This document shows positions 1 through 64,000 of a stretch of DNA of 64,000 nt, in pieces. The notes beneath the pieces were generated by a model. It was not told the DNA's origin. It was given only the letters and a program-made list of their open reading frames with translations, and searched no databases. Numbering within the stretch: the stretch's first letter is position 1; each line of letters starts with the position of its first letter. The stretch spans positions 30,090 to 94,089 of the IMG/VR virus record IMGVR_UViG_3300037483_000299. One strand, written 5' to 3'. The DNA comes from a virus. The position numbers were made by a program, and so were the translations under genes.

Positions 1-216
1 GGCGGATCTGCGTGTCCTCCGGCACGCGACGCCTCAAGGTCTTCCGTCGCATCGAAGGGCCATCAAAGAGCAGACGCATTCCGTCATGACCGTGTTCGAT
101 GCGCACCGCCGGGGCCGGCTCGACCTGCTCCCGCTTTCTGAATCCCTGACCCCGCTCCGGCCGGCGGTAGACGCCTGGATTGCGCGAGCGGGGGACACTG
201 GCCGGCGCGCGGCGAA
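1..216 (+). pseudogene. Integrase fragment, degenerate copy of 41629-41890 with a 46-bp frameshifting deletion and 3' truncation
   Basis: Near-identical nucleotide match to the integrase gene; lacks the segment equivalent to 41685-41730. Confidence 0.9.
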
Positions 217-228
217 GCAAGGTTTCGC

Positions 229-615
229 ATGACTCCTCACCCCAAGCCCCCGCTCCGCGCTCCCCGGGAGCCGAAGCCCCTGAAACGCTCCACCTGGCTC
301 TCCCGCGGGAAGCGGCCGAAGGCCCGGAAGGTCACCAAGGGCGGCCGGAACACGATGCCGGCGAAGCTGGCCTGGCTGCGGTGGCTCGGATGCGCTGTGT
401 GTCCGGCCTGGCCGGCGGAAGCCCACCACGAACGCCAGGGCGGAGCCCGGGCGGATGACCGGAAGACGGTCCCGCTGTGCGCCGCGCATCATCGGTTGCC
501 GGGGCCGGAATCCCGGGAAGCGTTGGGCCGGGAAGGCTTTGAGCGGTGCCACGGCGTGAACCTGGACACCCTCTGCGCGGACTACCAGCGACGATGGGAG
601 AACGCTGGTGGCTAA
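229..615 (+). CDS. HNH-like/DUF968-type Zn-binding putative nuclease
   Basis: CAVC...EAHHER...DDRKTVPLCAAHHR; paralog of 43533-43913. Confidence 0.7.
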   Translation: MTPHPKPPLRAPREPKPLKRSTWLSRGKRPKARKVTKGGRNTMPAKLAWLRWLGCAVCPAWPAEAHHERQGGARADDRKTVPLCAAHHRLPGPESREALGREGFERCHGVNLDTLCADYQRRWENAGG

Positions 616-850
616 CCGCCGCGGTACTTTCGTTCCTGGGCCGCGATCCCAAGCCATCGGGCGGCTGGCGTCTGAGCACAAGAGAGCGGCCAAACTCGCC
701 CAGCCGTTGACCCTCTCGACCCGCTGTCCACGCTGTCACCATCCGCTCCACTTCCAGACTGACTTCATAGGGCACAGTCTTGATTCCTGCTCCGGGTGCG
801 GGTATCGGGCACGACCCAGCCGCTTGCGCGCACCGGTAGGGCCGTCCTAG
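608..850 (+). CDS. Small Zn-ribbon protein
   Basis: CPRC...CSGC; coupled to upstream ORF; positional analog of 43913-44200. Confidence 0.5.
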   Translation: MANRRGTFVPGPRSQAIGRLASEHKRAAKLAQPLTLSTRCPRCHHPLHFQTDFIGHSLDSCSGCGYRARPSRLRAPVGPS

Positions 851-863
851 CCTACCAGGTAGG

Positions 864-1229
864 ATGGCTGAAACCGCCAAAAAGATGGTCAAATCCGGGA
901 ACAAAACCGGGAATGGCACTATGCTGTCCCCGAGAAACGGTGCTGTCTGCCCCACCGGTGCGCATCCGGGAAACACTGGGGGAAAGCCAGGGCGGTCCGG
1001 GCGGAAGGCGAAGGATTTCCGCCAGCTCTGTGGCGAGGCGGTGGACAAGTACGCCCGTCCGAAGGCCGCCAAAGTGCTCAAGACGCAAGAGCCGGGGGAT
1101 GGGGAGAAGGCCAACCCGACGTGGTGGGCAGCCGCGGCGTACCTCGCCCGGTACGGCCAGCCGGAGCCGCCGAAGGAAGTCAACGCCAAGATTGGCGGGA
1201 CGGTCATCCTGAAGGCCGTCCGTGAGTGA
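864..1229 (+). CDS. Putative terminase small subunit
   Basis: Directly upstream of and overlapping TerL; GNxGG..GR motif. Confidence 0.55.
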   Translation: MAETAKKMVKSGNKTGNGTMLSPRNGAVCPTGAHPGNTGGKPGRSGRKAKDFRQLCGEAVDKYARPKAAKVLKTQEPGDGEKANPTWWAAAAYLARYGQPEPPKEVNAKIGGTVILKAVRE

Positions 1230-2763
1230 AGAGTACGTCGTCCCGATCCCGGATCTTCTGGCCCACCAACACGAAAGCGCCTACCATCCCGCCCGGTTCA
1301 AGCTCCTCTGTAAAGGCCGGCGGTCCGGCAAGGACATCGAAGCGTTCAACGTCTCGTGGTTTGGGCATGGACCGGACCGGAAATGGCCGGGCATCGTAGA
1401 CGGCTGGGATGTGGCGTGGCTGGCCCCGGATTACCCTCAGGCTAAGAGCGTGTGGCTCCAAGAGATTCAACCCCGGTTTGAGGGCATTCCTGGGGTCAAC
1501 CTGAACGAGACCGAGCACCGGGTGACTATCGAGGGTCACGGGTCGCTGGTCCTCCGGTCCGCTGAGAACGTGACGAGCCTCCGGGGATTAGGGAAGCGGC
1601 TGATTGGCGTCGTGGTGAATGAGGCGGCGCACCTCGATCTCGCCGATGCGTGGCGCCGAGTCATCAGGCCAATCCTCATGGACAACAAGGGCTGGGCCTA
1701 CATCATGTCCACCCCGAACCGTGGCGCCGACGGCGGGGTGGATGAGGAGGGAATCCGCCGGGTCCCGAGCTACTTCAACACGCTGTGCGAGGAAGTCCGG
1801 GCGGGGAAACGGGGCACGGACTGGGCCGTGTGGTTTGGGGATGCCCGCGAGAACCCCAAGATCCCAGCGGACGAGTTCCAGGCGTTGCTCGCCGAGTATC
1901 CCGAGGGATCGGTGGCGATGCAGGAGGAAGTCTACGCCCTCCTGCTGCCTCCGGGAACGGGGCTGGCGTTCAGCGAGTGGCGGGACGACGTGCATGTCTT
2001 GGACACGTTTACGGTCCCGCGACACTGGCGCTATGCCGGTGGGTACGACTGGGGCTACTGGAGCCCGAGCGCCTTTATCCTGTTCGCGCAGGGGGATGAT
2101 GGGGCGACGGTGGCGGTGGCCGAGAAGAAGTGGACGCAGAAACTCGCCTTTGAAATGGGTCAGGACATCGCCCGGATGTGCCAGGCGGTCGCCCCCATGC
2201 CGGTTGAGTACATCGCGGCGGATTCGTCCATGTGGGGCGTCCAAGCCCAGAAGGGCTTTCCGAACATCGCTGAGGAGCTACAAGCCGGGATCAACGCGGA
2301 GTGGGATCGGGCTCGGGAGGCTGGCTGGAAAGGCCCACTGCGAGCGCCGATGCTTGTAGCCATCGCGAAGGGCCACGACTCGCGCATCGCCGGCGCGACG
2401 CTGTTCCACCGCTACCTCAAGTGGACGGCGGAAAAGGATGGGACCATTCTCCCGTTCAACCTGCCGCGCTTGCGATTCACGAAAGCGTGTCCCTACCTTG
2501 TGGCGTCCATTCCCCGACTGCCGCCGAGCCCGACGGACAACGAGGACGTGGATACGGACGCCGACGATCACGGGTACGATGCGGCCCGATACTACCTGAT
2601 GAGCCGGCCGCCGTTGCCGGAGGCGCCGAGAGCGGCCAAGTCGGCGGACGATCATCCCGGGCTGACGGAGCGGTATCCGGGGCTCGTGGAAGGGACGAAA
2701 CGGGAGCCGGTAGGGCTCAACAAGTACACGCCCAGCAAGGTGCGAACGGAGGCGGGATGGTGA
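1222..2763 (+). CDS. terL: Terminase large subunit
   Basis: Walker A GRRSGKD, SLRG, Walker B VVNEAA, STP coupling motif, nuclease DWG and DHGYDAARY. Confidence 0.92.
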   Translation: MSEEYVVPIPDLLAHQHESAYHPARFKLLCKGRRSGKDIEAFNVSWFGHGPDRKWPGIVDGWDVAWLAPDYPQAKSVWLQEIQPRFEGIPGVNLNETEHRVTIEGHGSLVLRSAENVTSLRGLGKRLIGVVVNEAAHLDLADAWRRVIRPILMDNKGWAYIMSTPNRGADGGVDEEGIRRVPSYFNTLCEEVRAGKRGTDWAVWFGDARENPKIPADEFQALLAEYPEGSVAMQEEVYALLLPPGTGLAFSEWRDDVHVLDTFTVPRHWRYAGGYDWGYWSPSAFILFAQGDDGATVAVAEKKWTQKLAFEMGQDIARMCQAVAPMPVEYIAADSSMWGVQAQKGFPNIAEELQAGINAEWDRAREAGWKGPLRAPMLVAIAKGHDSRIAGATLFHRYLKWTAEKDGTILPFNLPRLRFTKACPYLVASIPRLPPSPTDNEDVDTDADDHGYDAARYYLMSRPPLPEAPRAAKSADDHPGLTERYPGLVEGTKREPVGLNKYTPSKVRTEAGW

Positions 2764-2903
2764 GGTCATGGCAGAAGGCTGATGACGCTGCGTACAACGC
2801 GGCGCTGTTGAAGGCCACACGGAAGATCATGCGTGCTATGATCCGGCGGACAGCCGCACAGTTCGCGGCACAATACTACCCGCCATTGAAGCGGAAGCCA
2901 TGA
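2757..2903 (+). CDS. Small hypothetical protein
   Basis: ATG with GGAGG RBS, overlaps neighbours. Confidence 0.4.
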   Translation: MVRSWQKADDAAYNAALLKATRKIMRAMIRRTAAQFAAQYYPPLKRKP

Positions 2904-3349
2904 TCCGCCTTCCCTGGGTGAGCCGAGCCCGGTACGAGGCGGCTGCGGCTGCTGCGGAAACCGAGCATCAGTTGGCCGAAATGGGAAGCAAGTCCACGCT
3001 CGCCGCACTTGAAGGGATGCAGAGGGCTTGCGACGGCGTGGTTGCCGATATCCGACGAGAAGCGGCCCAGGAACGTGCCGAGTGGGCCAGTCGCTATGAG
3101 GCCCTAGTGGACAAGCTCGCCGCGCTCAAACACGAGGGCTACGGCCCGCCCGTCACCCTGCCCACCCCTGAGCCGGAGCCAGTTGAGCCACTTCCTGCTG
3201 CGGTGCGGAAAGCCATCAACGACCGGGCGAGCAAGGGGTCCGTAGCGTGGCGGCATCTGGAACGGCAGGCACGGGAGAAGATCGGACTGGGGGTGGATGT
3301 GTCCGAAGTGGCGGCGCTGATCCTGAACGGGGAGCCGGTCGAATGGTAA
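2900..3349 (+). CDS. Hypothetical coiled-coil protein
   Basis: ATGA coupling, helical composition. Confidence 0.6.
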   Translation: MIRLPWVSRARYEAAAAAAETEHQLAEMGSKSTLAALEGMQRACDGVVADIRREAAQERAEWASRYEALVDKLAALKHEGYGPPVTLPTPEPEPVEPLPAAVRKAINDRASKGSVAWRHLERQAREKIGLGVDVSEVAALILNGEPVEW

Positions 3350-3702
3350 CGATCCCGACAGAAGCCTCGGTGGCATTGGACCATTTCGAGTATCGGGTCA
3401 AACGGATGGTGCCGCTTGCGCTGATGGGCCGAACGTCAGCCGAGGCCATTCTTGACCAGCAGGCGCGCTCCTGCATCCTGCTCATCACGCACGTCGTACT
3501 CGGGAAACGGGGGGCGGTGCTGCGGGTGCCAGACACATGGTGGGACCACACGAAGGAACGGTGGTTTCCAGCTTGGGCCCTTCGCCGCTGGCCGGTGCAG
3601 TATCGGGAGCATGAAGCGCGTCTGCTGCTGCCGTATCTGCCGTTGCCGACGACGCGGGAGTGGGAATCGGTGGCGGTGTTCGCACAGGACCCAAAGGCAT
3701 GA
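3343..3702 (+). CDS. Hypothetical phage protein
   Basis: PxTWWDHxKERWFP motif seen in phage hypotheticals; coupled. Confidence 0.6.
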   Translation: MVTIPTEASVALDHFEYRVKRMVPLALMGRTSAEAILDQQARSCILLITHVVLGKRGAVLRVPDTWWDHTKERWFPAWALRRWPVQYREHEARLLLPYLPLPTTREWESVAVFAQDPKA

Positions 3703-3860
3703 CAGCAACCCATGACGACCGGAAGTGGCAGCACGTCAAGATTGCCTTTCGTGCCATGCCGTGGCGGCATCGGCTGACGCTGTTGTGGGGCGGGACGCTG
3801 CATCTTCTGGTGCGGCGCAAAGGGGACGGGATCGAGATTCGCGGCGTGAAGGTAGCCTGA
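3699..3860 (+). CDS. Small hypothetical protein
   Basis: ATGA coupling. Confidence 0.45.
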   Translation: MTATHDDRKWQHVKIAFRAMPWRHRLTLLWGGTLHLLVRRKGDGIEIRGVKVA

Positions 3861-4057
3861 TGAACGCGAGAACGTGCCTAGAGCACGGCATTCCGTATCC
3901 CTGCCCGGTATCTATCGTGGGTCACTGGGCCATTGAGGATGGGACCGATGGATGGTACGTTGTGCGGCCGTGGGACCAAGGACGATGCGGTCCCTTCACG
4001 GAGGCAGAAGCGGCCGCGCAATTGCCTATCCTCCAGCGGCTCTACGGGGTGGCCTGA
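3860..4057 (+). CDS. Small hypothetical protein
   Basis: TGATG coupling. Confidence 0.45.
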   Translation: MNARTCLEHGIPYPCPVSIVGHWAIEDGTDGWYVVRPWDQGRCGPFTEAEAAAQLPILQRLYGVA

Positions 4058-4368
4058 TGGACATTCGCTACCCGGGGATGCACGAAGTAGACCGACTCCT
4101 GCACCGACGGGATGATCGGCCACCGTCATGGCGACCAGTAGAGTACCTACCCGACGTGTACAGGATGACGATGGCTCCGTGGTGGATTGTATGGCTTTAT
4201 CGGTGGCTCCCGTCACACGTTGGCTGGTGCAACCGTCCCGAACACCGTCGGTGCCAGGAGGTAGCGTTCTACTTGTGGAATCTGTCGGCGCCCCGATGGC
4301 GTATTGGATGGCTTCCACGCAGTCGCACTACGTACCGGACGCGTCGGCTGATCGCCGCGCGGTTCTAG
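4057..4368 (+). CDS. Hypothetical protein
   Basis: TGATG coupling. Confidence 0.45.
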   Translation: MDIRYPGMHEVDRLLHRRDDRPPSWRPVEYLPDVYRMTMAPWWIVWLYRWLPSHVGWCNRPEHRRCQEVAFYLWNLSAPRWRIGWLPRSRTTYRTRRLIAARF

Positions 4369-4380
4369 CAGGAGGGTGGG

Positions 4381-6753
4381 GTGGCGGATCAATTCGACGG
4401 CTTAGAGGATCAGGGCAACTTCACGCCCGGCTCCACGGCATCCGACGACGTGGCGCGGGAGAACCTACTCACGCTCGCGCAATCGGACCCGGAAGGCTGC
4501 GCCCGCCGGCTGCTAGCCGATTGGGACGCCTCAAACAAGCACGTCAAGAGTCTCAAGGCGCAATGGAAGGTGAACCGCGCACGCGCGAAGGGGTTTACCG
4601 GCGTCTCCCTCATCAAGCAGCAGGACGAGAACAAGGCATACATCCCCATCGGGGCCCGGCAGTCTGTTGCCGGCATGAACAAGGCCGCGCGGCTCAAGCG
4701 GCGTCTCCGGGCCCAGATGTTCGCCGATCCCGCCAAGCCAGAAGCGACCCCGAGTACAGATGAGGACCAGGACCGGGACGCGGCTGAGCTGGCGACGCGG
4801 GTCCTCGAGGATCTGTGCTCAGAGGGCAATCTCGATTTCAACTTGAAGGCTGGCGATGCCTTTGACCTCGGGTCGGATTACGGGTCCGGGTTCATCCGGT
4901 TCTGGGTTGATCCCTACGGTGGCGGGAATAAGCCGAAGGACATCTACGCCTCGCCGTTCGCGGTCACTGAGCAGGAGCCGTTTGCGCTGGGGCCGGCCGG
5001 GGAGAAGGCCCCGCCCCGGCTCCGGTACGTGACCGTCAAGGGCCAGATCGTGGACGATCCCAAGCAGGCGGCGCGGGTCTGGCTGCCCAAGCTCCGGGAC
5101 GAACTCCTCACCGGGCGGCAGGTGCGCTTCCTGCCCCATACGGCCCGGGATCTCTGGGATGCAGACGCGGTGATGGTGGGGGCGATGGTGCCGCTGGGGG
5201 TGGTGAAGGCCATGTTCCCCGAGCTGGCCAAGAAGCCCGATGTGGAGATCCAGAAACTCACCGGCTATCGGCCGCAGGAATCGGCCGACCTGTTACCCTC
5301 CGGCAAGAAGGATCATCGCGGCTCGGGGGATGTGGACGCGCAGTACGTCTTCGTGCTCTCCCGCTATCACAAACAGTGTGCCGACTACCCGCAGGGCGCG
5401 TATCTCGTGCTGGTGGGCGAGTCGTATCTGGCCCATACCGGTGAGTGGTACGATACCGAGGCCGATCAGCCGCTCGACATTCCCCTGACGCAGTTCGGGC
5501 ACTACCACGAGGAGGACAATCCCTACAAGCAGGGGACGATGGAGCTGCTGGGGCCGGGGAATGAAGTGCGGGCCATGATGCTCGGCGCGATGCTGGAACA
5601 TCTCGACAAGTTCCTCAACCGCCGCATCTTCGTCCCGCTCACCTCCGTCCTCAAGCCGGAACAACTCCAGTCCGAGACCGCGAGTGTCATTCAAATCAAC
5701 CCCGGCGGAGAGCCGTTCTACGAGCAGCTACCGGATTTCCCGGTCTCGGCCGAGAAGATGTATGCCATGACCGGGGACGACATGGACGATGAATCCGGGT
5801 TGCAGGAGAGCGGGCAGGGCGGCGAAGTCCCCAGCGTCACGTCGGGCAAGCAGTTGACTCAGATCATCGAGCAGGTGGTGGCCGGGCTGTCGGAGCTACG
5901 GGAGAACACGATCCGGGGCTTCGTCCGCGGCTGGCGCATCATGCTCCAACTCACCCGGGCCTATTACTCGATGCCCCAGAAGATCAAGTGGATGGGAGAG
6001 GATGGGGGCTACAAGGTCAAGGAATGGACCGGCTCGGACCTGGGGGGCACTCGGGACGTGCGGATGTTGAAGGGCAGCTTTACGCAGTTGACCCCCGTCC
6101 ACAAGGCGAACCTCGCGCTGACCTATTTCGGGGTCCGGGATGCTCAGGGCCAGCCGTTGCTCGGGCTCCAAGATGTGCGGCACCTGATTACCGGGGAAGT
6201 CGGGCCCTGGCTCGGGATGCGGGACGATCCCCACCGGATGCGGGTCAAGCGGCAGATCAGCCAGTGGTCCGAGGGTCCCCCGGAGGGCTGGCAACCGCCA
6301 CAGGCGCCGACCGACCCATTCACCGGCCAGCCGGCGGTTGATCCCAATACCGGGCAGCCGGCCCAACCGCCCCCCGATCCGACGTTGACCAGCATCTTCG
6401 CCCCTGTTCCGGTGGACGAGGAACAAGCGGTGGCGGTGATTCGGACGGAGGAGCTGGGCCGAGCGATGGCGGGCGGTCGGTATGCTAGGATGCCCCCACC
6501 GTGGCAGGCTGGGCTCCAGATGGCCTATCAGACGGCCCGGCAGGCGGCAGGGCAGGCCACGGTCCGGGAACAGCAGCAGGCCGCCCAGGCTCAACAACAG
6601 CAGGCCGTCCAGGTGGAGAAGGAGAAAGAAGCGGCCAAGGTGGAGGGGAAGATCGCGGTCGAGCGGGCGGTGACGCAGATGGGGGGCATGGGTGGGGGAA
6701 TGATGAGCAAGCCGGGAGACGGGCGGCCGGTGATGGGTGGGATGACGCGCTAG
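4381..6753 (+). CDS. Portal protein (P22/podovirus-like)
   Basis: 790 aa after TerL, D.DAAELA..VL and SGKQL..IIEQ portal-like segments, Q/P-rich C-terminus, GGAGG RBS. Confidence 0.8.
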   Translation: MADQFDGLEDQGNFTPGSTASDDVARENLLTLAQSDPEGCARRLLADWDASNKHVKSLKAQWKVNRARAKGFTGVSLIKQQDENKAYIPIGARQSVAGMNKAARLKRRLRAQMFADPAKPEATPSTDEDQDRDAAELATRVLEDLCSEGNLDFNLKAGDAFDLGSDYGSGFIRFWVDPYGGGNKPKDIYASPFAVTEQEPFALGPAGEKAPPRLRYVTVKGQIVDDPKQAARVWLPKLRDELLTGRQVRFLPHTARDLWDADAVMVGAMVPLGVVKAMFPELAKKPDVEIQKLTGYRPQESADLLPSGKKDHRGSGDVDAQYVFVLSRYHKQCADYPQGAYLVLVGESYLAHTGEWYDTEADQPLDIPLTQFGHYHEEDNPYKQGTMELLGPGNEVRAMMLGAMLEHLDKFLNRRIFVPLTSVLKPEQLQSETASVIQINPGGEPFYEQLPDFPVSAEKMYAMTGDDMDDESGLQESGQGGEVPSVTSGKQLTQIIEQVVAGLSELRENTIRGFVRGWRIMLQLTRAYYSMPQKIKWMGEDGGYKVKEWTGSDLGGTRDVRMLKGSFTQLTPVHKANLALTYFGVRDAQGQPLLGLQDVRHLITGEVGPWLGMRDDPHRMRVKRQISQWSEGPPEGWQPPQAPTDPFTGQPAVDPNTGQPAQPPPDPTLTSIFAPVPVDEEQAVAVIRTEELGRAMAGGRYARMPPPWQAGLQMAYQTARQAAGQATVREQQQAAQAQQQQAVQVEKEKEAAKVEGKIAVERAVTQMGGMGGGMMSKPGDGRPVMGGMTR

Positions 6754-6859
6754 ATGACGTAAGCCAGTATGGCTACGCGGGATACCTCGTGTGGCCAACA
6801 AGTGACAGTGACGCGACAGTGAGCAGGCATCTTGACACCACCTTATCAGGAGCCCTAGT

Positions 6860-8029
6860 ATGGCTGACGACACGCTGACCAGCGCCGAAGATGCGACCCT
6901 CGATGGTGAGTTGGATCGCGTATTCTCCGCCGCGTCAGCCCCCGAGCCGGACCCCGCAGCTTCGACGGCAGGCGCCCCAAGCGCCGAACCCGCCCCCGCT
7001 GAAGGTTCCCAACCCCGGGATGACGCTGGACGGTTCGCCCCGAAGTCGGCGGACACCGCCCCGGCCGTAGCCGAACCGGCTCTCCAAGAGCCCCAGGCCA
7101 AGCCGAGCGAGTCCCCCGCACCCCAGGCGGAACCCACACCGGAACCGGCACCTGATCTGCAAGCGCAGATCGATGCGCTTCCTGCGTTCCAGTATCGAGC
7201 GGACGGGGAGCCTGTTGAGATCCCCGGCTCGAAGGTGGGACCCGACGGGGCGTTCATCCCCAAAGCCGCCTTCCTCGATCTGCAACGCACGCTCTCGGCC
7301 GGCCGGTTGTATCCCAAGCGTCATCAGGAATGGCGCCGGGAAACGGATGCCGCGAACGAAGAAGCCGCTGCCCAGAAAGACGCTTGGGAGTTCGTCATCG
7401 GCTTTTTCGACAAGAAAGCGGCAGAAGGTGGCCTAGTTGACTGGGCCCAGAAGGCTGAGCTGGAATATCCGATCCTGCGGGAACAGGCGCAGGCGCGGTA
7501 CTGGGAACGGAAGGCAAAGGCAGCCGAAAAGGGCCTGTCCTCCGTTACCCAGCAGCAGCAAGCGGCACTCCTCCGGCCGCAGATGGATGCGGCACTCGAA
7601 GGGGCGTTACAGGAGTTCGGGACGGGGCTGGACGCCGGGGACGTGAAAGAGCTGTTCGACACGTTGCGGCGGCCGGACTACGAAGCTGCCCTGTTCCCGA
7701 CGGCGCCGGAGGATATGCCCGAGTACGGGATTCGGAAGGGCGAGCGGATCATCAACCGCCAGTTGGTGCGGGATGAAGCCGAGCGGTTGCGGCGGATCGT
7801 CGGGCGCTACAAGCCCAACGGCCAACCGACCGCGAGCCCGGCGGAAACGAAAGCAGCGGCCCACAACGCGGCCGTGCAGGCAGGAGCAAAGAAGCAGCCG
7901 CCTCCGACGGTGGGGGCGACCCGGGGACCGGCGCCGAGCGGCAAGCCCGTGACGCGGCCGGTGTTCACGAATACCGAGGATGCGGACGAGTACTACTTCG
8001 GCCGTGGATTCAACCCGGACACTGACTAA
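6860..8029 (+). CDS. Capsid scaffolding protein
   Basis: Between portal and MCP; acidic Pro/Ala-rich N-terminus with RDDAGRFA motif. Confidence 0.7.
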   Translation: MADDTLTSAEDATLDGELDRVFSAASAPEPDPAASTAGAPSAEPAPAEGSQPRDDAGRFAPKSADTAPAVAEPALQEPQAKPSESPAPQAEPTPEPAPDLQAQIDALPAFQYRADGEPVEIPGSKVGPDGAFIPKAAFLDLQRTLSAGRLYPKRHQEWRRETDAANEEAAAQKDAWEFVIGFFDKKAAEGGLVDWAQKAELEYPILREQAQARYWERKAKAAEKGLSSVTQQQQAALLRPQMDAALEGALQEFGTGLDAGDVKELFDTLRRPDYEAALFPTAPEDMPEYGIRKGERIINRQLVRDEAERLRRIVGRYKPNGQPTASPAETKAAAHNAAVQAGAKKQPPPTVGATRGPAPSGKPVTRPVFTNTEDADEYYFGRGFNPDTD

Positions 8030-8087
8030 CAAGCCCGCTGCACCATTGGGGTGTAGGGGCGGGGGAATGTGAGGGGGCGTAACTCCA

Positions 8088-9359
8088 ATGGCGACAGCCA
8101 CATACGCAGTAACGCGCTCGGACACCGATCTTGAGCAACTTTGGCGCAAGGTGCAGGCCGGCGTGGTCGAGGCGTTCAACTTCGGAGTTGAGGAATGGAA
8201 CCTCCTCAACAAGCTCACCAACTTCGACGTGGATTGGTCCGCTCGGGAAATCACCCTGGAGCTGGACGTGCTGGACGACTACGGGACCGCCTCGATCATC
8301 GAAGGCGGGAAGGAATCCCGGCCGTCCTCGCCCGCTCCGGTGACGGCGACCATTACCTGGATTCTGCTCAACAAGCGGTTCACCATCAGCAAGACCGCCC
8401 AGTACATCAGCGAGCAGACGCCGAAGGCGATGCTCGAAAACCAGCTCAAGTTCCAGAGCAAGAAAGCCGTCCAGGGCATCCGCCGGAAAGTCGGCGACAT
8501 GTTCTATGGCTTCTCGACGGGGACGGTGGCCATCGTCACCGGCATCTCGACCGACGCCGTGACGCTTCAGGATCTCTACGGCATCAGCGGCCTCGGGGCG
8601 ACCACGGACGACCGGCAGGTGATCGACCTGTTCCGGGCGGGCGACTATGTGGCCTTCCTCAATCCGTCCGGCCCGGCGCTGCGGACCAGCGGTATCGCGC
8701 TGATCGACTCGGTGACCGAGGCCACGAACGTCATCAACGGGACCACGTTCTCGGATGTCTCGACGGTCACCGCCTCGGACTTGGTGGTGTTCGCCAACAA
8801 CCTGGAAAACACCACGATGGCCTCCGGCACTGAGCGGTCCCAGAACCTCGTCGGATTGCTGGACGCCATGACCAGTGTGTCGGTGCATGGCGTGTCCAAC
8901 TCCTCGACCCCGCGCTGGAACGTCGCCGGCTCGGATACCGCGGGCGGCCGGTTCACCGGCATCAAGCTGCGGAAGATGAAGCAGGCGATTGCCAACAACG
9001 GCGGCGTCGAGCTGGACACCGTGATTTGGTCCAACGGCGTCGAGAACGACGTGGTGGCGCAGTTGCAGGCGGGCCTTCGGTTCTCCGATGCGTTCAACAT
9101 GGAGCTGGACGGCAAGCCCACCAGCAAGGGCGTGACCTTCTTCACCAGTCGGCGGGTGCCGGATGGCTACGTGTTCGGGTTCGCCAAGAAGGCAATCAAC
9201 AAGATGACCCTACTCCCGGAACCCGGGAAGCAGGCATTCGACGACGGCCACAAGCTGCAGGACGACAGCGGGCTGGTGTTCAGTCTCGACTATCCCTGCG
9301 CGATGGTCTACAAGAACCGCGCGGCGATGTACTACCTGAGCGGCGTGACCGAGCAGTAG
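8088..9359 (+). CDS. Major capsid protein
   Basis: 423 aa after scaffold, strong codon bias, followed by terminator-like hairpin. Confidence 0.75.
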   Translation: MATATYAVTRSDTDLEQLWRKVQAGVVEAFNFGVEEWNLLNKLTNFDVDWSAREITLELDVLDDYGTASIIEGGKESRPSSPAPVTATITWILLNKRFTISKTAQYISEQTPKAMLENQLKFQSKKAVQGIRRKVGDMFYGFSTGTVAIVTGISTDAVTLQDLYGISGLGATTDDRQVIDLFRAGDYVAFLNPSGPALRTSGIALIDSVTEATNVINGTTFSDVSTVTASDLVVFANNLENTTMASGTERSQNLVGLLDAMTSVSVHGVSNSSTPRWNVAGSDTAGGRFTGIKLRKMKQAIANNGGVELDTVIWSNGVENDVVAQLQAGLRFSDAFNMELDGKPTSKGVTFFTSRRVPDGYVFGFAKKAINKMTLLPEPGKQAFDDGHKLQDDSGLVFSLDYPCAMVYKNRAAMYYLSGVTEQ

Positions 9360-9371
9360 GCCGACGTAGTG

Positions 9372-9410
9372 GCGGCGGGGTGAACGTGGGCCCCGCCGCG
9401 CACCCTTTCC
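9372..9410 (+). terminator. Putative intrinsic terminator after MCP
   Basis: GCGGCGGGG...CCCCGCCGC stem with short pyrimidine tail. Confidence 0.5.
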
Positions 9411-9426
9411 TCTGGAGTGTCTGACC

Positions 9427-10305
9427 ATGATTAGCAAGAGTCTCGCCGCGGCGAATGCCGATGTCATCATCACGGTCTCGAGCGACGTGCCGCAGGCGTA
9501 TAGCCAGCACCCCGAACTGGCGTCCACCGTGTCGTGTTACGTCACGGGGACCTTCGTCGGGACGATCACGTTTGCCGGGACAGTGGACGGCACCAACTGG
9601 GTGACGCTGCCCGGCTACGTCCGCCATGCCTCCGGCATGTTCGCGGGTCCGCAGTTGAGCACGACCACCGGGACCGGCACGTTCCTCATCCCCGCCTACG
9701 GCTTCAACAAGGTCCGGGCCCGGATGACCTCCTATACGTCCGGCACCGCGACCGTCTCCCTCGACAAGGGCTTGGGCGGTGTCCCGGTCCAGCATGTGAG
9801 CACCGAAGGCTTGAAGGCGTCCTACGGCTGCGCCACGCAGTCGCTCGCCACCGTCACATCGGGCACGGACGTAGCGCGCCTCAGTGGATCGGCTACGACA
9901 ACCGTTCGGGTGACACGAATCACTGTGAGCGGCACGATTGACACCGCCGCCCAGTACGTGAACGTCGGCATCTTCAAGCGCACCGCCGCCGCTTCTGGCG
10001 GTACGGCCTCCCAGCCGTCCATCGGGCTCTATGACTCGACGAACGCTGCGGTCACGGCGGTGGTCGATCTCTACACCGGCAACCCGACCACGGGCGCCGG
10101 TATCCTCGTCAAGGCACAACGGGTCTGGTGCGCGCTGTCAGGCACCGCCGCCGCCTCGCCGGGGTTGGCCGTGTTCGAGTTCGGCACCCGGAACAGTCAG
10201 TCGCTCGTCCTGCGGGGTGTGGCCCAGGGCGCCGCCGTGAACTTGGGGACGACCGGCAACGCCGGCGTGTTCGACATCGACTTCGAGTGGACTGAGGAGA
10301 TATAA
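9427..10305 (+). CDS. Virion structural protein (beta-rich)
   Basis: Thr/Gly/Ser-rich, GTFVGTITF..TVDGTNW. Confidence 0.6.
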   Translation: MISKSLAAANADVIITVSSDVPQAYSQHPELASTVSCYVTGTFVGTITFAGTVDGTNWVTLPGYVRHASGMFAGPQLSTTTGTGTFLIPAYGFNKVRARMTSYTSGTATVSLDKGLGGVPVQHVSTEGLKASYGCATQSLATVTSGTDVARLSGSATTTVRVTRITVSGTIDTAAQYVNVGIFKRTAAASGGTASQPSIGLYDSTNAAVTAVVDLYTGNPTTGAGILVKAQRVWCALSGTAAASPGLAVFEFGTRNSQSLVLRGVAQGAAVNLGTTGNAGVFDIDFEWTEEI

Positions 10306-10306
10306 A

Positions 10307-10750
10307 GTGCCACGGGGTAAGTACTTGAAAATTCCCCGACCCAAGGCACGCACGAGCGCGGTAGGTGGTGGCAAACGGTGCTCCTCCTGTCGCACGGTCT
10401 ACGAACGGCCGGAGGAGCATTTTGCCAAACACCGGGCGACGTGGGACGGTTTCCAAAGCGTCTGTAACTCCTGTAAGCGTATCACGCACCGCAACTGGGT
10501 TCATGGTCTCAAGAGTGGGGAACGAGATCGAATGCTTGCCGAGCAGGATGGGCGGTGCGCGATCTGTCAGGAAAAGTGTGAGAAACTGGTGATCGACCAT
10601 TGTCACCAGCACGGGAACATCCGGGGTCTGCTCTGTCGGCCCTGTAACGCGTTACTTGGTATGTGTCAGGACGATGAGGCCATACTACGGCGGGCAATTG
10701 ACTATCTCCGCATCCATGCCCGTCGGGCTGGGATTGCGTTGGAGGGTTAA
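10307..10750 (+). CDS. Endonuclease VII-family HNH (homing-type) endonuclease
   Basis: QDGRCAIC...LVIDHCH..G.IRGLLCRPCN..LG...AIDYL. Confidence 0.88.
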   Translation: MPRGKYLKIPRPKARTSAVGGGKRCSSCRTVYERPEEHFAKHRATWDGFQSVCNSCKRITHRNWVHGLKSGERDRMLAEQDGRCAICQEKCEKLVIDHCHQHGNIRGLLCRPCNALLGMCQDDEAILRRAIDYLRIHARRAGIALEG

Positions 10751-10752
10751 GA

Positions 10753-12018
10753 ATGGCGGGGACTCAGCGGTCGGTTGATGCGTTCAAGCCGGAACTGGTG
10801 CAACCCGAAATCCTCCGGCAGCTCATCAACCTCGTGACGGACTTGGAGACGCTGCGGAATGCCCTCGATGTTGGGGGCATTACCGCCGTCACCGAGTTGA
10901 TGGCGGATCATGCGACGTTCCTGACGTGGGGGACGGAAGTAGACGCGGACGAGAACAACATCGCCAATCAGGTGGACTACCTCCTCACCCCGGATGGGGT
11001 GACCGGTGGGAGTTACGCCTTTTCCGCCGGAGCCGCGCCCACCCTCGCGGCGACGGGCTGGGTGAAGTACCAGATTGATAGGGCGGAGTACACGGCCGAG
11101 ATGCCGGCCACCATCACGCTTGAGGACCTGGGCGATGTCACGCAGGGGAACTTCTCGGCGTGGCGGATTGAGATTGACAAGCTCGGCGCGGTGACGGCGA
11201 AAGCCTCGCCCACGGTGGGGGGCTACGCCACGGCCCAGATCGCACTCCTGGCGCTCGGCGGCCTCGCTCCCACCGCGAGCACGGTCACGCTCGGCTATCT
11301 CACCCTCACCGATGCGGATTCCGTCATCAACGTCGGGACCGACAACCTCAACGCCGCTGGCGTCACGTCGGCCATCTACTACGAACGCGGGCCCCGGAAG
11401 CGCATCAGTGGGCTTAACGCCGCATTGGGAGCGGCTTCGACGCTCACCGCGGCCTCGACGACCTACGGGCACGGCACGATCAACGCCAACATGAACGGGC
11501 TCAAGAAAGCCGAGATCACGGCCGGGGCGACGCAAGCCCTGACCGATGCGGATACGATCAGCACGCTCAAGTTTGGGAACGTGCTCATCTGTACCGATCT
11601 CGCGGGAACAGGGAAGGTCAGCATCAATGCCGCCGGGACGCCCGGCGTGACGGCGATGGCCTATGCCTCGGCCGCTGCGGCGCTGACAGCTTCCGATCTG
11701 GTTGTGGATCGGTTGCCGTCGATGTTCGTGCCCATCGCACTCATCAAGGTCAGCAACCAGTCCGGGGGCACGTTCACTTTCAAGACGACCAACTGGGATG
11801 CCGCTAGCGTCACCAGCACGATTACCGACGCCACGTCGGCGCCCTGGGATCGCACGGTGGCGAGTGGGTTCAACTCGCATCAGGTGAGCCGCGATCCGAT
11901 TCCGGCTGATGTCACCGCGCCCTTGCCCTCTACGCTTTCGGCCACGGTGCCGAGCGCCACGGCGGTCAACGAAGCCGGCGACCTCGTGGCGGCGTCTATC
12001 GCGCTGAGTGAAACCTGA
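10753..12018 (+). CDS. Virion structural protein
   Basis: Ala/Thr-rich 421 aa in structural operon. Confidence 0.6.
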   Translation: MAGTQRSVDAFKPELVQPEILRQLINLVTDLETLRNALDVGGITAVTELMADHATFLTWGTEVDADENNIANQVDYLLTPDGVTGGSYAFSAGAAPTLAATGWVKYQIDRAEYTAEMPATITLEDLGDVTQGNFSAWRIEIDKLGAVTAKASPTVGGYATAQIALLALGGLAPTASTVTLGYLTLTDADSVINVGTDNLNAAGVTSAIYYERGPRKRISGLNAALGAASTLTAASTTYGHGTINANMNGLKKAEITAGATQALTDADTISTLKFGNVLICTDLAGTGKVSINAAGTPGVTAMAYASAAAALTASDLVVDRLPSMFVPIALIKVSNQSGGTFTFKTTNWDAASVTSTITDATSAPWDRTVASGFNSHQVSRDPIPADVTAPLPSTLSATVPSATAVNEAGDLVAASIALSET

Positions 12019-12794
12019 TGATGTACCGGGAAACCTGGGACGCTGATCCGGCGTGGCAGGCTGACCTCGAGCGCCTGGCGCCTCGGAGTGACCGGGTCAA
12101 CTGGCTCCTGATCCATTGGGAGCCTGGGGTCGCGTGGGAGCCGGTGCAACGCTGGGAAATCCGCGAGATGATCCCGGCCCTCGATACCGTGCCGGGGGAG
12201 ATGATCGAGGAGTACCAGGGACCCGACCCGCGGACCAGGGGACGGTGGCTGGAGGAGAAAGAGGAGAACGGGACGCTCACGAAGTCCTGGCACTCGGATA
12301 GTCTCGTCTCCCATCGGCAATGGCAACTGTTCCACCTGACCCGGTGCCACTCGCAACGCTTCTGGGTCATCCAAGGTTCGTACGGGGGCCATCGGGTACA
12401 TCTCCCCTTTGACCAGCGGCGCATCCTCGCGGGTCAAGGTCGGGTCGCGGATACCCCGGCGCCCGGGGCCCTGCCCTACGCCGAGTATTCCAGCCGCACG
12501 TTCACCCGGATTGCGGAGTGCGACCGGTTGCAGAAGTGGAAGCACGCGCTCGCCTGGGATCAGCGGCAGGAACGGAAAACCGACGCCGGGCTTTGGGTCA
12601 AGCAGGACCGGCGGAATGATGCGGCCGCGTGGAATACCGAGTTTCTGAAGTGGTGGGACGATCAGGTGGAAGGCTGGGTGCGGGATCTGCCGCAGTCCGC
12701 CATCCCGGCGTTCTCGGATATGCCCCGAGGGGATACACAGTACAACCGTGACGAGGACGCGCTGGACGCGAGCCTTGTCCATGAGGAGGACTAA
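12018..12794 (+). CDS. Hypothetical protein
   Basis: Coupled ORF, Trp-rich. Confidence 0.65.
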   Translation: MMYRETWDADPAWQADLERLAPRSDRVNWLLIHWEPGVAWEPVQRWEIREMIPALDTVPGEMIEEYQGPDPRTRGRWLEEKEENGTLTKSWHSDSLVSHRQWQLFHLTRCHSQRFWVIQGSYGGHRVHLPFDQRRILAGQGRVADTPAPGALPYAEYSSRTFTRIAECDRLQKWKHALAWDQRQERKTDAGLWVKQDRRNDAAAWNTEFLKWWDDQVEGWVRDLPQSAIPAFSDMPRGDTQYNRDEDALDASLVHEED

Positions 12795-13528
12795 TGGCGA
12801 GGCCCAAGACACAGCGGGATCAGCGGCGGGACGTGATGGCGGAAGATCAGTTCGGGCGGCCCTGGAGCTACCAGATCGAGATTGCGACGGGCGATCCGAC
12901 GGGGCTCATCAATGCGGCCGGCTGGCACGATCCGCTCCGCACGCCGCAGAAGTACTTGAAGCCGAAGAACGCGTTCGGGATGCAGGCGGGGTCCTTCATG
13001 GTGGATTTCCCGACGTGGATTACCGACCACGTGCGGGCAATGGGTGACTGGCAGCAGCAGCTCATGCGCGTCGCCCAGCTCAAGTACCCCGGAGGCATCA
13101 GTCCCGAGGACGCGGAACAGAACCCGTGGCTGGCGATTCTCACCGGCCCGAAACCGTGGCCGTCCGTCGAAGCCCTGAAGGCCGCGATGCAGGGGAGTAC
13201 CGCCTTGCTGGGCTGGGATCGGGCGCGGAAGTGTCCGGCCCAGACGGTCCAGCGGCATGATGGCCGCATGGTGCCGGCGGATCGAGGCGCGCGGAAGCTG
13301 TTGGGCGTGGAGACGGTCGAGGACACACTGGCGGCGGCGTCCGGGGAAACCTCACGGGAACGGGTGGGGACAGAAGCACCGGGGGAGGACACGGCACCGG
13401 ACACGCCGCCTTCGCATGAGCCACCGAAGACGTGGCCGGAGTTCGTGAAGTGGGCGCGCCAGACGGGTCAGGCCATGAACACGACCGAGGCCGGCAAGCT
13501 CTGGGCGGCCCGGAAAGCGGGGGTCTAA
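12794..13528 (+). CDS. Hypothetical protein
   Basis: TAATG coupling, GAGGAGG RBS. Confidence 0.65.
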   Translation: MARPKTQRDQRRDVMAEDQFGRPWSYQIEIATGDPTGLINAAGWHDPLRTPQKYLKPKNAFGMQAGSFMVDFPTWITDHVRAMGDWQQQLMRVAQLKYPGGISPEDAEQNPWLAILTGPKPWPSVEALKAAMQGSTALLGWDRARKCPAQTVQRHDGRMVPADRGARKLLGVETVEDTLAAASGETSRERVGTEAPGEDTAPDTPPSHEPPKTWPEFVKWARQTGQAMNTTEAGKLWAARKAGV

Positions 13529-13900
13529 ATGGCCGTCGTCCAGATCGGGCACAACACCCAATACGGCGTCTCGCATACGCTGGACGCGACGGATGAGCAT
13601 ACCCCGCTGGCGGATACCGGGGCGGCGGCGGGCCTCATCAACTACCACATCGTCTTCAACGGGACCTGGGACGGGACGCTCACCTTCGAGGCGGGGACGA
13701 AGATCAACGGGACGCTCGTCTGGGACCCGATCCTCGCCACCAATCTGGTGAGTGCCGCGACCGCGACCACGACGGTAGGGGCGACGACCACGGATGAAAT
13801 CTGGCGCATCGATGCCACCGGCTTGTCCGGCATCCGGGTGTACGCCACCCTCGTCACCGCCGGCTCTTGTACCGTCACGCCCACCTGGGCGATGGGGTAA
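13529..13900 (+). CDS. Small virion protein, similar to N-terminus of 9427-10305
   Basis: GTWDGTLTFE...IRV.ATLVTAGS. Confidence 0.55.
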   Translation: MAVVQIGHNTQYGVSHTLDATDEHTPLADTGAAAGLINYHIVFNGTWDGTLTFEAGTKINGTLVWDPILATNLVSAATATTTVGATTTDEIWRIDATGLSGIRVYATLVTAGSCTVTPTWAMG

Positions 13901-13906
13901 GTCCAA

Positions 13907-14539
13907 ATGCTCACCACTTCAGGTCGTGATGAAATCCTGGCGCTGTACGCGACGGGTCACTACGTCGGGCTGATCTCGGCCGAGACGGATTGGCGCGCCG
14001 GGTCTGTGACCGAACTGTCCTACAGCGGATACGCCCGACTGGCCTTGGCCCTCGATGCCGCGGCGAATGGCTCACCGGCCACCTTCCGGCGTCGGGCCAA
14101 CAGCGGGCAGTTGACCTTTGCCGCCGTCGCGGGGGGCGCGGTCGCCCCACTGCTCTACGGCGTCTGGGATGCGCTGACCGTCGGGACGCTCAAGGCCATC
14201 GGGCCCTTTAGTGCCGACGTGCCTGTTGTGGCGTCGGTCGTGGATACGACCGCTGACGATTTCGTAGCGGTGGCGCATGGACTGGTCGCCGACCAACGGG
14301 TGTATCTCCTGGCAAGCGCCGGGATGCCGATGCCGACGGGAGTAGTCGACGATACGCTCTATTACATCGGAACCGTCGCGGATGCCGACCACTTCACCCT
14401 CTCGACTACGGCGTCGAACGCCAACCCGGTGGCGATTACCACCCTGGGGGCGGTACAGGTGATCCCGACAGCCGCGACGACCGTCAACAACGACGAGTCG
14501 CCGCAGATCGCCATTGGTGGCGTGCTCCTGGCAATCTAG
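13907..14539 (+). CDS. Tail-fiber-associated structural protein
   Basis: ELSYSGYAR...N...LTF...YGVWDA.T.G motif. Confidence 0.65.
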   Translation: MLTTSGRDEILALYATGHYVGLISAETDWRAGSVTELSYSGYARLALALDAAANGSPATFRRRANSGQLTFAAVAGGAVAPLLYGVWDALTVGTLKAIGPFSADVPVVASVVDTTADDFVAVAHGLVADQRVYLLASAGMPMPTGVVDDTLYYIGTVADADHFTLSTTASNANPVAITTLGAVQVIPTAATTVNNDESPQIAIGGVLLAI

Positions 14540-14541
14540 CC

Positions 14542-15522
14542 GTGGCCCGTTACGTCCGGTTCCAACGGGAGCCTATTTCGGCTGGCGGTGGGCTTGCGCT
14601 TACCCTTGGCCCTTCCCATCTCGGGCTCTTTCGTGCTAGCGGAGCGGTGAGTGCGGTTGCGGGGGCTGATGAGGATGCCGAACCGACTTATTCCGCCGGG
14701 GCGGGTGATGTCTCGCTGTTGACCGAGGACTTCGACGCCTGGGCAAGCGTGGATCAATCGGCGGTCGCCGCGCCCAAGATGCGCGTCTTTGGGGATGCAG
14801 AGAACGGGGGTGGCAATCCGGTTGCGACGGCAACGCTCGTCAGCCCAGGTCGTGGGGGTGCCGGGAAGTGTCTCCGGCTGACCTACCCCCAGGCCCAGAG
14901 TGCCGTCGATTCGCGGCACTTCCTTCAGACGGTAGGTATCTCGGTCAGCACCGCGTTCACCAGCTACCAAACGATCTGGATTCGGCCGAGTACGAATGCG
15001 TGTTCCTTGGGCAGCGTGAAGGGTACCACGCCAAAGTTCATCCAGCACTACCACACGGCCCAGGGAGCCGCACAGCGGGTCCAGATCAGCTCGTTCAAGT
15101 TCGCTTCTGGCTCGCCCTCCCTCGGTGGGCTACCCGCCAGGGAATACTTCCACGTCAATAGTCAGGCGAACTCTTTGGCCTTACAGCGGGGCGACCCGCA
15201 CTGGCTCACGAGCGGGGGCCTCGCGGATCTCGCCGACAACGATTGGCACCGCTTCACGACCGGGGTCAAGGCCAACACGAGTCAGGGGTCCCGCGATGGC
15301 ATGGCGAAGTTGTGGGTTGATGGGACGCTGGTCGTCGATCTGTCGGCCCGGGGGGTACTGCTGGGTCGCACCGATAACACTGAACTTGATCAGTTGGTGT
15401 GGGATCGTGGCATCGGAGACATTCACTACGGCGACGTGCTCTTCGCCGCCGCCGCGCAAGCGACCGCGACCTTTACGTTCGATTATGACGACTTCCAACG
15501 CTGGCGGAAGGTGAGCGGCTAA
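14542..15522 (+). CDS. Virion protein with LamG/polysaccharide-lyase-like beta-sandwich
   Basis: EDFD...WH...DG..KLWVDG...YDDF; C-domain paralogous to 27445-28530. Confidence 0.6.
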   Translation: MARYVRFQREPISAGGGLALTLGPSHLGLFRASGAVSAVAGADEDAEPTYSAGAGDVSLLTEDFDAWASVDQSAVAAPKMRVFGDAENGGGNPVATATLVSPGRGGAGKCLRLTYPQAQSAVDSRHFLQTVGISVSTAFTSYQTIWIRPSTNACSLGSVKGTTPKFIQHYHTAQGAAQRVQISSFKFASGSPSLGGLPAREYFHVNSQANSLALQRGDPHWLTSGGLADLADNDWHRFTTGVKANTSQGSRDGMAKLWVDGTLVVDLSARGVLLGRTDNTELDQLVWDRGIGDIHYGDVLFAAAAQATATFTFDYDDFQRWRKVSG

Positions 15523-16724
15523 TGCCGGCGGGAACTCCGGTCGTCCTCGGGACGGACGTTGCGCTTGATACCAGCAGTGATCTGGTCGTCACGATTACGG
15601 CGGTGACGGCAAACCGGAAGGTGCTCTGCTTCATCCACAAGGTCCGGGCGACTTCGACGCCGGCGGCCTCAACGCCTACTGGGGGGCTCGGGGCGGATAC
15701 TTGGGCTCTCGTCACCGCTGGAGCGGGCGGCACGCTGTCCTACGACGTGGCTGGGGGGTCGCGCGGCGTGGGATGGGTCTACGAGGCGAAACCGTCGTCC
15801 CCGAGCGGAACCGAGGTCACGATCCCGACCGACGGCATCACCTATGAAGTGGTCCGCGCAACGGTCGTGAGCGTTCCTGATACGAGTACCGTTGTGCAGT
15901 GTGTCCAAGACATCGGCGGCACGAATCCGGTGAGCTGCGCGCTCTTGGAGATGGCGGACACGACTAATAACATCTTCATCATGATGGCGTGCCACAACGG
16001 GACGGCTAGCCGGACGTGGGACCCAGACGCCGCCGATGGCTTCACGGAGCTGACCGACACCAACGATATTAGTGCGAGCACTGACCGCGGTGTCACTGAG
16101 ATACAGTACAACATAGCAGCGGCGGGCGCGGTGACGGCGGATGCAACACTCAGTGCGGCGTCCAGCATCATCGGCGGGGTAGCACTGGAGCTGGCCTATG
16201 CGGCAGAGAGTACCCCGGTCGCGCTGGCCGGCGCCCCTTCCCATCTTGGCGTATTCCATGCAACGGGCGAATTGGACCGACTGGCAAGCATCGGGCCGGT
16301 TTACCTTGGGGTGTTTCATGCACAAGGCGCAATCTCCGCCTTCAGCGCCGCCACGGTGCCCGACGCGCCAACGGGCTTGGCTGTCCAGATACTCGATCTT
16401 CAGGGACCTAAGGCCCGCCTGACGTGGACGGACAACGCCGATGATGAGACCTCGTACCATGTGGAGCGGGCCAGCGATTGGAATGGCGCCACCGGCACGT
16501 TCGCCGAAGTGGAGAGCCTTGCGCCCGACGTGGAAACGGCTGACGATGACGGCTCTTTTCAGCCGGGCCAAGAATATGCGTGGCGCGTCTTTGCTCGGAA
16601 TGCGGCGGGTGACAGTGACGACAGCAACGTGGTAACGGCAACGCCGAGCCCGGCGACAGACTGGACGATGGGGCCGATAGGCCGGACGCTACGCATGGGC
16701 CGCCGTCGGGCCTTGTTGATGTGA
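15522..16724 (+). CDS. Virion protein with C-terminal fibronectin type III domain
   Basis: PDAPTGL...LTWTDN.DDET.Y.VER...Y.WRV.A.N.AG.S..SN. Confidence 0.75.
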
Positions 16725-16734
16725 GGAGCGACTA

Positions 16735-17259
16735 GTGGCAAGCTGTCAATGCGGGTGCGGCCGCGAGGTGAAGAACCGCTTCGTCAAGGGGCATCATGTG
16801 CGCGTGATGCGTATTCGGCGTGGAACGTCGGAGTCACGGTTCCTCATGAAGATTCGCAAGGAACCTACCGGTTGCTGGTCGTGGATAGGGGCGCGAGCCG
16901 TAGTGGGGTACGGGAAGTTCTGGTACGAAGGCCGGCTTATGGAGGCCCACCGAGCGGCCTTCCTGCTCTTCCGTGGGGAGATTCCCCTTGGACATCATGT
17001 ATGCCATACCTGTGACTGCCCGTCATGCGTCAACCCAGAGCACTTGTTCACAGGAACGCGAAGCGAAAACATGATGGACGCTAGCCGGAAGGGGCGGACG
17101 TCGAACCAGAACCGTGGCAAGACACATTGTATTAGAGGGCACAATCTCGCGGATGCCTACGTACATCCCCGCGGGAATCGGGTCTGTCGCCACTGTGGCC
17201 CGATTTGGAGAGACCGGTATCTCGCTAAACGCCAGAGGGTGACACATGGCGAGCTATGA
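16735..17259 (+). CDS. HNH homing endonuclease
   Basis: CWSWIG...GYG...AHR...VCHTCD.P.CVNP.HL..GT..EN..D, KTHC.RGH. Confidence 0.9.
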
Positions 17260-17938
17260 TTCCAGCGACCTTCTCGCCCTGTTCCTGCGCGATGCGGGCA
17301 TTCCGAGCACGACGGAGTTCCCGACCACGGCGCAAGCGTACACCTATCTCCGGGACGGGCAGTCCTACTACTACGGCGTGTTTGCGACGCATTGCCCGTG
17401 GTACCTGATGGCGGCGCCGACGCTGCTCACATCGAGCGATAGCGGCGTGACGTACGTCATGCCCAGCTCGACGCACGTCCTCGCGGTCGAAGTCTACGAC
17501 AGCCTGAACGGCCGGCTTCTACGGCCCTGTAGCTACTGGGATCGGGGCGGCGATTACGTCTGGGAAGGGAACCGGATTCGGATGCCGGGCAGCGTCGCCA
17601 AGACGTTCAGCGGTGGGCCGTACGTGCGGTACATCGCCGAGCCCACTGACCTCGATGGTTCTACGGCTCCTACACTGATGCCGGACCATGCCCGGGTGCT
17701 GATCGTGGCCCACGCGGTGACGACTTGGGCCGGCCGGGGCGGGATGCGGGATGCGCGGCCCTTCAAGGAAGCGGAAAAGAGTCTGGCGTGGGGCGACCCC
17801 GACCGCCCGGGCGACATCGGGATCATCGGGGCCTTGAAGCTCCAGAACCCCTTCTTGGGTGCGACGGCAAGCGCGAGCCGGGCCTTGGTGAGCGGGCTGC
17901 AAGCCATTGATACCGGCTCGGGGTACTCGGCGCTATGA
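17246..17938 (+). CDS. Head-tail adaptor-like protein
   Basis: Size and position before tail-tube-like gene; Y...P..L.....P motif. Confidence 0.55.
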
Positions 17939-18258
17939 GATACGTGCTGGCGGGTTTCATCCTGTTGGGTTGTACCGGCGAGTTGGTTGCGCCCGTTCCC
18001 GTGACTCAGCCCGTGTCAGTCCTGTGGTTTGTCGGGGTGTGCGACCGCCCCGTGGTCTGGTGGCTCCGGACCGACCCGGCTATCCGGCCTCCCGTCATGG
18101 TATACATGGCTCGCACTGATTCTCTTGCACTCCTCACAGACTCAGTCGTCATGGGACTCCGATGGATGGAATTGGATGGAGCGGCGCAGATCGTGGCTGC
18201 CGGTGAGTTTTCTACTGGCCCTGTGGGACGGCTCACAGCTACCTGCAGGAGTTTGTGA
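17935..18258 (+). CDS. Putative lipoprotein
   Basis: [13 protein letters not shown] lipobox-like N-terminus. Confidence 0.5.
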   Translation: MRYVLAGFILLGCTGELVAPVPVTQPVSVLWFVGVCDRPVVWWLRTDPAIRPPVMVYMARTDSLALLTDSVVMGLRWMELDGAAQIVAAGEFSTGPVGRLTATCRSL

Positions 18259-18261
18259 ACA

Positions 18262-19893
18262 ATGCCAGCGCGCCGCTCAGTCACGTCTTGTGAGGGGGTA
18301 ACGGGTATTCGGATCACGTCCTCGCTAGGGACCTTTCGGCCGGATGACGCGACGGTGTTAACCAACTGCCTGCCTGCGTCCACTGTGCGGGATATCCCTC
18401 AGCCGATTATCCCTCGGTACGGATTAGTCGGCTTGCCTGCAACACCGGCGGCGGTGACGAGTGGATCACATAACAACCAACTGATGTATGAGTTCCGGAA
18501 ACTCGACGGGACGCTCACCATCATCGGGGTCTGGAACGGTATCATTCATACCTACAATCCGACCACTGATGCCTGGACGGCAGTGGTGACAGCGGCCAAT
18601 TTCGCCACGGCGAGTATCACCCGTGCAACGTCCGGTCGGTGGTTTGCCGCTACCTTCAACAACACGGTCGTATTCTCGGACAGCACGAACCTCCCGTTTA
18701 CTTGGGACGGGACGAGCGGGGCGGGAGGATTGGTTTCACTAACCAACGCGGCCGTGGCCTATGGTCGGCCCTTTGTCCATGCAGGCAAACTCGGGTTCAT
18801 TCAGAACGCTGACCGCTCAACGTTTATCTGGTCGGAAGAACTCGCAGCCAATACGGGCTATGAAGCGGGTGGCTACAACAACGCTTGGACCCTGAAACAG
18901 AACGGCTCTAATCCGCTTGTGGGAATACAAGGGAGCAACGCCGGGTTGTTCTATTTTCGGACCCAGGGGATCGGAATCATCACAGGAGACGTGACCCCGG
19001 ACTTTGCGACTACTGCTACTGATGATGCGATTGCCGAATCAGTAGGGCTCGGAGGGCCGGACGCATTTCTGTTGCATGAAAAGCGTTTCTGGTTTCTTGA
19101 CGAGGCTGGGCGCCCGTGGTCCCTAGAACTTGGCGGTGGCCTCACGCCGCTCTGGGCGGACCTAGAGGCAACGCAGGTAGCGGAAGCCAACCCCGGCGCC
19201 CCGGTCGTTGTGTACAGCTTTCCGAGGTCCACGGCGACAGCGCAAGTGTCGTGGAATCCGGTGTATGACCTTATCATGATGCGGGCGAGCGCCACAAGCG
19301 GGTTTGCACCGTACTGGTTCGGCTTTAGTCCCTATACGGGGCGGCTCGTGACCGCGTGGCAGTTTGATTCCGGTGAGGAGTTCTACAGTTCTGTTAGCAC
19401 CACCTTCACATCGGTTCCCGCGTGGGTCGTCGGGCTTAACGGGTCCTTCGCTGCTGCCGTCGTAGCCGGTCAATGGGAAGATTTGGATGTGTCGGCGGTA
19501 GACTATCGGTCGTACAGTTGTCAGTACCGGAGTGGGCCGCAAGCGTGGACAACTGGCCTCGCTTTACACTTTAGCCGCTTGGATCTTGTCGCACAGTCTG
19601 TAGCAACCAGTTTTGTGACGGCGGGAAGTGCGTACAGTCTCCGCGTGCTGACCTCTGACAATCCGGTGACCACTCAATCGGCGCAGACCGTCAACTATCT
19701 CACGCCAGCCGCACTCAACTTGCAGCGGTACGCGCAACATGAGGCGATTGGACTCAATGTTGGTGGCCGATGGGCGGCAGTGGATATCCAATTCACACCG
19801 GAAGAACTGACCGGTGTGGCATTCGCCCCCCACGCTATTTATGGTTGGGCCCTGCACCATTACCCGATTGGGAATGAGCCGGAGGTCCGATGA
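18262..19893 (+). CDS. Tail tubular/stabilisation protein (P22 gp10-like)
   Basis: 543 aa beta-rich, F.WS motif, after adaptor. Confidence 0.6.
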   Translation: MPARRSVTSCEGVTGIRITSSLGTFRPDDATVLTNCLPASTVRDIPQPIIPRYGLVGLPATPAAVTSGSHNNQLMYEFRKLDGTLTIIGVWNGIIHTYNPTTDAWTAVVTAANFATASITRATSGRWFAATFNNTVVFSDSTNLPFTWDGTSGAGGLVSLTNAAVAYGRPFVHAGKLGFIQNADRSTFIWSEELAANTGYEAGGYNNAWTLKQNGSNPLVGIQGSNAGLFYFRTQGIGIITGDVTPDFATTATDDAIAESVGLGGPDAFLLHEKRFWFLDEAGRPWSLELGGGLTPLWADLEATQVAEANPGAPVVVYSFPRSTATAQVSWNPVYDLIMMRASATSGFAPYWFGFSPYTGRLVTAWQFDSGEEFYSSVSTTFTSVPAWVVGLNGSFAAAVVAGQWEDLDVSAVDYRSYSCQYRSGPQAWTTGLALHFSRLDLVAQSVATSFVTAGSAYSLRVLTSDNPVTTQSAQTVNYLTPAALNLQRYAQHEAIGLNVGGRWAAVDIQFTPEELTGVAFAPHAIYGWALHHYPIGNEPEVR

Positions 19894-20285
19894 CGCCGCC
19901 CTTCAAGCCGGAGTTGGATCGGTCGGTTGGCACACAAGACCGTCAAGTCACGGTGAAAATCAGGGATCGTGCTGCGCTCTATCAGACAGCAGACGCCGAC
20001 CCCGCTGTCGCGCTCTACACCGTCCCGGTCAACTACACGGCGACAGGCCGCGTCTATGTGACGGAACGGTCGGGCACGGCGCGAACCTTCGGGATCGCGC
20101 TACGGAAATCCGGGGCGGCGATTGATAACGCGCACTACGTTGCGGGCCCGACGGCCCCGCTCGCAGCGAACGAGGACGCGCATACGGAGGAGTTCAAGAA
20201 ACTGCCGGTGAATACCATCGTCCAGGTCGTCGCGTCGTCGGCCGATGTCTCCTTTTCCTGGGTTGGGATTGAGGAGCCGGTATGA
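19890..20285 (+). CDS. Virion structural protein
   Basis: LYTVP...VSFS..G.E motif. Confidence 0.55.
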   Translation: MTPPFKPELDRSVGTQDRQVTVKIRDRAALYQTADADPAVALYTVPVNYTATGRVYVTERSGTARTFGIALRKSGAAIDNAHYVAGPTAPLAANEDAHTEEFKKLPVNTIVQVVASSADVSFSWVGIEEPV

Positions 20286-20506
20286 CGATGATCCGGCGGT
20301 ATGTGCGGCAAACGGCGCCCGTAAACATCGGGGACGTGTCCGGGCGGCTCAGGATACAGCGGGCAGCGGCAGAGCAGATGAATGTGCTAGGGGAGAGTAA
20401 CAGCTACGCCACGGTTCGCCTTATGGGCCTGACGGTAGACGGATTAGTCGGTGTCGGATCTCGCGCAGTCGTGGCGGATGCGAACGGCGTGTTGAGCGCG
20501 CCCTAG
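20282..20506 (+). CDS. Small hypothetical protein
   Basis: G.R.VVADANG.L fiber-like motif; coupled. Confidence 0.45.
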   Translation: MTMIRRYVRQTAPVNIGDVSGRLRIQRAAAEQMNVLGESNSYATVRLMGLTVDGLVGVGSRAVVADANGVLSAP

Positions 20507-20521
20507 GAAGGAACGAGACGC

Positions 20522-21337
20522 ATGGCGAACAATCCCCTGAGCCTGGGGCCGCGGTTCAACATTCTCCTGCAAGAAGCAGTGGGGCAGGGGATCGACCGAG
20601 CGGCGTTGATCCAGGCACTCCAGAACCTGCCCCCGGATCAGTTCCGGGCTTTGCAGTCCTCACAGGCTACCGGCTTCGAGGCGTTGAACCAAGCGATGGG
20701 CGGGCAGCTCGATCCCGCGAAAACGAGCACGACGTTGGGGGGCGAACGCAAGCCGTCAAGCGCATGGAAGGGCCTGACCGATCCCCGCACGTTGGCCTTT
20801 CTTGCCGCTCCGCTCGCCGTAGCGGCTGCACCTGCGGTCGCTGGCGCGGTAGGAGCCGCGGGAGCGGCTGGTTCTGCTGCGTCCGGTGCTGGCGCACTCA
20901 GCACGCTCGGCCAAATCGGCAACATCGCCCGCACCGCCGCCCCGATCATTGGTGGAGTAGCCAATGCCATCGGGGGTGCCCAGAGTGGTGGGCAGGCGGA
21001 CAAGTACGCGGAAGCGGCCGGTGAAGCGGGGCTGCGAGAGACGGCCGACCGGGAGCGGATTCGCGCGGCGCTCTTGCAGCGGATGGTGAGTAGCCCCGGC
21101 GGAGCCCGGCCTGACCTGTCGGCCACGTTCGCCGGCAGTCAGAACCCCTTTGGGTCGGTCGCCCCTCGGATGCCCAGTGCGCCGATTCCCGGCGCGTTGG
21201 CCCCATCAGGCGGCGGTGTCCCTCCGGGCCGGGATCTGGGGACGGTAAATGTCCAGCCCGGCACTGCCGCACCGATGACGCCAGAGGAGCGGCGGCGAAA
21301 AGGGTTGATGCAGTCTCTTGTGCTGGGAGGACGCTAA
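20522..21337 (+). CDS. Putative DNA ejection protein
   Basis: Gly/Ala-rich hydrophobic core typical of podovirus ejection proteins. Confidence 0.55.
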   Translation: MANNPLSLGPRFNILLQEAVGQGIDRAALIQALQNLPPDQFRALQSSQATGFEALNQAMGGQLDPAKTSTTLGGERKPSSAWKGLTDPRTLAFLAAPLAVAAAPAVAGAVGAAGAAGSAASGAGALSTLGQIGNIARTAAPIIGGVANAIGGAQSGGQADKYAEAAGEAGLRETADRERIRAALLQRMVSSPGGARPDLSATFAGSQNPFGSVAPRMPSAPIPGALAPSGGGVPPGRDLGTVNVQPGTAAPMTPEERRRKGLMQSLVLGGR

Positions 21338-21338
21338 C

Positions 21339-22451
21339 ATGGCGAGTGTGGCCTACGCCCCGCTGATGGAGGAGAACCCGGTCCTCAAGCGGAAGCCGAG
21401 TATCCCGCCCGCCCCGATTAGCGGGCCCGTGCCGATTCAACCGTACCCGCCCCGGGATGATACGCGGGATGCGACGATTGGACCGCAGGTGCCTCAAGTG
21501 CCTCCGGTGGGGGCAACGCCTTCCCCCACAATGACGCCGGACACCTTCGGGCCACCGCCGATTACGCTTGCGCCGCCGGTCGCCCCGCCATCGCCGACCA
21601 TCGGGTCCCAACTCGTGCCCGACACGTTCCGGCCGAACATCCCTAGTCCCATCTCGCCCCGGATACCGGAGGGGCCGATCACCCCATATCAGCCGCAGAC
21701 CCCACCGGGGCCGATCAACCAGTTCGGCCCAGGCGACAACCTGATCGCGTCGCAGGTGAACCCGGTGAACCGGGGAGACACCGAATCCGTCCGGTCCGCC
21801 GTCATGGCGCTCCTGGGTCAGACTTCCGGCGGGGCAAGTCGGGGAGATATCGCGGCGGATACACTCAAGCGATTTGATGAGCAGCAGGCGGAATCTGATC
21901 GCATCGCCCAGCAGGAGATCGGCCGGTCGGCGGCGAAGTTCGGGCGCTTGGGGTCTGGGGTCACCACCACCCAGGTCGGCGACTATGGTGAACGCTCGGC
22001 CATCGCCCGCGAACGGGAACGCGCACGGCTGGCCGGAGAAGTGGCGGACCAGGATATCGGGGACCGCTTTGCCCGGGTGGGCGCCGCGCAAGACGTGTAT
22101 GGCCAGTTCTCCGGTGCCGATGTCGGGGCGCGGAATGAAGTCCGCGGGGAGCGCGGGTATCAGGCGGGCTTGGATCAACAGGCGCTCCAGAACCGGATTC
22201 AGCAGACCGGGCTTGAGGAGGACTTGTATGGGAATCAGTTCACCCGGGATCAGATGTACAATCAGTGGCTCTCGCAGCTCGGCTTCCCGGGGAGCCAGAA
22301 CATGTTGCCGGGGACGGCGGACTACTACAACGAGCAGGCAGAAGGCTCGAATCAATCAGCGGCCGATTTCTTCCGGCTCCTGGCGGCGCAGGGTGGGAAC
22401 AGGGGTGCCCAGACCAGCGGGGCGGGCTACTACGGGCAGTACGGAGGATAG
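21339..22451 (+). CDS. Putative DNA ejection protein
   Basis: Pro-rich N-terminus, A..GRLGSG motif, Q-rich helices. Confidence 0.55.
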   Translation: MASVAYAPLMEENPVLKRKPSIPPAPISGPVPIQPYPPRDDTRDATIGPQVPQVPPVGATPSPTMTPDTFGPPPITLAPPVAPPSPTIGSQLVPDTFRPNIPSPISPRIPEGPITPYQPQTPPGPINQFGPGDNLIASQVNPVNRGDTESVRSAVMALLGQTSGGASRGDIAADTLKRFDEQQAESDRIAQQEIGRSAAKFGRLGSGVTTTQVGDYGERSAIARERERARLAGEVADQDIGDRFARVGAAQDVYGQFSGADVGARNEVRGERGYQAGLDQQALQNRIQQTGLEEDLYGNQFTRDQMYNQWLSQLGFPGSQNMLPGTADYYNEQAEGSNQSAADFFRLLAAQGGNRGAQTSGAGYYGQYGG

Positions 22452-22454
22452 GCC

Positions 22455-23390
22455 ATGCCGAGTTTCGCACGGATCGCGTCGGCCTTCAGCGCCCCGGTCA
22501 TGGGGCTGCTCTTGGGGCAGGAGGACAAGCGGAAGCGCGAGAAGGAGGACGCCGACCGCGCCCGGGCCGAACGCTTGGACTTGATCCGTCAACGGCTACT
22601 AGAGACGCAGATCGCTGGCTTGCAGACTCAGCAGGCGGAGGCCAGTAAGACGAAGGAGCTGGCGGGCTTGCAGGCCAACCGAGATGAGGCGTTGCAGAAC
22701 GAGCGAGCGGCGGACTTCCAACAGCGGTATGGAGCTGAAGCGGTGCCGAGCGGGCTGCATCCCGAGATTGCGATTGAGCGGGGCGAAGCTGCGGAGAAAC
22801 GCGAGACGGAGGAACGGGGACGGGAGCACGCCTTGAAGGTGGCCGGGATGCGGACCGAGGCGTCCGCAGCGACGCAAGAGGGCGTTGAATATCAACGTCA
22901 GTTCCAGCGGGAGAACGCCCTGGCCGATGACTACGCCCGAACGGTGAAGCCGTGGGAGATCCCGTATAACGCGCTCGTGCGCGGGAAAGGGAGCATGGCC
23001 GAGGCGAAGGCGGGGAACTCGGCGGCGCAACTCCAGATGCTCTACGCCTTCATCCAAACGCTGGATAACTCGGTCGTGAAGGAAGGCGAAGCGGCGATGT
23101 TCGCCCGAGCGGCCCCCTATCTCTCGCGGGCGCAGATGTACGCAGATCGTATCAATAACAAAGGGGCGGTGATGACGGCGACGCAGGTTCAAGAAATCGC
23201 CGACATCTTGACTCAGGTGGAACAGCAATTCGCGGATCGGTTCGCGTCCTACAAGCGGTACTATCAGAACCGGGCGAAGAAGTGGGGGATTGATCCCTCC
23301 TCCTTCATGGACATCCCGGAGACGTTTGGGGCTGGGAAAGATGAGGAACCAGAGGATGAGATGACCCCCTATCTCCAGCCGGGGCTCTAA
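22455..23390 (+). CDS. Putative DNA ejection protein
   Basis: Coiled coil, LD.SVV.EGE motif. Confidence 0.55.
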   Translation: MPSFARIASAFSAPVMGLLLGQEDKRKREKEDADRARAERLDLIRQRLLETQIAGLQTQQAEASKTKELAGLQANRDEALQNERAADFQQRYGAEAVPSGLHPEIAIERGEAAEKRETEERGREHALKVAGMRTEASAATQEGVEYQRQFQRENALADDYARTVKPWEIPYNALVRGKGSMAEAKAGNSAAQLQMLYAFIQTLDNSVVKEGEAAMFARAAPYLSRAQMYADRINNKGAVMTATQVQEIADILTQVEQQFADRFASYKRYYQNRAKKWGIDPSSFMDIPETFGAGKDEEPEDEMTPYLQPGL

Positions 23391-25039
23391 TGGATGAGCA
23401 AGCGATTCTCGACGCTGCCGCCCGGATGCTCGGAGACGGGATTGATCCGGCGAAAGTCGATGCGGCCGTGCGGCGCCGGACGGGCATGAGCCTGTCGGAA
23501 CTCGGGGCGAAACTTGGCAACGTGCCACGCGATACCCCCGAAGCGCCGAAGCCATCAGCCGGTGAGCAGCGGCAAGAGCGATTCCTGCGGGCGACCGGCG
23601 TCACTCCGGCTGGCTCCGAGGGTGCGGAGAACGCCCAGGATCAGACCCGGCTCATGGCGCATGGCGCGGCCTTCGGGCTTACGGATGAACTGCGGGGCGC
23701 GATGGCAGGTGTGATCCCCGGGGGTGAGGGGTACACCGAGGCCCGGGATACCGAACGCGAAGCTCTTGCGGAAGCCCGGGGCCGTCGGTCCCCGTTGGCG
23801 GCTGGTGGGCTGGAAGCGATGGGCGGGCTTGCTGCGCCCGGCATGGGCGCGGCGCGCTTCATCGGGAAAGGTGTTGGCACGGGGGCCAAGATGCTCCGCG
23901 GGGCTGCGGCCGGCGGGACTGCGGCGGCAGCCTATGGAGCTGGTGGGGAAGGCGGGCCTACTGAACGGGGCGTGGAAGCCCTCAAGATGTTTCCCATTGG
24001 GGCGACGTTGGGGGGCGTGGCCTCAGGGGCGGTCCCGCTCGCCAAAGCCGTAGGCCGTGGGGCGTATCATGGTATGGGGTTCATCGGTCGGGCTACTAGG
24101 GAAGTGAGTCGGGAACTCCGGGGCCCCCTCCGAAATGCCGAGTCTTGGGTCCGGGAACAGGCTCGGGAGGCCGGAACTAAACTGACCCCCGCGCAAGTCA
24201 CCCGTCGGGCGGAAATCCGGTTAGCCCAGCTTGAGGGAGACCTGATGGCCCCGATGCGGCCCAAGCCGCCCCAGAAGCCCCCAGAGGCCCGGCCAGACAC
24301 CTACGAGGGGTTGGTGGCGGCTCAGGCGAAGATTGAGCGGGAGCTGGGGACGACGGAGGCCGCCCGGCCCGCCCAGACCGGCCAGTCCGCCCATCCCCAA
24401 CCGCCCCGCCGACCGAGTGACTTACGGATGGAGCCCGTCGCGTCCGCCACGCCGGCCGGAACTGTGCGGATGGCCAAGCCGCCGCTGCGGCTGGAGTCCT
24501 CCTTGCCGCCTCAACTGGCCGAGAGTCCTATCGGGCGGGCGCTTGATCCGGTGGCGCTGACTCGCCAGCAGCCGCACGCGACGCAAGCCCAGATGGCGGT
24601 CCGCAGCGCGCCCATTCTCTCCCGGGTGAGTGGCCTAGACGAGATTCGGGCGGTGGGGTTGAAGGCGTTTCAGGAGGGCGATCAGGCCACGCTCGACGCG
24701 GTGAACAGCGTGCTCAAAGAGCGGGGCATGGCGTTTGACTGGACCACGATCGCCGAGGAAGCGGCGAAACAAGGAAGGCGGGGACGCGTGCCAAACCCTA
24801 AGCCGGGGGGCGCCCCAGAAGTTTCACGCCCCGTTCCGTCGGTAGGCCGCACAATGACGGCGACGGTGGAGGGGCGAAGCTACGAAATCCCTGAACGGTG
24901 GATGCAGGGTGCCACACTTGGTGGTCGGCGTTCTCAGCAAGAAGCAGTACAGCTATGGCACGAGCAGGCATTGGCCGAAGAGGCGGTGACTGGAGTACCA
25001 ACATCTATCCCATCGCGACAATCCCGGAACCGCCGATGA
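23390..25039 (+). CDS. Large putative DNA ejection protein
   Basis: G..FGL.DEL motif, Gly/Ala-rich. Confidence 0.55.
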   Translation: MDEQAILDAAARMLGDGIDPAKVDAAVRRRTGMSLSELGAKLGNVPRDTPEAPKPSAGEQRQERFLRATGVTPAGSEGAENAQDQTRLMAHGAAFGLTDELRGAMAGVIPGGEGYTEARDTEREALAEARGRRSPLAAGGLEAMGGLAAPGMGAARFIGKGVGTGAKMLRGAAAGGTAAAAYGAGGEGGPTERGVEALKMFPIGATLGGVASGAVPLAKAVGRGAYHGMGFIGRATREVSRELRGPLRNAESWVREQAREAGTKLTPAQVTRRAEIRLAQLEGDLMAPMRPKPPQKPPEARPDTYEGLVAAQAKIERELGTTEAARPAQTGQSAHPQPPRRPSDLRMEPVASATPAGTVRMAKPPLRLESSLPPQLAESPIGRALDPVALTRQQPHATQAQMAVRSAPILSRVSGLDEIRAVGLKAFQEGDQATLDAVNSVLKERGMAFDWTTIAEEAAKQGRRGRVPNPKPGGAPEVSRPVPSVGRTMTATVEGRSYEIPERWMQGATLGGRRSQQEAVQLWHEQALAEEAVTGVPTSIPSRQSRNRR

Positions 25040-25374
25040 TCCCCCGCCTCGTGGCCCTTGCCCTGCTGGCTGTGGTCGTGCTGATCGCCGCCGGCCCGCT
25101 GCGCCCGCTCTACCAGCGGGTCGAGGCGTGGACGTGGGCGCAGGACGAACGGACCTGGGTGGCGCACGGCCTGATCCTGCTGATGGTCGGATTCAGTAGC
25201 GCCGTACTGATCGGGTGGTTCGGTCTCGGGTTCACCGGCTGGGGCATGGGGTGGTACGCGCGGCGGGAGAACGTGTTCACCGGCGAGCCGATGAGCACCG
25301 ACAACTGGATGGACTTCCTGGCCCCTCAACTCGGGGGCCTGCTGGGGTTCGCCCTGGGGCTGGTGGTCCGGTGA
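25036..25374 (+). CDS. Membrane protein, near-identical to 47664-48002
   Basis: Several TM segments; WYARRE and WMDFLAP motifs. Confidence 0.75.
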   Translation: MIPRLVALALLAVVVLIAAGPLRPLYQRVEAWTWAQDERTWVAHGLILLMVGFSSAVLIGWFGLGFTGWGMGWYARRENVFTGEPMSTDNWMDFLAPQLGGLLGFALGLVVR

Positions 25375-25658
25375 CGCCGGCCGAACTGACGGCGATCACG
25401 GCCGGCGTCGGCCTGTTGGGTGGCGTCGGCGGCTGGTTTCTCAAGGCCAAGACGGAGCCGAAGGCCCGGAACGGGAACGGACTGGGGAAGGAGCTTGCTC
25501 TAGCCATCACGGCCGATGGGGAACGGACCCGCCAGACGATGAAAGACGAGGGGGAGCGGACGCGGGAAAACACGGTGAGCCTCATCACGGCACTCCAAGC
25601 GCAAACGGAACTCGCGATGATCCGGGCGGCACAGATGAGCCGGCAGGGGGCGGCGTGA
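25371..25658 (+). CDS. Single-TM protein with coiled-coil tail
   Basis: N-terminal hydrophobic helix; GTGA coupling. Confidence 0.55.
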   Translation: MTPAELTAITAGVGLLGGVGGWFLKAKTEPKARNGNGLGKELALAITADGERTRQTMKDEGERTRENTVSLITALQAQTELAMIRAAQMSRQGAA

Positions 25659-25984
25659 TGGCCCGTATCCTGATTGTCGAGGATGAGGCCAGCCTGTTGC
25701 GGGTGTTGCTCACCTACTTGACGGAGATCGAGCAGCACGAGGCGGTGGGCGTGAGCACGGCCGACGATGCCCGGGACGCGGCCCAGCTGGGTCCCTGGGA
25801 CATGGTGGTCACGGATCGGATGTTGCCGGAGGGGGAGGACGGGGAACGGCTCCGGAGCGCCTTTCCCGGGACGCGGTTCCTGACCATGACCGGGGTGGAC
25901 CAGTGGGAGGCGGATGTGCGGAAGCCCTTCAGTCTCGAAGAAATTGGCGCCGTCATTCGGGCGCGCCTCGCGGTGGCGCCATGA
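25658..25984 (+). CDS. Stand-alone response-regulator receiver (CheY-like) protein
   Basis: ILIVEDE, DMVVTD..LP..DG, MTG, KPF motifs. Confidence 0.88.
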   Translation: MARILIVEDEASLLRVLLTYLTEIEQHEAVGVSTADDARDAAQLGPWDMVVTDRMLPEGEDGERLRSAFPGTRFLTMTGVDQWEADVRKPFSLEEIGAVIRARLAVAP

Positions 25985-26151
25985 GTGTCGAGCTATGGGC
26001 GGGCCTGATCGTGCTGCTTCAGGTGGTGGGCCTCCTCTTGAAGCTGGAGGAGCGGGCGCAGCGACGGAAGTTCCAGGTAGATCTTGAGGAGTGGCGACAG
26101 ACGATGCGACGGGTCCGGCAACCAGACCCCAACATGTGCGCGGAGGAGTGA
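25981..26151 (+). CDS. Single-TM small protein
   Basis: Hydrophobic N-terminus plus charged helix; ATGA coupling. Confidence 0.55.
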   Translation: MSVELWAGLIVLLQVVGLLLKLEERAQRRKFQVDLEEWRQTMRRVRQPDPNMCAEE

Positions 26152-26152
26152 C

Positions 26153-26434
26153 GTGAATCCGAAACTGGAAGCGGCGAAAGAGCGGCGGCGGCTCGCGCTC
26201 ACCACGCCGGACGTGCAGAAGTTCGAGAAGTCGCTGCCCGCGATCATCGCCGCGGTGGTGCGGTTCGGCGGGCCGGAGCACTGCTTCCTGAACATTCACA
26301 GCACCGTGGCCGAGACCGGCGCGCCCGACGCGTGGTGGGAAGTGGTGCCCACGGATCGGGCGAAGCTCGCTGATGGCGAGGACCCGCCGAGCGGGGACGA
26401 GAGCCATCCGTGCCCACCCTTCCTGGACTGCTGA
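26153..26434 (+). CDS. Small protein ending DESHPCPPFLDC (candidate peptide precursor)
   Basis: GGAGGAG RBS, GTG start; C-terminal motif shared with 48290-48523. Confidence 0.7.
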   Translation: MNPKLEAAKERRRLALTTPDVQKFEKSLPAIIAAVVRFGGPEHCFLNIHSTVAETGAPDAWWEVVPTDRAKLADGEDPPSGDESHPCPPFLDC

Positions 26435-26986
26435 GTGCCGCCAGCATGGCAGGAAGTCTTTCACCTGGCCGGCCTACTCCCGCTCCTGATCCTGGGCGGG
26501 CTACACCTCTGGGGCGTCCGTCGGGATTCTCGGGACTGGTGGCTGGCCTCTGGCTTTGCCGTCTCCTGGGTGGCGGACTTGGCAGCACATTGGGCCGATC
26601 CCTGGCTCGTGTCGCACGTCTATTCCGTGGGGCAGGCGGGATGCCTGTACGGGGCGCTCACGACGCCACGCCGCGCCTCCTGGCTGCTTGGACTGACGGG
26701 CCTCGTGGCCGCGTGGTCGCTGTCTGCCGGACCCGTGACCGCGCCGGCCGTGGCGGTGTGGGTGGTGAGCGCCGGGGTGATCTTGTCCCTGATCTGGAAA
26801 CGTCGGGATCTCGGGCTCCGCTGGTGGGGGCTGCTCGCGTACTTCGGGCTCGGGCTCGCGTTCCGCGTGTGGTTCCCGCTGGCCTTGGACGATGCGGAGA
26901 CGTTCCGGGTGGCCTGGCTCGGCTATCAGGCGTGTCGGATGGCGGGCCTGTCGCTGGTGAGCTGGGCCCTCTTGAGAGGACCGTGA
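26435..26986 (+). CDS. Multi-pass (about 6 TM) membrane protein
   Basis: Hydrophobic; homolog of 48517-49044. Confidence 0.75.
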   Translation: MPPAWQEVFHLAGLLPLLILGGLHLWGVRRDSRDWWLASGFAVSWVADLAAHWADPWLVSHVYSVGQAGCLYGALTTPRRASWLLGLTGLVAAWSLSAGPVTAPAVAVWVVSAGVILSLIWKRRDLGLRWWGLLAYFGLGLAFRVWFPLALDDAETFRVAWLGYQACRMAGLSLVSWALLRGP

Positions 26987-26987
26987 C

Positions 26988-27275
26988 ATGGCGCGCCTGA
27001 GCGAAGCCACCAAGCAGACCATCGGCACCGCGCTCACGCTGCTCGGCAAGGTGCCGACCACGCCCGCGCGCATCATGGTGACGCTGTTGCTGGGATTCGG
27101 GACGGCGGTCCGCTACTGGCTGGCCGCTCCCGGTGGCTGGTCGCCGTCCTGGGAATGGCTGGGCTTCCTGTCGGTGTGGGCGGGAATCGACGCGGCGCAG
27201 TTCTACGGGAAACGGATGACTCACATTCCCCCTGCGGCGGAGACGCCTGGGGCACCGGAGGCGACACCTGGATGA
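26988..27275 (+). CDS. Holin-like 2-TM protein
   Basis: Two TM helices, basic KR after TM2; GAGGA RBS. Confidence 0.5.
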   Translation: MARLSEATKQTIGTALTLLGKVPTTPARIMVTLLLGFGTAVRYWLAAPGGWSPSWEWLGFLSVWAGIDAAQFYGKRMTHIPPAAETPGAPEATPG

Positions 27276-27444
27276 CGCCAAATGTAGTGCTGTCGCTACG
27301 GTTTCTGTCCGTCAGGGTCGGACCAGCCCGAGCGTCCGTCCGAGCCAGAGAAGCGCCACGATGGGGGCGAGGTGAGGCTTCCGGGCAAGCCAGCGAAGGA
27401 TCTGCATCGAGACTCTCATGATCAATGGAAAAGGACGCCGCTGC

Positions 27445-28530
27445 ATGAAAAGTGCCACCGTATTACTCGCCACGATGTTGGCGCTCACCAGTCCCCTGCA
27501 CGCCCAGGATACCGTCCAGGTCAGGCCAGGAGCGATGGTCTGCGGCGGCTGGGTGGTGCCTGACACCACGCCCGGGACGGTGTTCCGCTGCCAGGTGAAC
27601 GGGCCGAACGATATGCGCCGGGTGCGCGCAGTTGTCGTTGTGGTCGTGGTGGACAGCGTGCCGGTGCTGCTGCCGCCACCTCCTCCACCCCCGGTAGACA
27701 CGCTGCCGCCCCCGCCACCACCGGACACCGTGTCAGCAGGGACCGCGCCAACCTACGATCCGGCGCGGGACCTCCTCTTGGTGGCCGACAACTTCGACAT
27801 GTGGGACGGCTTCAATCGGCGGAACGTGCCTGGGGCGCATCTGCGGGTCTATCGGGACTCGGCCATCGGCGGCGGAAACCCGGCGGCGACGGTCAGTTTC
27901 ACGCCGGGCCGGACGGGTCAGGCCGTCCGGATCACGTATCCGCAGCAGGTGGGGACGGCGCAAGGCCGGCAGTATGTCGGGACGGTCAATGTCTCCACGC
28001 CGGCGGGCGTCTCGAGCTTCCAAGAGTTCTGGGTGCGGCTCTCGTCTGGCGCCTCGCCCACCGGGACCGGGCCTAAGTGGGTGCAACACTACCACGCGAC
28101 CCTCGGCACCGCGCAGCGCATCCAGATCGGGTCCTTCAAGTTCCCTTCTGGGTCAGCCTCACTCGACGGGATGCCAGCTCGCGATTACTGGCACGTCAAC
28201 AGCCTCGCCAACTCGCTCGCGCTCTCGCGGGGCGGGCCGCGGTGGCGGGACATCGCGGATGGCGCGTGGCATCAAGTCACGACGGAGGTCCGGGCGCACA
28301 CCGCGCGCGGGTCCGGCGATGGCGTCGCTCGGATGTGGATCGACGGGACGCTCGTAGTAGACCTATCGGCGACGGGTGTGCGGGCGGGCTGGACGGACGC
28401 GAGCGAACTGGCCCAGCTCGTCGCTGGCGTGGCCATCACCGACATCCACCTGGGCGACCTGCTCTATCTCGGGACGGTGCCCACCTGGACGCTGGACGTG
28501 GATGACTTCCGACGGTGGCGGGCGCGGTGA
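27445..28530 (+). CDS. Secreted protein: signal peptide, shared N-domain, poly-Pro linker, LamG/lyase-like domain
   Basis: MKSATVLLATMLALTSPLHA-Q signal; N-part shared with 49524, C-part with 14542. Confidence 0.75.
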   Translation: MKSATVLLATMLALTSPLHAQDTVQVRPGAMVCGGWVVPDTTPGTVFRCQVNGPNDMRRVRAVVVVVVVDSVPVLLPPPPPPPVDTLPPPPPPDTVSAGTAPTYDPARDLLLVADNFDMWDGFNRRNVPGAHLRVYRDSAIGGGNPAATVSFTPGRTGQAVRITYPQQVGTAQGRQYVGTVNVSTPAGVSSFQEFWVRLSSGASPTGTGPKWVQHYHATLGTAQRIQIGSFKFPSGSASLDGMPARDYWHVNSLANSLALSRGGPRWRDIADGAWHQVTTEVRAHTARGSGDGVARMWIDGTLVVDLSATGVRAGWTDASELAQLVAGVAITDIHLGDLLYLGTVPTWTLDVDDFRRWRAR

Positions 28531-28636
28531 AGCGTCCCCGAGTGCTCTGCGTGCGGGCCATCCCCGTCCTGCCCTCGCCTGCTGGAGTCCAGCGGCGGGG
28601 ACTGATGGGGCTGGAAGCGGGCTTGATGGTCCGCCG

Positions 28637-28807
28637 TTACCGCTCCTGGATGATGGCCTCCCGCAACTGTTGCTCGGCCGCCTCATCTTCGATAAGGCGT
28701 ATGACGCCAAGCGTCAACAAGATGAGCAGCGTGACGAGGATACCGGGGAAAATGTACCAACGCCACGAAACCGGGCGAGGCGGGCGGGAGATCATGAGGA
28801 GTTGCAT
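28637..28807 (-). CDS. Small single-TM protein
   Basis: GGAG RBS, hydrophobic helix. Confidence 0.45.
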   Translation of the reverse strand: MQLLMISRPPRPVSWRWYIFPGILVTLLILLTLGVIRLIEDEAAEQQLREAIIQER

Positions 28808-28866
28808 CGGTGCTCCAAGCTCAGGGGGATGGTTACAGCGCAAGAATCGTACACCAAGGATAGCCG

Positions 28867-29703
28867 CTACACCGCATGAATCGCCTTCAGGAACCCGCAG
28901 TCGTGTCCGTGAAAGTCGGTGAACTCCACGATCTGGAATCCTACCGCGAGCAGGCGCGCGGCGAGATGCCGGGCCCGGTCCCGTTTCTCAGCCGGCGGGG
29001 CGTGCCATTCGATGGCGAGCTGGCGGATCTGGCCGAGCAAGAGATCGGGCGCCGCATCGAGAATCCCGTACTCCGCCCCCTCGCAGTCGAGCTTCAGGAA
29101 GTCCACCCGGTCGAGCTGATGCCGGGCGAACAGGGAGGCGAGTGAGGCCACCGGCACGGTCATCGTTCCGGTGGGGTGCGCGAGGCGGGCCGGGTCAGTG
29201 GTGTGCAACGCCCCCTGTGCGCCCTGGTAGAGCGTGAGCTGGCCATCGGTGTCGCCGACGGCGGAGGCCACGATGGAAGCCGCGAACCCGTTCCGTCGCA
29301 GATTGTGGGTAAGCAGCGCGAAGTTCTCCGGGTCGGGCTCGTAGGCGATCACCCGCGCGTCCAGCGAAGCGGCGAGGACGGAGAACGCCCCGATGTTCGC
29401 CCCGATGTCCACCACGACATCCCCCGGTGCGATGGTGAGCCCGTGGGTCAAATACTCTCGATCTGCGGCGATCTTCCGGACAATCCCGGCGTCCCAGGTT
29501 TCGCGGCGCACACGGAAGCGCAGACCGCCCGCCGTCACGGTGCGATACGTGAGGCCGGCCCGCTTCAGGCCGCGCTCCAAGCGCACCGCGACGGCATGGG
29601 GCAGTTCGCCACGCGCCACGGCCCGGAGCCCACGCCAGGTCGCAGAGCCGTCGGGCTTGGGCTGTACCGGCTCCACCACACGGACAGGATCAGGGATCGT
29701 CAT
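28867..29703 (-). CDS. FkbM-family SAM-dependent methyltransferase
   Basis: VVDIGANIGAFS, YEPDPEN, DFLKLDCEGAEY; start moved to ATG 29703. Confidence 0.9.
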   Translation of the reverse strand: MTIPDPVRVVEPVQPKPDGSATWRGLRAVARGELPHAVAVRLERGLKRAGLTYRTVTAGGLRFRVRRETWDAGIVRKIAADREYLTHGLTIAPGDVVVDIGANIGAFSVLAASLDARVIAYEPDPENFALLTHNLRRNGFAASIVASAVGDTDGQLTLYQGAQGALHTTDPARLAHPTGTMTVPVASLASLFARHQLDRVDFLKLDCEGAEYGILDAAPDLLLGQIRQLAIEWHAPPAEKRDRARHLAARLLAVGFQIVEFTDFHGHDCGFLKAIHAV

Positions 29704-29738
29704 GCCGACAGGATGCGCGATTCTCGTGCCCGGAACAA

Positions 29739-29779
29739 CTACCACTAGTGGTAGCCGTAGACCTACCACTAGTGGTAGG
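29739..29779. promoter_or_regulatory. Two tandem perfect palindromes CTACCACTAGTGGTAG (29739-29754, 29763-29778), putative operators
   Basis: Exact 16-bp palindromes 24 bp apart, just upstream of FkbM. Confidence 0.7.
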
Positions 29780-30542
29780 GCAAAATGCGAGACTTCCGAG
29801 CCCCGCGTTCCGGGGTAGAATGGCGGAGCCGGGGGGCCGGACGAATACGGAAGGGAGCCGCCTATGGAGTCGTCGCGTGGTGTGTGGCTGGACCCCTCTT
29901 GCTGCGCCCGTAGGAAGTGGTAGGTTGGGAGACGTTCAACCGGGCGTTGTGCCACCGTTCACCCGGGGTGTCGTGGGATTCGGCGCCGCTCACTCAACGG
30001 GATGGCTTGTCCCTGGCGGGATATTCAAGAAATCCGGGCGCTGACCCACCTCCGTCAACCCGGTCCCGTGCCACCATGCTAGCGACAAGTGCAGGCCGCC
30101 TCGTACGGCCGAAAGAACAAGCTCGACCCTGGGGTCCCTGGTACGGGCCACACCCAAAGCCGAGCTTGCGAGCCACAGTCCCTGGCGGGGTAAAGCGGCA
30201 CCCCCAACCTACTAACCCGGGGCCTCAGTGTAAAGGCACGGGATAGGGAGGAAGCGCCCTAGGTAGCCGGTTGCTGGGGGCATTCCGGGGGCTCTGGGTC
30301 GCCGAGAGTGGCCCTTCCCGCCACATGCAAGTTCTTGCAGTCTAGGGGTGCAAAACCTGTCACTTGCGTTTGCAATGTGAGGGCCTAGATTGCCTCCACC
30401 ATGACATGCCCACGTTGCAAACGACCCATCGCCCCCTGGCCGCTCAGGCGACCCAATCTCTGTAGCCCGGCCCATTGGGTTCGGTGCATCCGGTCGGACC
30501 TCCACACTACCCCACAGTAGCGTTGCAATGGCTTCCAGGCCC

Positions 30543-30725
30543 ATGACTAATAGCGTGGCCAAGCTTGGCCGGTCCCCAGGGGTGAAGGTGGCCCTGTGTG
30601 CCTCCTGCGGTAAACGGTTCGAGCCGCGCCGCGCCAATCAACGGTTCTGTTCGGCAAAGTGCCGGTGGCGGGCCTGGGACGTGGCCCACCCCCGCATCAG
30701 GCCCCGAGATGGGGGGGCCACATGA
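30543..30725 (+). CDS. Small Zn-finger protein, first early gene
   Basis: CASCG..F.P.R..QRFCS..CR. Confidence 0.65.
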   Translation: MTNSVAKLGRSPGVKVALCASCGKRFEPRRANQRFCSAKCRWRAWDVAHPRIRPRDGGAT

Positions 30726-30795
30726 TCTGGCCTGCCGGCATCGCGGCGGCGTTGCGGGCGGTGAAGATCGGCCGGGCCGTGTACGGGCGGGTCGC

Positions 30796-30912
30796 ATGAC
30801 CCGGCTCAATTGGGCAACGCTCTACGCCTCGTGGTGGGTCATCATCCCGCTCGGCTATGGCGTGTGGCTGCTGGGGAAGTGGGTCCGGCGGCGGGGCGGG
30901 AGGGGGCAATGA
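30796..30912 (+). CDS. Small membrane peptide
   Basis: Single TM, coupled. Confidence 0.4.
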   Translation: MTRLNWATLYASWWVIIPLGYGVWLLGKWVRRRGGRGQ

Positions 30913-31370
30913 ACTCGCCTCACAGCCGACGCGCGATCGTCCGGCATTACGGCAAACGGCTGGTCGTATTGTGCGACCTCGGGCATGTCATCGAGACCCA
31001 TGAGATCGACCGGAGCTACGGCGGGTCTGCTCTCCACGTCACGCTGATGCAGCACCAGAACGGTGAGCCGAACCGGTTTGATCGGCTAGCGATGGTCTGT
31101 CAGGGCCACGGCCACGAGGCGGTGGCACGATCCCCTGGCTCGTGGCGCTCGGTCTCCTGCTGCTCTACCTGGGCTACTCCATCGGGGTGCGGCATGGCTG
31201 TTCGCTCGGCAAAACAGAGCGGGAGACGTTGCGGGATGGCCTGGACGCGGCACTCCGGCAGGTGGCGGAAATCCCGCCGTTTGAGGGACCGTACATCATC
31301 GGACCACCGACCTACACGGCGAGCCATGTCTACCAGTACCGGCGTCCGATGGGGCCGCCACGGAGGATAG
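30909..31370 (+). CDS. Hypothetical protein (3' part may be spurious)
   Basis: GAGG RBS; overlaps 31142-31375 in another frame. Confidence 0.4.
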   Translation: MNSPHSRRAIVRHYGKRLVVLCDLGHVIETHEIDRSYGGSALHVTLMQHQNGEPNRFDRLAMVCQGHGHEAVARSPGSWRSVSCCSTWATPSGCGMAVRSAKQSGRRCGMAWTRHSGRWRKSRRLRDRTSSDHRPTRRAMSTSTGVRWGRHGG

Positions 31371-31375
31371 GATGA
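31142..31375 (+). CDS. Small membrane protein
   Basis: TM segment; coupled to next ORF. Confidence 0.4.
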   Translation: MALGLLLLYLGYSIGVRHGCSLGKTERETLRDGLDAALRQVAEIPPFEGPYIIGPPTYTASHVYQYRRPMGPPRRIG

Positions 31376-31548
31376 GCGACCACCAGGCAATCAAGCGGAT
31401 ACTCCTGAGCGAGTTGTCCTCCGGTTGGAGCGACGGGGAACGCCACCGGCGGGCCTGTCTCCTAGCCGAGCGTATTGAGCGCGCCCTTACCTTGGCGCAC
31501 CGCAATCGGGGCAAGGCCGTGAAGTTGCTGCTCACGGTGGCCCGATGA
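31372..31548 (+). CDS. Small hypothetical protein
   Basis: GGAGG RBS, ATGA overlaps at both ends. Confidence 0.45.
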   Translation: MSDHQAIKRILLSELSSGWSDGERHRRACLLAERIERALTLAHRNRGKAVKLLLTVAR

Positions 31549-31754
31549 CCCCGCCTCGCGTCGTGCTCACACGTCAAGATCACCTTGCCGACTGCGGCTG
31601 CGAGTGGGAGGAAGGCTGCTGGTATCCCTGCGCGAGCTGCATGGCGTACGCGCAGTACGTCCCGGACGGCTTGCCCGGCTATCCCGGAATGCCGTTGCCG
31701 CAGTACGACGCGGCGTGGATTGACAAGCTGCCTGACTTCCCGATGGGGCGCTGA
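31545..31754 (+). CDS. Small Cys-rich protein
   Basis: CGC...C.PC..C; coupled. Confidence 0.45.
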   Translation: MTPPRVVLTRQDHLADCGCEWEEGCWYPCASCMAYAQYVPDGLPGYPGMPLPQYDAAWIDKLPDFPMGR

Positions 31755-31963
31755 TGGGGTGCTCGCCTGATCTGGACCGCTCGGTGGAGGAGCTGACGGA
31801 CGCCGGATACCGCGTCCTCACTCCACTGGAACGCGCGGCGCTGCTGCTGAATGTGAATCTCTGCCGGAACCTGCTGGCGTACCAGCGGAGTGCGGAGACA
31901 GACGAGATGAACCAGGCGCTGAAGTGGGTGGCTGACAGTCTCGAAGGTAGCACGCACACCTAA
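31754..31963 (+). CDS. Small hypothetical protein
   Basis: TGATG coupling. Confidence 0.45.
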   Translation: MGCSPDLDRSVEELTDAGYRVLTPLERAALLLNVNLCRNLLAYQRSAETDEMNQALKWVADSLEGSTHT

Positions 31964-32003
31964 CCCCGGAACGCCGGAGAGCCCGGCGGGAGGATGTAGG
32001 ACC

Positions 32004-32621
32004 ATGAGTCAGAAACCGGACAGCACGACCGCGAAGGATAGCGGGACCAGTTTCGCCGCGCATCCCGAAGGCCAGTACGCGATGGTCTGCGTGGACGTGG
32101 TGAACCTGGGCACGAACATCGAACAGTTCCCCGGTCAGGACGCCAAGGAAGTGGACAAGGCGGCGCTGGTGTTCGCCTCGGGGGAGCGGCAAGAGGACAA
32201 GACGTTGACCGTGGTCACCGTCGAAATGACGCTCTCCATGAACGAGAAGGCGAACATGCGGAAGTTCTTGGAGAGCTGGCGTGGGAAGTCGTACACGCCG
32301 GAGCAGGCGGCGTCCGGTGTGCCGCTCCACAAGGTCCAGGGCCAGACGGCGCTCGTGAGTGTCGAGCACATTTTGACCAAGCGGGGCCGGAAGTTCGCCA
32401 AGGTACGGAGCATCGCGCCCCTGCCCAAGAAGATGGACGCCCCCGACGCTGGCGTGTTGGAGGAATACGAGCGGCCGAAGTTCTTGGAAGACAAGAAGGC
32501 CGAATACGCCAAGGCGCTGGCGAAGTACCGGCAGGACGTGCATGCCGACGTGGATCAGTCCGTTGGGGAGTATCCCGACGACTTCGATCAGACCGACGAC
32601 ACAGACGATCTGCCGTTCTGA
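32004..32621 (+). CDS. Putative single-stranded DNA-binding/replication protein
   Basis: PEGQY...CVDVV.LG, LS..EKA..RK.LESWRG, acidic DDLPF C-terminus. Confidence 0.75.
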   Translation: MSQKPDSTTAKDSGTSFAAHPEGQYAMVCVDVVNLGTNIEQFPGQDAKEVDKAALVFASGERQEDKTLTVVTVEMTLSMNEKANMRKFLESWRGKSYTPEQAASGVPLHKVQGQTALVSVEHILTKRGRKFAKVRSIAPLPKKMDAPDAGVLEEYERPKFLEDKKAEYAKALAKYRQDVHADVDQSVGEYPDDFDQTDDTDDLPF

Positions 32622-33034
32622 TGCAGACACCTGACCATGCGGTTGCGCGGTCACCGATGGCGGAGATTGAAGGCCGTCTCGGGATTGATCCGATTCACGT
32701 CCTGAACGCCCAGCGGTTGGCGCTCATCAACGAGGGCTGTGACTTGCGGGCGGTGCATGGCGCGTTCGGCACGTTTGACCCGCAGCGCAAAAGCCAGCTC
32801 GCGGTCATCAAGATGGCGCTCCGGGCCCGGGCGCAACTCGACAAGGTGAAAGTCACCGAGGCCAGCCTGGACGATCAGGCCCATGCGGACCCCCGGTATG
32901 TCGAGTTCGTGACCGAGGCGACGAAGCAGCGGGCCCGGCTGGCGCAGATCGAGGGCAAGATCGAGGCGATAGACCAGACGATCAGGAGAGCCAACGTGGT
33001 GGCCCGCTACGTGTGTGATGAGACGCGGCTGTGA
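32621..33034 (+). CDS. Helical protein, UvsY-like recombination mediator candidate
   Basis: KVTEA......ADPRY helical pattern next to SSB. Confidence 0.45.
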   Translation: MQTPDHAVARSPMAEIEGRLGIDPIHVLNAQRLALINEGCDLRAVHGAFGTFDPQRKSQLAVIKMALRARAQLDKVKVTEASLDDQAHADPRYVEFVTEATKQRARLAQIEGKIEAIDQTIRRANVVARYVCDETRL

Positions 33035-33285
33035 GGAACCGGAAGCGGTGCCCGCCCTTTGTGCCGCCCGATCTCTGGGCGCAATGCCAGAAGACGATGC
33101 AAGTCTGCTGGAAACATCAGTGGTACGGGCTCGCGGCGGGCGCATGTCCGGGCTGTCATCCCCGACCGGACGTGACGATGCCTACGGGCGTATACGACCC
33201 GGGCGACGTGTACGGGGACGGCCCGATGCCGCCGCATACGACGGGAATCCGCGAGGAGCGGATCGAGAAAGGCGGGACCCCATGA
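33031..33285 (+). CDS. Hypothetical protein
   Basis: GTGA coupling. Confidence 0.4.
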   Translation: MRNRKRCPPFVPPDLWAQCQKTMQVCWKHQWYGLAAGACPGCHPRPDVTMPTGVYDPGDVYGDGPMPPHTTGIREERIEKGGTP

Positions 33286-33503
33286 GCGGCGCGACGCGGA
33301 AGCCCCAGGTGGGCGACGTGGTGATGGTGAATGGACGGGTCCCGCGCCACCTCTGGGACGATGTACCACCTGGCACGATTGGCATGGTTCAAGGGCGGAC
33401 CGGTAGCGGCGTCATGTGGTGGGTTCAACTCAGCGACGTAGGAGCACATGCCCGGCGTTGGTTCTTCGCGCGCGAACTGTCGGTCTTGGGAGATATCCGA
33501 TGA
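33282..33503 (+). CDS. Small SH3-like hypothetical protein
   Basis: QVGD.V...GTIG.V...WF...EL. Confidence 0.5.
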   Translation: MSGATRKPQVGDVVMVNGRVPRHLWDDVPPGTIGMVQGRTGSGVMWWVQLSDVGAHARRWFFARELSVLGDIR

Positions 33504-33820
33504 CCCCGCCCCGTGAGGCCGCGCCGACCTCGCGCCCGTGGTACGTAGATGAGGGGACCAACGTCTACGATGCCAACCACAGGTTCGTCGCGGAGTGTGA
33601 CCAGTCGGAATTCGCCGAGCTGATTGTGTCCGCCGTGAACGCCTACGACCCCGAGGCCCTGGCCCGGCTGACGGCCGAGAACGTGCGGCTCCGGGCGGCG
33701 CTGGATGAATGTCTCAACGTACTCATCGGCTGTGTAGTCCCAGGCCCCGGCGTTGACGACCGGGCCGCAATGCTTGGGGCTCAAGCTATGGCCCGTGCGG
33801 CGCTGGCGGGGACCCCATGA
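33500..33820 (+). CDS. Hypothetical phage early protein
   Basis: T..PW...AELIV.AVN motif. Confidence 0.55.
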   Translation: MTPPREAAPTSRPWYVDEGTNVYDANHRFVAECDQSEFAELIVSAVNAYDPEALARLTAENVRLRAALDECLNVLIGCVVPGPGVDDRAAMLGAQAMARAALAGTP

Positions 33821-34119
33821 CCGACCCCCGTCCCCTCGATACCCCGATGGGCCATCCCATCGTCTCCCGTCATGCCGACGACGTGGCCATGCGCCGGGAG
33901 CCCCTGGTCAGCCAGCGACACGCGGCCTGCGTCTGTGGCCGGCCGGTGAGTGCCGGGCTGGTGTGGTGGAACTTCTGCGGGGACTGCGTTGAGCAGCTCC
34001 CCGAGAGTATTCGGGAGCGGCTGTACCGGACCTATCAGATGGGCGCCCCACGGCAATCAATGGTCTGGCAGGCGGCGCATGATGAGGCGCGGGCGTTGCT
34101 GAACCGGGAGGGGACGTGA
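33817..34119 (+). CDS. Zn-binding hypothetical protein
   Basis: C.CG...FC..C...LP..IR..L. Confidence 0.55.
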   Translation: MTDPRPLDTPMGHPIVSRHADDVAMRREPLVSQRHAACVCGRPVSAGLVWWNFCGDCVEQLPESIRERLYRTYQMGAPRQSMVWQAAHDEARALLNREGT

Positions 34120-34349
34120 GCTGGCGCGAACATCAGGTCTTGAAGTTGGCGCTCATACGCGCCATGCCCTCGTACTCCGACACAGAGAGTAACGCGTGTC
34201 GGCTTGCCGGCGTGCTGCGCGAAGCCTTCAGTATCACGCGACGGCATGGTGGCGGGATCGCTGCGGCACTGGAACACATCATAGATGCCTACCCAACGCC
34301 CCGGACGCGCAAGGTTGAGGACAAGCCAGCGCAAGAGCGGAAAGCGTGA
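34116..34349 (+). CDS. Hypothetical protein
   Basis: Coupled ORF. Confidence 0.4.
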   Translation: MSWREHQVLKLALIRAMPSYSDTESNACRLAGVLREAFSITRRHGGGIAAALEHIIDAYPTPRTRKVEDKPAQERKA

Positions 34350-34537
34350 CTCCCGTGACGCGGGACCCGCTGGCCGTGGCCGCGCGACGGCTGCTCAAGG
34401 CGCTGGAGCGCGCCGAGGAAATGCGGGTTGCCGCCTGGGTCCGTGTAAGCCAAAAGGAGGCGGCACAGCGGGCAACTGCATTACGGCGGGCTAGGCGAGC
34501 CGTTGAGCGGGCGCTGGCCCACCGGAGGCGTCCATGA
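34346..34537 (+). CDS. Hypothetical protein
   Basis: Coupled ORF. Confidence 0.4.
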   Translation: MTPVTRDPLAVAARRLLKALERAEEMRVAAWVRVSQKEAAQRATALRRARRAVERALAHRRRP

Positions 34538-34833
34538 AACTGACGCTCCATGTTCGTGTGAAGGATAAGCACGCAGCCACCCTTTCTGTTATGGCGCGTG
34601 ATGTCAATTTCATCTGGAATCCCCGACCCTCGTGGCTCCTCCGCGAAGCGGCCCGCGTCGTGATGCCCTGCGGCCGGATCGGGATGCTGCACGTTGCGGT
34701 GCCATTCGCCCCTCCGGGCTGTCGGCTGGTCACGGTGTACGGTGTCAGTACGGGCGTCGGCTTTCGGATCCGCGCCTTCACGATCTACGAGCGTGCACAA
34801 GCCGGGTTGTTCGGGGCGGACGGTGACCAATGA
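34534..34833 (+). pseudogene. Chimeric ORF: TnpB-like N-terminal 29 aa fused to methyltransferase-like C-terminus
   Basis: TLHVRVKDKHA..L..MARDVNFIWN then LLREAARVVMPCGRIG. Confidence 0.5.
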
Positions 34834-35138
34834 CCGCGCCCCAGCTCGCCTTGCCCTTCGCCTCGAAGTTGGAGCGCGCCTTCTGGGCGTTTCATCGGGC
34901 GAACCCCCAGGTGTACCGGGAACTGGAACGTCGGGCGTTGGCGCTGCATCGGGCGCGGCCTCAGCTCAAGTTCGGCGTGGCGCTGCTGTGGGAACCCATG
35001 CGGTACAGTGCGCTGATGGAGACGACGGGCGATCCGTTCAAGTGCAACAACGATTGGCGCAGTCGGTACGCCCGGCTGCTGGTGGAGAAGCGGCCGGAGC
35101 TGAAGGGCTGGATCACCATGCGGGAGCTGAAGGCCTAG
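34830..35138 (+). CDS. Conserved phage hypothetical protein
   Basis: F..FH..NP.VY...FK.NN..RS.YARL. Confidence 0.7.
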   Translation: MTAPQLALPFASKLERAFWAFHRANPQVYRELERRALALHRARPQLKFGVALLWEPMRYSALMETTGDPFKCNNDWRSRYARLLVEKRPELKGWITMRELKA

Positions 35139-35351
35139 GCGGATGCCAACCGGGTGGGTGGCCCTTGCCAACCGGATGGGACGGCCCCATTTTGTAGGAG
35201 TCGGCATGACTCTTTACATGGCGACCAGTACACAAGCGAAGCGACGCACCGCCGTATGTGCCCTGTCCTGTCCCGGCCACCCGCCGACCAGGACGTTAAA
35301 GAGAGGGCGTCAGCGGCGGTGTTCTTTTGGTGGCTTACGTCGCATCTTCGT

Positions 35352-35495
35352 GGGGCAGCCGCCCGGGATAGCAGCCCGGTGGCATCCGGTAGTAGCGGCG
35401 CTGTGCCGAGCCCGGATGAATCTAAGTCGCTCGCAATCCCCAGAGCACAGCGTGGGGAACGCGACAGCCGGTGCAAGCCCGGCCTGCCCCTGCCA
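35352..35495 (+). ncRNA. tRNA-like cloverleaf RNA (not a canonical tRNA)
   Basis: 7-bp GGGGCAG/CTGCCCC closing stem, three internal hairpins, 5-bp T-arm with 7-nt TGCAAGC loop, 3' TGCCA. Confidence 0.6.
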
Positions 35496-35777
35496 CCGTC
35501 CCGGCGGTTCGTGTCACCGCTACCGCCCGGGCTCATGCAACCTGAGCCCCAACCAACCAGCGGGAAGTCCCTCCCAGCATGGCAATCATCCAATCCGGGC
35601 AACGCGGAAGCGCGCCCCGGTCGGCGGGGTTCATGTGCGGAGCGGTGTCGGCTTCATGTGGGAGCCAAGAAAGTCGTACCCTGGGAGACCGTCGCCCGGG
35701 GTTGACCGCCCGGACCCTCTCAGCACGACTCCACAGTCACGGTTGCTGGTGATTCACCTTTTGCTGCTGGGGGCGTC

Positions 35778-36353
35778 ATGCCTACTACCCCGCCGCTAAA
35801 CTCGGCTCATCTGGACGGCTGGAATGTGAGCGCGGCGGGCGTGCTCCGGCAGGTCTGCAAACTGGACGGCGGCGAGTTGGCAAAGGCGTTGAGTTGGTGG
35901 GGCAAGCTCCGGGTGCGCGGCCCGAGCGATGGGGACATTCAGGCAGCGATCAAAGGGCTCCCGCATGTGGTCCGGGTCACGCCACCGTGGCGCCCCTACT
36001 GCATGTTCAAGAAGGCCAACCGTGCCCTGTTCTTGGAGGCGATGAGTGCGGGACGGAAGCGGGAGACGGGGAGCGCCAAGCGCCTGGGGGCCATCATGGC
36101 CGAGCTGACCAAGCCCGCCTGTCTCCGGTGCGGCAACGAGCTGGTGGCGGGTCACTGTATCGCCACCCCGGGTTGGTGCCGGGATCATCCCCTGAAGGGC
36201 TGCGAGCGGGAACGGAGTAGCGCCATGCTGAACGCGGACTGGAACCTCTGGCGGGCAGACGGGAGGCCGGAGACGTGGGAGCGGCGGTATCCGCTGAACG
36301 GCCGGCAGGAGCGGGCGGACCATCAACTCCGCGCCGCAGGAGACGCGACATGA
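35778..36353 (+). CDS. Hypothetical protein with C-terminal Cys cluster (replication-region position)
   Basis: ORF after structured leader; coupled to next gene. Confidence 0.5.
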   Translation: MPTTPPLNSAHLDGWNVSAAGVLRQVCKLDGGELAKALSWWGKLRVRGPSDGDIQAAIKGLPHVVRVTPPWRPYCMFKKANRALFLEAMSAGRKRETGSAKRLGAIMAELTKPACLRCGNELVAGHCIATPGWCRDHPLKGCERERSSAMLNADWNLWRADGRPETWERRYPLNGRQERADHQLRAAGDAT

Positions 36354-36727
36354 AAGTTTCCGAGATGCCAGCCGGGCGGGAGTTAGACGCGCTGGTGGCC
36401 GTGAGGGTGATGGGATGGACGCTCTGCAACCGGGTGGCTATGGGATGGGGCGATGGGCCGCCAGTCTTTGCGACGGGCGAGGACCCCTACGATGACACAG
36501 CCCGACCCTCCCGTCAGGACTGGCGACCGTCCGAGAACATCACCGCCGCGTGGGAAGTGGTGGAGAAGATGGCGGCCTGCCACCCGTCGCTTCACCGCTA
36601 CGTGCTACCCGATCTCTGGCGTTGTGTCATGAACGTGAACCGACATGCCGTGAGCGCAATGGCACTTACTGGCCAGCTCGCCATCTGCCGCGCCGCGCTT
36701 CTCGCCGTGGGGATCACCGACGTATGA
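36350..36727 (+). CDS. Phage ABA-sandwich-domain protein
   Basis: AGRELDALVA..VMGW...S..I.AAW.VVEK...LAICRAAL. Confidence 0.75.
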   Translation: MKVSEMPAGRELDALVAVRVMGWTLCNRVAMGWGDGPPVFATGEDPYDDTARPSRQDWRPSENITAAWEVVEKMAACHPSLHRYVLPDLWRCVMNVNRHAVSAMALTGQLAICRAALLAVGITDV

Positions 36728-36954
36728 GCGACTACGGCTGGACCTCTGAGGAAGCCCGCGCCAAGAGCGTGGCCGCGCTGTACGGGCGTCCCAAAGGCCG
36801 TCTGCGGGACCGCAAGTTCGGGGTGCATGACCTCGACCGCGTAGACGGGCCGGTGTCCACCCAGACCGAAACGCGGTGCCGGTGCGGGAGTAACCGGGTG
36901 TTGCCGAGCGGGAACTGTCGGCGGTGCGGGCAACCACGAAAGGCGGGGACGTGA
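36724..36954 (+). CDS. Small Zn-ribbon protein
   Basis: CRCG...CRRCG. Confidence 0.45.
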   Translation: MSDYGWTSEEARAKSVAALYGRPKGRLRDRKFGVHDLDRVDGPVSTQTETRCRCGSNRVLPSGNCRRCGQPRKAGT

Positions 36955-37220
36955 CGCTCCCTTCCGTCCTCTGGCGGCTGATCGGCCCCTGCTGTGTGCT
37001 CGGCGCCGTGCTGGGCTTCCTCGCCTTTTTCTGGAAAGCCGCCGGTCCCGAGGCATGGGAGATTGAGGCTGAACGCCGTCAGTTGGTGGCCGAGTTCTGC
37101 CCGCTGGAGCTAGTGACGATTCCCGCCCTGACGTGGACGCGGGACAGCGGGACGGCGGGACTGGTGGCGTTTCTGGACAGCAACGCGACGCGGCAGGCCG
37201 TGAGACGGAGGGGCCGATGA
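36951..37220 (+). CDS. Small membrane protein
   Basis: N-terminal TM. Confidence 0.45.
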   Translation: MTLPSVLWRLIGPCCVLGAVLGFLAFFWKAAGPEAWEIEAERRQLVAEFCPLELVTIPALTWTRDSGTAGLVAFLDSNATRQAVRRRGR

Positions 37221-37462
37221 GCGACGGAACATCAGGAACGTGGTATGATGTCCAACTTCGACCTGATTTCTCGGTTAGAATCCGACTACCCGATGACTTG
37301 ACGGTGCGGGAAGCGGGCCAACTGCGCCACTATTTGACGGGAATCGCTAGGTCTAGTAGGAAGAAGTGGACGTGTCTCTCTGCGCGGGAAATCGGTCGCG
37401 CGATGCGGAAAGCGGACGCACGGTTCGCTGCTTTTCTTGCGGGGTCTGAGGCTGGATCGTGA
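37217..37462 (+). CDS. Hypothetical protein
   Basis: LRPDF.V.I.LP.DLT..EA..L motif. Confidence 0.5.
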   Translation: MSDGTSGTWYDVQLRPDFSVRIRLPDDLTVREAGQLRHYLTGIARSSRKKWTCLSAREIGRAMRKADARFAAFLAGSEAGS

Positions 37463-37830
37463 CCCTCCCCCGCGTGCTCGTCCTGCCGTTGCCGCCGAAC
37501 CTCGCGAATGGCCGGCAACACTGGCGGGTGAAGCTGGCCGCCAAGCAGCGGTACTACGAGGCCGCCCGGCTGGCCCTGATCGCGCAGGTGGGGGTTGCCG
37601 GATGCATGGAGCCGCCCCACGTCGTGCGCGTCGAGCCGGTGTTGTACCTGCATCAGGGGATGGACCACGACAACGCCGCCGCCCGCGTGAAGTGGCCACT
37701 CGATTGCTTGGTGGGTCATGGGCTGCTGTACTCCGACGCGCCGCGCTGGTGTGACCTAGTGATGCCGCGACAGGTGATAGACCGCAAAGCGCAGCGTGTG
37801 GAGATCACGTTGATGGAGGTGGCGGGATGA
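37459..37830 (+). CDS. RusA-like Holliday junction resolvase
   Basis: LP.PP..N...D.DN....K..LD.LV..G....D....RVEITL. Confidence 0.75.
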   Translation: MTLPRVLVLPLPPNLANGRQHWRVKLAAKQRYYEAARLALIAQVGVAGCMEPPHVVRVEPVLYLHQGMDHDNAAARVKWPLDCLVGHGLLYSDAPRWCDLVMPRQVIDRKAQRVEITLMEVAG

Positions 37831-37988
37831 AAGCAATCCTGAAAATGGAGTTGGCGTACAAGAAGATGCCGATTGCTGACGCCATTGTCATGCTTCAAGG
37901 CTTCGCCGACGAAGGGGCGACGCACGTCACCATGCGGGTACGCTGGGAGGAACCGACGGCCGAGCGGCATACGGAGGTAGCGGGATGA
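37827..37988 (+). CDS. Small hypothetical protein
   Basis: GGAGG RBS, coupled. Confidence 0.4.
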   Translation: MKAILKMELAYKKMPIADAIVMLQGFADEGATHVTMRVRWEEPTAERHTEVAG

Positions 37989-38215
37989 GCGACGAGACGG
38001 CGGTGGGGCGGATTGCGGCGGTGCTCCGACAGGTGTTGCCCGTGCAGTGGCCACATGAGATGGCGGCCCGCGCCCTGCTGGCCTCGGGCTGCGTGGTGGG
38101 GCTACCGGTAGAGCCGAGCCCGATCCTCGACAAACTCTACCGCCAACAGGGCCTTGATCTTGATGTCGCGCTCTATGCGGTTGCCCAGCGTCAGGCGGAA
38201 GGAGCGGCAACGTGA
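37985..38215 (+). CDS. Hypothetical protein
   Basis: GGAGG RBS, coupled. Confidence 0.45.
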   Translation: MSDETAVGRIAAVLRQVLPVQWPHEMAARALLASGCVVGLPVEPSPILDKLYRQQGLDLDVALYAVAQRQAEGAAT

Positions 38216-38550
38216 GCGACGAACGCTTGGCCGTACCGATTGCCAGCCAAGAGAAGTGGGATCGCATCCTCGCGGTGACGGAAGCGGCGGCTATCGAAGC
38301 CACCGGTAACGGCGAGTTTGCGGCCTACTTGGTTCGTTGGATCATGCAGCAGCGAGAACCTGAATCCCAGCGCGCCACGGTCGCGGCCTTCCTGCGGGAT
38401 GCGGCAGCAGTACTTGATAGTGCATCGCCGGCCCATGCCTATGCGATGCGGACGATTCGAGACTTGGAAATCTGGTTGCAGCGGTGGCCCGGCGTGGGGA
38501 GCGCCAAGGATCACACCGAGTTGAACCCGTGGAAAGGTGGCCCCGCATGA
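38212..38550 (+). CDS. Hypothetical protein
   Basis: AAGGAG RBS, coupled. Confidence 0.5.
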   Translation: MSDERLAVPIASQEKWDRILAVTEAAAIEATGNGEFAAYLVRWIMQQREPESQRATVAAFLRDAAAVLDSASPAHAYAMRTIRDLEIWLQRWPGVGSAKDHTELNPWKGGPA

Positions 38551-38756
38551 CCGACGACCTCCGCCGCGTGGTGGCTGAAGTGGAGCGGGAGATGCGACGC
38601 GCGGCCGAACGCACGGAGGCTGCGATGTACCCCGACGAGATCAATCGGCCGCCTTTGCGAGAGTGGGTCGACCGACTCCGGGACGCGCTGGAGGCAGGAC
38701 AGCCGAGACGCGGTGATACGGTATCGACCTACGGAGCCTACGAGGACCCCATATGA
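38547..38756 (+). CDS. Hypothetical protein
   Basis: Coupled. Confidence 0.45.
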   Translation: MTDDLRRVVAEVEREMRRAAERTEAAMYPDEINRPPLREWVDRLRDALEAGQPRRGDTVSTYGAYEDPI

Positions 38757-39304
38757 CCGACGCTGACCAGGCCCCACCCGAGGGCATGAAGCCCGGCGCT
38801 GTTGTGAACTGGTGTCCTGTGCATAACGGGCCGCTCTCGGATCATGTCGGCGACTACTGCCCGGCAACGGCCCCACCCGAGGGCGAGCACCGCGCGGTGC
38901 TTGAGGAAATGGTGGCCATCCTCGACGAGAATCTACGTGTTGGGTTCTTGGTTGGCCCAAGCGAACGGCACAAGGCGGCGCTCACCTGGGCGCTAGCCAC
39001 CCTGCGCGTGGCGGCTCCCGCGCCTCCGGCAGCGGGTGGGCTGGATGGCGTCGCTTCCTTGCTCTGTGAATCGCGGCGTCATGGGGGTGCCCGGCCCTGC
39101 GCGTTCTGCCGGATGCAAGTTGCCGCCGCCGTGGAGGCCGCCCGGCCCGCGCCGCTCCTGCCGTGCCCGAATTGTGGCGGTCCGATCACTCGCACGCGGA
39201 ACGATGTTGCCGAGTGGGACCACTGCCATTCGTGTGGTGAGGACGTGCGGCGCGTGTACTTCGAGGGGCCCACCCCACGCGACCCGGCAGGAGGTAAGAC
39301 ATGA
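38753..39304 (+). CDS. Mosaic Cys-rich hypothetical protein
   Basis: Several CxxC pairs separated by APPEG/AARP linkers. Confidence 0.5.
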   Translation: MTDADQAPPEGMKPGAVVNWCPVHNGPLSDHVGDYCPATAPPEGEHRAVLEEMVAILDENLRVGFLVGPSERHKAALTWALATLRVAAPAPPAAGGLDGVASLLCESRRHGGARPCAFCRMQVAAAVEAARPAPLLPCPNCGGPITRTRNDVAEWDHCHSCGEDVRRVYFEGPTPRDPAGGKT

Positions 39305-40023
39305 GCGATCTACTAGATGATGCCTATACACCGTCTGAGCAGAACGTTCTAGATGACATGCGGGCCGGCATCAGTATCGCTCGCTCGCTGATGTCCGCCC
39401 GAATTGACAAAGGTTGGACTCAAGAACACCTCGCGCAGGTTGCCAAGGTGTGGCAGTCGCGAGTGTCCTCCATCGAATCTGTGCGGGGGAATCCCCGTCT
39501 CGGAACCCTCAACAAACTGGCGAATGCGTTAGGAATGACAGTGAGAATCGTACAACAGTGGGACCGCAAGCCCGGCGCCGCCCGGCCGGAGCTGAGCGAG
39601 GAAGATATTGCCGATGCTCGCGCAGCGGACGAAGCCATCGCAGAAGGTAGTTTCGAGGATTGGGAGGACGTGAAGCGAGAGCTTGGGCTGGGTGAAGCCG
39701 TGGATCACGTCGCGCCCGCCGCTGCGGGAGAGCCGAAAGGATGGTGCTCTATCTGCGGCGAGGCACATGAGGACAAGATGTTCTGGGGCGAGGGCCGTAG
39801 ATGGTGCGTCCACGAAGACTGTCTGAACAAGGCGTTTGACGAGCACCCGAACCGTGGTGCCGCGTCGGCCGAGCGGGAGGGGCTAGCGGCAGAGTTGGAG
39901 GCCGATGCCGTCTCACTCAGCTTTGCCGTGGAGCCAAGCCACACCAGCCTCACGTACTACGTTGATGCGCTCAAGCGTGCCGCCGCCGCCCTCCGCGCGC
40001 GGCCTGGGGAGAAGAAGCCGTGA
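39301..40023 (+). CDS. XRE-family HTH protein with extra modules
   Basis: R...GWTQ..LA....V.QS.VS.IE....NP.L.TL.KLA.AL. Confidence 0.75.
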   Translation: MSDLLDDAYTPSEQNVLDDMRAGISIARSLMSARIDKGWTQEHLAQVAKVWQSRVSSIESVRGNPRLGTLNKLANALGMTVRIVQQWDRKPGAARPELSEEDIADARAADEAIAEGSFEDWEDVKRELGLGEAVDHVAPAAAGEPKGWCSICGEAHEDKMFWGEGRRWCVHEDCLNKAFDEHPNRGAASAEREGLAAELEADAVSLSFAVEPSHTSLTYYVDALKRAAAALRARPGEKKP

Positions 40024-40307
40024 AATGTCCGACATGTGGTGCCGAGCATCCCCATCTGCTTGGAGAGCAGGTGGGGGAGCCCGACGGCGCGGCGCTGGTG
40101 CGGGATGTGCTACGTGGTGATGTACTCTCCGTAGAGCGGGCGGCGGAAGTGGATCATAACCCACTGGCCTCACTCGTATACGCCTACGAAGCGATTCTCA
40201 CTGAGATGCGGACCGTGGTGGGCAACAGGGCGATTGCTGAATGGGTCGGCAGGCTCGACTTTGCCAGAGACGAGTTCCTCCTAGCCACGCGCCAGAGGGG
40301 AGGGTGA
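40020..40307 (+). CDS. Hypothetical protein
   Basis: CPTCG N-terminus; coupled. Confidence 0.45.
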   Translation: MKCPTCGAEHPHLLGEQVGEPDGAALVRDVLRGDVLSVERAAEVDHNPLASLVYAYEAILTEMRTVVGNRAIAEWVGRLDFARDEFLLATRQRGG

Positions 40308-40311
40308 GCCG

Positions 40312-40527
40312 ATGACACTAGAGCAAGAGATCGCCACGGCGCTGAATCGCCACTGTGCGGAGAACGGGTCCGATACGCCGGACTTTATCCTCGCGCAATT
40401 CCTGTTGGGTTGCCTCGCGGCCTACAACGTGGCCGTCGAGCACCGAGACAAGTGGCTCGGACGTGTCCCGAAGCCGCTATCGGGTGCCGCCCGTCCTCCC
40501 GTGGCGTCCCCGGAGGAGAAGCCATGA
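40312..40527 (+). CDS. Conserved small phage protein
   Basis: LNRH..EN.SDTPDFILA.FL..CL. Confidence 0.7.
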   Translation: MTLEQEIATALNRHCAENGSDTPDFILAQFLLGCLAAYNVAVEHRDKWLGRVPKPLSGAARPPVASPEEKP

Positions 40528-40697
40528 GCGAAATCCGCCGTTGCCAAGCCCGGCTCACCGTGGATGACCTCGAATATCAATGCCTATTCGCGGTAGAGCA
40601 TGACGGCCAACACTACGCAGAATCCGCAGCGGGTCGCTTCGAGTGGGCTAATGGCCGCTTGCCTACACGTGCGGCCGGGACGGACGGCCCGCCATGA
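40524..40697 (+). CDS. Small hypothetical protein
   Basis: C...C....HDG.H; coupled. Confidence 0.45.
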   Translation: MSEIRRCQARLTVDDLEYQCLFAVEHDGQHYAESAAGRFEWANGRLPTRAAGTDGPP

Positions 40698-40876
40698 GCG
40701 CCACAGTCCGGTGTCCGAAATGTGACCACGACCACGGGGCCGATCTGTCACGATGGGATTACGCGACGTACTTCGATGTCGAATGCGAAGGCTGCGGCAT
40801 CGCCTTCGACGTGGAAGTCGAGGCCATCCCGGAGTTCCATGCCGTAGTGCGGCGCCCCGCAGGAGGGAGCCGGTGA
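40694..40876 (+). CDS. Zn-ribbon protein
   Basis: CPKC...CEGCG..F.V. Confidence 0.55.
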   Translation: MSATVRCPKCDHDHGADLSRWDYATYFDVECEGCGIAFDVEVEAIPEFHAVVRRPAGGSR

Positions 40877-41148
40877 GCCGGAAACAAGACCCCGAGCCTG
40901 AGCAGGCCGACCGCTGCGCGCTGGAAATCCTCTGCCGCGTGTTCCATGACGGGGCCGATGACGCGTTCGCGGAGTGGCGCGCGTTCGACCGGAGCGGCTG
41001 GTTTCACTGGTCCCGGGCGCTCGGAGCCTTCATCGCCCTGCGTCTGGCACGGGAGCCCGCCTATCAGGCCGGTGTGCGTGAGGGGTTGCAGCAGGCCATC
41101 CGGCTCATCAACGGCGCGCAGCAGCCGACTCCCCCGGTGTCTCGGTGA
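40873..41148 (+). CDS. Hypothetical protein
   Basis: GGAG RBS, coupled. Confidence 0.45.
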   Translation: MSRKQDPEPEQADRCALEILCRVFHDGADDAFAEWRAFDRSGWFHWSRALGAFIALRLAREPAYQAGVREGLQQAIRLINGAQQPTPPVSR

Positions 41149-41182
41149 GCCTCTCCTGGGTGCTCCCCCGGAGGGTGGGCCG

Positions 41183-41395
41183 GTGACCACCCGGACGCTG
41201 CGGCTGGATTCGGTGCCCGAGCGGTTCCTGAACCGGGACCAGCTCGCCGAGCGGCTGGGGTTGCAGGCCCGACAGGTGGCTCGGCTGGGCCTGCCGCGGT
41301 ATCCTGGGGCGCGGGGGGGCTTGTACGTGTGGGAGGAAGTGGTGGCCGAGATGCAGCGGCGGAAGGCGCAACGGGAGAACCGGAGGGCGTCGTGA
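41183..41395 (+). CDS. Excisionase-like HTH protein
   Basis: RFLNRDQLAERLGL...GLP...Y.W.EV; near integrase. Confidence 0.7.
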   Translation: MTTRTLRLDSVPERFLNRDQLAERLGLQARQVARLGLPRYPGARGGLYVWEEVVAEMQRRKAQRENRRAS

Positions 41396-41568
41396 AGGTC
41401 GCAACACGGGTGTTCTGGACGCTGGCCACGTTCGTTGGCGTGCTCCTGCTTTTCGGTATGGTGTTCGATCCTGATGAAAGGGCGCCCTGGATCGTTCTGG
41501 GTCTGGTGTCGGCCATCGCCCTTATCTCTTGGTTGTGGCGCCTCGCGGGTTGGATCGACAGGCCGTGA
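41392..41568 (+). CDS. Small 2-TM membrane protein
   Basis: Two hydrophobic helices; coupled. Confidence 0.55.
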   Translation: MKVATRVFWTLATFVGVLLLFGMVFDPDERAPWIVLGLVSAIALISWLWRLAGWIDRP

Positions 41569-42617
41569 GTGCCTGGAAGCGCGTCCCCGATGGGCCGTAC
41601 TACCTCGACTGGCAGCGACGGGGCATCGGGCGGATCTGCGTTTCCTCCGGCACGCGGCGCCTCAAGGTCTTCCGTCGCATCGAAGCGATGCTCGGGGACC
41701 TCTACGACCAGGGCCGGCTCGACGTGCTGCGGGCCATCAAAGAGCAGACGCACCCGGTCATGGTGGTCTTCGATGCGCACCGCCGGGGCCGACTCGACCT
41801 GCTCCCGCTCTCCGAATCCCTGACCCCGCTCCGGCCGGCGGTGGACGCCTGGATCGCGCGGGCGGGCGACACCGGCCGGCGCGCGGCGAACTACCGGACC
41901 GCCCTGAACCGGATGCTCCGGCACGCGGCCCGCGATCCCATCGTCCACGACCTGCCCGGCTGCGTGAAGGCGGATCGGACGGGGAGCCAGGACAGCGGCC
42001 AGGTGACCAGCCACAACCGGGCGCGCGCCGCCTGTCTCGCCTTCCTGCGGGACACGCTGGGAAAGGAGCACGCCGTCTATCGCATGGCCGTGGCGGTGCC
42101 GGCGCTGCCCCCAGCGCCCCGTGCTGACCGACCGCGCCTCTCGGTGGCCCAGGCTGAGAAGATCCGGGACCGGCTGCCTGGGGCCCTGGGTGGGGCCTGG
42201 TGGAGTCTCTGCCTCACCGGGATGATCGTCTCGGAGCTGTGGGGCGTCTGGGCCGTGCGCGCGGATCACGTCCGCATCCGGGGCACTAAGACGGGCGGCC
42301 GGGATCGGATGGTGCCCTGGGTGGCGGCGCTGGCCCGACCAGCCTGTACCCGGCGCGAGCTGTCCGCCGCCCTTACCGCGCTCGAGCTGGAGTCCTACGA
42401 CGCACGCCGGGCCTTCGCGCACTGGATGGAGGAGGCCGGCATTCCCCGTGCACGGCGGAAGGGGTACCTCGGGCACAAGCCGAGCGACACGACGGACCTC
42501 TACGAGATGGGGGACTTGAGCCGATATCTGCGGGAGGACGGGGCGAAACTCCGGGCCTACCTGGTCCGTGAGTCCCGGAAAATGTCCCAACGGACCCGGA
42601 ACCGGAGGCGGGCGTGA
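41565..42617 (+). CDS. int: Tyrosine recombinase/integrase
   Basis: TGM..SEL, GTKT, YDARR, LGH, TTDLY; adjacent tRNA-derived att core. Confidence 0.85.
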   Translation: MSAWKRVPDGPYYLDWQRRGIGRICVSSGTRRLKVFRRIEAMLGDLYDQGRLDVLRAIKEQTHPVMVVFDAHRRGRLDLLPLSESLTPLRPAVDAWIARAGDTGRRAANYRTALNRMLRHAARDPIVHDLPGCVKADRTGSQDSGQVTSHNRARAACLAFLRDTLGKEHAVYRMAVAVPALPPAPRADRPRLSVAQAEKIRDRLPGALGGAWWSLCLTGMIVSELWGVWAVRADHVRIRGTKTGGRDRMVPWVAALARPACTRRELSAALTALELESYDARRAFAHWMEEAGIPRARRKGYLGHKPSDTTDLYEMGDLSRYLREDGAKLRAYLVRESRKMSQRTRNRRRA

Positions 42618-42780
42618 AACGGGCTAAGTCGTTGTGGCGTAAGGATGCGCCGACCGGGACTCGAACCCGGAACCAACTGATTAAGAGGGAGTCGCCCACC
42701 ACACAACAGGCGGCAGGACAGGGCACGGACTACCGGAAACCGCCCGAACCGTCGCCGAAAGTCCCGCACTTTGTCCCAAC
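42571..42780 (+). repeat. Arm-type direct repeats AGTCCCG-N5-TGTCCCAAC (42571-42591 and 42760-42780) flanking the att core
   Basis: Two 21-bp copies with identical spacing. Confidence 0.7.
42646..42687 (-). other. att core: 3' half of tRNA-Lys(CTT)
   Basis: Minus strand CTCTTAATCAGTTGGTTCCGGGTTCGAGTCCCGGTCGGCGCA gives anticodon loop, T-arm and acceptor 3' strand; 5' half absent. Confidence 0.88.
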
Positions 42781-42837
42781 CGTTTCCGCCTCGCGCACGG
42801 GAAACAGGGCGAGCCGGGGCCACGCGGGAGAGAGGGC

Positions 42838-43536
42838 GTGAGCCTCACCCCCTACTACGAGGCGGACGGCATCACGATCTACCACGGAGACTGCCGGGAA
42901 ATCATGCCAGAAGTGGCGGCAGCCGACCTCGTAGTCACCGATCCTCCGTATACGTTCGGCTTGGCGTCAACGAGTGGACGCCTAGGATGGGGCGACCTGA
43001 TGAACGCAGCCACGTTCTATGCTGACATTCTGCGCTCCGTCCGGCGTCTCACGGCAACAAGGAATGGCGCGGCGTGGCTGTTCAACTCGTGGCGAACGTT
43101 CCCCGTGATCGCTCGCGCGGCGTGGGAAGCTGACTGGCCTGTAGTGTCTTTGCTGGTGTGGGACAAAGGTCCGGAGGTTGGCATGGGCGGGAAAGTCGGC
43201 CTGCGGGCACAGTATGAGTTGTGCGCGTTGTTCGCCCAAGAGGGATTCTCAATCTCGAATCGTTCAGCAAAGGACATCGTGAACGTGCCTTGGGGTGGTT
43301 CCGCGCCCCGGGAATACCACGCCGCCCAGAAGCCCGTCGGTATCATAACGCACATCCTGAGCGTCAGTCTGGACCATGCTGGGTTAGTGCTCGACCCTTT
43401 CATGGGCTCCGGCACAACGCTTATTGCCGCTCGCACCGCTGGGCTTCCGGCCATCGGCATAGAGATTGAGGAGCGGTACTGCGAGATCGCGGCGGAGCGG
43501 TTGAGCCAAGGAGTGCTCAACTTGGGGGCCGGATGA
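42838..43536 (+). CDS. DNA amino-methyltransferase (N6-A/N4-C, beta class)
   Basis: TDPPY, H..QKP, VLDPFMGSGTT. Confidence 0.92.
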   Translation: MSLTPYYEADGITIYHGDCREIMPEVAAADLVVTDPPYTFGLASTSGRLGWGDLMNAATFYADILRSVRRLTATRNGAAWLFNSWRTFPVIARAAWEADWPVVSLLVWDKGPEVGMGGKVGLRAQYELCALFAQEGFSISNRSAKDIVNVPWGGSAPREYHAAQKPVGIITHILSVSLDHAGLVLDPFMGSGTTLIAARTAGLPAIGIEIEERYCEIAAERLSQGVLNLGAG

Positions 43537-43913
43537 CTCCTCACCCCAAGCCCGCGCCCCGCGCTCCCCAGGAGCCGAAGCCCCTGAAACGTCGGTCCTG
43601 GATCGCCCGGGGGAAGCGCCCGAAGGCCCGGAAGGTCACCAAGGGGGGCCGGAACACGATGCCGGAGAAGATCGCCTGGCTCCATGAGCAGGGTTGTGCC
43701 GTCTGTGGTGCCCGGCCCGTCGAGGTCCACCACGAACGCCGCCGTGGAGGCCGAGCAGACGACCGGCAGACGATTCCCCTCTGCCCCGCCCATCACCGCA
43801 CTGATCGGAAATCCCGCCATGTGCTTGGGGGCTATGGATTTGAAGTGTGCCACGGGGTTTATCTGGACGGCCTCTGTGCGGAGTACCAGCGACGATGGGA
43901 GGACCGGTTCTGA
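43533..43913 (+). CDS. HNH-like/DUF968-type putative nuclease
   Basis: CAVC..VEVHHER..DD..TIPLCP.HHR; paralog of 229-615. Confidence 0.7.
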   Translation: MTPHPKPAPRAPQEPKPLKRRSWIARGKRPKARKVTKGGRNTMPEKIAWLHEQGCAVCGARPVEVHHERRRGGRADDRQTIPLCPAHHRTDRKSRHVLGGYGFEVCHGVYLDGLCAEYQRRWEDRF

Positions 43914-44200
43914 TGGCCTTTCCTCGCACCCTCACCTGGGCGGAAGCCCAAGACTACCGGGCCCAGTACGCGGCTGGCACCGTTACCCTGCGTGGTATCT
44001 GTCAGGCGGTGGATTGGGATGTGCGGTCTGCGTGGAGACTCATCCACTGGCAGACCTACAAGAACCCCACTAGCACACCAGAACCCGAGTTCCGTTACTC
44101 GCCCGTCCTCACCAAATGTCCAGAACATGGTGTCCAGCTTGAAGTCCGGTTCAGCCTAATCGGGGAAACCATCGGTGTCTGTCCGCTCTGCTTCCCATAG
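43913..44200 (+). CDS. Small HTH plus Zn-ribbon protein (possible late regulator)
   Basis: HTH-like N-half, CPEH...CPLC; upstream of TerS. Confidence 0.5.
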   Translation: MAFPRTLTWAEAQDYRAQYAAGTVTLRGICQAVDWDVRSAWRLIHWQTYKNPTSTPEPEFRYSPVLTKCPEHGVQLEVRFSLIGETIGVCPLCFP

Positions 44201-44210
44201 GTCAACACCG

Positions 44211-44229
44211 TAGCGCAGGAACGTCAACA
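44211..44229 (+). promoter_or_regulatory. TAGCGC-N3-AACGTCAACA motif upstream of TerS
   Basis: Repeated at 63940-63958; core repeated at 60415-60436. Confidence 0.6.
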
Positions 44230-44247
44230 TCGGCCCTATTCCCCTGC

Positions 44248-44685
44248 ATGGGCCGTCCCCGCAAAGAGCTGACAGGTGAGCAGGTCGAGCAAGTCGAGAA
44301 GATGGCCGGCCATGGCCTGACCCTCGACCAGATCGCGGATTGCTTGAACATCGGCGAGCGCACCCTTGAACGGCGCTTCTCCGAGGACACTGTGGTTCTG
44401 GCGGCCTATAAGAGGGGTAAGGCTGTTGCCATCAATGCAGTAGCGAAAACGGTCTATCAAAAAGCCGTTGCCGGCGAGGGCGCCTTCCCGTTCTTCTACC
44501 TCAAGACCCAAGCCGGTTGGCGCGAAACGAACCGCATGGAGGTAACCGGTGCCGATGGCGGCCCCGTTCAGCAGCACGTTACGACCGACAGTCCCCGGGA
44601 GTGGATCGAAGGCGAGTTGGCTCGCATCGCTGCCCGCCAAACAACGGTCCCGCATTCTCAGTCGGGTAACGGACGAGGCGCTTGA
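44248..44685 (+). CDS. terS: Terminase small subunit
   Basis: GRP...GLT..QIA..L.I...TL, FYLKT.AGW.ET...E.TG.DGGP. Confidence 0.85.
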   Translation: MGRPRKELTGEQVEQVEKMAGHGLTLDQIADCLNIGERTLERRFSEDTVVLAAYKRGKAVAINAVAKTVYQKAVAGEGAFPFFYLKTQAGWRETNRMEVTGADGGPVQQHVTTDSPREWIEGELARIAARQTTVPHSQSGNGRGA

Positions 44686-45943
44686 TGCCCTCCGGTGGGA
44701 TTGGCGATTCTGGGCTCGTCCTAACCAACTGGAACCCCCGGGCGACTGGGCTCTCTGGCTTCAGATGGCCGGCCGCGGCTTTGGGAAGACCCGCACTGGC
44801 TCGGAATGGATCAGCGAGCGGGTCGAGACGGGGAAGATGCGGTCGGGGCTCCTCATCGGAAAGAACCCGCGCGACGTGCGGGACTACATGCTGTACGGGG
44901 AATCGGGGCTCCTGAGTGTCGGTCCTCTGGAGAAGCGTCCTACCTACGAGCCCTCGAAACTCCTGCTCACTTGGCCCAACGGGGCCCAGGCCATCGTCCG
45001 CTCGGGGGAAGACAAAGACGTGCGGGGCCCGAACCTGGATACGGCATGGTTCGATGAGATGGCGGCCTGGCAGTACCCGCGGGAGACCTTTGAGATCGCC
45101 ATGCTGGGGCTCCGAGCAGTCCGGCATGGGACAGCGACCCAGGCTGGTGTTCGGTGTCTGGTCACGACAACCCCGAAGCCGATTGGTATCCTCAAGGAAC
45201 TGGTCTCGGCTTCCTATGTCGTGGTTACGGGCGGCACGACCTACGAGAACCTGGTCAACCTGGACGAGCAGTTTCAGCGGCTCGTGGTGGCGAAGTATGA
45301 AGGCACTACACTTGGGCAACAGGAACTCTACGCCCTGCTGTTGGAGGAAGCCGAAGGGGCGCTATGGACGCGCGAGCTACTGAATCGCACACGGGTTCGG
45401 GAAATGCCGTGCGAAGCCAAGCGTACGGTGATTGCGGTCGATCCGGCCATCTCCAAGAAGCAGGAATCCAACGAGACGGGCATTATCGCGGTGAGTCGGG
45501 GGACAGATGACCACGGCTACACTCGGGCGGATCGGTCCGGACGGTTCTCCCCTGAGGGGTGGGCGCGCCGCGTGGTACAAGCCTATGAGGACTTCAACGC
45601 GGATCGCGTGGTGGCGGAAGCGAATCAGGGTGGTGACATGGTAGAGCATACGCTTCGCACCGTGGCCCCGAACATCCCCGTCCGATTGGTTCATGCCTCG
45701 GATGGGAAGCGGACCAGGGCTGAGCCCGTGGTATCCCTGTTTGAGCAGGGCCGCGCCCACCATGTCGGGCTGTTTGAGGAGTTGGAGGATCAGTTATGCA
45801 CCTGGGAACCCTTGGGCGATATGCCAAGCCCTGACCGCCTGGATGCGGAAGTCTGGGGCTACACTGAACTATTCCCAGTGAAGCCCGTGGTTCATGCCTC
45901 CCCGGGTGGGGTGTCCCAGAAGAACCCGTGGGCCATCGCATGA
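44549..45943 (+). CDS. terL: Terminase large subunit
   Basis: AGRGFGKTR, RGP, WFDE, TTTP, VDP, E.NQGG, SPDRLDA. Confidence 0.93.
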   Translation: MPMAAPFSSTLRPTVPGSGSKASWLASLPAKQRSRILSRVTDEALDALRWDWRFWARPNQLEPPGDWALWLQMAGRGFGKTRTGSEWISERVETGKMRSGLLIGKNPRDVRDYMLYGESGLLSVGPLEKRPTYEPSKLLLTWPNGAQAIVRSGEDKDVRGPNLDTAWFDEMAAWQYPRETFEIAMLGLRAVRHGTATQAGVRCLVTTTPKPIGILKELVSASYVVVTGGTTYENLVNLDEQFQRLVVAKYEGTTLGQQELYALLLEEAEGALWTRELLNRTRVREMPCEAKRTVIAVDPAISKKQESNETGIIAVSRGTDDHGYTRADRSGRFSPEGWARRVVQAYEDFNADRVVAEANQGGDMVEHTLRTVAPNIPVRLVHASDGKRTRAEPVVSLFEQGRAHHVGLFEELEDQLCTWEPLGDMPSPDRLDAEVWGYTELFPVKPVVHASPGGVSQKNPWAIA

Positions 45944-47667
45944 CCCACATGACCCGCAAGGCCGATCCCGGGTTCGCCGGTCAGCTCGCGGCCTTGGCCG
46001 GCGGTCGGCTTGCCCCTATCGCCCGCATCGGGCCGATGGTCGAACTGGGCACCACGGGCTTGCGGCGGACTGGTGGGTTCATCTCCGAGGAACGGTTGCC
46101 CCAACTCTCTGGGGACAAGGCCCTCGCCGTCTACCGGGAGATGCGGGACAACAGCTCTGCCGTTGGGGCGCTGCTATTTGTCCTTGAGATGCTGGCCCGC
46201 GGAACCGGCAAGCGCGTTGAGGCGGGTGGGGAGTCGAACGCTGACAACCAAGCTAAGGAACTGATCCTTTCCAGCCTGGACGATATGTCCATGTCCTGGC
46301 CCGACACGCTCTCGGAGATCCTGTCGTGTGCGGTCTATGGATTCAGCTACCATGAACTCGTCTACAAGGTCCGCCAGGGGCAGCAGTCGGAGCCTGGGAA
46401 GTCCAGTCACCATGATGACGGGTTCTTGTCGTGGCGGAAATGGCCGATCCGCGCGCAAGAGACGCGGTGGCGTTGGGAGTTCGCCGACGATGGCGGGCTG
46501 TCCGGCATGCACCAGCTCGATCCGGCCACGGGCACCTATGCCTTCATCCCACTGGATAAGGCGCTCCTCTTTCGCCTGTTCGCGTACAAGAACAACCCCG
46601 AAGGCCGCAGCTTACTGCGGAATGCCTACCGGCCGTGGTTCTTCCTCAAGCGGATTCAGGAGTACGAGGCCATCGGGATTGAGCGGGATCTGGCCGGCTT
46701 GCCGGTCATGCGGATACCGGCGCAGGTCATGTCCGATGATACCCAGATGGAGAAGTGGAAGAAGCTCGTTGCCGACATCAAGCGGAATGAGCAAGCGGGC
46801 GTGGTCATTCCCTCGGACATGTACGGCGATACCGATAAGCCGCAGTACGAGTTGACCCTGCTTACGAGTGGGGGCGAGCGGCAAGTCCCCACCGATCCGG
46901 TAGTCAAGCGGTACGAGTCCGACATCCTCAAGACGGCCATTGCGGACTTCATCCAGTTGGGCAACCAGGAAGTGGGCGCCCGGTCGCTGGGCGATACCAA
47001 GGCGCAGCTCTTTGCCACCTCCGTCAACGCGCTGTTGGACAGTGTGGCCGGCGTCATCAACCGCCATGCGATTCCCCGGGTCATGGCGCTCAATGGCCTC
47101 GCCGTAGAACAGCCGCCGCACCTCGTCTTTGACGATGTAGAGTTCGAGGATGTAGTGGGATGGGCCGAAGCCGTCGCCAAGATGACGGGGGCAGGCATGC
47201 CACTCTTTCCTGATCCCGTGGTGGAAAACGTGGTGCGAAGTAAACTCGACTTCCCCGAATTGACGGAAGACGAGATCGAGCAACGGAAGATCGAGGACGA
47301 GCAGCGGGCCCAGGAACAAGAGGCGATGGACCGTGAGGCGGCCAAGACGGAACTCGATGGCGCGCGTGCGGAGATGGAACGCACGGGGGCCGATGCGGAG
47401 CGGATGCGGGCAGAAGCCCGCCGACCCACCAAGACGGAGAAGGCGGTCATGATCCATACCGGCATGATGGATATGCCCACGGCTATCAAGGAACTCAAGC
47501 AGGCAATTGCGCTCCATGAGCAACACCTTGAGGGCACCGCGCCCACCACGGGGACCGCCGGGCGGCGGTCGCAACTGCGGATGATGCGGATGATGGAGCG
47601 GGCGTTGACGGCGTTGGGCGTCCCGGATGAGGACGAAGACGGGGAAGGAAAAAAGGGGATGCCATGA
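45940..47667 (+). CDS. Portal protein (DUF935/Mu gp29-like)
   Basis: ELG.TGL, YGFS.HE.VY, NPEGRSLLRNAYRPW, GIERDLAGLP. Confidence 0.88.
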   Translation: MTHMTRKADPGFAGQLAALAGGRLAPIARIGPMVELGTTGLRRTGGFISEERLPQLSGDKALAVYREMRDNSSAVGALLFVLEMLARGTGKRVEAGGESNADNQAKELILSSLDDMSMSWPDTLSEILSCAVYGFSYHELVYKVRQGQQSEPGKSSHHDDGFLSWRKWPIRAQETRWRWEFADDGGLSGMHQLDPATGTYAFIPLDKALLFRLFAYKNNPEGRSLLRNAYRPWFFLKRIQEYEAIGIERDLAGLPVMRIPAQVMSDDTQMEKWKKLVADIKRNEQAGVVIPSDMYGDTDKPQYELTLLTSGGERQVPTDPVVKRYESDILKTAIADFIQLGNQEVGARSLGDTKAQLFATSVNALLDSVAGVINRHAIPRVMALNGLAVEQPPHLVFDDVEFEDVVGWAEAVAKMTGAGMPLFPDPVVENVVRSKLDFPELTEDEIEQRKIEDEQRAQEQEAMDREAAKTELDGARAEMERTGADAERMRAEARRPTKTEKAVMIHTGMMDMPTAIKELKQAIALHEQHLEGTAPTTGTAGRRSQLRMMRMMERALTALGVPDEDEDGEGKKGMP

Positions 47668-48002
47668 TCCCCCGCCTCGTGGCCCTCGCCCTGCTGGCCG
47701 TGGTCGTGATGATCGCGGCCGGCCCGCTGCGCCCCCTCTACCAGAAGGTGGAGGCGTGGACTTGGAAGCAGGACGAGCGGACTTGGGTGGCCCACGGGAG
47801 CATCCTGTTAATGGTGGGATTCTCTACGGCGGTGCTGATCGGGTGGTTCGGTCTCGGGTTCACCGGCTGGGGCATGGGCTGGTATGCACGGCGGGAGAAC
47901 GTGTTTACCGCCGAGCCGATGACGACGGACAACTGGATGGACTTCCTGGCCCCGCAACTCGGGGGCCTGCTGGGGTTCGCCCTGGGGCTGGTGGTCCGGT
48001 AA
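47664..48002 (+). CDS. Membrane protein, near-identical to 25036-25374
   Basis: Direct sequence match. Confidence 0.75.
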   Translation: MIPRLVALALLAVVVMIAAGPLRPLYQKVEAWTWKQDERTWVAHGSILLMVGFSTAVLIGWFGLGFTGWGMGWYARRENVFTAEPMTTDNWMDFLAPQLGGLLGFALGLVVR

Positions 48003-48205
48003 TGGTCACGGCGCTCTGGTCGCTCGCCGGGGCCATCTTGGGGACGTTGTTCCTCTACGTGACGATTGACCGCGTGCTGCGGAAGCATGGCGACCCGCGT
48101 CTCAGCCAGCGGGTCCGACGGCTGGAACAGGCGCACCGCCAACAGGAGCGGCGGCTAGAAAAGGTAGAGGGTGTCTTGCGACTGTGGCCGACGCTCCGCC
48201 CATGA
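48002..48205 (+). CDS. Single-TM protein with coiled-coil tail
   Basis: TM then RV.RLEQ...RLEKVE. Confidence 0.55.
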   Translation: MVTALWSLAGAILGTLFLYVTIDRVLRKHGDPRLSQRVRRLEQAHRQQERRLEKVEGVLRLWPTLRP

Positions 48206-48289
48206 TGGCGCTCTTGGCCGCCTTCGGGCTCACGATGGTTGGTGGCATGGTTGTCCTCTGGTATCACCTGTGGTGGAAAGGACGGTCGT

Positions 48290-48523
48290 ATGATTCAGGT
48301 CGCCCGGCCGGTCGAGTTCTGGGAGTTCGACCACGAGACGAGTACCAAGATCGTGGCGGCGTTCCTGTCGCAGGGAGCGGAAGCCCGTTTGCGTTTCACG
48401 CCCTCTATCTCCGAGCGCGGCGTGCCGATGCTGGACTGGTCGGTCCCCGGCGGCCCGCATACGGAAAGCAGCCATGAGGACCCCGGCGGTGACAACTCCA
48501 CGGTCTGTCCCCCGATTTGCTGA
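48290..48523 (+). CDS. Small protein ending DNSTVCPPIC (candidate peptide precursor)
   Basis: AAGGA RBS; motif shared with 26153-26434. Confidence 0.7.
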   Translation: MIQVARPVEFWEFDHETSTKIVAAFLSQGAEARLRFTPSISERGVPMLDWSVPGGPHTESSHEDPGGDNSTVCPPIC

Positions 48524-49044
48524 CCGGGTTCTCGTGGGTCTGCGTATTCGCGGGGCTCGTGCCGTTGGCCGTGCTGTGGCTGGAACGGCGACGCGGGTAC
48601 CGACGTGTCTGGTGGCTCCTGGGCACGGCGTTTTCCGTGTCCACCGTGGCCGATCTCGCCCGGACATTCGGCGCCCCACCCTGGACGGTCTCGGCGGTGT
48701 TTCCGCTCAGCCAGTTCGGCTTCCTCTTTCTGGCGCTGGCGGGATCGTGGACGGCGGCGGCGCTCTTGATGGGACTCGCCACCCTTGCAACCTGGGCGGT
48801 GCTGCGAGGTGCGTGGGAGCGACCCGACGCGACGCTCACGGTGGCCGGAGGGATGGCTGTCGTCGGGTTGTTGTCTCGGGCACCGTCCCGGACCCGCTTC
48901 GCGCTGGCCGTCTACTTCGGGCTCGGCGCGGCGGCGTGGTTCTGGTACTGTACCGATCCCGGTACCGCTCCCTACTTGGTCTACCAGTGGTGCCGGTTGA
49001 TCGGCCTCGCGGCGGTGACCGTGGAGGTGTGGCGTGAACACTGA
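48517..49044 (+). CDS. Multi-pass membrane protein
   Basis: Homolog of 26435-26986 (AGL.PL, F.VS.VADLA, YFGLG, YQ.CR). Confidence 0.75.
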   Translation: MLTGFSWVCVFAGLVPLAVLWLERRRGYRRVWWLLGTAFSVSTVADLARTFGAPPWTVSAVFPLSQFGFLFLALAGSWTAAALLMGLATLATWAVLRGAWERPDATLTVAGGMAVVGLLSRAPSRTRFALAVYFGLGAAAWFWYCTDPGTAPYLVYQWCRLIGLAAVTVEVWREH

Positions 49045-49309
49045 ATCCATCGTCATGCTCATCCTGAGCGGCGTGGTCACCGTGGTGGGCGGCATCCTGA
49101 TCCTGATGGGCCGGTTTGCCCTCACGCGCATGGATGAAGCCCTGAAGGACATGGCCGAATTGAAAGGCGCGGTCCTTGGGGTCGAAGGCAGAGGCGGGTT
49201 GCTCCAAGAGATGGAACGGCTCCGTGATTGGCGGAACGATGACGTGTCGCCGATGCTGGCGCGTCACGAATCAGACATCGGCCAGCTCAAGCAGGACCGG
49301 AACCGATGA
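49034..49309 (+). CDS. Single-TM coiled-coil protein
   Basis: GGAGG RBS, TM plus heptads. Confidence 0.55.
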   Translation: MNTESIVMLILSGVVTVVGGILILMGRFALTRMDEALKDMAELKGAVLGVEGRGGLLQEMERLRDWRNDDVSPMLARHESDIGQLKQDRNR

Positions 49310-49527
49310 AAGACAACTTCACCAAGATCGTGCGGAAGGTCGCACTCGCCATGTTCGTGGTGACGGTGCTCGGCGGGTTGGCAGGCTGGGTACTTGGGCG
49401 TGACCCCTCGGTCCTCACTGGGCTGATGGGCTTCGTGACCACCGCGCTCTTTGTCGGCGAAGCCAGCAATATCGGGAAGAGGGCGACGTTCAAACCAGAA
49501 GCAGTAGTACCGGAGGCGACACCATGA
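49306..49527 (+). CDS. Holin-like 2-TM protein
   Basis: Two TMs, GKR.T then PEATP tail like 26988-27275. Confidence 0.5.
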   Translation: MKDNFTKIVRKVALAMFVVTVLGGLAGWVLGRDPSVLTGLMGFVTTALFVGEASNIGKRATFKPEAVVPEATP

Positions 49528-50549
49528 AATCGGCCTGGCTCATCGCGGTCCTGCTGGCACTCAACAGTCCCCTGCACGCGCAGGACACCGTTCAGGTCCG
49601 GCCAGGGGCGATGGTTTGCGGTGGCTGGGTGGTGCCCGACACCACGCCCGGGACGGTGTTCCGCTGCCAGGTGAACGGGCCGAACGACATGCGCCGGGTG
49701 CGCGCGGTTGTCGTTGTGGTCGTGGTGGACAGCGTGCCGGCGCCACCACCACCTCCTCCACCCCCACCGGTGGACACGGTGAAGCCACCGCCACCGCCAC
49801 CTCCGCCACCGTCAGATACGGTGTCGAGCGGCTGGCGCGAGGTCTTCCGGGATGACTTCGAGACGGGCAACCTGACGCTTGCCACGGGCGGATACCGTTG
49901 GGGCGGCTCGAGCGCGGGACAAGGGGATGGCCGGCCAGCGGTCGTGACTGCGGCGGCGCATTCCGGCACCAAAGCCTTGCGGTTCACCTTTGCCGGGAAT
50001 GCGAATCTCGCGGATGATGCGTGGAGCGAGCAGCGGTTCGTCTTGGGGGACACGCTCAAGGCTGTCCGGCTGGAATGGTGGATCTTCCTACCGCCAGACT
50101 TCACGATCCGCAACGCCGACGGGCCGGACAACAACAAGTTCCTGCGCCTCTGGGGCGGCGATGAGACGGACGGCAACAACGGCTACAGCCGCTTCCGGGT
50201 CAAAGCTGGCTACTCGTTCCAGCTCGGGCCCCAGATCATCGCGGAATCCGGGACGGCGAGTCGTGCCGTCGGACCGCAGGGGTTGACCGGCTGGCGAGGA
50301 TTACCGGCGCTGGGTCGTTGGGTGCCCATCGCCGTCGAAGTCACGGTCGCCACGGCGACGACGCCGGGGACGATGCTGCTCTGGGTGGACGGCCAACTGG
50401 TGAGTGTTAATCGGGAGAACGTTGCCATCTATCCGACGGGCGGGACGGGAAACTGGTTCAGGCACGGCTATCTTCTCGGGTGGGCGAACTCTGGATTCAC
50501 CCAGACCACGACTGTCTACATCGACGACTTCACCGTGCGGGTGCGGTGA
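49524..50549 (+). CDS. Secreted protein with poly-Pro linker and polysaccharide-lyase/LamG-like domain
   Basis: Signal peptide; DDFETG...NNKFLRLW...LWVDG...YIDDF. Confidence 0.75.
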   Translation: MKSAWLIAVLLALNSPLHAQDTVQVRPGAMVCGGWVVPDTTPGTVFRCQVNGPNDMRRVRAVVVVVVVDSVPAPPPPPPPPPVDTVKPPPPPPPPPSDTVSSGWREVFRDDFETGNLTLATGGYRWGGSSAGQGDGRPAVVTAAAHSGTKALRFTFAGNANLADDAWSEQRFVLGDTLKAVRLEWWIFLPPDFTIRNADGPDNNKFLRLWGGDETDGNNGYSRFRVKAGYSFQLGPQIIAESGTASRAVGPQGLTGWRGLPALGRWVPIAVEVTVATATTPGTMLLWVDGQLVSVNRENVAIYPTGGTGNWFRHGYLLGWANSGFTQTTTVYIDDFTVRVR

Positions 50550-50591
50550 CGGTGCTCGGCGGGTTCACACTTCATCGGAGGGATAAGGGAC

Positions 50592-51182
50592 ATGGCGTTC
50601 GAGCGCGGACAACTCAGTGACAGTGGCCGGGTCGGGGCGCATAGCCTCGCGAACCAGGGCATCAAGTGGCGCTGTCAGTACCAGGTGGATAAGCGGTGGA
50701 TTGCGCCGGATGGGGAGCACGACGCCGGCGACTACGAGACGATCTACGGGGAGGGGAATACCCTCGCCAATGGTGGGGCTGATGTAATCTGGAAGCGCCT
50801 GATCGTCTTGAACCCGACCACGAGCGCCACAGGGGCGGTGCTCCAAGGGTTCAGTTCCGGCACGTCCCGGATTGGTGTCGGCATCAGCTCGGCCGCCGCT
50901 GCGGCATCGCAGACCGATCTCCAGGCCACGGCACCCAACAAGACGTATGACGGCATGGAGTCGGGCTACCCGACCCACACCACGGGCACCAGCACAGCGG
51001 CGCGGTCAGCCTCGTGGCGGTCGCTGTTCACCACGGCGCAGGCCAACTTCGCGTGGAAAGAGTGGGCGCTGTTCAACTCGACGGGCGCGAGCCGACGGAT
51101 GTTGAACCGCAAGGTCCAGAGCTTGGGCACGAAGACCAGCGCGGCCCAGTGGACCTTTACCGTCACGCTGACTCTCAGTTAA
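50592..51182 (+). CDS. Virion structural protein
   Basis: Q.DLQA...ANFAW.EW..FN....MLNRKV.SLGTKTS. Confidence 0.7.
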   Translation: MAFERGQLSDSGRVGAHSLANQGIKWRCQYQVDKRWIAPDGEHDAGDYETIYGEGNTLANGGADVIWKRLIVLNPTTSATGAVLQGFSSGTSRIGVGISSAAAAASQTDLQATAPNKTYDGMESGYPTHTTGTSTAARSASWRSLFTTAQANFAWKEWALFNSTGASRRMLNRKVQSLGTKTSAAQWTFTVTLTLS

Positions 51183-51192
51183 GGGTCCAGTT

Positions 51193-52287
51193 GTGACGCT
51201 GATGGTGGTGACCCAGCGGCGTGCGCCGGGGTTGCAGGAGGTCATTGCGTCAGCGACCGATGCCTGGGCGCTGACTGACAGTGGGGCCGTGAGTATTCCG
51301 GGATCTCCGCCCGTTCTGGATAGTGTGACCGAACGGGATAGTGGTTCTGATGCAGGGGGGTCGGCGTTTGCGTTGGCGGGGTCGAATCTGTCAGCCGTGA
51401 CGAGTGTCACGTTCAATGGGGTTGCGGCGACGAGTCTTGTCGCCACAGCGACCACAATTACCGGGCTCACGCCGGCCTACGCGGCGGGGGCCGCAGTCAC
51501 AGGGACGCAAGTAGACATCGTAGCGAACAACGGTTCAGGTATTGATACGCTAGCTAATGCGTGGCGGTACTTTCCTGCTCCTACGACAACGTTGTTCACC
51601 GAGGACTTCGAGACCGGTTCTCTCACGGCCGGCTGGTTGGGAACGACGGGCGGCACGGGATCGCTGACCATTCAGGACGATAACGATGCGGTGAGCGGGA
51701 CAAAGATCATCCGCTGCCGGGTGACCGACAACAGCTCATCGAGCCTTGCCTATGTCAACCTGAGTAGTGGATCGCGAATCGCCAACACCTTCTTTACAAA
51801 TACCCGCGGCGTCTACATGCGATGGTGGCAGCGGGTCTCACAGTCTACCATCACCAACTCCGGCCTCAATGGACAGGTCAAGATTCATCTCTGCCGGGCG
51901 GCGGGCGATCCGGCGGATTGGCTCACTGTCGGCCTGGGGCCGCAGTTCCAGTCCAATAACCGCATGGATGCGCTCATCAACGGCAATGGCTACATCCTGA
52001 AGGACGAGTACGGCGACAACAATTTGTACCCCCTGACCGCTGACGAGTGGTTGGAGATTCAGGTTCGCTACTACCGCGACAACGCCACCTCGCGTGGCTT
52101 CGCCTTCTTCTGGATCAACGGAAAGTTTTACGGGAGCCAGAATGGCTTTAGTTCGTTGAGTCAGAATAGTCCGCCGGCCAACTGGAACCCGGAGTTCGGT
52201 ATCTCGTTCCAACAGAGCAACCTAAACGGCGAGAAGATCATTGATCTTGATGATCTAGAGATCGCCAACGGATTCATTGAGCCATGA
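51193..52287 (+). CDS. Virion protein with IPT/TIG domain plus LamG/lyase-like domain
   Basis: P.L.SV....GS.AGG....L.G.N...VTF.G...TP; EDFETG...WING...DDLEI. Confidence 0.7.
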   Translation: MTLMVVTQRRAPGLQEVIASATDAWALTDSGAVSIPGSPPVLDSVTERDSGSDAGGSAFALAGSNLSAVTSVTFNGVAATSLVATATTITGLTPAYAAGAAVTGTQVDIVANNGSGIDTLANAWRYFPAPTTTLFTEDFETGSLTAGWLGTTGGTGSLTIQDDNDAVSGTKIIRCRVTDNSSSSLAYVNLSSGSRIANTFFTNTRGVYMRWWQRVSQSTITNSGLNGQVKIHLCRAAGDPADWLTVGLGPQFQSNNRMDALINGNGYILKDEYGDNNLYPLTADEWLEIQVRYYRDNATSRGFAFFWINGKFYGSQNGFSSLSQNSPPANWNPEFGISFQQSNLNGEKIIDLDDLEIANGFIEP

Positions 52288-52982
52288 CCTGGACGGTGAC
52301 GGAAACCGGCTTCCCGAGCGGCGGCAGCTCGACGAACCAGGCGGCGTACAACATGCCGTCGGCAACTTACGCCACCGGGAAGCTCTACAAGGTGACCGTG
52401 AGTTCGCTTGGGCTGGCGGCCGTGGACCCTGCGATTCCGACGCTGACGCTGGCTGGCCTCACGTTCACGCAGCGCCAAACGATCCTGACCTCAGCGGCCG
52501 AGGGTGGGCGGCGAACCACGGTCTGGACAGCGATCGGGAATGTCACCGGCAACATCAACATCGACTGGGGAGCAGAAGTCCAGTCAGCCGTCCAGTACAA
52601 AGTCGTGCAGGTCGAGAACGACGCGGGCACGCCGGAGTTCGTGCAGGTCAGCCCGGATACCGACCAAGCCACGAGCACGGCCCCGACGGCGAACTTGGCC
52701 GCATTTGCCGACGCGGGGAACCTGATGCTGCTCTGGGTGAGCTGGCGAGTAGCAGCCACGACCTTCGCCAAGGATGCCGCACATACGGATCTGACTGGTG
52801 GAGCTGTACCGGGTGGCGATAATCTTGCCCAGGACGGCGCCTACTTTGTGGGCGAGGATACGACCCCGAGCGGGACGCTATCTGCGTCCACTGCATGGCG
52901 GGCGGTGGCGCTAGAAATCGGACTGGAATCTGAAGGCACCGCCCTCCCGATCACGGAATCCATCCTGATCCGGTACGTCTAA
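52284..52982 (+). CDS. Virion structural protein
   Basis: Thr/Ala-rich beta protein; coupled. Confidence 0.55.
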   Translation: MTWTVTETGFPSGGSSTNQAAYNMPSATYATGKLYKVTVSSLGLAAVDPAIPTLTLAGLTFTQRQTILTSAAEGGRRTTVWTAIGNVTGNINIDWGAEVQSAVQYKVVQVENDAGTPEFVQVSPDTDQATSTAPTANLAAFADAGNLMLLWVSWRVAATTFAKDAAHTDLTGGAVPGGDNLAQDGAYFVGEDTTPSGTLSASTAWRAVALEIGLESEGTALPITESILIRYV

Positions 52983-54035
52983 GTGCCGGAGTTCACTGAT
53001 TCCGATGCGCTGACCTTCGCGGAGTCGAGTACCCAGCTCGACTATGCTGATACCGTCAATACCGCTAGCCTGACCGAGGAAGGCGGGTTCGGTGGGGAAG
53101 ACAGCGCCACCGTCAGTGAATCGGAGTCAGGCACCGCGATCGTCACCGCCACGGCGGACACCGGGACGCTGGCCGAAGTCCATACCTTGGGCATCCCCTC
53201 GGTTGACAGTGACAACGCAACGCTCGCTGAGGAGACCCAGCTTACTAGTACGACCCCGACGGATGACGATGCCCTGACGTTCGCCGAGGCCAGTAGCCAA
53301 CTGGACTATGCGGACACGGCTGACGGGGCCACGCTTGGGGAATCCGGGACCGCCGTCCCGATTGAGTTCCTGACGGCGACCGATGCGTTCACGCTGACCG
53401 ATCCCGATGGTTCAATCCTTGACCAGCCGACCGAGGCTATCACCCTCTCGGAAGGAACTGTCGAGATCACGGTCAATGACTTAGTGGCAGAAGCGACGCT
53501 CACCGAGTCCGTGGCCATTGCGGTCGAATCGAGCGATGCGCTGAGTCTGGCCGATGCCGGGCAGATTGATGCGCAATCCGCCCTGGAGTTGACGGACAGC
53601 GACTCCATGACGCTCACCGAAGCGGTGGCGCTTGTGGTGAGCCTTGTGGACACCGAGGCGATGACCCAGACGGACGGGGTGGTGGTCATTGGGGTGGGAA
53701 GTCAGACGGCGACCGTCACCAATCCTGATGAGTCCCAGGAAGTCCAGACGGTCAATGTCGAGGCGCTTACCGTCACGGACGCTGGCGCCCTGACCGAGCT
53801 GTACACGGCGATAGACAGTGGGACGCTTGGGGAATCCGCCGTCGTGGAGATCGGCGGCTCTATCCTCCTGGTAGTGGTCACGGATAGTGATACCTTGGCG
53901 TTGACCGATGCCGGGACCGCAGTCCTTGGGCTGACAGGCCATGCTCACGGCACGGCAATCCTGGTGGCCCGGCTCGATGGCACGGCAACCCTGACCCCGA
54001 AAATGGCGGGCACGGCATCCGGCGGACTGGACTAG
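52983..54035 (+). CDS. Highly acidic repeat-rich virion protein
   Basis: Repeating (T/S)D...TL.E units; duplicated DALTFAE.S.QLDYADT. Confidence 0.65.
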   Translation: MPEFTDSDALTFAESSTQLDYADTVNTASLTEEGGFGGEDSATVSESESGTAIVTATADTGTLAEVHTLGIPSVDSDNATLAEETQLTSTTPTDDDALTFAEASSQLDYADTADGATLGESGTAVPIEFLTATDAFTLTDPDGSILDQPTEAITLSEGTVEITVNDLVAEATLTESVAIAVESSDALSLADAGQIDAQSALELTDSDSMTLTEAVALVVSLVDTEAMTQTDGVVVIGVGSQTATVTNPDESQEVQTVNVEALTVTDAGALTELYTAIDSGTLGESAVVEIGGSILLVVVTDSDTLALTDAGTAVLGLTGHAHGTAILVARLDGTATLTPKMAGTASGGLD

Positions 54036-54044
54036 GGAGGCGGT

Positions 54045-54389
54045 ATGGCGCACGCGACAGCGTGGTTCGACAACAACGACATGCAGGTCATGATGGACGA
54101 GGTGAAGTCCAGTACGATGGGCTCCACGTCCTACTTGAACAGCTCCACGGGGTTAACCTACCAGGTCTGGAAGGCCACCAGCACGTCGAGCACGGCCAAC
54201 CGGCTGATTGCTGCCACAAACCTGCCCTATGTCACGGGAACGAACGGGCGGTATCGGGCGACAGTCCAGAGCACGGCGGCGACGATTACGACCACCCAGC
54301 GGGGGATGGTGATCTTCACCCTATCGCACTCTGGCCTCAATGGGGAATGGCGGCTACATTGGCGGGGCGAGTATCGGCGGACCACCTAG
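54045..54389 (+). CDS. Thr-rich virion protein
   Basis: GGAGG RBS; Y..GTNG.Y. Confidence 0.55.
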   Translation: MAHATAWFDNNDMQVMMDEVKSSTMGSTSYLNSSTGLTYQVWKATSTSSTANRLIAATNLPYVTGTNGRYRATVQSTAATITTTQRGMVIFTLSHSGLNGEWRLHWRGEYRRTT

Positions 54390-54393
54390 ACCC

Positions 54394-54612
54394 GTGCTTA
54401 ACCCTCTTAATCTGGCCCCTGTGGCGCTGATCCCCCGGCTCCGGGTCAGAGTCTCCAGCCCCGACTACCTCGACCGGCTGGTGGTCTGGTGGACGACCTG
54501 GGGGGATCTCATGCCGGAATCGGCCAGCCGGGAGTTTCTGGAGATCATGCGGGAGGCGTGGACAGTCGAAACCACCGGAAGGGTTCTGCCTGACGTTCTT
54601 CCGCCAACGTGA
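54394..54612 (+). CDS. Small hypothetical protein
   Basis: Fills gap; overlaps convergent gene. Confidence 0.3.
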   Translation: MLNPLNLAPVALIPRLRVRVSSPDYLDRLVVWWTTWGDLMPESASREFLEIMREAWTVETTGRVLPDVLPPT

Positions 54613-55027
54613 TCTTGCTGTAGAGAGTCAGGTGTTTGGCGGGGATCGGGTTCCGCACGATTATGAACGGCTGATCGGCATGCCATTCCCACTGTTCGCC
54701 ATTCAAGAGTGTAAATGTCCCGCGATGACCAGCCGTTGTTACGCTCTTAACTCCATTATCCAGAAGCACTTGTCCAGTCTGGGTCAATATGTCGGACTCT
54801 TTGAATCGTGCCCTTATGACCACTAGGCTGCTAGTTCGATGTTTGGTCATTGCCCAGAGAGCTTGGCCTAGTCCCGTCAATCCTGTCTGGGGTTCAGGCC
54901 AACACCAAATACCCTGATCTATGTCCAAGAACTCAGTGATTCGTGGTTGCTGGAGTGGGTAAGGTTTGAGTCCATCCCGCTTGATCGTTTCCCACGCTTC
55001 AGCGGTGGTATAGTGATAGCCGATCAT
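54545..55027 (-). CDS. Hypothetical protein, possible ADP-ribosyltransferase-like fold
   Basis: YHYT......I...GLKP N-terminus, IP..L near C-terminus; lower GC. Confidence 0.45.
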   Translation of the reverse strand: MIGYHYTTAEAWETIKRDGLKPYPLQQPRITEFLDIDQGIWCWPEPQTGLTGLGQALWAMTKHRTSSLVVIRARFKESDILTQTGQVLLDNGVKSVTTAGHRGTFTLLNGEQWEWHADQPFIIVRNPIPAKHLTLYSKITLAEERQAEPFRWFRLSTPPA

Positions 55028-55506
55028 GAGCTCAACCGAAACCACCGCAGGGCCGTTACCCAGCGACCGTCCCGCCAGTAGGCTTCCCGAGCCTCCCCTT
55101 CCTGAGTGAAGCCAGCCTCCAGGAACACTAGGGCCCGGCGGTCGGTCAGGGTGTCGGTGTATAGGCGGTGGAGGCCCAAGACGTTAAAGCCGTGATGTAT
55201 GAGTGCGGCGAGAGCGTCCGGCTCAAGGTTGGGCAGCGCCATGCAAGCGACCTCGGCGCTCCGGTTCACCCAATCTAGATTCGTCAACCCGACGATGCCG
55301 AGAGCGGGACCATCACAGACATAGTAGCCATCCCAAACGTAGTACCGCATGGTCCGGCCCCCGTCTGCGGTCAGCCGCTCATACCATGCCTCTTGATCGG
55401 CGAGGGTGAGCAGCCGCCGTTCCCGGACGTGGCTGTAGACCTCCGGGCTGTTCCGTAGGTCCCGTATCCACGGCAGGTCGTCCCGCTCAATGGGGCGCAA
55501 GATCAT
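55024..55506 (-). CDS. GNAT N-acetyltransferase (PseH/RimJ-like)
   Basis: LRPIE.DDL..I..LRN, GF..LGLHRL, GF..EG..RE. Confidence 0.85.
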   Translation of the reverse strand: MILRPIERDDLPWIRDLRNSPEVYSHVRERRLLTLADQEAWYERLTADGGRTMRYYVWDGYYVCDGPALGIVGLTNLDWVNRSAEVACMALPNLEPDALAALIHHGFNVLGLHRLYTDTLTDRRALVFLEAGFTQEGEAREAYWRDGRWVTALRWFRLSS

Positions 55507-55549
55507 TCGACACCATCATACCGCCCCACCAATCGGGGCAAGGGGTTGC

Positions 55550-55738
55550 TCACCCTAGCCCAGGATCGGAACGACCGTAAAAAATCCAGGCCGATCCCAC
55601 TAGGGCGATGACAGCGCCGATGCCCAAAGCAAGAACGCCGGCCCATCCAGCCCTGAAAAAAACGGCACCCACCCAGCTGCCGAGCACTGCTCCAAAGACG
55701 ATAGCGGCGAACAGATCGAGCGTGTCTCGTATGGTCAT
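55550..55738 (-). CDS. Small 2-TM membrane protein
   Basis: Hydrophobic; coupled. Confidence 0.5.
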   Translation of the reverse strand: MTIRDTLDLFAAIVFGAVLGSWVGAVFFRAGWAGVLALGIGAVIALVGSAWIFYGRSDPGLG

Positions 55739-56394
55739 GGCATCTTCTCCGCTACCCGGCGGATCAAGGCCAGGTCTTCGGGGGTGTCGAGCGAGAGGTG
55801 GGGCACTGTCTCCGGTAGCACCGTGTAATGGCCATCTGCCGCGAACATGAGTCGAATCCATGGCGTCACATGTTCCCGGTCGTGGGGCTCAGTGGCCAGC
55901 GCATCGGCCACGTACAGCGCCGTCGCCGTGAACACCTCCACGTCGAAGCCTGACGGCACGGTTCGTACCGGGTAGATGTTGGACACGTACATAGCCCCGG
56001 TATCGAGGAGTCGCTTCACCTGCCCTTGGATGGCGACGGGATCAACGAGCGGGCAATCCCCGGTGATGCGGACTACCACGTCAGCCTTGTACTCACGAGC
56101 ACAGGCGGCATAGCGGTTGAGCACGTCATTCTCCGGGCCGTCCCACTTGAATACGGTAGAGAGGCCCGGCCTGAGGATGACTGGGGAGTCACCTAACCGG
56201 AACCACTGCAAGATCGTAGCCTCAAGTTCACTGTCCGTGGCCGGAATGGCAATAACGACGTGGTATCCCGCTTTGCGCGTTCGTCTATAGACTGTGCAGA
56301 TGGTTGACGAATCCCTGATTGTCTCCAGTACCTTCCCCGGAAACCGCTGTGAGGCCATGCGGGCCTGGATGATGCACACGACGTTGGGGGTCAT
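55735..56394 (-). CDS. SpsF/PseF-like cytidylyltransferase
   Basis: IIQARM.S.RFPGKVL, G.E.DVL.RY, RITGDCPL.DP, REHVT, SLDT.EDL. Confidence 0.9.
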   Translation of the reverse strand: MTPNVVCIIQARMASQRFPGKVLETIRDSSTICTVYRRTRKAGYHVVIAIPATDSELEATILQWFRLGDSPVILRPGLSTVFKWDGPENDVLNRYAACAREYKADVVVRITGDCPLVDPVAIQGQVKRLLDTGAMYVSNIYPVRTVPSGFDVEVFTATALYVADALATEPHDREHVTPWIRLMFAADGHYTVLPETVPHLSLDTPEDLALIRRVAEKMP

Positions 56395-56666
56395 GGTGTA
56401 TGCCAATCCTCTGCGTCAGGCTCAGCCCGGTCTTGTAAATGTTCGGCACGTTCCAAGAGCGCGCGTTGGCGGACTAAGAGTTCTTCGTAGGCGGGATTCG
56501 GGGTCATCCTTCTGGTGATGGTGTTGATGGATCCAATTAGCTGTACCGCCGCTGCTTCAAGGAAAGACAGATCGCAAGCAGTTGCGGTCTCGCGTACTTC
56601 GTCAGCGATCACCTTGAAGATGCGGACGTTCTCGGCCCGCTTGGCGGCCACTTCCTCATCAGTCAT
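56391..56666 (-). CDS. Hypothetical protein
   Basis: Coupled helical ORF. Confidence 0.5.
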   Translation of the reverse strand: MTDEEVAAKRAENVRIFKVIADEVRETATACDLSFLEAAAVQLIGSINTITRRMTPNPAYEELLVRQRALLERAEHLQDRAEPDAEDWHTP

Positions 56667-57220
56667 CGGATCTCCCGGATAATCTGGAACGGTTCAGCGT
56701 AGTCGCACATAGCGATGGCGCCCCAATTAGTGGCGCGGACCCAAAGTTGTTGGCTATTACGTGGGTGAGGCATTGGTTTTTGCTCAATAGTGTAGGCGTC
56801 CATCTCCATCATCTTCTGTTGGACATGCTCGGCCGTCAACTCCACAAACAGGTTGGGTGTGAACCGCTCATGCCACCAGTCGCTTGACCCCGGCACCTCC
56901 CCGCACCAGATGGCCCCACGATAGGTGGTCGGTCTGGCCGCCGCCATGACGGCCTCGAAGATGACGCGATGGTCCTTGTTCACGTCGGCCGGATGGTGGG
57001 TGATGACCACGGTAGGCTGGTGCGCCGTGATCGCCTGTTCTACCTGCCGCGTCCAGTTGATGAGCGGTTCATTGTCGAACATGTGGTCCGTGCCATCTTG
57101 CCGGCCCTTGTTCCCGAACCACACGTCGCCTCCGTACTTGGCCAGCGTCCCGCCGGCCAGCAACACCTCATCATCGGGATGCGCGGCGATTACGAGGATG
57201 CGCGGCAGAACGTCAGCCAT
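56663..57220 (-). CDS. PIG-L/LmbE-family deacetylase
   Basis: AHPDDE..GGT, THH..D...DH, AE.F. Confidence 0.88.
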   Translation of the reverse strand: MADVLPRILVIAAHPDDEVLLAGGTLAKYGGDVWFGNKGRQDGTDHMFDNEPLINWTRQVEQAITAHQPTVVITHHPADVNKDHRVIFEAVMAAARPTTYRGAIWCGEVPGSSDWWHERFTPNLFVELTAEHVQQKMMEMDAYTIEQKPMPHPRNSQQLWVRATNWGAIAMCDYAEPFQIIREIR

Positions 57221-57774
57221 TCCTCAAACTCCTCATCTCTCGCAATGGTGAGGCCCGGCTTTTCAGCGCGGGCCAAGTCAAGGCAGATTCGCGCGGCCAT
57301 CTCGACCCGCATAGCCGTCCACTCGGGTAGCGGCTGATCGGGCCAGAAGGATTCACCTCGGAGCATGGCGCGAGTGGCGTTATACATGAGCCCGGAGCGC
57401 CGCGGGGGCCCGTAGAGGCCGGGGAAGCGGACAACGTGGGTACGGTTGCTCCCAAGGCCAAATGGTGGGTCCTTCGTCAGTAGTTCTTCCGCAGCTCGCT
57501 TCTGGTCGGCATACTCGCTGCCTTCAGCTCGCGTGCTGACAAACACGACGAATGACGGTCGCCAATCCACAAGGCATTCGGTTAGCAACCAGCCGAGGCC
57601 GATCATGTCCGTTGCGGGCGGCATTGGCCATGCAGCGTGGATCACAACACGCCGCTGATACCATCTGCGTCCAAGGATGCTCCAGTTCTCCCGAGGGACC
57701 GGCACCACGTCGGACCCGCCGAGCCTCATGATGTGTTGGCCCAGATAGCCCGAGGCCCCGGTGAGGTAGATCAT
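57190..57774 (-). CDS. NAD-dependent epimerase/dehydratase-like protein (short)
   Basis: TGASGYLG, HAAW, Y..QK.AAE, R.PGLYGP. Confidence 0.75.
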   Translation of the reverse strand: MIYLTGASGYLGQHIMRLGGSDVVPVPRENWSILGRRWYQRRVVIHAAWPMPPATDMIGLGWLLTECLVDWRPSFVVFVSTRAEGSEYADQKRAAEELLTKDPPFGLGSNRTHVVRFPGLYGPPRRSGLMYNATRAMLRGESFWPDQPLPEWTAMRVEMAARICLDLARAEKPGLTIARDEEFEEWLTFCRASS

Positions 57775-58583
57775 GCGATCACTGTCCTCCAGTACCGTCT
57801 CAAGGTGAGTCCCACCGTATGCCGCACCCGTGTCGTGCCTTCCCCATTCCAGATGGCCAGTGGATCGGCCCCTGCGTGTACCGCTAGGCATGTCGTGGTG
57901 CTCGGTCGGGGATTGATCTCGAACGGTAGGAACGCCGTTCCGTTGTCTATCCCTTGGATGTTGTACGTCCCACTGGTCGGTACGGCGCGGTGGATCGCCT
58001 CACACGCCGCCACGACACGGGGATTGTCGTCCGTCACCCCGTCGAGCGTGATGCCCCGTTTCCGCACGACGCGCACCGGCACCACGGCCCGCAGGTTCTT
58101 GAACTGATCGGCCATCATCTGGACGGTGTACTCCTGGCCGTGCACCACGTCCTGCTCGACCAGCACGTCCCGGGAGCCACGGCCGTACCGGGGCTTGGTG
58201 AGCGTGGTATGGGGAACGGGAATCCCCCGCTCCCGGAGACAGCGGATCGAGCCGAACTTGTCCAGCATGACCGAGACAAACCATTGATCGGGAAGGAGGA
58301 GCTTCACGCCCTCAAAGAGCCGGAGCCGTTCGATGATCGGCAACTCCTCATCTACCGTGGGGATCACCAACCCGATGCCCCACTCGCGCACCAGCTCTAG
58401 CAGCGTGGTACAGTAGGCGGGATCACTGGCCAGTGGGATGGGCACCCGGTAGCGCGGAGGAATGAGCGGATCAATCGCCTCGGGGTTGGCGTCGGCCACC
58501 CAGACATCATGGAGTTGAGCGCGCCAGTAGTCCCAGAGGGGCACCGTGCCCGCGCCGCCACCACCGGTCAGCAGGAGCCTCAC
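57771..58583 (-). CDS. ATP-grasp ligase (CarB/PylC-like, sugar-cluster type)
   Basis: IPTVDEEL, DK, KPR.GRGSR, EYTV, FEINPR. Confidence 0.85.
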   Translation of the reverse strand: MRLLLTGGGGAGTVPLWDYWRAQLHDVWVADANPEAIDPLIPPRYRVPIPLASDPAYCTTLLELVREWGIGLVIPTVDEELPIIERLRLFEGVKLLLPDQWFVSVMLDKFGSIRCLRERGIPVPHTTLTKPRYGRGSRDVLVEQDVVHGQEYTVQMMADQFKNLRAVVPVRVVRKRGITLDGVTDDNPRVVAACEAIHRAVPTSGTYNIQGIDNGTAFLPFEINPRPSTTTCLAVHAGADPLAIWNGEGTTRVRHTVGLTLRRYWRTVIA

Positions 58584-59524
58584 GCGCACTCCTTGACGGC
58601 CTGTACCACCGTGCCGATTTCCTGCTCGGTCAGGGTAGGAAACATCGGGATGCTGACCGTCTCGGCGGCGTACTTCTCCGCATTGGGCCACATGCCGGGC
58701 TCGTAGCCGAAGCGTTGCCGATAGTAGGGCTGCAATGGGATGACGGGGTAGTGAATTGCCGTCCCCACACCACGGGCAGCCAGCCGATGGCGGAAGGCGT
58801 CGCGGTCAGGATGCCGGAGCCGGTAGAGATGCACCCAGGACTCCGGAGATCGGGGTTCCACGGTGAGACCAGTGAACTCAGCATCGTATTGTTCTGCGAT
58901 GCGGCGCCGTATGTTTACGCCAGTCAGGACGCGGGCTAGTTGGGACCGGGCCAGTGCGGCAGATAGCTCCGGCATCCGGTAGTTGTAGCCGAGTTCCACC
59001 ATTCTGGTGAGGACTCGGCCATGTGAGCGCAATAGGCGGCATTTGTCAGTTATCTGCGGGTCATTGGTGACGATGGCCCCGCCTTCCCCAGCGGCAACGT
59101 GCTTCGCGGGATGGAAGCTGAAACAGGTCGCCAAGTAGTCCGGTGGAAGCGTGAGCGGGCCGTGGCAGGCATCCAAGACTTCTGCTGGCAGCGATGCCGC
59201 TCCTGCGGGTTCACCGCCCAAGGTAGGAAGCAAGGTATCCTGAAACATGGGTACAATGCCCGCCATGAGCATGGTGTTGGCTGTCGCCACGAATGAGATA
59301 GCGGGGCAATGGCAATAGCGTCGGCCTATTGCTCTTAGGGCTAGATGCAGCGCCGCCGTCCCCGAGTTCACCGCCACCGCGTACCGGGCTCCGGCAAACG
59401 TGGCCAGTTCGTCCTCGAAGGCTTCCACCTCTGGCCCCTGCGTGAGGTAGCCGGATCGCAAAGCCCGGAGAACCGCCGCCTCGTCCTCGGGCGTGATCGC
59501 GTGACGGGTGTACGGGATGGTCAT
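58580..59524 (-). CDS. pseC: DegT/PseC-like PLP sugar aminotransferase
   Basis: LTQGP.V..FE, NSGTAALH, SFHPAKH..GEGG, LGYNYR. Confidence 0.88.
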   Translation of the reverse strand: MTIPYTRHAITPEDEAAVLRALRSGYLTQGPEVEAFEDELATFAGARYAVAVNSGTAALHLALRAIGRRYCHCPAISFVATANTMLMAGIVPMFQDTLLPTLGGEPAGAASLPAEVLDACHGPLTLPPDYLATCFSFHPAKHVAAGEGGAIVTNDPQITDKCRLLRSHGRVLTRMVELGYNYRMPELSAALARSQLARVLTGVNIRRRIAEQYDAEFTGLTVEPRSPESWVHLYRLRHPDRDAFRHRLAARGVGTAIHYPVIPLQPYYRQRFGYEPGMWPNAEKYAAETVSIPMFPTLTEQEIGTVVQAVKECA

Positions 59525-60399
59525 GGGAGCGCCTTCCTGAGTTCGTCCACCGTCAGCCATCGCGTGTTCATGTCGCTGCGGTACGGGCCTGTCATGCCTA
59601 CCACCGTCTCATGCGCCGCCACCAGATCCTCATGCACCTTCTCCACGCCGCGCGGCCCGGTGATAGTGAACGGCGGGCCGTGTGCTCCCTGAATCGCCAA
59701 GGCGAGATCAACGATCTTGTAGCTCGGCATGAAGGCCGGGACGTAGAGCCGCCCGCCCGGCATCGCTACCGTGTTGGTCACGAACAGGACGGCTTGCTCT
59801 AACGTGATCCAGAACCGGGTTGACCGCACATCCGTGACCGGCAATCGCCTCCCTTCCCGGGCCAATCGTTGCCAGAGCGGAATGACCGAGCCCCGACTGT
59901 TGGCCACGTTTCCATAGCGCACGACGGAAAAGAGGGGCGGGCCGCCGAGGTAGGCGTTTCCGCCGAGGACCATCTTCTCGGCGGTTCCCTTGGTGAATCC
60001 GTAGACCGTGATGGGATTACACGCCTTGTCGGAGGATAGGAAGACCAAGCGGGTATGATGCTCCACCGCGGCGCGCACGACATTCAGCGTCCCATCCACG
60101 TTGGTCCGCTTGGCCTCATCGGGATCATACTCGCACTTCTCGATCCGCTTCATGGCGGCGGCATGAATCACCACGTCACAGCCCCGCATGGCGAGGTCTA
60201 CCCGGTCCCGGTCCCGCACGTCGCCCACCAGGAACCGGAGCCGCGGATCAGGGAATCTCTCGGCCATCTCGGCTTGCTTCAATTCATCTCGGGACAGGAT
60301 GCGGAGCCGGCCGATTCCATGCGCCAAGGCATAGGTGGTGAAGGCCTGGCCGAAAGACCCCGATCCCCCGGTCAAGAGAACCGTTTTGCCGGTGAGCAT
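59521..60399 (-). CDS. pseB: UDP-GlcNAc 4,6-dehydratase (inverting), PseB-like
   Basis: TGGSGSFG, SRDELKQ, GDVRD, HAAA.K, DKA..P...YG.TK, RYGNV..SRGSV. Confidence 0.92.
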   Translation of the reverse strand: MLTGKTVLLTGGSGSFGQAFTTYALAHGIGRLRILSRDELKQAEMAERFPDPRLRFLVGDVRDRDRVDLAMRGCDVVIHAAAMKRIEKCEYDPDEAKRTNVDGTLNVVRAAVEHHTRLVFLSSDKACNPITVYGFTKGTAEKMVLGGNAYLGGPPLFSVVRYGNVANSRGSVIPLWQRLAREGRRLPVTDVRSTRFWITLEQAVLFVTNTVAMPGGRLYVPAFMPSYKIVDLALAIQGAHGPPFTITGPRGVEKVHEDLVAAHETVVGMTGPYRSDMNTRWLTVDELRKALP

Positions 60400-60414
60400 G
60401 AGGGACGCTTGCGA

Positions 60415-60436
60415 TGTTGACGTTCAAACGTCAACA
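60415..60436. promoter_or_regulatory. Inverted repeat TGTTGACGTT-CA-AACGTCAACA in the divergent intergenic region
   Basis: Perfect 10-bp arms in 52-bp gap between pseB and formyltransferase. Confidence 0.7.
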
Positions 60437-60451
60437 GGGGCACCGTGAGCT

Positions 60452-61144
60452 ATGCGCGTGTTGTTCTTGGGGCCGCCGGGTGGATCGAACAAATTGGCCG
60501 GCCGGGTCTATCGCTGGCTCTCCACGCAGCCGGTGACGCTCTCCGCTCCGATCATGGATAAACTGGACACGGTAGACGGGTGGGAGCTGGGCGTGTCCTG
60601 TGGGTACGTCCACCGCGTGCCTGGGCCCATCCTGGCCGGCCTGCCCATCGTCAACCTCCATACGGGCTACCTGCCGTGGAATCGGGGCCGATTCCCGAAC
60701 GTCTGGCCTATTCTGGATGGCTCGCCGGCCGGGGTCACGCTGCATTGGATGGACGCCGGGATAGACACCGGGCCGATCCTGGCTCAGGCGCGGGTCACGG
60801 TGGAGCCGTGGGACACGGCGGGGACGTTGTACCGGAAGCTAGAGACTGCGGGCTTCGCGCTATTCCGGGACAACTGGCTGGCCGTGATGAGCCGGTCTCC
60901 GGGGGTGCCGCAACGCGGACCAGGGACCACCTACCGAAAGGAGGACCTTGAGTTAGTGCGGGCATCCCCGGAGACGCGGTTACCAGTCAGGCGGGTGCTG
61001 GACATTCTGCGGGCGCGGAGCTTCCCGGGCTACGGGCTGCGGATCACAGAAGCGGACGGGACGGAATGGGAGGTGTCGGTCGAATGCCGGCAACTTGGGC
61101 CAAAACCGCAAAATGACAAAAGGTCGAAGCCTCTTGACGGTTAG
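60452..61144 (+). CDS. Sugar N-formyltransferase
   Basis: NLHTGYLPWNRG..PN.W, GVTLH.MD.GIDTG.I. Confidence 0.88.
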   Translation: MRVLFLGPPGGSNKLAGRVYRWLSTQPVTLSAPIMDKLDTVDGWELGVSCGYVHRVPGPILAGLPIVNLHTGYLPWNRGRFPNVWPILDGSPAGVTLHWMDAGIDTGPILAQARVTVEPWDTAGTLYRKLETAGFALFRDNWLAVMSRSPGVPQRGPGTTYRKEDLELVRASPETRLPVRRVLDILRARSFPGYGLRITEADGTEWEVSVECRQLGPKPQNDKRSKPLDG

Positions 61145-61181
61145 GCGGGGTCCTGCCCACGTTCTTAGTTAGGGGGTAAGG

Positions 61182-61397
61182 ATGATGCGAGTAGGCGAAT
61201 GGTGGTTGCCCAATAATGGACTGCGATATTTGACTCCTGGTTTCACGCGATGCCGCAATTGGCGAGCACAGTTCTTGGCGATCATGCCCCCGGCTGACGG
61301 GATCACCCTAGACTACCTCTATGACCCCGATGGCTATCTACGCGAACGTCACAAGTGGGATGCGCGCCACCAGATACTTGAACCCGAGCAGAGGTGA
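61182..61397 (+). CDS. Small hypothetical protein
   Basis: AAGGA RBS. Confidence 0.4.
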   Translation: MMRVGEWWLPNNGLRYLTPGFTRCRNWRAQFLAIMPPADGITLDYLYDPDGYLRERHKWDARHQILEPEQR

Positions 61398-61401
61398 TTT
61401 T

Positions 61402-61728
61402 ATGACGAATAGGGCCGAAGATTACCTGATCATACCGTTAAGCCCAGCACGAGAAGTCTTCCTAGTCGTCGAATCAGTGGAAGATCAATCTGAACAATTC
61501 CGAACATCCGGTCCCCATCTAGCTATCGGAATGGTTGTTGGTCCTCCCCCAAGTGACGGCAAGACGTGGGTCGTGCTCTTTCCAGATGGGGCAGTTCCAG
61601 CTTCCTGTGTTTCTCTTTCATGGGAAGCGGCTCTTCGATGTTGCGAGAATAGGAAACGTTGCAGGGAGTTGGTTGATGATTCTGAGGTCCGCAAAGTTCT
61701 TGGCTTGCCGTGTCTGAAACCCTCCTGA
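61402..61728 (+). CDS. Hypothetical protein
   Basis: GAGGT RBS, lower GC. Confidence 0.45.
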   Translation: MTNRAEDYLIIPLSPAREVFLVVESVEDQSEQFRTSGPHLAIGMVVGPPPSDGKTWVVLFPDGAVPASCVSLSWEAALRCCENRKRCRELVDDSEVRKVLGLPCLKPS

Positions 61729-62561
61729 AGCCCGACGGCGTGACCATCGTCGCGGAACTGAGTTGCAGCCACGGCGGTTTATTCACTAACGCACTCATGC
61801 TGATCGAGCACGCTAAAGCCGCTGGGGCCGATGCCGTCAAGTTCCAACTGTTCACCCCGGATGACATGGTGGGCGTCGGCCGGGAAGGCCCGATGCTGAC
61901 TGCGGGCCCGTGGGCAGGCAAGACGCTCCGGCAGCTCTACAAGGAGACCATGACACCCCGCTCGTGGTTCCCTTCCCTGTTCGCTCATGCCCGGAGTCTC
62001 GGATTGGTGCCGTTCAGCAGCGTCTTGAGTCTGGAGGGGGTGGACTATCTGGAAACGCTGGGCTGCTGCGCCTACAAGATTCCGAGTGCGGAAATTGGAT
62101 GGCTGGAGTTGATCGGGAAGGCCGGGGATACCGGGAAGCCTGTACTAGTATCTACCGGCATGGCCGATGTGAATGAAATCCGCGAAGCCGTATTCGCGGA
62201 TGCTACTCTACTATACTGTGTCGCGGCCTATCCATGCCCACTTCAGTATGCCAACCTCTCTCAGTTATTTCCTGATGATGAGCACGACTGGCCGTATTGG
62301 GGGGTCTCCGATCACTCCAAGTCCCTCATCCCGCCTATCGTCGCTACTGCCTTCGGTGCCCGGCTCATCGAAAAGCACATCCGGCTACCCAACGTCGAGA
62401 CCCCGGACAGCGGCTTCGCCTTGACGCCGGGCGAGGTTGCCGCAATGGTACAAGCTGTCAGAGACACGGAAGCAGCCATGCGGGAACCCACCGAGGACGT
62501 GGAACAAGAGAGCCGCCAGTGGAAACGGCGCGTGATTGACGGTCAGTGGTTGCGTGGCTGA
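61710..62561 (+). CDS. PseI/NeuB-family nonulosonic acid synthase lacking C-terminal SAF domain
   Basis: AELS..H.G, GADAVKFQ, YKI.S.E, STGMA, G.SDHS, IEKH. Confidence 0.9.
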   Translation: MSETLLKPDGVTIVAELSCSHGGLFTNALMLIEHAKAAGADAVKFQLFTPDDMVGVGREGPMLTAGPWAGKTLRQLYKETMTPRSWFPSLFAHARSLGLVPFSSVLSLEGVDYLETLGCCAYKIPSAEIGWLELIGKAGDTGKPVLVSTGMADVNEIREAVFADATLLYCVAAYPCPLQYANLSQLFPDDEHDWPYWGVSDHSKSLIPPIVATAFGARLIEKHIRLPNVETPDSGFALTPGEVAAMVQAVRDTEAAMREPTEDVEQESRQWKRRVIDGQWLRG

Positions 62562-62961
62562 GTGCTCGAAGTGCGGCGGATGCTGCCAAGTGGTGGTTAC
62601 CCGATGGGCAAAAGATGAGATACGGTATCGCGGACAGGGGAATGATGTGCCGTTTGTCCTTGCCCACTGGACAGAAATCTCATTAGACCGGGCCCGTGAA
62701 ATCTCGCCATTCCTGAATCTATGGGACCTCACATCCGATCCTGCTAGGCATTTCTACACCTGCGATGCGTGGGATAGCACCACTAAGTTGTGCACGATGC
62801 ATGAGGACCGGCCGCCGGTGTGTCGGGGATTCCCGTGGTATGGAGGTGAGCCCAACAGTGGACTCTGGCCCTGGCCGCAATGCGCGTTCTGGGAAGATGT
62901 CCCCGAAGCCGACTGGCCCGACATTGTGAAGATGGCGCGAGTGGAATTGTGCGCGCCATAG
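62536..62961 (+). CDS. YkgJ/FliB-like Cys-cluster protein
   Basis: C..CG.CC ... C......LC..HE.RP..CR.FP. Confidence 0.8.
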   Translation: MTVSGCVAECSKCGGCCQVVVTRWAKDEIRYRGQGNDVPFVLAHWTEISLDRAREISPFLNLWDLTSDPARHFYTCDAWDSTTKLCTMHEDRPPVCRGFPWYGGEPNSGLWPWPQCAFWEDVPEADWPDIVKMARVELCAP

Positions 62962-63932
62962 TCCGCACCACCAAGCCCAAAGCCTTCACCCTCACCCATA
63001 CCATCGCGGATGAGGCCGAGCCCGACATCGCTCGCACCATCCGCACCGCCTTCCTCGAAGCCCGCCGGCTCCTGAACCTCCCCGAGCTGGCCCGGTTCTT
63101 TGCCGACCGCTGGGAAGCCCAGATCCTCGACCACCAACGGTGGCGCACCATCCTGAACCCGCTGTACGCCCGGCTGGTGGGTATCCTCGGCGCCACTGTG
63201 GGTCATGCCGCGGAACGCCACGCCAGCCTCCTACCGGTTCACAAGACGGACCGGGAGACGCTAGGATCGGTGGGCTTTTCCTTCCAGCTCACCAACCAAG
63301 AAGCCGTCCGGTGGGCGGAAACCCATGCGGCCAATCTCGTGGTGGGCGTCTCGGAGGAAACCCGGGCGGCCATCCGGCTCATCCTCGTTCGGCTCTACCA
63401 GGATCCGACGATGGGACCGGACCGGGCCGCACGGGAAATCCGGGCGATCATCGGGCTCACCCGCCGTCAGGCGATCGCGGTGGACAATCTCCGCCGGATG
63501 TTGGAGCAGCGCCGCGACTTAGCGACCATTGCCCGGGATGCCACCAGCGCCTTGTCCCCGCAACGGCGGGCCTTCTGGGCGGAACAGCAGATCAAGACGG
63601 CGGCAGTGATTGACGCCAACGTGAGCCGCTACGCCGACCGCCTGTTACGCCAGCGGAGCGAGACGATTGCCCGAACGGAAAGCATGACGGCGAGCAACCG
63701 GGGTCAGCAACTCCTCTGGGAGCAGGCCCGGACGGTGGGACTCGTTGATACGGAAACGGTTCAACGGGAACTAGTGGTCACTCCCGACGTGCGACTTTGT
63801 GAGATTTGCGCCCCCATGCAGGGTGTTCGGGTGAAACTCGATCAGCCGTTCACCTTGGAAAGTGGCGAGACGTTCATGATTCCTCCTTTTCACGTAAAGT
63901 GCCGCTGCACGGTAATTCTCCGATTTTCCTGA
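62949..63932 (+). CDS. Phage minor head morphogenesis protein (Mu gpF-like)
   Basis: R.ETIARTE...A.N.G, C..C, PP.H..CRC. Confidence 0.85.
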   Translation: MRAIVRTTKPKAFTLTHTIADEAEPDIARTIRTAFLEARRLLNLPELARFFADRWEAQILDHQRWRTILNPLYARLVGILGATVGHAAERHASLLPVHKTDRETLGSVGFSFQLTNQEAVRWAETHAANLVVGVSEETRAAIRLILVRLYQDPTMGPDRAAREIRAIIGLTRRQAIAVDNLRRMLEQRRDLATIARDATSALSPQRRAFWAEQQIKTAAVIDANVSRYADRLLRQRSETIARTESMTASNRGQQLLWEQARTVGLVDTETVQRELVVTPDVRLCEICAPMQGVRVKLDQPFTLESGETFMIPPFHVKCRCTVILRFS

Positions 63933-63939
63933 AATAACC

Positions 63940-63958
63940 TAGCGCCCCAACGTCAACA
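63940..63958 (+). promoter_or_regulatory. TAGCGC-N3-AACGTCAACA motif downstream of gpF
   Basis: Matches 44211-44229. Confidence 0.6.
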
Positions 63959-64000
63959 AGTAATACCCCTTCCCCAACCCACTGGGGGAGCGACGGTTGC

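Follow-up and report, generated by a model that had tools for sequence, protein, structure and literature searches.

A phage-borne gene pair encoding a small cysteine-tailed protein and a predicted seven-helix membrane protein in a late operon

Among the described systems closest to the locus presented here are agr, arbitrium and the holin-antiholin system of phage T4. The agr quorum-sensing system comprises AgrD, AgrB, the AgrC kinase and AgrA, and conserved Cys and His residues are used by AgrB. Arbitrium, which is phage-encoded, sits in the early lysogeny-control region; AimP has an N-terminal signal peptide and matures extracellularly, and AimR is a soluble TPR receptor. In T4, the holin T is encoded by late genes together with the antiholins RI, which is periplasmic, and RIII, a small cytoplasmic protein that regulates the holin, as one account of T4 lysis timing describes it (PMC8385771).

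The present locus lies in a window, the whole stretch of 64,000 nucleotides that was analysed, within a 94-kb virus record (IMGVR_UViG_3300037483_000299). A gene pair occurs there twice, in units A and B. The original prediction had read it as peptide signalling of the agr or arbitrium kind, in which a disulfide-cyclised C-terminal peptide is released and then exported or sensed by a membrane protein, while a stand-alone receiver (REC) protein reads the signal through a host kinase. The four ORFs of unit A and the pair of unit B proved real, with the predicted coordinates and strand (all +). What stood of that reading was a genuine pair with a most-conserved tail; peptide release, the agr/arbitrium layout and membership of the REC protein found no support.

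To the left of unit A stands a 112-aa polytopic membrane protein (25036..25374, +), the conserved left flank of a variable cassette, 94% identical to its copy in unit B (47664..48002, +). At 25372 several alternative continuations are found among sediment contigs; in the window the cassette continues with a 95-aa protein made of an N-terminal transmembrane (TM) helix and a charged helical tail (25371..25658, +), and proteins of this same architecture occur upstream of the pair in related loci. It is followed by a compact 108-aa REC protein of the OmpR/PmrA type (25658..25984, +) and a 56-aa single-TM protein (25981..26151, +); its TM helix is N-terminal and accompanied by a basic helix, and the protein holds the slot taken in most related loci, ahead of the small protein, by an R-x-FGAY single-TM protein. 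The pair itself consists of a soluble 93-aa small Cys-tail protein (26153..26434, +), ending in EDPPSGDESHPCPPFLDC, with the tail motif D-E-S-H-P-C-P-P-F-L-D-C at 26396..26431 (+), and a 183-aa seven-helix (7TM) membrane protein of an undescribed family (26435..26986, +). A 95-aa two-TM protein (26988..27275, +) is the final gene of a gap-free operon: from 23390 to 27275 no intergenic gap exceeds 1 nt and the genes are stop/start-coupled, the small gene meeting the 7TM gene at a TGA-GTG junction with no gap. Beyond it lies a gene (27418..28530, +) whose 370-aa secreted product has a signal peptide and a polysaccharide-lyase-like domain, with a poly-Pro linker; the 5' part of this gene is the conserved right flank of the cassette. 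GC3 was 0.83-0.85 for the REC, small and membrane protein genes, and weakest in unit A for the 56-aa gene (0.70, measured on its enclosing ORF). The small gene and the 7TM gene of unit A are also in frame; a TGA read-through fusion (26153-26986) would have a linker of one residue, so that the tail would be forced onto the periplasmic N-terminus.

In unit B, an insertion between the portal and head-morphogenesis genes, the copy of the 112-aa protein is followed by a 67-aa protein whose TM helix is N-terminal and whose tail is a coiled coil (48002..48205, +), a 77-aa small Cys-tail protein (48290..48523, +) ending in EDPGGDNSTVCPPIC (DNSTVCPPIC), a 175-aa 7TM protein whose gene (48517..49044, +) overlaps the small gene by 7 nt, and a secreted polysaccharide-lyase-like protein (49524..50549, +; Pfam Polysacc_lyase 31.8 bits, above the cut-off). 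The 7TM proteins of the two units are homologous (36% identity, E 2e-20). It had been claimed that essentially only the tail is conserved between the two small proteins, but BLASTP aligns them across 59 residues (E 1e-4) and a folded core is conserved in the 87-member family alignment. The cassette is thus variable between conserved flanks (36% identity for the 7TM protein versus 94% for the 112-aa flank), and several cassette variants coexist in sediment samples, a pattern that specificity alleles of a signalling system would also produce.

The linkage of the two genes is tight. In 22 of 22 loci with upstream DNA the small gene immediately precedes the 7TM gene, the two abutting or overlapping in 21, with a 69-aa ORF between them in the remaining one; the co-occurrence expected under the original prediction therefore holds, and on this score that prediction is not refuted. 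When the search was started from the small protein, three of three genuine DNA-pattern matches had a 7TM gene downstream. The pair was found again in 20 independent loci, a recurrence that far exceeds chance. Judged from sequence, the small Cys-tail protein and the 7TM protein form a genuine co-inherited functional pair, a conserved module.

The 7TM family comprises 403 clusters at 50% identity, with proteins of about 115-233 aa, all stand-alone among those listed; the small-protein family has 75 members of 66-93 aa and one 147-aa call with an over-extended start. Among 401 genomes sampled from the phylum of a Vicinamibacterales MAG, the 7TM family occurred in one, there on a phage-like contig, and the family is phage-borne. 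A tblastn search of 50,697 phage records found it in no cultured phage; its carriers are uncultured soil and sediment phages, on contigs of Gemmatimonadota and Acidobacteriota type. Apart from a weak YhhN-like motif in the 7TM family, neither protein has a relative in Pfam, PHROGs, PADLOC or NCBIfam, and sequence searches of the PDB returned noise only (SemiSWEET, E 0.15; RpoH, E 0.036). In the ESM Atlas the 7TM protein fell among unnamed clusters, with a low DUF6962 lead at 0.81. By these sequence comparisons, neither protein is assignable to a described family.

The small protein is modelled (pLDDT 83) as an alpha/beta fold in which an N-terminal helix precedes a beta-alpha-beta-beta core; an acidic linker then leads to the C-terminal Cys-Pro-Pro-x-Cys tail, ahead of which stands EDPPSGD. 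The conserved folded core spans about 45 residues in the family alignment of 87 members. The tail, with the consensus [DP]-I-N-D-S-x-x-C-P-P-x-C(P), is by alignment the most conserved segment, as the original prediction required: the two Cys and the first Pro never vary, and of the 87 members 81 have the N and 83 the S. It usually ends the protein (0-3 residues beyond the last Cys in 85/87), as a signalling peptide might, but two members carry 12 residues past the motif. Three residues separate the Cys in 78 of the 87; unit A deviates, with D in place of N and five residues between the Cys (PPFLD). Two residues before the first Cys, His or Arg is often found. Members contain 2 (66), 3 (18), 4 (1) or 5 (2) Cys, with no bias towards even numbers. 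No hydrophobic signal segment was detected in the 87 members (maximum 15-residue hydropathy 1.7, mean 0.64); the N-terminus is basic (net charge +2.8) and the C-terminus acidic (-2.2). The model had no Foldseek match in BFVD at E<=0.001 and reached Z at most 3.8 by VIA-align; the ESM Atlas model of a homologue is poor (pLDDT 0.39).

The partner had been described as having about six TM helices, whereas the model of the 183-aa protein (pLDDT 96.9) is a seven-helix bundle. Conserved residues of the family are P16, W35, S44, D48, Y63, Q67, F137, G138, Q165 and R168. An almost invariant polar cluster (S44, D48, Y63, Q67, Y164, Q165 and R168) is placed in the middle to outer half of the bilayer. 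Lys and Arg are concentrated in loops 1, 3 and 5 and at the C-terminus, and the topology read from this charge is N-out/C-in. No His or Cys occurs among the invariant or near-invariant columns; position 176, which lies in helix 7 on its cytoplasmic half, is Cys in 76% of members and Ser in the window's protein. An internal 3+1+3 repeat was considered and rejected (hhalign of the N half against the C half, E 0.016, probability 3%).

The REC protein is a receiver with its key residues intact, as had been predicted. Its residues 3-104 align with the receiver of BasR/PmrA (E 7e-6), VVTD-RMLP matching LIVLD-LGLP and RKPF matching VKPF; the acceptor Asp and the K-P-F motif line up, and the acidic pocket, phospho-acceptor Asp, Thr/Ser and Lys are all present. 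Pfam Response_reg scored 27.2 bits, under the 30.2 cut-off, and NCBIfam gave partial matches to PhoB, CpdR and PmrA. The protein has no output domain and is the sole REC of the record, in which no histidine kinase (HATPase_c domain) was found over all 94 kb, extending the earlier remark that the window has none. The gene is absent from unit B and from five of five other phage records carrying the pair; it is an accessory insertion of unit A only, and neither the REC nor the 56-aa protein is a conserved part of the module. Sigma70 r2/r4 domains are likewise absent from the record, which gives no support to an ECF/anti-sigma idea.

Set against agr, the locus shares a gene for a small Cys-containing protein directly before one for a polytopic membrane protein and, within the operon of unit A, a response-regulator-type domain nearby. 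It differs in that the small protein is folded and has no amphipathic leader, the catalytic His/Cys are missing from the membrane protein, neither partner matches AgrB or AgrD at E<=1 (their dissimilarity had been noted by eye), and the REC protein has no output domain and is not co-conserved with the pair. With arbitrium it shares phage origin and a small protein with a conserved C-terminal end; unlike arbitrium it has no signal peptide, a membrane partner and a late operon. No protease, ABC exporter or modifying enzyme adjoins the pair, and no cleavage motif, peptidase, exporter, kinase or intracellular receptor was found in the cluster or the record. Radical SAM, LanB/C/M, YcaO or similar domains were likewise absent (Pfam and NCBIfam in the cluster, related loci by inspection). 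A reading of the small protein as a RiPP precursor was rejected, as no tailoring enzyme stands alongside and its N-terminal part is a folded domain, not an unstructured leader.

The genomic setting points to the end of the infection cycle. The pair lies downstream of ejection-protein genes and upstream of lysis/lyase genes, in a late operon of membrane-protein and lysis genes rather than a lysogeny-control region. Of five other viral contigs, four encode an endolysin 1-4 genes downstream (Rv2525c-like in L003 and L005, Amidase_2 in L004, a PHROG endolysin in L035); in L006 no endolysin adjoins the pair, and no recognisable endolysin stands near either copy within the window. Promoter and terminator scans gave nothing above shuffled expectation. 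Given the late operon and the endolysin neighbour in relatives, the pair's most likely site of action is the cell envelope, when infection ends. Small two-TM proteins of an ordinary kind, candidates for the holin, are already encoded at the pair loci, which leaves no need for the pair to fill that role. Holins, which form lethal membrane lesions and are bound by a regulator, are usually small proteins with 1-4 TM helices, and a seven-helix architecture is atypical among them.

The explanation we favour, tentatively and at a little short of an even chance, is that the pair makes an obligate, late-acting inner-membrane complex with a cytoplasmic subunit, probably for the control of lysis. The 93-aa and 183-aa proteins would be the two subunits of a single phage-encoded complex. 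The membrane subunit would be the compact seven-helix bundle, with a periplasmic N-terminus, a cytoplasmic C-terminus and basic cytoplasmic loops, and the small subunit would remain in the cytoplasm. We infer that its acidic linker and tail dock onto the basic cytoplasmic face of the 7TM protein; the neighbouring single-TM proteins with cytoplasmic helices may participate. The pair would be made late, from an operon shared with virion ejection genes and small membrane proteins, and the complex may set or gate the timing of lysis, for example as a holin regulator, with no diffusible peptide. The REC protein of unit A would be an add-on of this one phage that may couple a host kinase to the module.

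The T4 system offers a partial parallel to such a complex, in that a small cytoplasmic protein and a lysis membrane protein, both from late genes, regulate timing (PMC8385771). The T4 proteins have no sequence or fold relationship to this pair, and instead of a 7TM bundle with an ordered polar core the T4 holin has a single TM helix joined to a large periplasmic domain. Several observations sit uneasily with a lysis-control complex, among them the holin candidates already at the loci, the lack of a recognisable endolysin near either copy in the window or beside the pair in L006, and the position of unit B between portal and head-morphogenesis genes. The polar cluster lies in the outer half of the membrane while the partner is apparently cytoplasmic, so that the tail may not reach the pocket, and an ordered 7TM bundle with invariant polar residues would also suit an enzyme or a transporter. 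We know of no Cys-Pro-Pro-x-Cys tail in RIII.

An unlikely alternative is that the pair protects or alters the envelope, the 7TM protein blocking competing phages by superinfection exclusion or receptor masking with the small protein as a cytoplasmic cofactor. A hypervariable cassette between conserved flanks, with several variants per habitat, is typical of conflict genes; moreover, the cassette travels with a secreted polysaccharide-lyase-like gene, the unit B block is an insertion between portal and head genes, and the family is limited to phages. PADLOC, however, found no match for the small, 7TM or neighbouring TM proteins, its sole and marginal match being the REC protein (E 9e-4). Exclusion genes are usually expressed early or from a prophage, whereas these genes are translationally coupled to late structural genes and have no promoter-like site of their own, and the strict four-gene order beside endolysins in relatives points to lysis.

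Rather unlikely is a membrane enzyme, in which the 7TM protein would be a distant lipid hydrolase or transferase of the YhhN type (PF07947; TMEM86-type lysoplasmalogenases) and the small protein its substrate or carrier, with the Ser or Cys of the tail modified, for example acylated or lipidated. YhhN proteins are likewise small polytopic membrane proteins of about 200 aa, and YhhN was the sole Pfam family matched repeatedly (12 of 119 7TM members at E<=1, best 2.2e-5). Both families have a local S-x-x-(G/A)-D motif and, one helix further on, Y-x-x-x-Q; the polar residues within the bilayer are almost invariant, and the conservation of the N, the S and the two Cys of the tail resembles that of a modification site. 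Homology to YhhN was nevertheless not significant when the family was compared by hhalign with 12 YhhN proteins of the same phylum sample (E 0.055, probability 1%), and the window's 7TM protein has no YhhN match at E<=1 in Pfam; this weak, unconfirmed motif may reflect a very remote relationship. YhhN is cellular: 14 of 81 sampled genomes contain it, whereas the 7TM family occurred in 1 of 401, and YhhN proteins lack a Cys-tail partner. The conserved cluster is turned towards the outer leaflet, whereas no export signal is present in the small protein, and no carrier-protein fold was found.

It is quite improbable that the 7TM protein is a receptor for a periplasmic or outer-leaflet ligand and the small protein a cytoplasmic transducer relaying to the lysis machinery. 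The CPPxC tail would dock into the cytoplasmic face of the 7TM protein as the G-alpha C-terminus does in a GPCR, and in unit A the relay could pass through the REC protein. The model has the seven helices of class C GPCRs, designed GPCR-like proteins and microbial rhodopsins in their order and with their topology (N-out, C-in). VIA-align gave Z 13.8 for a designed GPCR-like fold (rmsd 3.2, 179 aligned residues) and Z 11-12 for class C 7TM domains (178-182 residues across comparisons), values common among helical bundles. Sequence identity to 7TM receptors is 7-13%, no Foldseek match was found in the PDB at E<=0.001, and unlike rhodopsins and GPCRs the phage protein has no retinal Lys and no accompanying G-protein machinery; in the model, the likeness to GPCRs is generic and one of fold only. 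If such a receptor existed, an external cue would time lysis and the swapped cassettes would be specificity alleles.

A metal or redox sensor is very unlikely. Two CPPxC tails would share Zn or Cu, or a disulfide would form reversibly, and the 7TM protein would in this way be informed of the cytoplasmic state; the invariant Cys pair with its regular spacing, the His or Arg ahead of it and the common Cys176 would fit. A full metal site needs more than two Cys, however, the His is not conserved, the window's protein has Ser at 176, and no metal-binding family or fold was matched.

Peptide signalling is the least probable of all, a marked long shot: the conserved, normally terminal tail, the coexisting variants, the receptor-like fold with its outward-facing polar pocket and the REC gene in the operon speak for it, but the small protein is a folded protein without a leader, the 7TM family shows no conserved Cys or His such as AgrB relies on, no peptidase, exporter, kinase or intracellular receptor was found in the cluster or the record, REC is missing elsewhere, and the genes are late and lysis-adjacent, outside the lysogeny switch.

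On present evidence the locus should not be catalogued as phage quorum sensing. The two proteins are linked as tightly as a toxin and its antitoxin, and the pair is spread over hundreds of sequence clusters in phages of little-studied hosts, in the genome region that controls how phages leave the cell. To our knowledge, the lysis machinery of these host groups, of Gemmatimonadota and Acidobacteriota type, is essentially uncharted. With two confident models and a short tail motif that is open to mutation, the pair makes a clean test case. Be it a lysis regulator, a sensor or a membrane enzyme, a 7TM protein that combines an invariant buried polar network with a dedicated Cys-tailed cytoplasmic partner would add a new component to late phage biology.

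The window makes up the final 64 kb of a 94-kb IMG/VR virus record. Its GC content is ~65%, coding frames are clearly marked by third-position GC, and on the plus strand eight genes follow one another from 23390 to 27275 with no intergenic gap larger than 1 nt. These encode a 549-aa glycine-rich protein (23390-25039), a 112-aa polytopic membrane protein (25036-25374), a 95-aa protein with an N-terminal TM helix (25371-25658), a 108-aa stand-alone receiver domain (REC, 25658-25984), a 56-aa single-TM protein (25981-26151), a 93-aa small protein with the C-terminal end EDPPSGDESHPCPPFLDC (26153-26434), a 183-aa 7TM protein whose GTG start lies immediately behind the TGA stop of the small-protein gene (26435-26986) and, last, a 95-aa two-TM protein (26988-27275). 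A plus-strand gene for a polysaccharide-lyase-like protein (27418-28530) begins after a gap of 142 nt. The block, here unit A, is repeated as unit B at 47664-50549, where the small protein has 77 aa and ends in EDPGGDNSTVCPPIC, the 7TM protein has 175 aa, and their genes overlap by 7 nt. The lyase-like gene (49524-50549, plus strand; Pfam Polysacc_lyase, 31.8 bits) again comes after the membrane cluster, and both lyase-like products, secreted proteins, carry a signal peptide, a common N-terminal domain, a poly-Pro linker and a lyase-like domain. The four unit A genes and the recurring pair of the original prediction were thus confirmed; its membrane partner of ~6 TM helices is indeed polytopic, but has seven helices in an AlphaFold2 model. 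Between unit A and the early region of the next phage unit, a 362-aa methyltransferase is encoded on the minus strand (28867-29955; PHROG 8156, E 3e-23).

The 7TM protein had no match in Pfam, PHROG, NCBIfam or PADLOC. Even so, searching 1.8 billion representatives with its profile gave 403 clusters of its family, and the matches listed were all stand-alone proteins of 115-233 aa. Related loci were gathered from viral contigs (L003-L006, L035), metagenome contigs (L007-L022) and one Vicinamibacterales MAG (L023). A gene for a Cys-tail protein of 66-92 aa lay just upstream of the 7TM gene in all 20 loci with upstream DNA, abutting or overlapping it in 19; counting units A and B, the pairing held in 22 of 22. 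The sole adjacency exception, L022, has a 69-aa ORF with a CPEC-type zinc-ribbon-like motif (547-756) between the two genes. A degenerate DNA pattern of the tail had seven matches in IMG/VR: three genuine small genes, each with a 7TM gene downstream, and four out-of-frame chance matches. The co-occurrence on which the predicted system depended was therefore found, and the small protein and the 7TM protein are very probably a genuine pair. Of the four genes proposed as a unit, these two are kept elsewhere; REC and the single-TM protein are not.

The small-protein family comprised 75 members in a profile search. An 87-row alignment gave the consensus YxWFQGASVRxLxxRLxAAGPDxARLEVRxxGxxMTxRVV...DINDSxxCPPICP; across it both Cys and the first Pro of the tail are invariant, bearing out its expected conservation, and the second Pro (84/87), N (81/87) and S (83/87) are nearly so. 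Three residues separate the two Cys in 78 members and five in eight, which read CPGSPGC; in unit A the five are PPFLD. Two members continue for 12 residues past the motif. Where further Cys occur in a small protein, the total is mostly odd (three Cys in 18 members, five in 2, four in 1). Similarity between the units had been thought limited to the tail, whereas the two small proteins share 29% identity over 59 residues (E 1e-4). In the small-protein model (pLDDT 83) an N-terminal helix precedes a beta-alpha-beta-beta core, and the tail is modelled with low confidence; fold and sequence comparisons gave no match. No hydrophobic stretch occurs across the family; positive charge prevails at the N-terminus (+2.8) and negative charge in the last 25 residues (-2.2). 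The small protein appears to be soluble and cytoplasmic rather than an exported precursor.

The AlphaFold2 model of the 7TM protein, built on a 119-sequence alignment, has seven helices at pLDDT 96.9. Loops 1, 3 and 5 and the C-terminus are enriched in K/R, which predicts an N-out, C-in topology. Helices 2, 3, 6 and 7 carry most of the near-invariant residues (P16, W35, S44, D48, Y63, Q67, F137, G138, Q165, R168) in their middle to outer half, where they form a buried polar cluster in the model. VIA-align recovered only the generic seven-helix receptor fold: a designed GPCR-like fold scored Z 13.8, class C GPCR 7TM domains 11-12 and rhodopsins ~9, and for helical bundles such values do not imply kinship. 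Foldseek gave no match at E<=0.001. The sole recurrent Pfam signal of the family was YhhN (12 of 119 members at E<=1, best 2.2e-5). Against a YhhN alignment drawn from 12 genomes of the MAG's phylum, profile-profile comparison gave E 0.055 and a probability of 1%; the overlap consists of local S-x-x-(G/A)-D and Y-x-x-x-Q motifs, and membership in YhhN was not established.

The flanks of the two units are nearly identical, and the inner genes have diverged. The 112-aa proteins are 94% identical; in nucleotides the flank pairs 25036-25374/47664-48002 and 27476-27722/49552-49798, the second of them in the 5' parts of the lyase genes, share 89% and 88%. The 7TM proteins are 36% identical (E 2e-20). 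In contigs from sediment metagenomes the 112-aa gene has at least three different continuations, each of which starts precisely where the gene ends (25372), and both conserved flanks show elevated summed contig depth. Because of these continuations, the block between the flanks is regarded as a cassette swapped in nature.

The record carries two different large-terminase and two different portal genes (1222-2763, 4381-6753, 44549-45943, 45928-47667) and for this reason resembles two phage genomes within a single contig, which could be tandem prophages, a chimeric assembly or a concatemer of relatives. Sequence before the unit A terminase (1-603) shares 76-77% nucleotide identity with that before the unit B terminase (41629-41890, 43530-43904); an integrase-like ORF (41529-42617; weak PHROG integrase match) overlaps 41629-41890. 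Portal and gpF-like head-morphogenesis genes are usually adjacent. The unit B block sits between the two (45928-47667 and 62880-63932), in a gap of ~15 kb; besides the membrane cluster and the lyase, this gap contains several genes of unknown kind and a block of minus-strand genes (55024-60399). Cellular genomes essentially lack the 7TM family: among 401 genomes sampled from the phylum of the MAG a single one carries it, on a contig that also has tail-like genes. It was likewise found in none of 50,697 deposited phage records.

REC is a genuine receiver domain, as first proposed: it aligned full-length to the PmrA/BasR receiver, with the acceptor Asp and K-P-F motif present. It is short, scores just below the Pfam cut-off and is unusually compact, with ~14 residues fewer than PmrA around helix 4. 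Its gene overlaps both neighbours (GTGATG and ATGA junctions), which places its predicted translation within the membrane-protein operon. It is the sole receiver domain in the 94-kb record, where, in line with the kinase absence already noted, no HATPase_c domain was found; sigma70 r2 and r4 domains were also absent from this record. REC was missing from each of five other phage records with the pair, one of them complete, and represents an accessory gene inserted into unit A, outside the conserved system.

The gene order recurring in related loci is a TM/coiled-coil protein, a 65-90-aa N-terminal-TM protein, the small protein, the 7TM protein and further small membrane proteins. In most loci the N-terminal-TM protein has R-x-F-G-A-Y after its TM helix; in six (L005:4244-4501, L010:645-875, L016:1845-2075, L017:62-283, L023:4294-4491, L035:5233-5439) a protein of 65-85 aa with R-x-F-G-A-[YF] and then a charged helix is encoded directly before the small-protein gene. 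This protein probably belongs to the module as its third component. Its window counterparts (25981-26151, 48002-48205) keep the architecture and lack the motif. In four loci an endolysin is encoded 1-4 genes downstream of the pair: Rv2525c-like glycoside hydrolases in L003 (76 bits) and L005 (65 bits), Amidase_2 in L004 (110 bits) and a PHROG endolysin in L035 (E 3.6e-5), whose neighbour has weak holin and Rz-like spanin matches. No Rv2525c-like (PF08924) or Amidase_2 (PF01510) endolysin occurs anywhere in the 94-kb record.

Of the readings weighed, we tentatively favour one in which the two proteins are subunits of an obligate membrane complex that is produced late in infection and might control envelope breakdown. 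The cytoplasmic subunit, through its acidic linker and tail, would be charge-complementary to the 7TM subunit, whose cytoplasmic face is basic; the charged helices of neighbouring single-TM proteins would lie on the same side. We infer the lysis role from genomic context alone, because the pair lies beside lysis genes; PMC8385771 offers a precedent for lysis control in the small cytoplasmic antiholin RIII of T4. Superinfection exclusion or envelope alteration is an unlikely function for the pair, and a membrane enzyme with the tail as modified carrier or substrate is slightly less likely again. A metal or redox sensor is improbable. Least probable is the secreted, disulfide-cyclised peptide of the original prediction, since the core of the small protein is folded, a signal sequence is lacking, neither peptidase, exporter nor kinase is present, REC is not conserved and the genes lie in a late operon. 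The pair lacks the defining features examined of agr, arbitrium and RiPP systems, and could be placed in none of the YhhN, holin or defence families. We place it beyond all kinds of system described so far, as a candidate module of predicted function only.

Follow-up and report, generated by a model that had tools for sequence, protein, structure and literature searches.

The small cysteine-tailed protein and the seven-helix membrane (7TM) protein encoded by overlapping genes in the DNA of an uncultured virus form a real gene pair: a homologous pair is found in a second phage on the same DNA, the two members are always adjacent, and the pair is widespread and situated within a cluster of small membrane proteins. 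On the strength of the sequence comparisons, we regard this pair (copy B) as an allele of a two-gene module that is conserved among uncultured tailed phages. As to its function, we infer that the pair could be a lysis-control module of the antiholin or lysis-regulator kind, which times the neighboring holin-like proteins, a reading that we hold tentatively and consider a serious possibility somewhat short of probable.

The window, namely the whole stretch of 64,000 nucleotides that was analyzed, has a G+C content of 64% and corresponds to bases 30090-94089 of a 94-kb IMG/VR record. It contains two distinct virion gene sets, hereinafter phages A and B, which carry copy A and copy B of the pair, respectively (Table 1).

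Table 1. Genes of the two cassettes and landmark genes of phages A and B, with positions counted from the first base of the window.
Feature	Position	Strand	Description
Phage A terminase	1222-2763		
Phage A portal	4381-6753		
Stand-alone receiver (REC) protein, copy A	25655-25984	+	Pfam Response_reg, 27.1 bits (cut-off 30.2)
Small partner, copy A	26153-26434	+	93 aa, tail S-H-P-C-P-P-F-L-D-C
7TM protein, copy A	26435-26986	+	183 aa
Phage B integrase-like gene	41529		
Phage B methyltransferase			
Phage B HNH			
Phage B terminase	44549-45943		
Phage B portal	45928-47667		
112-aa membrane protein	47664-48002	+	conserved left flank; 94% aa identity to 25036-25374
67-aa protein	48003-48205	+	N-terminal TM helix, then a charged coiled-coil-like helix
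Small partner, copy B	48290-48523	+	ATG start, 77 aa, E-D-P-G-G-D-N-S-T-V-C-P-P-I-C tail
7TM protein, copy B	48517-49044	+	TTG start, 175 aa, unnamed family
91-aa protein	49034-49309	+	N-terminal TM helix plus coiled-coil-like region; no family match
73-aa small membrane protein	49306-49527	+	holin-like by size, hydrophobic stretches and position only
341-aa secreted protein	49524-50549	+	signal peptide, poly-Pro linker, polysaccharide-lyase-like domain

As originally predicted, copy B consists of a 77-aa protein whose gene overlaps that of a transmembrane protein. The TGA stop of the small gene falls within the TTG start (48517) of the 7TM gene, resulting in a 7-nt overlap with the junction TTGCTGA; an alternative TTG start at 48239 would extend the small protein to 94 aa, and a near-identical 77-aa gene call (P0171) is found on another contig. 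The membrane proteins of the two copies share 35% identity over 150 aa (BLASTP, E 3e-12), and the motifs that had been named as common to them are present in the alignment. The small proteins share 28% identity over 85 aa (BLASTP, E 2e-4), and the difference between their tail loops, C-P-P-I-C in B versus C-P-P-F-L-D-C in A, can likewise be read directly from the ORFs. Both genes of the pair appear to be under purifying selection, as indicated by the synonymous excess between phage A and a near-identical metagenome copy, with 5 synonymous versus 3 non-synonymous codon differences in the small gene and 23 versus 12 in the 7TM gene (L004).

The original prediction had further set near-identical flanking genes against a highly diverged pair. 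The conservation of the flanks stands: the A/B stretches recovered by self-BLASTN are two short flanks only, a left one (25032-25372 versus 47661-48000) with 89.2% identity over 341 nt and a right one (27476-27719 versus 49552-49795) with 89.1% over 247 nt. In addition to the highly similar left-flank protein (Table 1), the N-terminal 61 aa of the 341-aa secreted protein are 90% identical to those of its copy A counterpart (27418-28530, 370 aa). However, the flanks enclose an interval of about 1.5-2 kb in which the remaining small genes, too, are either divergent or unrelated when A is compared with B. Hence, the whole interval is mosaic and divergence is no special property of the pair. At the sequence level, the A/B difference would fit an ordinary mosaic exchange of the cassette region between phages, and no discrete specificity groups are indicated, which speaks against A and B being separate communication channels.

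Ten readable contexts of the pair were compared: phages A and B, a Planctomycetota prophage (L013), and seven IMG/VR contigs (L017, L018 and L021-L025). The seven contigs came from two alignment-based scans of IMG/VR, while L013 resides in a Planctomycetota metagenome-assembled genome (MAG) that was found with a hand-made DNA pattern in GTDB genomes (one true match in five). Among 401 Planctomycetota genomes there was a single match, the MAG itself; there was none in 401 Chloroflexota genomes, and two hand-made DNA patterns gave no match in IMG/VR. The small gene is situated directly upstream of the 7TM gene in all 10 contexts, with the 7TM start falling between -21 and +13 nt from the small-gene stop. 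This pattern far exceeds chance adjacency, and the two genes most probably constitute a translationally coupled, functionally linked unit. Paired 7TM proteins are spread over the whole 75-sequence family tree, suggesting that the partnership is ancestral to the 7TM family. The pair is nevertheless optional, since it is absent from two IMG/VR records (L005 and L006) that share the flanking membrane protein; L006 is closely related to phage B, its downstream 196-aa protein being 96% identical.

We then characterized the membrane component of the pair by a HMMER profile search that covered 1.84 billion cluster representatives. It recovered 302 representatives of the 7TM family at E<=1e-3, of which 146 are at E<=1e-10. 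The lengths of the best 150 range from 63 to 234 aa, and hence there is no fused kinase or output domain among these 150; the paired versions, at 170-195 aa, have short loops and are devoid of an output domain. The AlphaFold2 model of the copy B protein, built from the family alignment (pLDDT 95.7, pTM 0.89), has seven helices in place of the roughly six that had been proposed. In an alignment of 64 members, S42, D46, Q66, Q157 and R160 are invariant, and P16, Y62, P63, F134, G135, G137, Y156 and G163 are nearly so. The counts of Lys and Arg per loop across the family indicate an N-out/C-in topology, which places the invariant polar residues in the outer half to the middle of helices 2, 3 and 7. 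The resulting polar cluster comprises Ser and Asp from helix 2, Tyr/Gln from helix 3 and Tyr/Gln/Arg from helix 7. Neither Cys nor His is invariant at any position of the family, and the sole frequent Cys is found in 24 of the 64 members. Accordingly, we dropped a DsbD/CcdA-like thiol relay, which would call for conserved Cys, and a PAQR/hemolysin-III hydrolase, which would call for conserved His; a microbial rhodopsin was also dropped as there is no Lys in helix 7.

Structural comparisons with VIA-align, which suggested a GPCR-like order of the helices along the whole 175-residue chain, matched 174 residues of the 7TM model to a designed GPCR-like fold (Z 13.9, rmsd 3.0), followed by the TM domains of class C GPCRs (Z 11-11.6), and rhodopsins and ACER3 (Z of about 9); since helical bundles reach such Z values by their arrangement alone, we limit the claim to a compact receptor-like 7TM architecture and do not extend it to homology. 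Foldseek searches against PDB and BFVD gave no match at E<=1e-3, the weak matches being 7TM membrane proteins encoded by phages of Gordonia and Mycobacterium. At the sequence level, neither protein of the pair has an above-threshold match in Pfam, NCBIfam, PHROGs or PADLOC, and one of the 64 members shows a sub-threshold match to HisKA_7TM (PF16927; E 0.0022, 18.3 bits versus a cut-off of 28.6). The 7TM protein resembles the HisKA_7TM sensors and the GPCR/rhodopsin fold in its seven modeled helices, predicted N-out/C-in topology and buried polar cluster on the outer side; however, it falls far under the Pfam cut-off, and it has neither a fused kinase nor the retinal lysine. Sequence profiles of the PDB yielded nothing useful for the pair, and tblastn against 50,697 cultured phage genomes found no match. 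In the ESM Atlas, the 7TM matches are to unnamed clusters only, and there is no usable match for the small protein.

The small partner ranges from 64 to 102 aa across the 10 contexts. An alignment of eleven such proteins revealed a modestly conserved N-terminal domain, a variable acidic linker and a C-terminal motif with the consensus N-[DE]-S-H-x-C-P-P-x-C, which is the best-conserved part: of the four invariant columns, three (Cys, Pro and Cys) fall within the last 8 residues, as do a Ser and a Pro among the four columns that are nearly invariant. Unit B has the most diverged version of this tail, with Thr-Val in place of His-x; the His and Ser are also substituted elsewhere (Arg-Arg in L018 and Ala in L025), and their lack of invariance weakens a simple metal-site reading of the tail. 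The N-terminal domain is modeled by AlphaFold2 as a helix plus a beta-hairpin (pLDDT of about 80), and the hydropathy scan detected no signal peptide or hydrophobic N-terminus in the small proteins. With a predicted folded domain and no signal peptide or hydrophobic segment, nothing marks these products as secreted signals. Hence, in place of the peptide that had been proposed, the model points to a cytoplasmic folded-domain protein with a tail rather than a peptide precursor. A fold search with the small protein gave a best Z of 3.0, and a word-index search recovered four clusters only. An o-spanin was tried as an identity for it and dropped for want of a signal peptide or lipobox.

These features bear on the idea, put forward in the original prediction, that the pair specifies pherotypes comparable to those of agr, with the small protein being the precursor of a cyclic Cys-Cys peptide, the 7TM protein its receptor, and A and B two separate channels. 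The likeness to agr lies in a small product, with a Cys near its C-terminal part, whose gene neighbors that of a polytopic membrane protein about 180 aa long, and in the existence of allelic variants. The tight coupling of the genes, the receptor-like 7TM fold with a conserved polar pocket towards the periplasmic side, the weak HisKA_7TM match and the stand-alone REC domain found in two of the 10 cassettes (see below) all agree with this idea, as does the variation of the inter-cysteine loop in both residue and length. Moreover, the members of the pair co-diverge: the similarities of the 7TM proteins and of the N-terminal domains of their small partners are correlated (Mantel r 0.64, with 2 of 5000 permutations as high). 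However, co-divergence of this kind is predicted by physical linkage alone, and the tail loops, as far as ten pairs can tell without being decisive, do not follow the 7TM clades. Thus, B and L018 have an identical C-P-P-I-C loop while their 7TM proteins are separated by a branch with 99% SH-aLRT support; conversely, L017 and L018 belong to one well-supported 7TM clade (53% identity in local alignment) and have different loops. L017 and L024 both have a C-P-G-S-P-G-C loop, suggesting that the loop architecture may be partly inherited, and their relation is unsettled in the 10-sequence tree.

Other aspects of the pair also run counter to such signaling systems. The part of the small protein that should act as the variable signal is its most conserved part, the opposite of what is seen in the agr and arbitrium peptides: in agr the signal is hypervariable, whereas the Cys-containing part is conserved across the 11 small proteins. 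The pair comes without a signal peptide, an export or processing gene, or a DNA-binding output, and no kinase was found in any of the 10 contexts, in contrast to the histidine kinase and response regulator of agr. The pair further differs from agr in its reversed gene order and in having no amphipathic leader or thiolactone geometry. AgrB possesses catalytic His and Cys, which have no invariant equivalents in the 7TM protein, and none of the 64 family members has an AgrB match in Pfam or NCBIfam. The arbitrium system, in turn, combines a pro-peptide bearing a signal sequence (AimP) with a TPR receptor (AimR), whereas the pair shows no hydrophobic N-terminus and no TPR match. Finally, the location is that of a late-operon lysis cassette and not of a lysis-lysogeny switch region, and there are relatives of phage B without the pair. 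Taken together, the findings give at best weak support to the agr-like pherotype idea, which we consider highly improbable for this pair.

The build of the small protein could also be read as that of a RiPP-like precursor, with a leader-like N-terminal part, a Gly-rich acidic junction and a C-terminal core containing Ser/Thr and the two Cys; the 7TM protein would then act in the membrane as its maturase or exporter, modifying the Cys-Pro tail or cleaving it. The tight coupling of the genes would suit such a relationship, and a catalytic role is conceivable for the invariant polar residues within the bundle. Nevertheless, no known RiPP enzyme family is encoded nearby, there is no Pfam or NCBIfam match, and the 7TM protein is without an invariant Cys or His. 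Furthermore, the core is conserved and the leader-like part variable, contrary to the pattern of most RiPP families, and a lysis cassette is an atypical setting for a RiPP cluster. These considerations leave only a slim chance for this interpretation.

The gene-neighborhoods of the pair point to the lysis region of the phages. In four relatives, the pair is located one to three genes upstream of a peptidoglycan hydrolase, and a fifth case is sub-threshold. The enzymes in this slot belong to diverse families: an Amidase_2 domain in L013 (E 1.5e-17), an Rv2525c-like glycoside hydrolase two genes past the 7TM gene in L018 (E 1.5e-17), and, downstream of the 7TM gene, a GH108 domain in L023 (E 1.2e-23) and M15 peptidases in L025 (Peptidase_M15_3, E 3.6e-12) and, below threshold, in L022 (Peptidase_M15_4). 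The context of L017 is cut by the contig end, while additional small membrane proteins are encoded in L021 and L024. The prophage L013 illustrates the organization in full: a phrog_5880 protein is followed by a 745-aa protein, a TM-coil protein, the small partner, the 7TM protein, a 107-aa membrane protein and the Amidase_2 protein, and, past the latter, by a 178-aa protein whose TM segments are terminal and then by replication genes and an integrase on the opposite strand. From this gene order, the L013 cassette appears to be the end of the late operon, the usual place of a lysis cassette. Phage A also encodes a phrog_5880 protein upstream of its cassette, adjoining it in this case as opposed to being one gene further away as in L013. 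A cluster of membrane proteins beside a hydrolase in a late operon, the arrangement of a holin-endolysin cassette, was thus found in L013, L018, L023 and L025. Adjacency to lysis genes is in itself no proof of a role in lysis.

In the window itself, the membrane-protein cluster is present while the hydrolase slot is occupied by a secreted lyase-like protein, with no recognizable endolysin. The 112-aa protein at the left edge of the cluster has hydrophobic segments and homologs with 55-68% identity in L005 and L006, and lacks any Pfam, PHROG or PADLOC match. Proteins built like the 67-aa one precede the pair in L013, L017, L018, L021, L023 and L024, and a gene with the TM-plus-coil build of the 91-aa protein also follows the 7TM gene in L022 and L023. 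The 73-aa protein has two hydrophobic stretches in its sequence, one of which is flagged by the hydropathy scan; in L013, L018 and L023, the slot that directly precedes the hydrolase is likewise filled by small membrane proteins. The 341-aa protein matches the Pfam Polysacc_lyase domain (E 1.7e-7, 31.8 bits versus a cut-off of 29.9), and in both A and B the endolysin slot contains secreted proteins with a Sec signal and a poly-Pro linker. No match to Amidase_2, the T4-type lysozyme (Phage_lysozyme) or SLT was found on the whole 94-kb record; hence, the membrane cluster together with the secreted enzyme is the only lysis-like region identified in A and B. The genes of the cassette overlap, no promoter-like site was seen within it, and terminator-like sites are no more common than in shuffled sequence. 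All three features fit co-expression with the late genes.

This setting raises the alternative that the pair acts in lysis directly, with the 7TM protein itself disrupting the membrane or being a holin of an unusual kind, and the small protein serving the exported lytic enzyme as a chaperone or tether. There is a potential precedent in mycobacteriophage Ms6, whose small Gp1 protein reportedly serves as a chaperone for LysA, and the size and predicted cytoplasmic location of the small protein would suit such a role, as would the lack of a canonical endolysin in A and B. However, separate small holin-like membrane proteins are encoded beside the hydrolases in most contexts, the enzymes of A and B bear their own Sec signal, and the packed seven-helix bundle with its buried polar cluster is more reminiscent of a receptor, enzyme or transporter. 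We deem a direct effector or helper unlikely.

A different possibility is that the pair is an accessory membrane module unrelated to lysis, for instance one for superinfection exclusion or envelope remodeling, that rides in a variable region of the late operon. The mosaic nature of the region and the absence of the pair from L005 and L006 despite their shared flanking genes are in keeping with this, and so is the position of the phage B cassette, which directly follows the portal gene, where lysis genes are not usually located. On the other hand, the pair lacks its own promoter-like site, and terminator-like sites occur at the level of shuffled sequence, both of which argue against a moron expressed in the lysogen; there is no PADLOC match; and the pair recurs beside four different endolysin families in unrelated phages. 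This explanation is thus similarly unlikely.

A further element of these cassettes is the stand-alone REC domain, which occurs in two of the 10, namely those of phage A and L025. In L025, it is a 109-aa protein (44 bits, against the PF00072 cut-off of 30.2) encoded between the 7TM protein and the M15 endolysin. The copy A version, which is sub-threshold in Pfam (Table 1), is 37% identical to it (E 4e-17) and, by direct reading, retains the acidic E-D pair, the phospho-acceptor D, and the T and K of a receiver. The original prediction had observed that copy B comes without such a gene, and indeed no receiver was detected by Pfam among the scanned genes of unit B; the 67-aa ORF at 48003-48205 is too short for a receiver. 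The recurrence of the domain in two cassettes suggests that REC is an optional member and not part of the core, yet probably no accident.

Returning to lysis control as the preferred reading, the 7TM protein might read the state of the membrane or periplasm via its polar pocket, and the small protein might be the cytoplasmic adaptor of this sensor. The acidic linker of the latter would face the basic cytoplasmic loops of the 7TM protein, and its Cys/His tail could be a redox- or metal-sensitive switch. The two proteins would thereby decide the time at which the neighboring holin-like proteins fire, with a CheY-like receiver possibly joining them in some phages. Several observations weigh against this reading: the pair has no homology to a characterized holin, antiholin or spanin in Pfam, NCBIfam, PHROGs or PADLOC, the window lacks a recognizable endolysin downstream of it, and the cassette of phage B adjoins the portal gene. 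Among the closest parallels are the antiholin-type regulators. In T4, the holin T is accompanied by the periplasmic RI and the small cytoplasmic RIII proteins. Phage N4 provides another case, with its gp62/gp63 lysis regulator and pinholin (PMC12642591). Like the pair, the systems of T4 and N4 bring together a small soluble cytoplasmic protein and membrane proteins that are encoded within or beside the lysis cassette and have a putative role in lysis timing, and the components are diverse and phage-specific; however, there is no sequence or profile similarity between them. The 7TM protein also recalls CidAB/LrgAB in being a polytopic membrane protein with a possible part in lysis control, with a receiver-domain protein at some loci, though no homology to these was detected. 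CidAB and LrgAB are chromosomal holin- and antiholin-like membrane proteins under the control of the LytSR two-component system, and they lack a Cys-tailed partner. To our knowledge, the known antiholins and holins have one to four TM helices rather than a packed seven-helix bundle, and we know of no lysis regulator with a C-terminal Cys-Pro-Pro-x-Cys motif.

A more elaborate version of the lysis-control reading is a receptor-gated lysis switch, which we offer as a speculation that is decidedly unlikely to hold in all its parts. Here, the GPCR-like 7TM protein would sense a periplasmic or membrane cue, conceivably material from a lysed neighbor or a superinfecting phage, and, via the Cys-tailed adaptor with or without the CheY-like receiver, would delay or trigger the firing of the holin. 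Copies A and B could then be non-cross-reacting sets that allow two phages in one cell to time lysis independently.

Beyond the holin, endolysin and spanin paradigm, little is understood of how uncultured phages organize lysis in their cassettes. Our literature search found nothing comparable on 7TM proteins in lysis cassettes or on receiver domains with holins, and our searches recovered no named family, solved structure, cultured-phage homolog or paper for the pair. On present comparisons, it is probably best filed as a new component of phage lysis cassettes with a putative function. The two-gene signature, i.e., a 7TM protein with the conserved polar set and a partner with the N-[DE]-S-H-x-C-P-P-x-C tail, appears to mark the lysis cassettes of at least 10 phage lineages (a hydrolase is seen in 4, and a fifth is sub-threshold). 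It may also help to annotate the lysis regions of phages that infect Planctomycetota or other environmental bacteria with GC-rich genomes, and the secreted lyase-like proteins of A and B emerge as candidate unconventional lytic enzymes. If the pair does control the timing of lysis, it would represent a new class of lysis regulators with a receptor-like architecture.

The 94-kb contig carries two unlike terminase/portal sets, those of phage A and phage B, which could represent tandem prophages or an assembly join. Across the whole record, the two sets have short segments in common that are 78-96% identical (window positions 1-600 versus 41629-43901). The viral contig itself also encodes a nonulosonic-acid-type sugar pathway, as shown by the Pfam domains DegT aminotransferase, Polysacc_synt_2, NeuB, CTP_transf_3, PIG-L, formyl transferase and ATP-grasp.

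Features in and around the cassettes of small membrane protein genes
Feature	Contig	Coordinates	Remarks
Receiver (CheY-like) protein, phage A	window	25655-25984	109 aa, stand-alone
Receiver (CheY-like) protein	L025	4890-5219	109 aa, stand-alone
Secreted protein, phage A	window	27418-28530	signal peptide, poly-Pro linker
Secreted protein, phage B	window	49524-50549	signal peptide, poly-Pro linker
ORF	window	48194-48477	convincing TM helix at start; overlaps small-protein gene
Sugar pathway genes	window	55024-62561	Pfam scan of all ORFs
HNH_3 endonuclease gene	L021	4627-5166	directly after 7TM gene
Region without pair	L006 (IMGVR_UViG_3300037483_000243)	6001-7439	close relative of phage B

Homologous receivers (37% identity, E 4e-17) lie within the lysis-type cassettes of phage A and the related contig L025, phages that are otherwise unlike each other. 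The receiver gene is upstream of the small-protein/7TM pair in phage A, while in L025 the order is 7TM, receiver and M15 endolysin. In one further relative, L021, an endonuclease gene has been inserted within the cassette.

The secreted proteins of the two phages occupy the slot that is the endolysin position in related cassettes. They are 90% identical through the signal peptide and poly-Pro linker and differ in their C-terminal domains, that of phage B being Polysacc_lyase-like; Amidase_2, Phage_lysozyme and SLT domains were found nowhere across the whole 94-kb record. The ORF overlapping the phage B small-protein gene does so out of frame over ~190 nt, and is either a short membrane peptide gene whose frame merely stays open or a spurious extension. 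In relatives, its position holds a second gene for a TM-coil protein (N-terminal TM helix and coiled-coil-like region).

L006 shares with phage B a 96% identical downstream 196-aa protein. In its tabulated region, neither the pair nor the secreted enzyme is present: the portal gene is followed by genes for two membrane proteins, first one of 119 aa and then one of 94 aa, with a TM-coil protein gene between them. The 94-aa protein is 90% identical to the phage A protein encoded at 26988-27275, which shows that the cassettes are shuffled.
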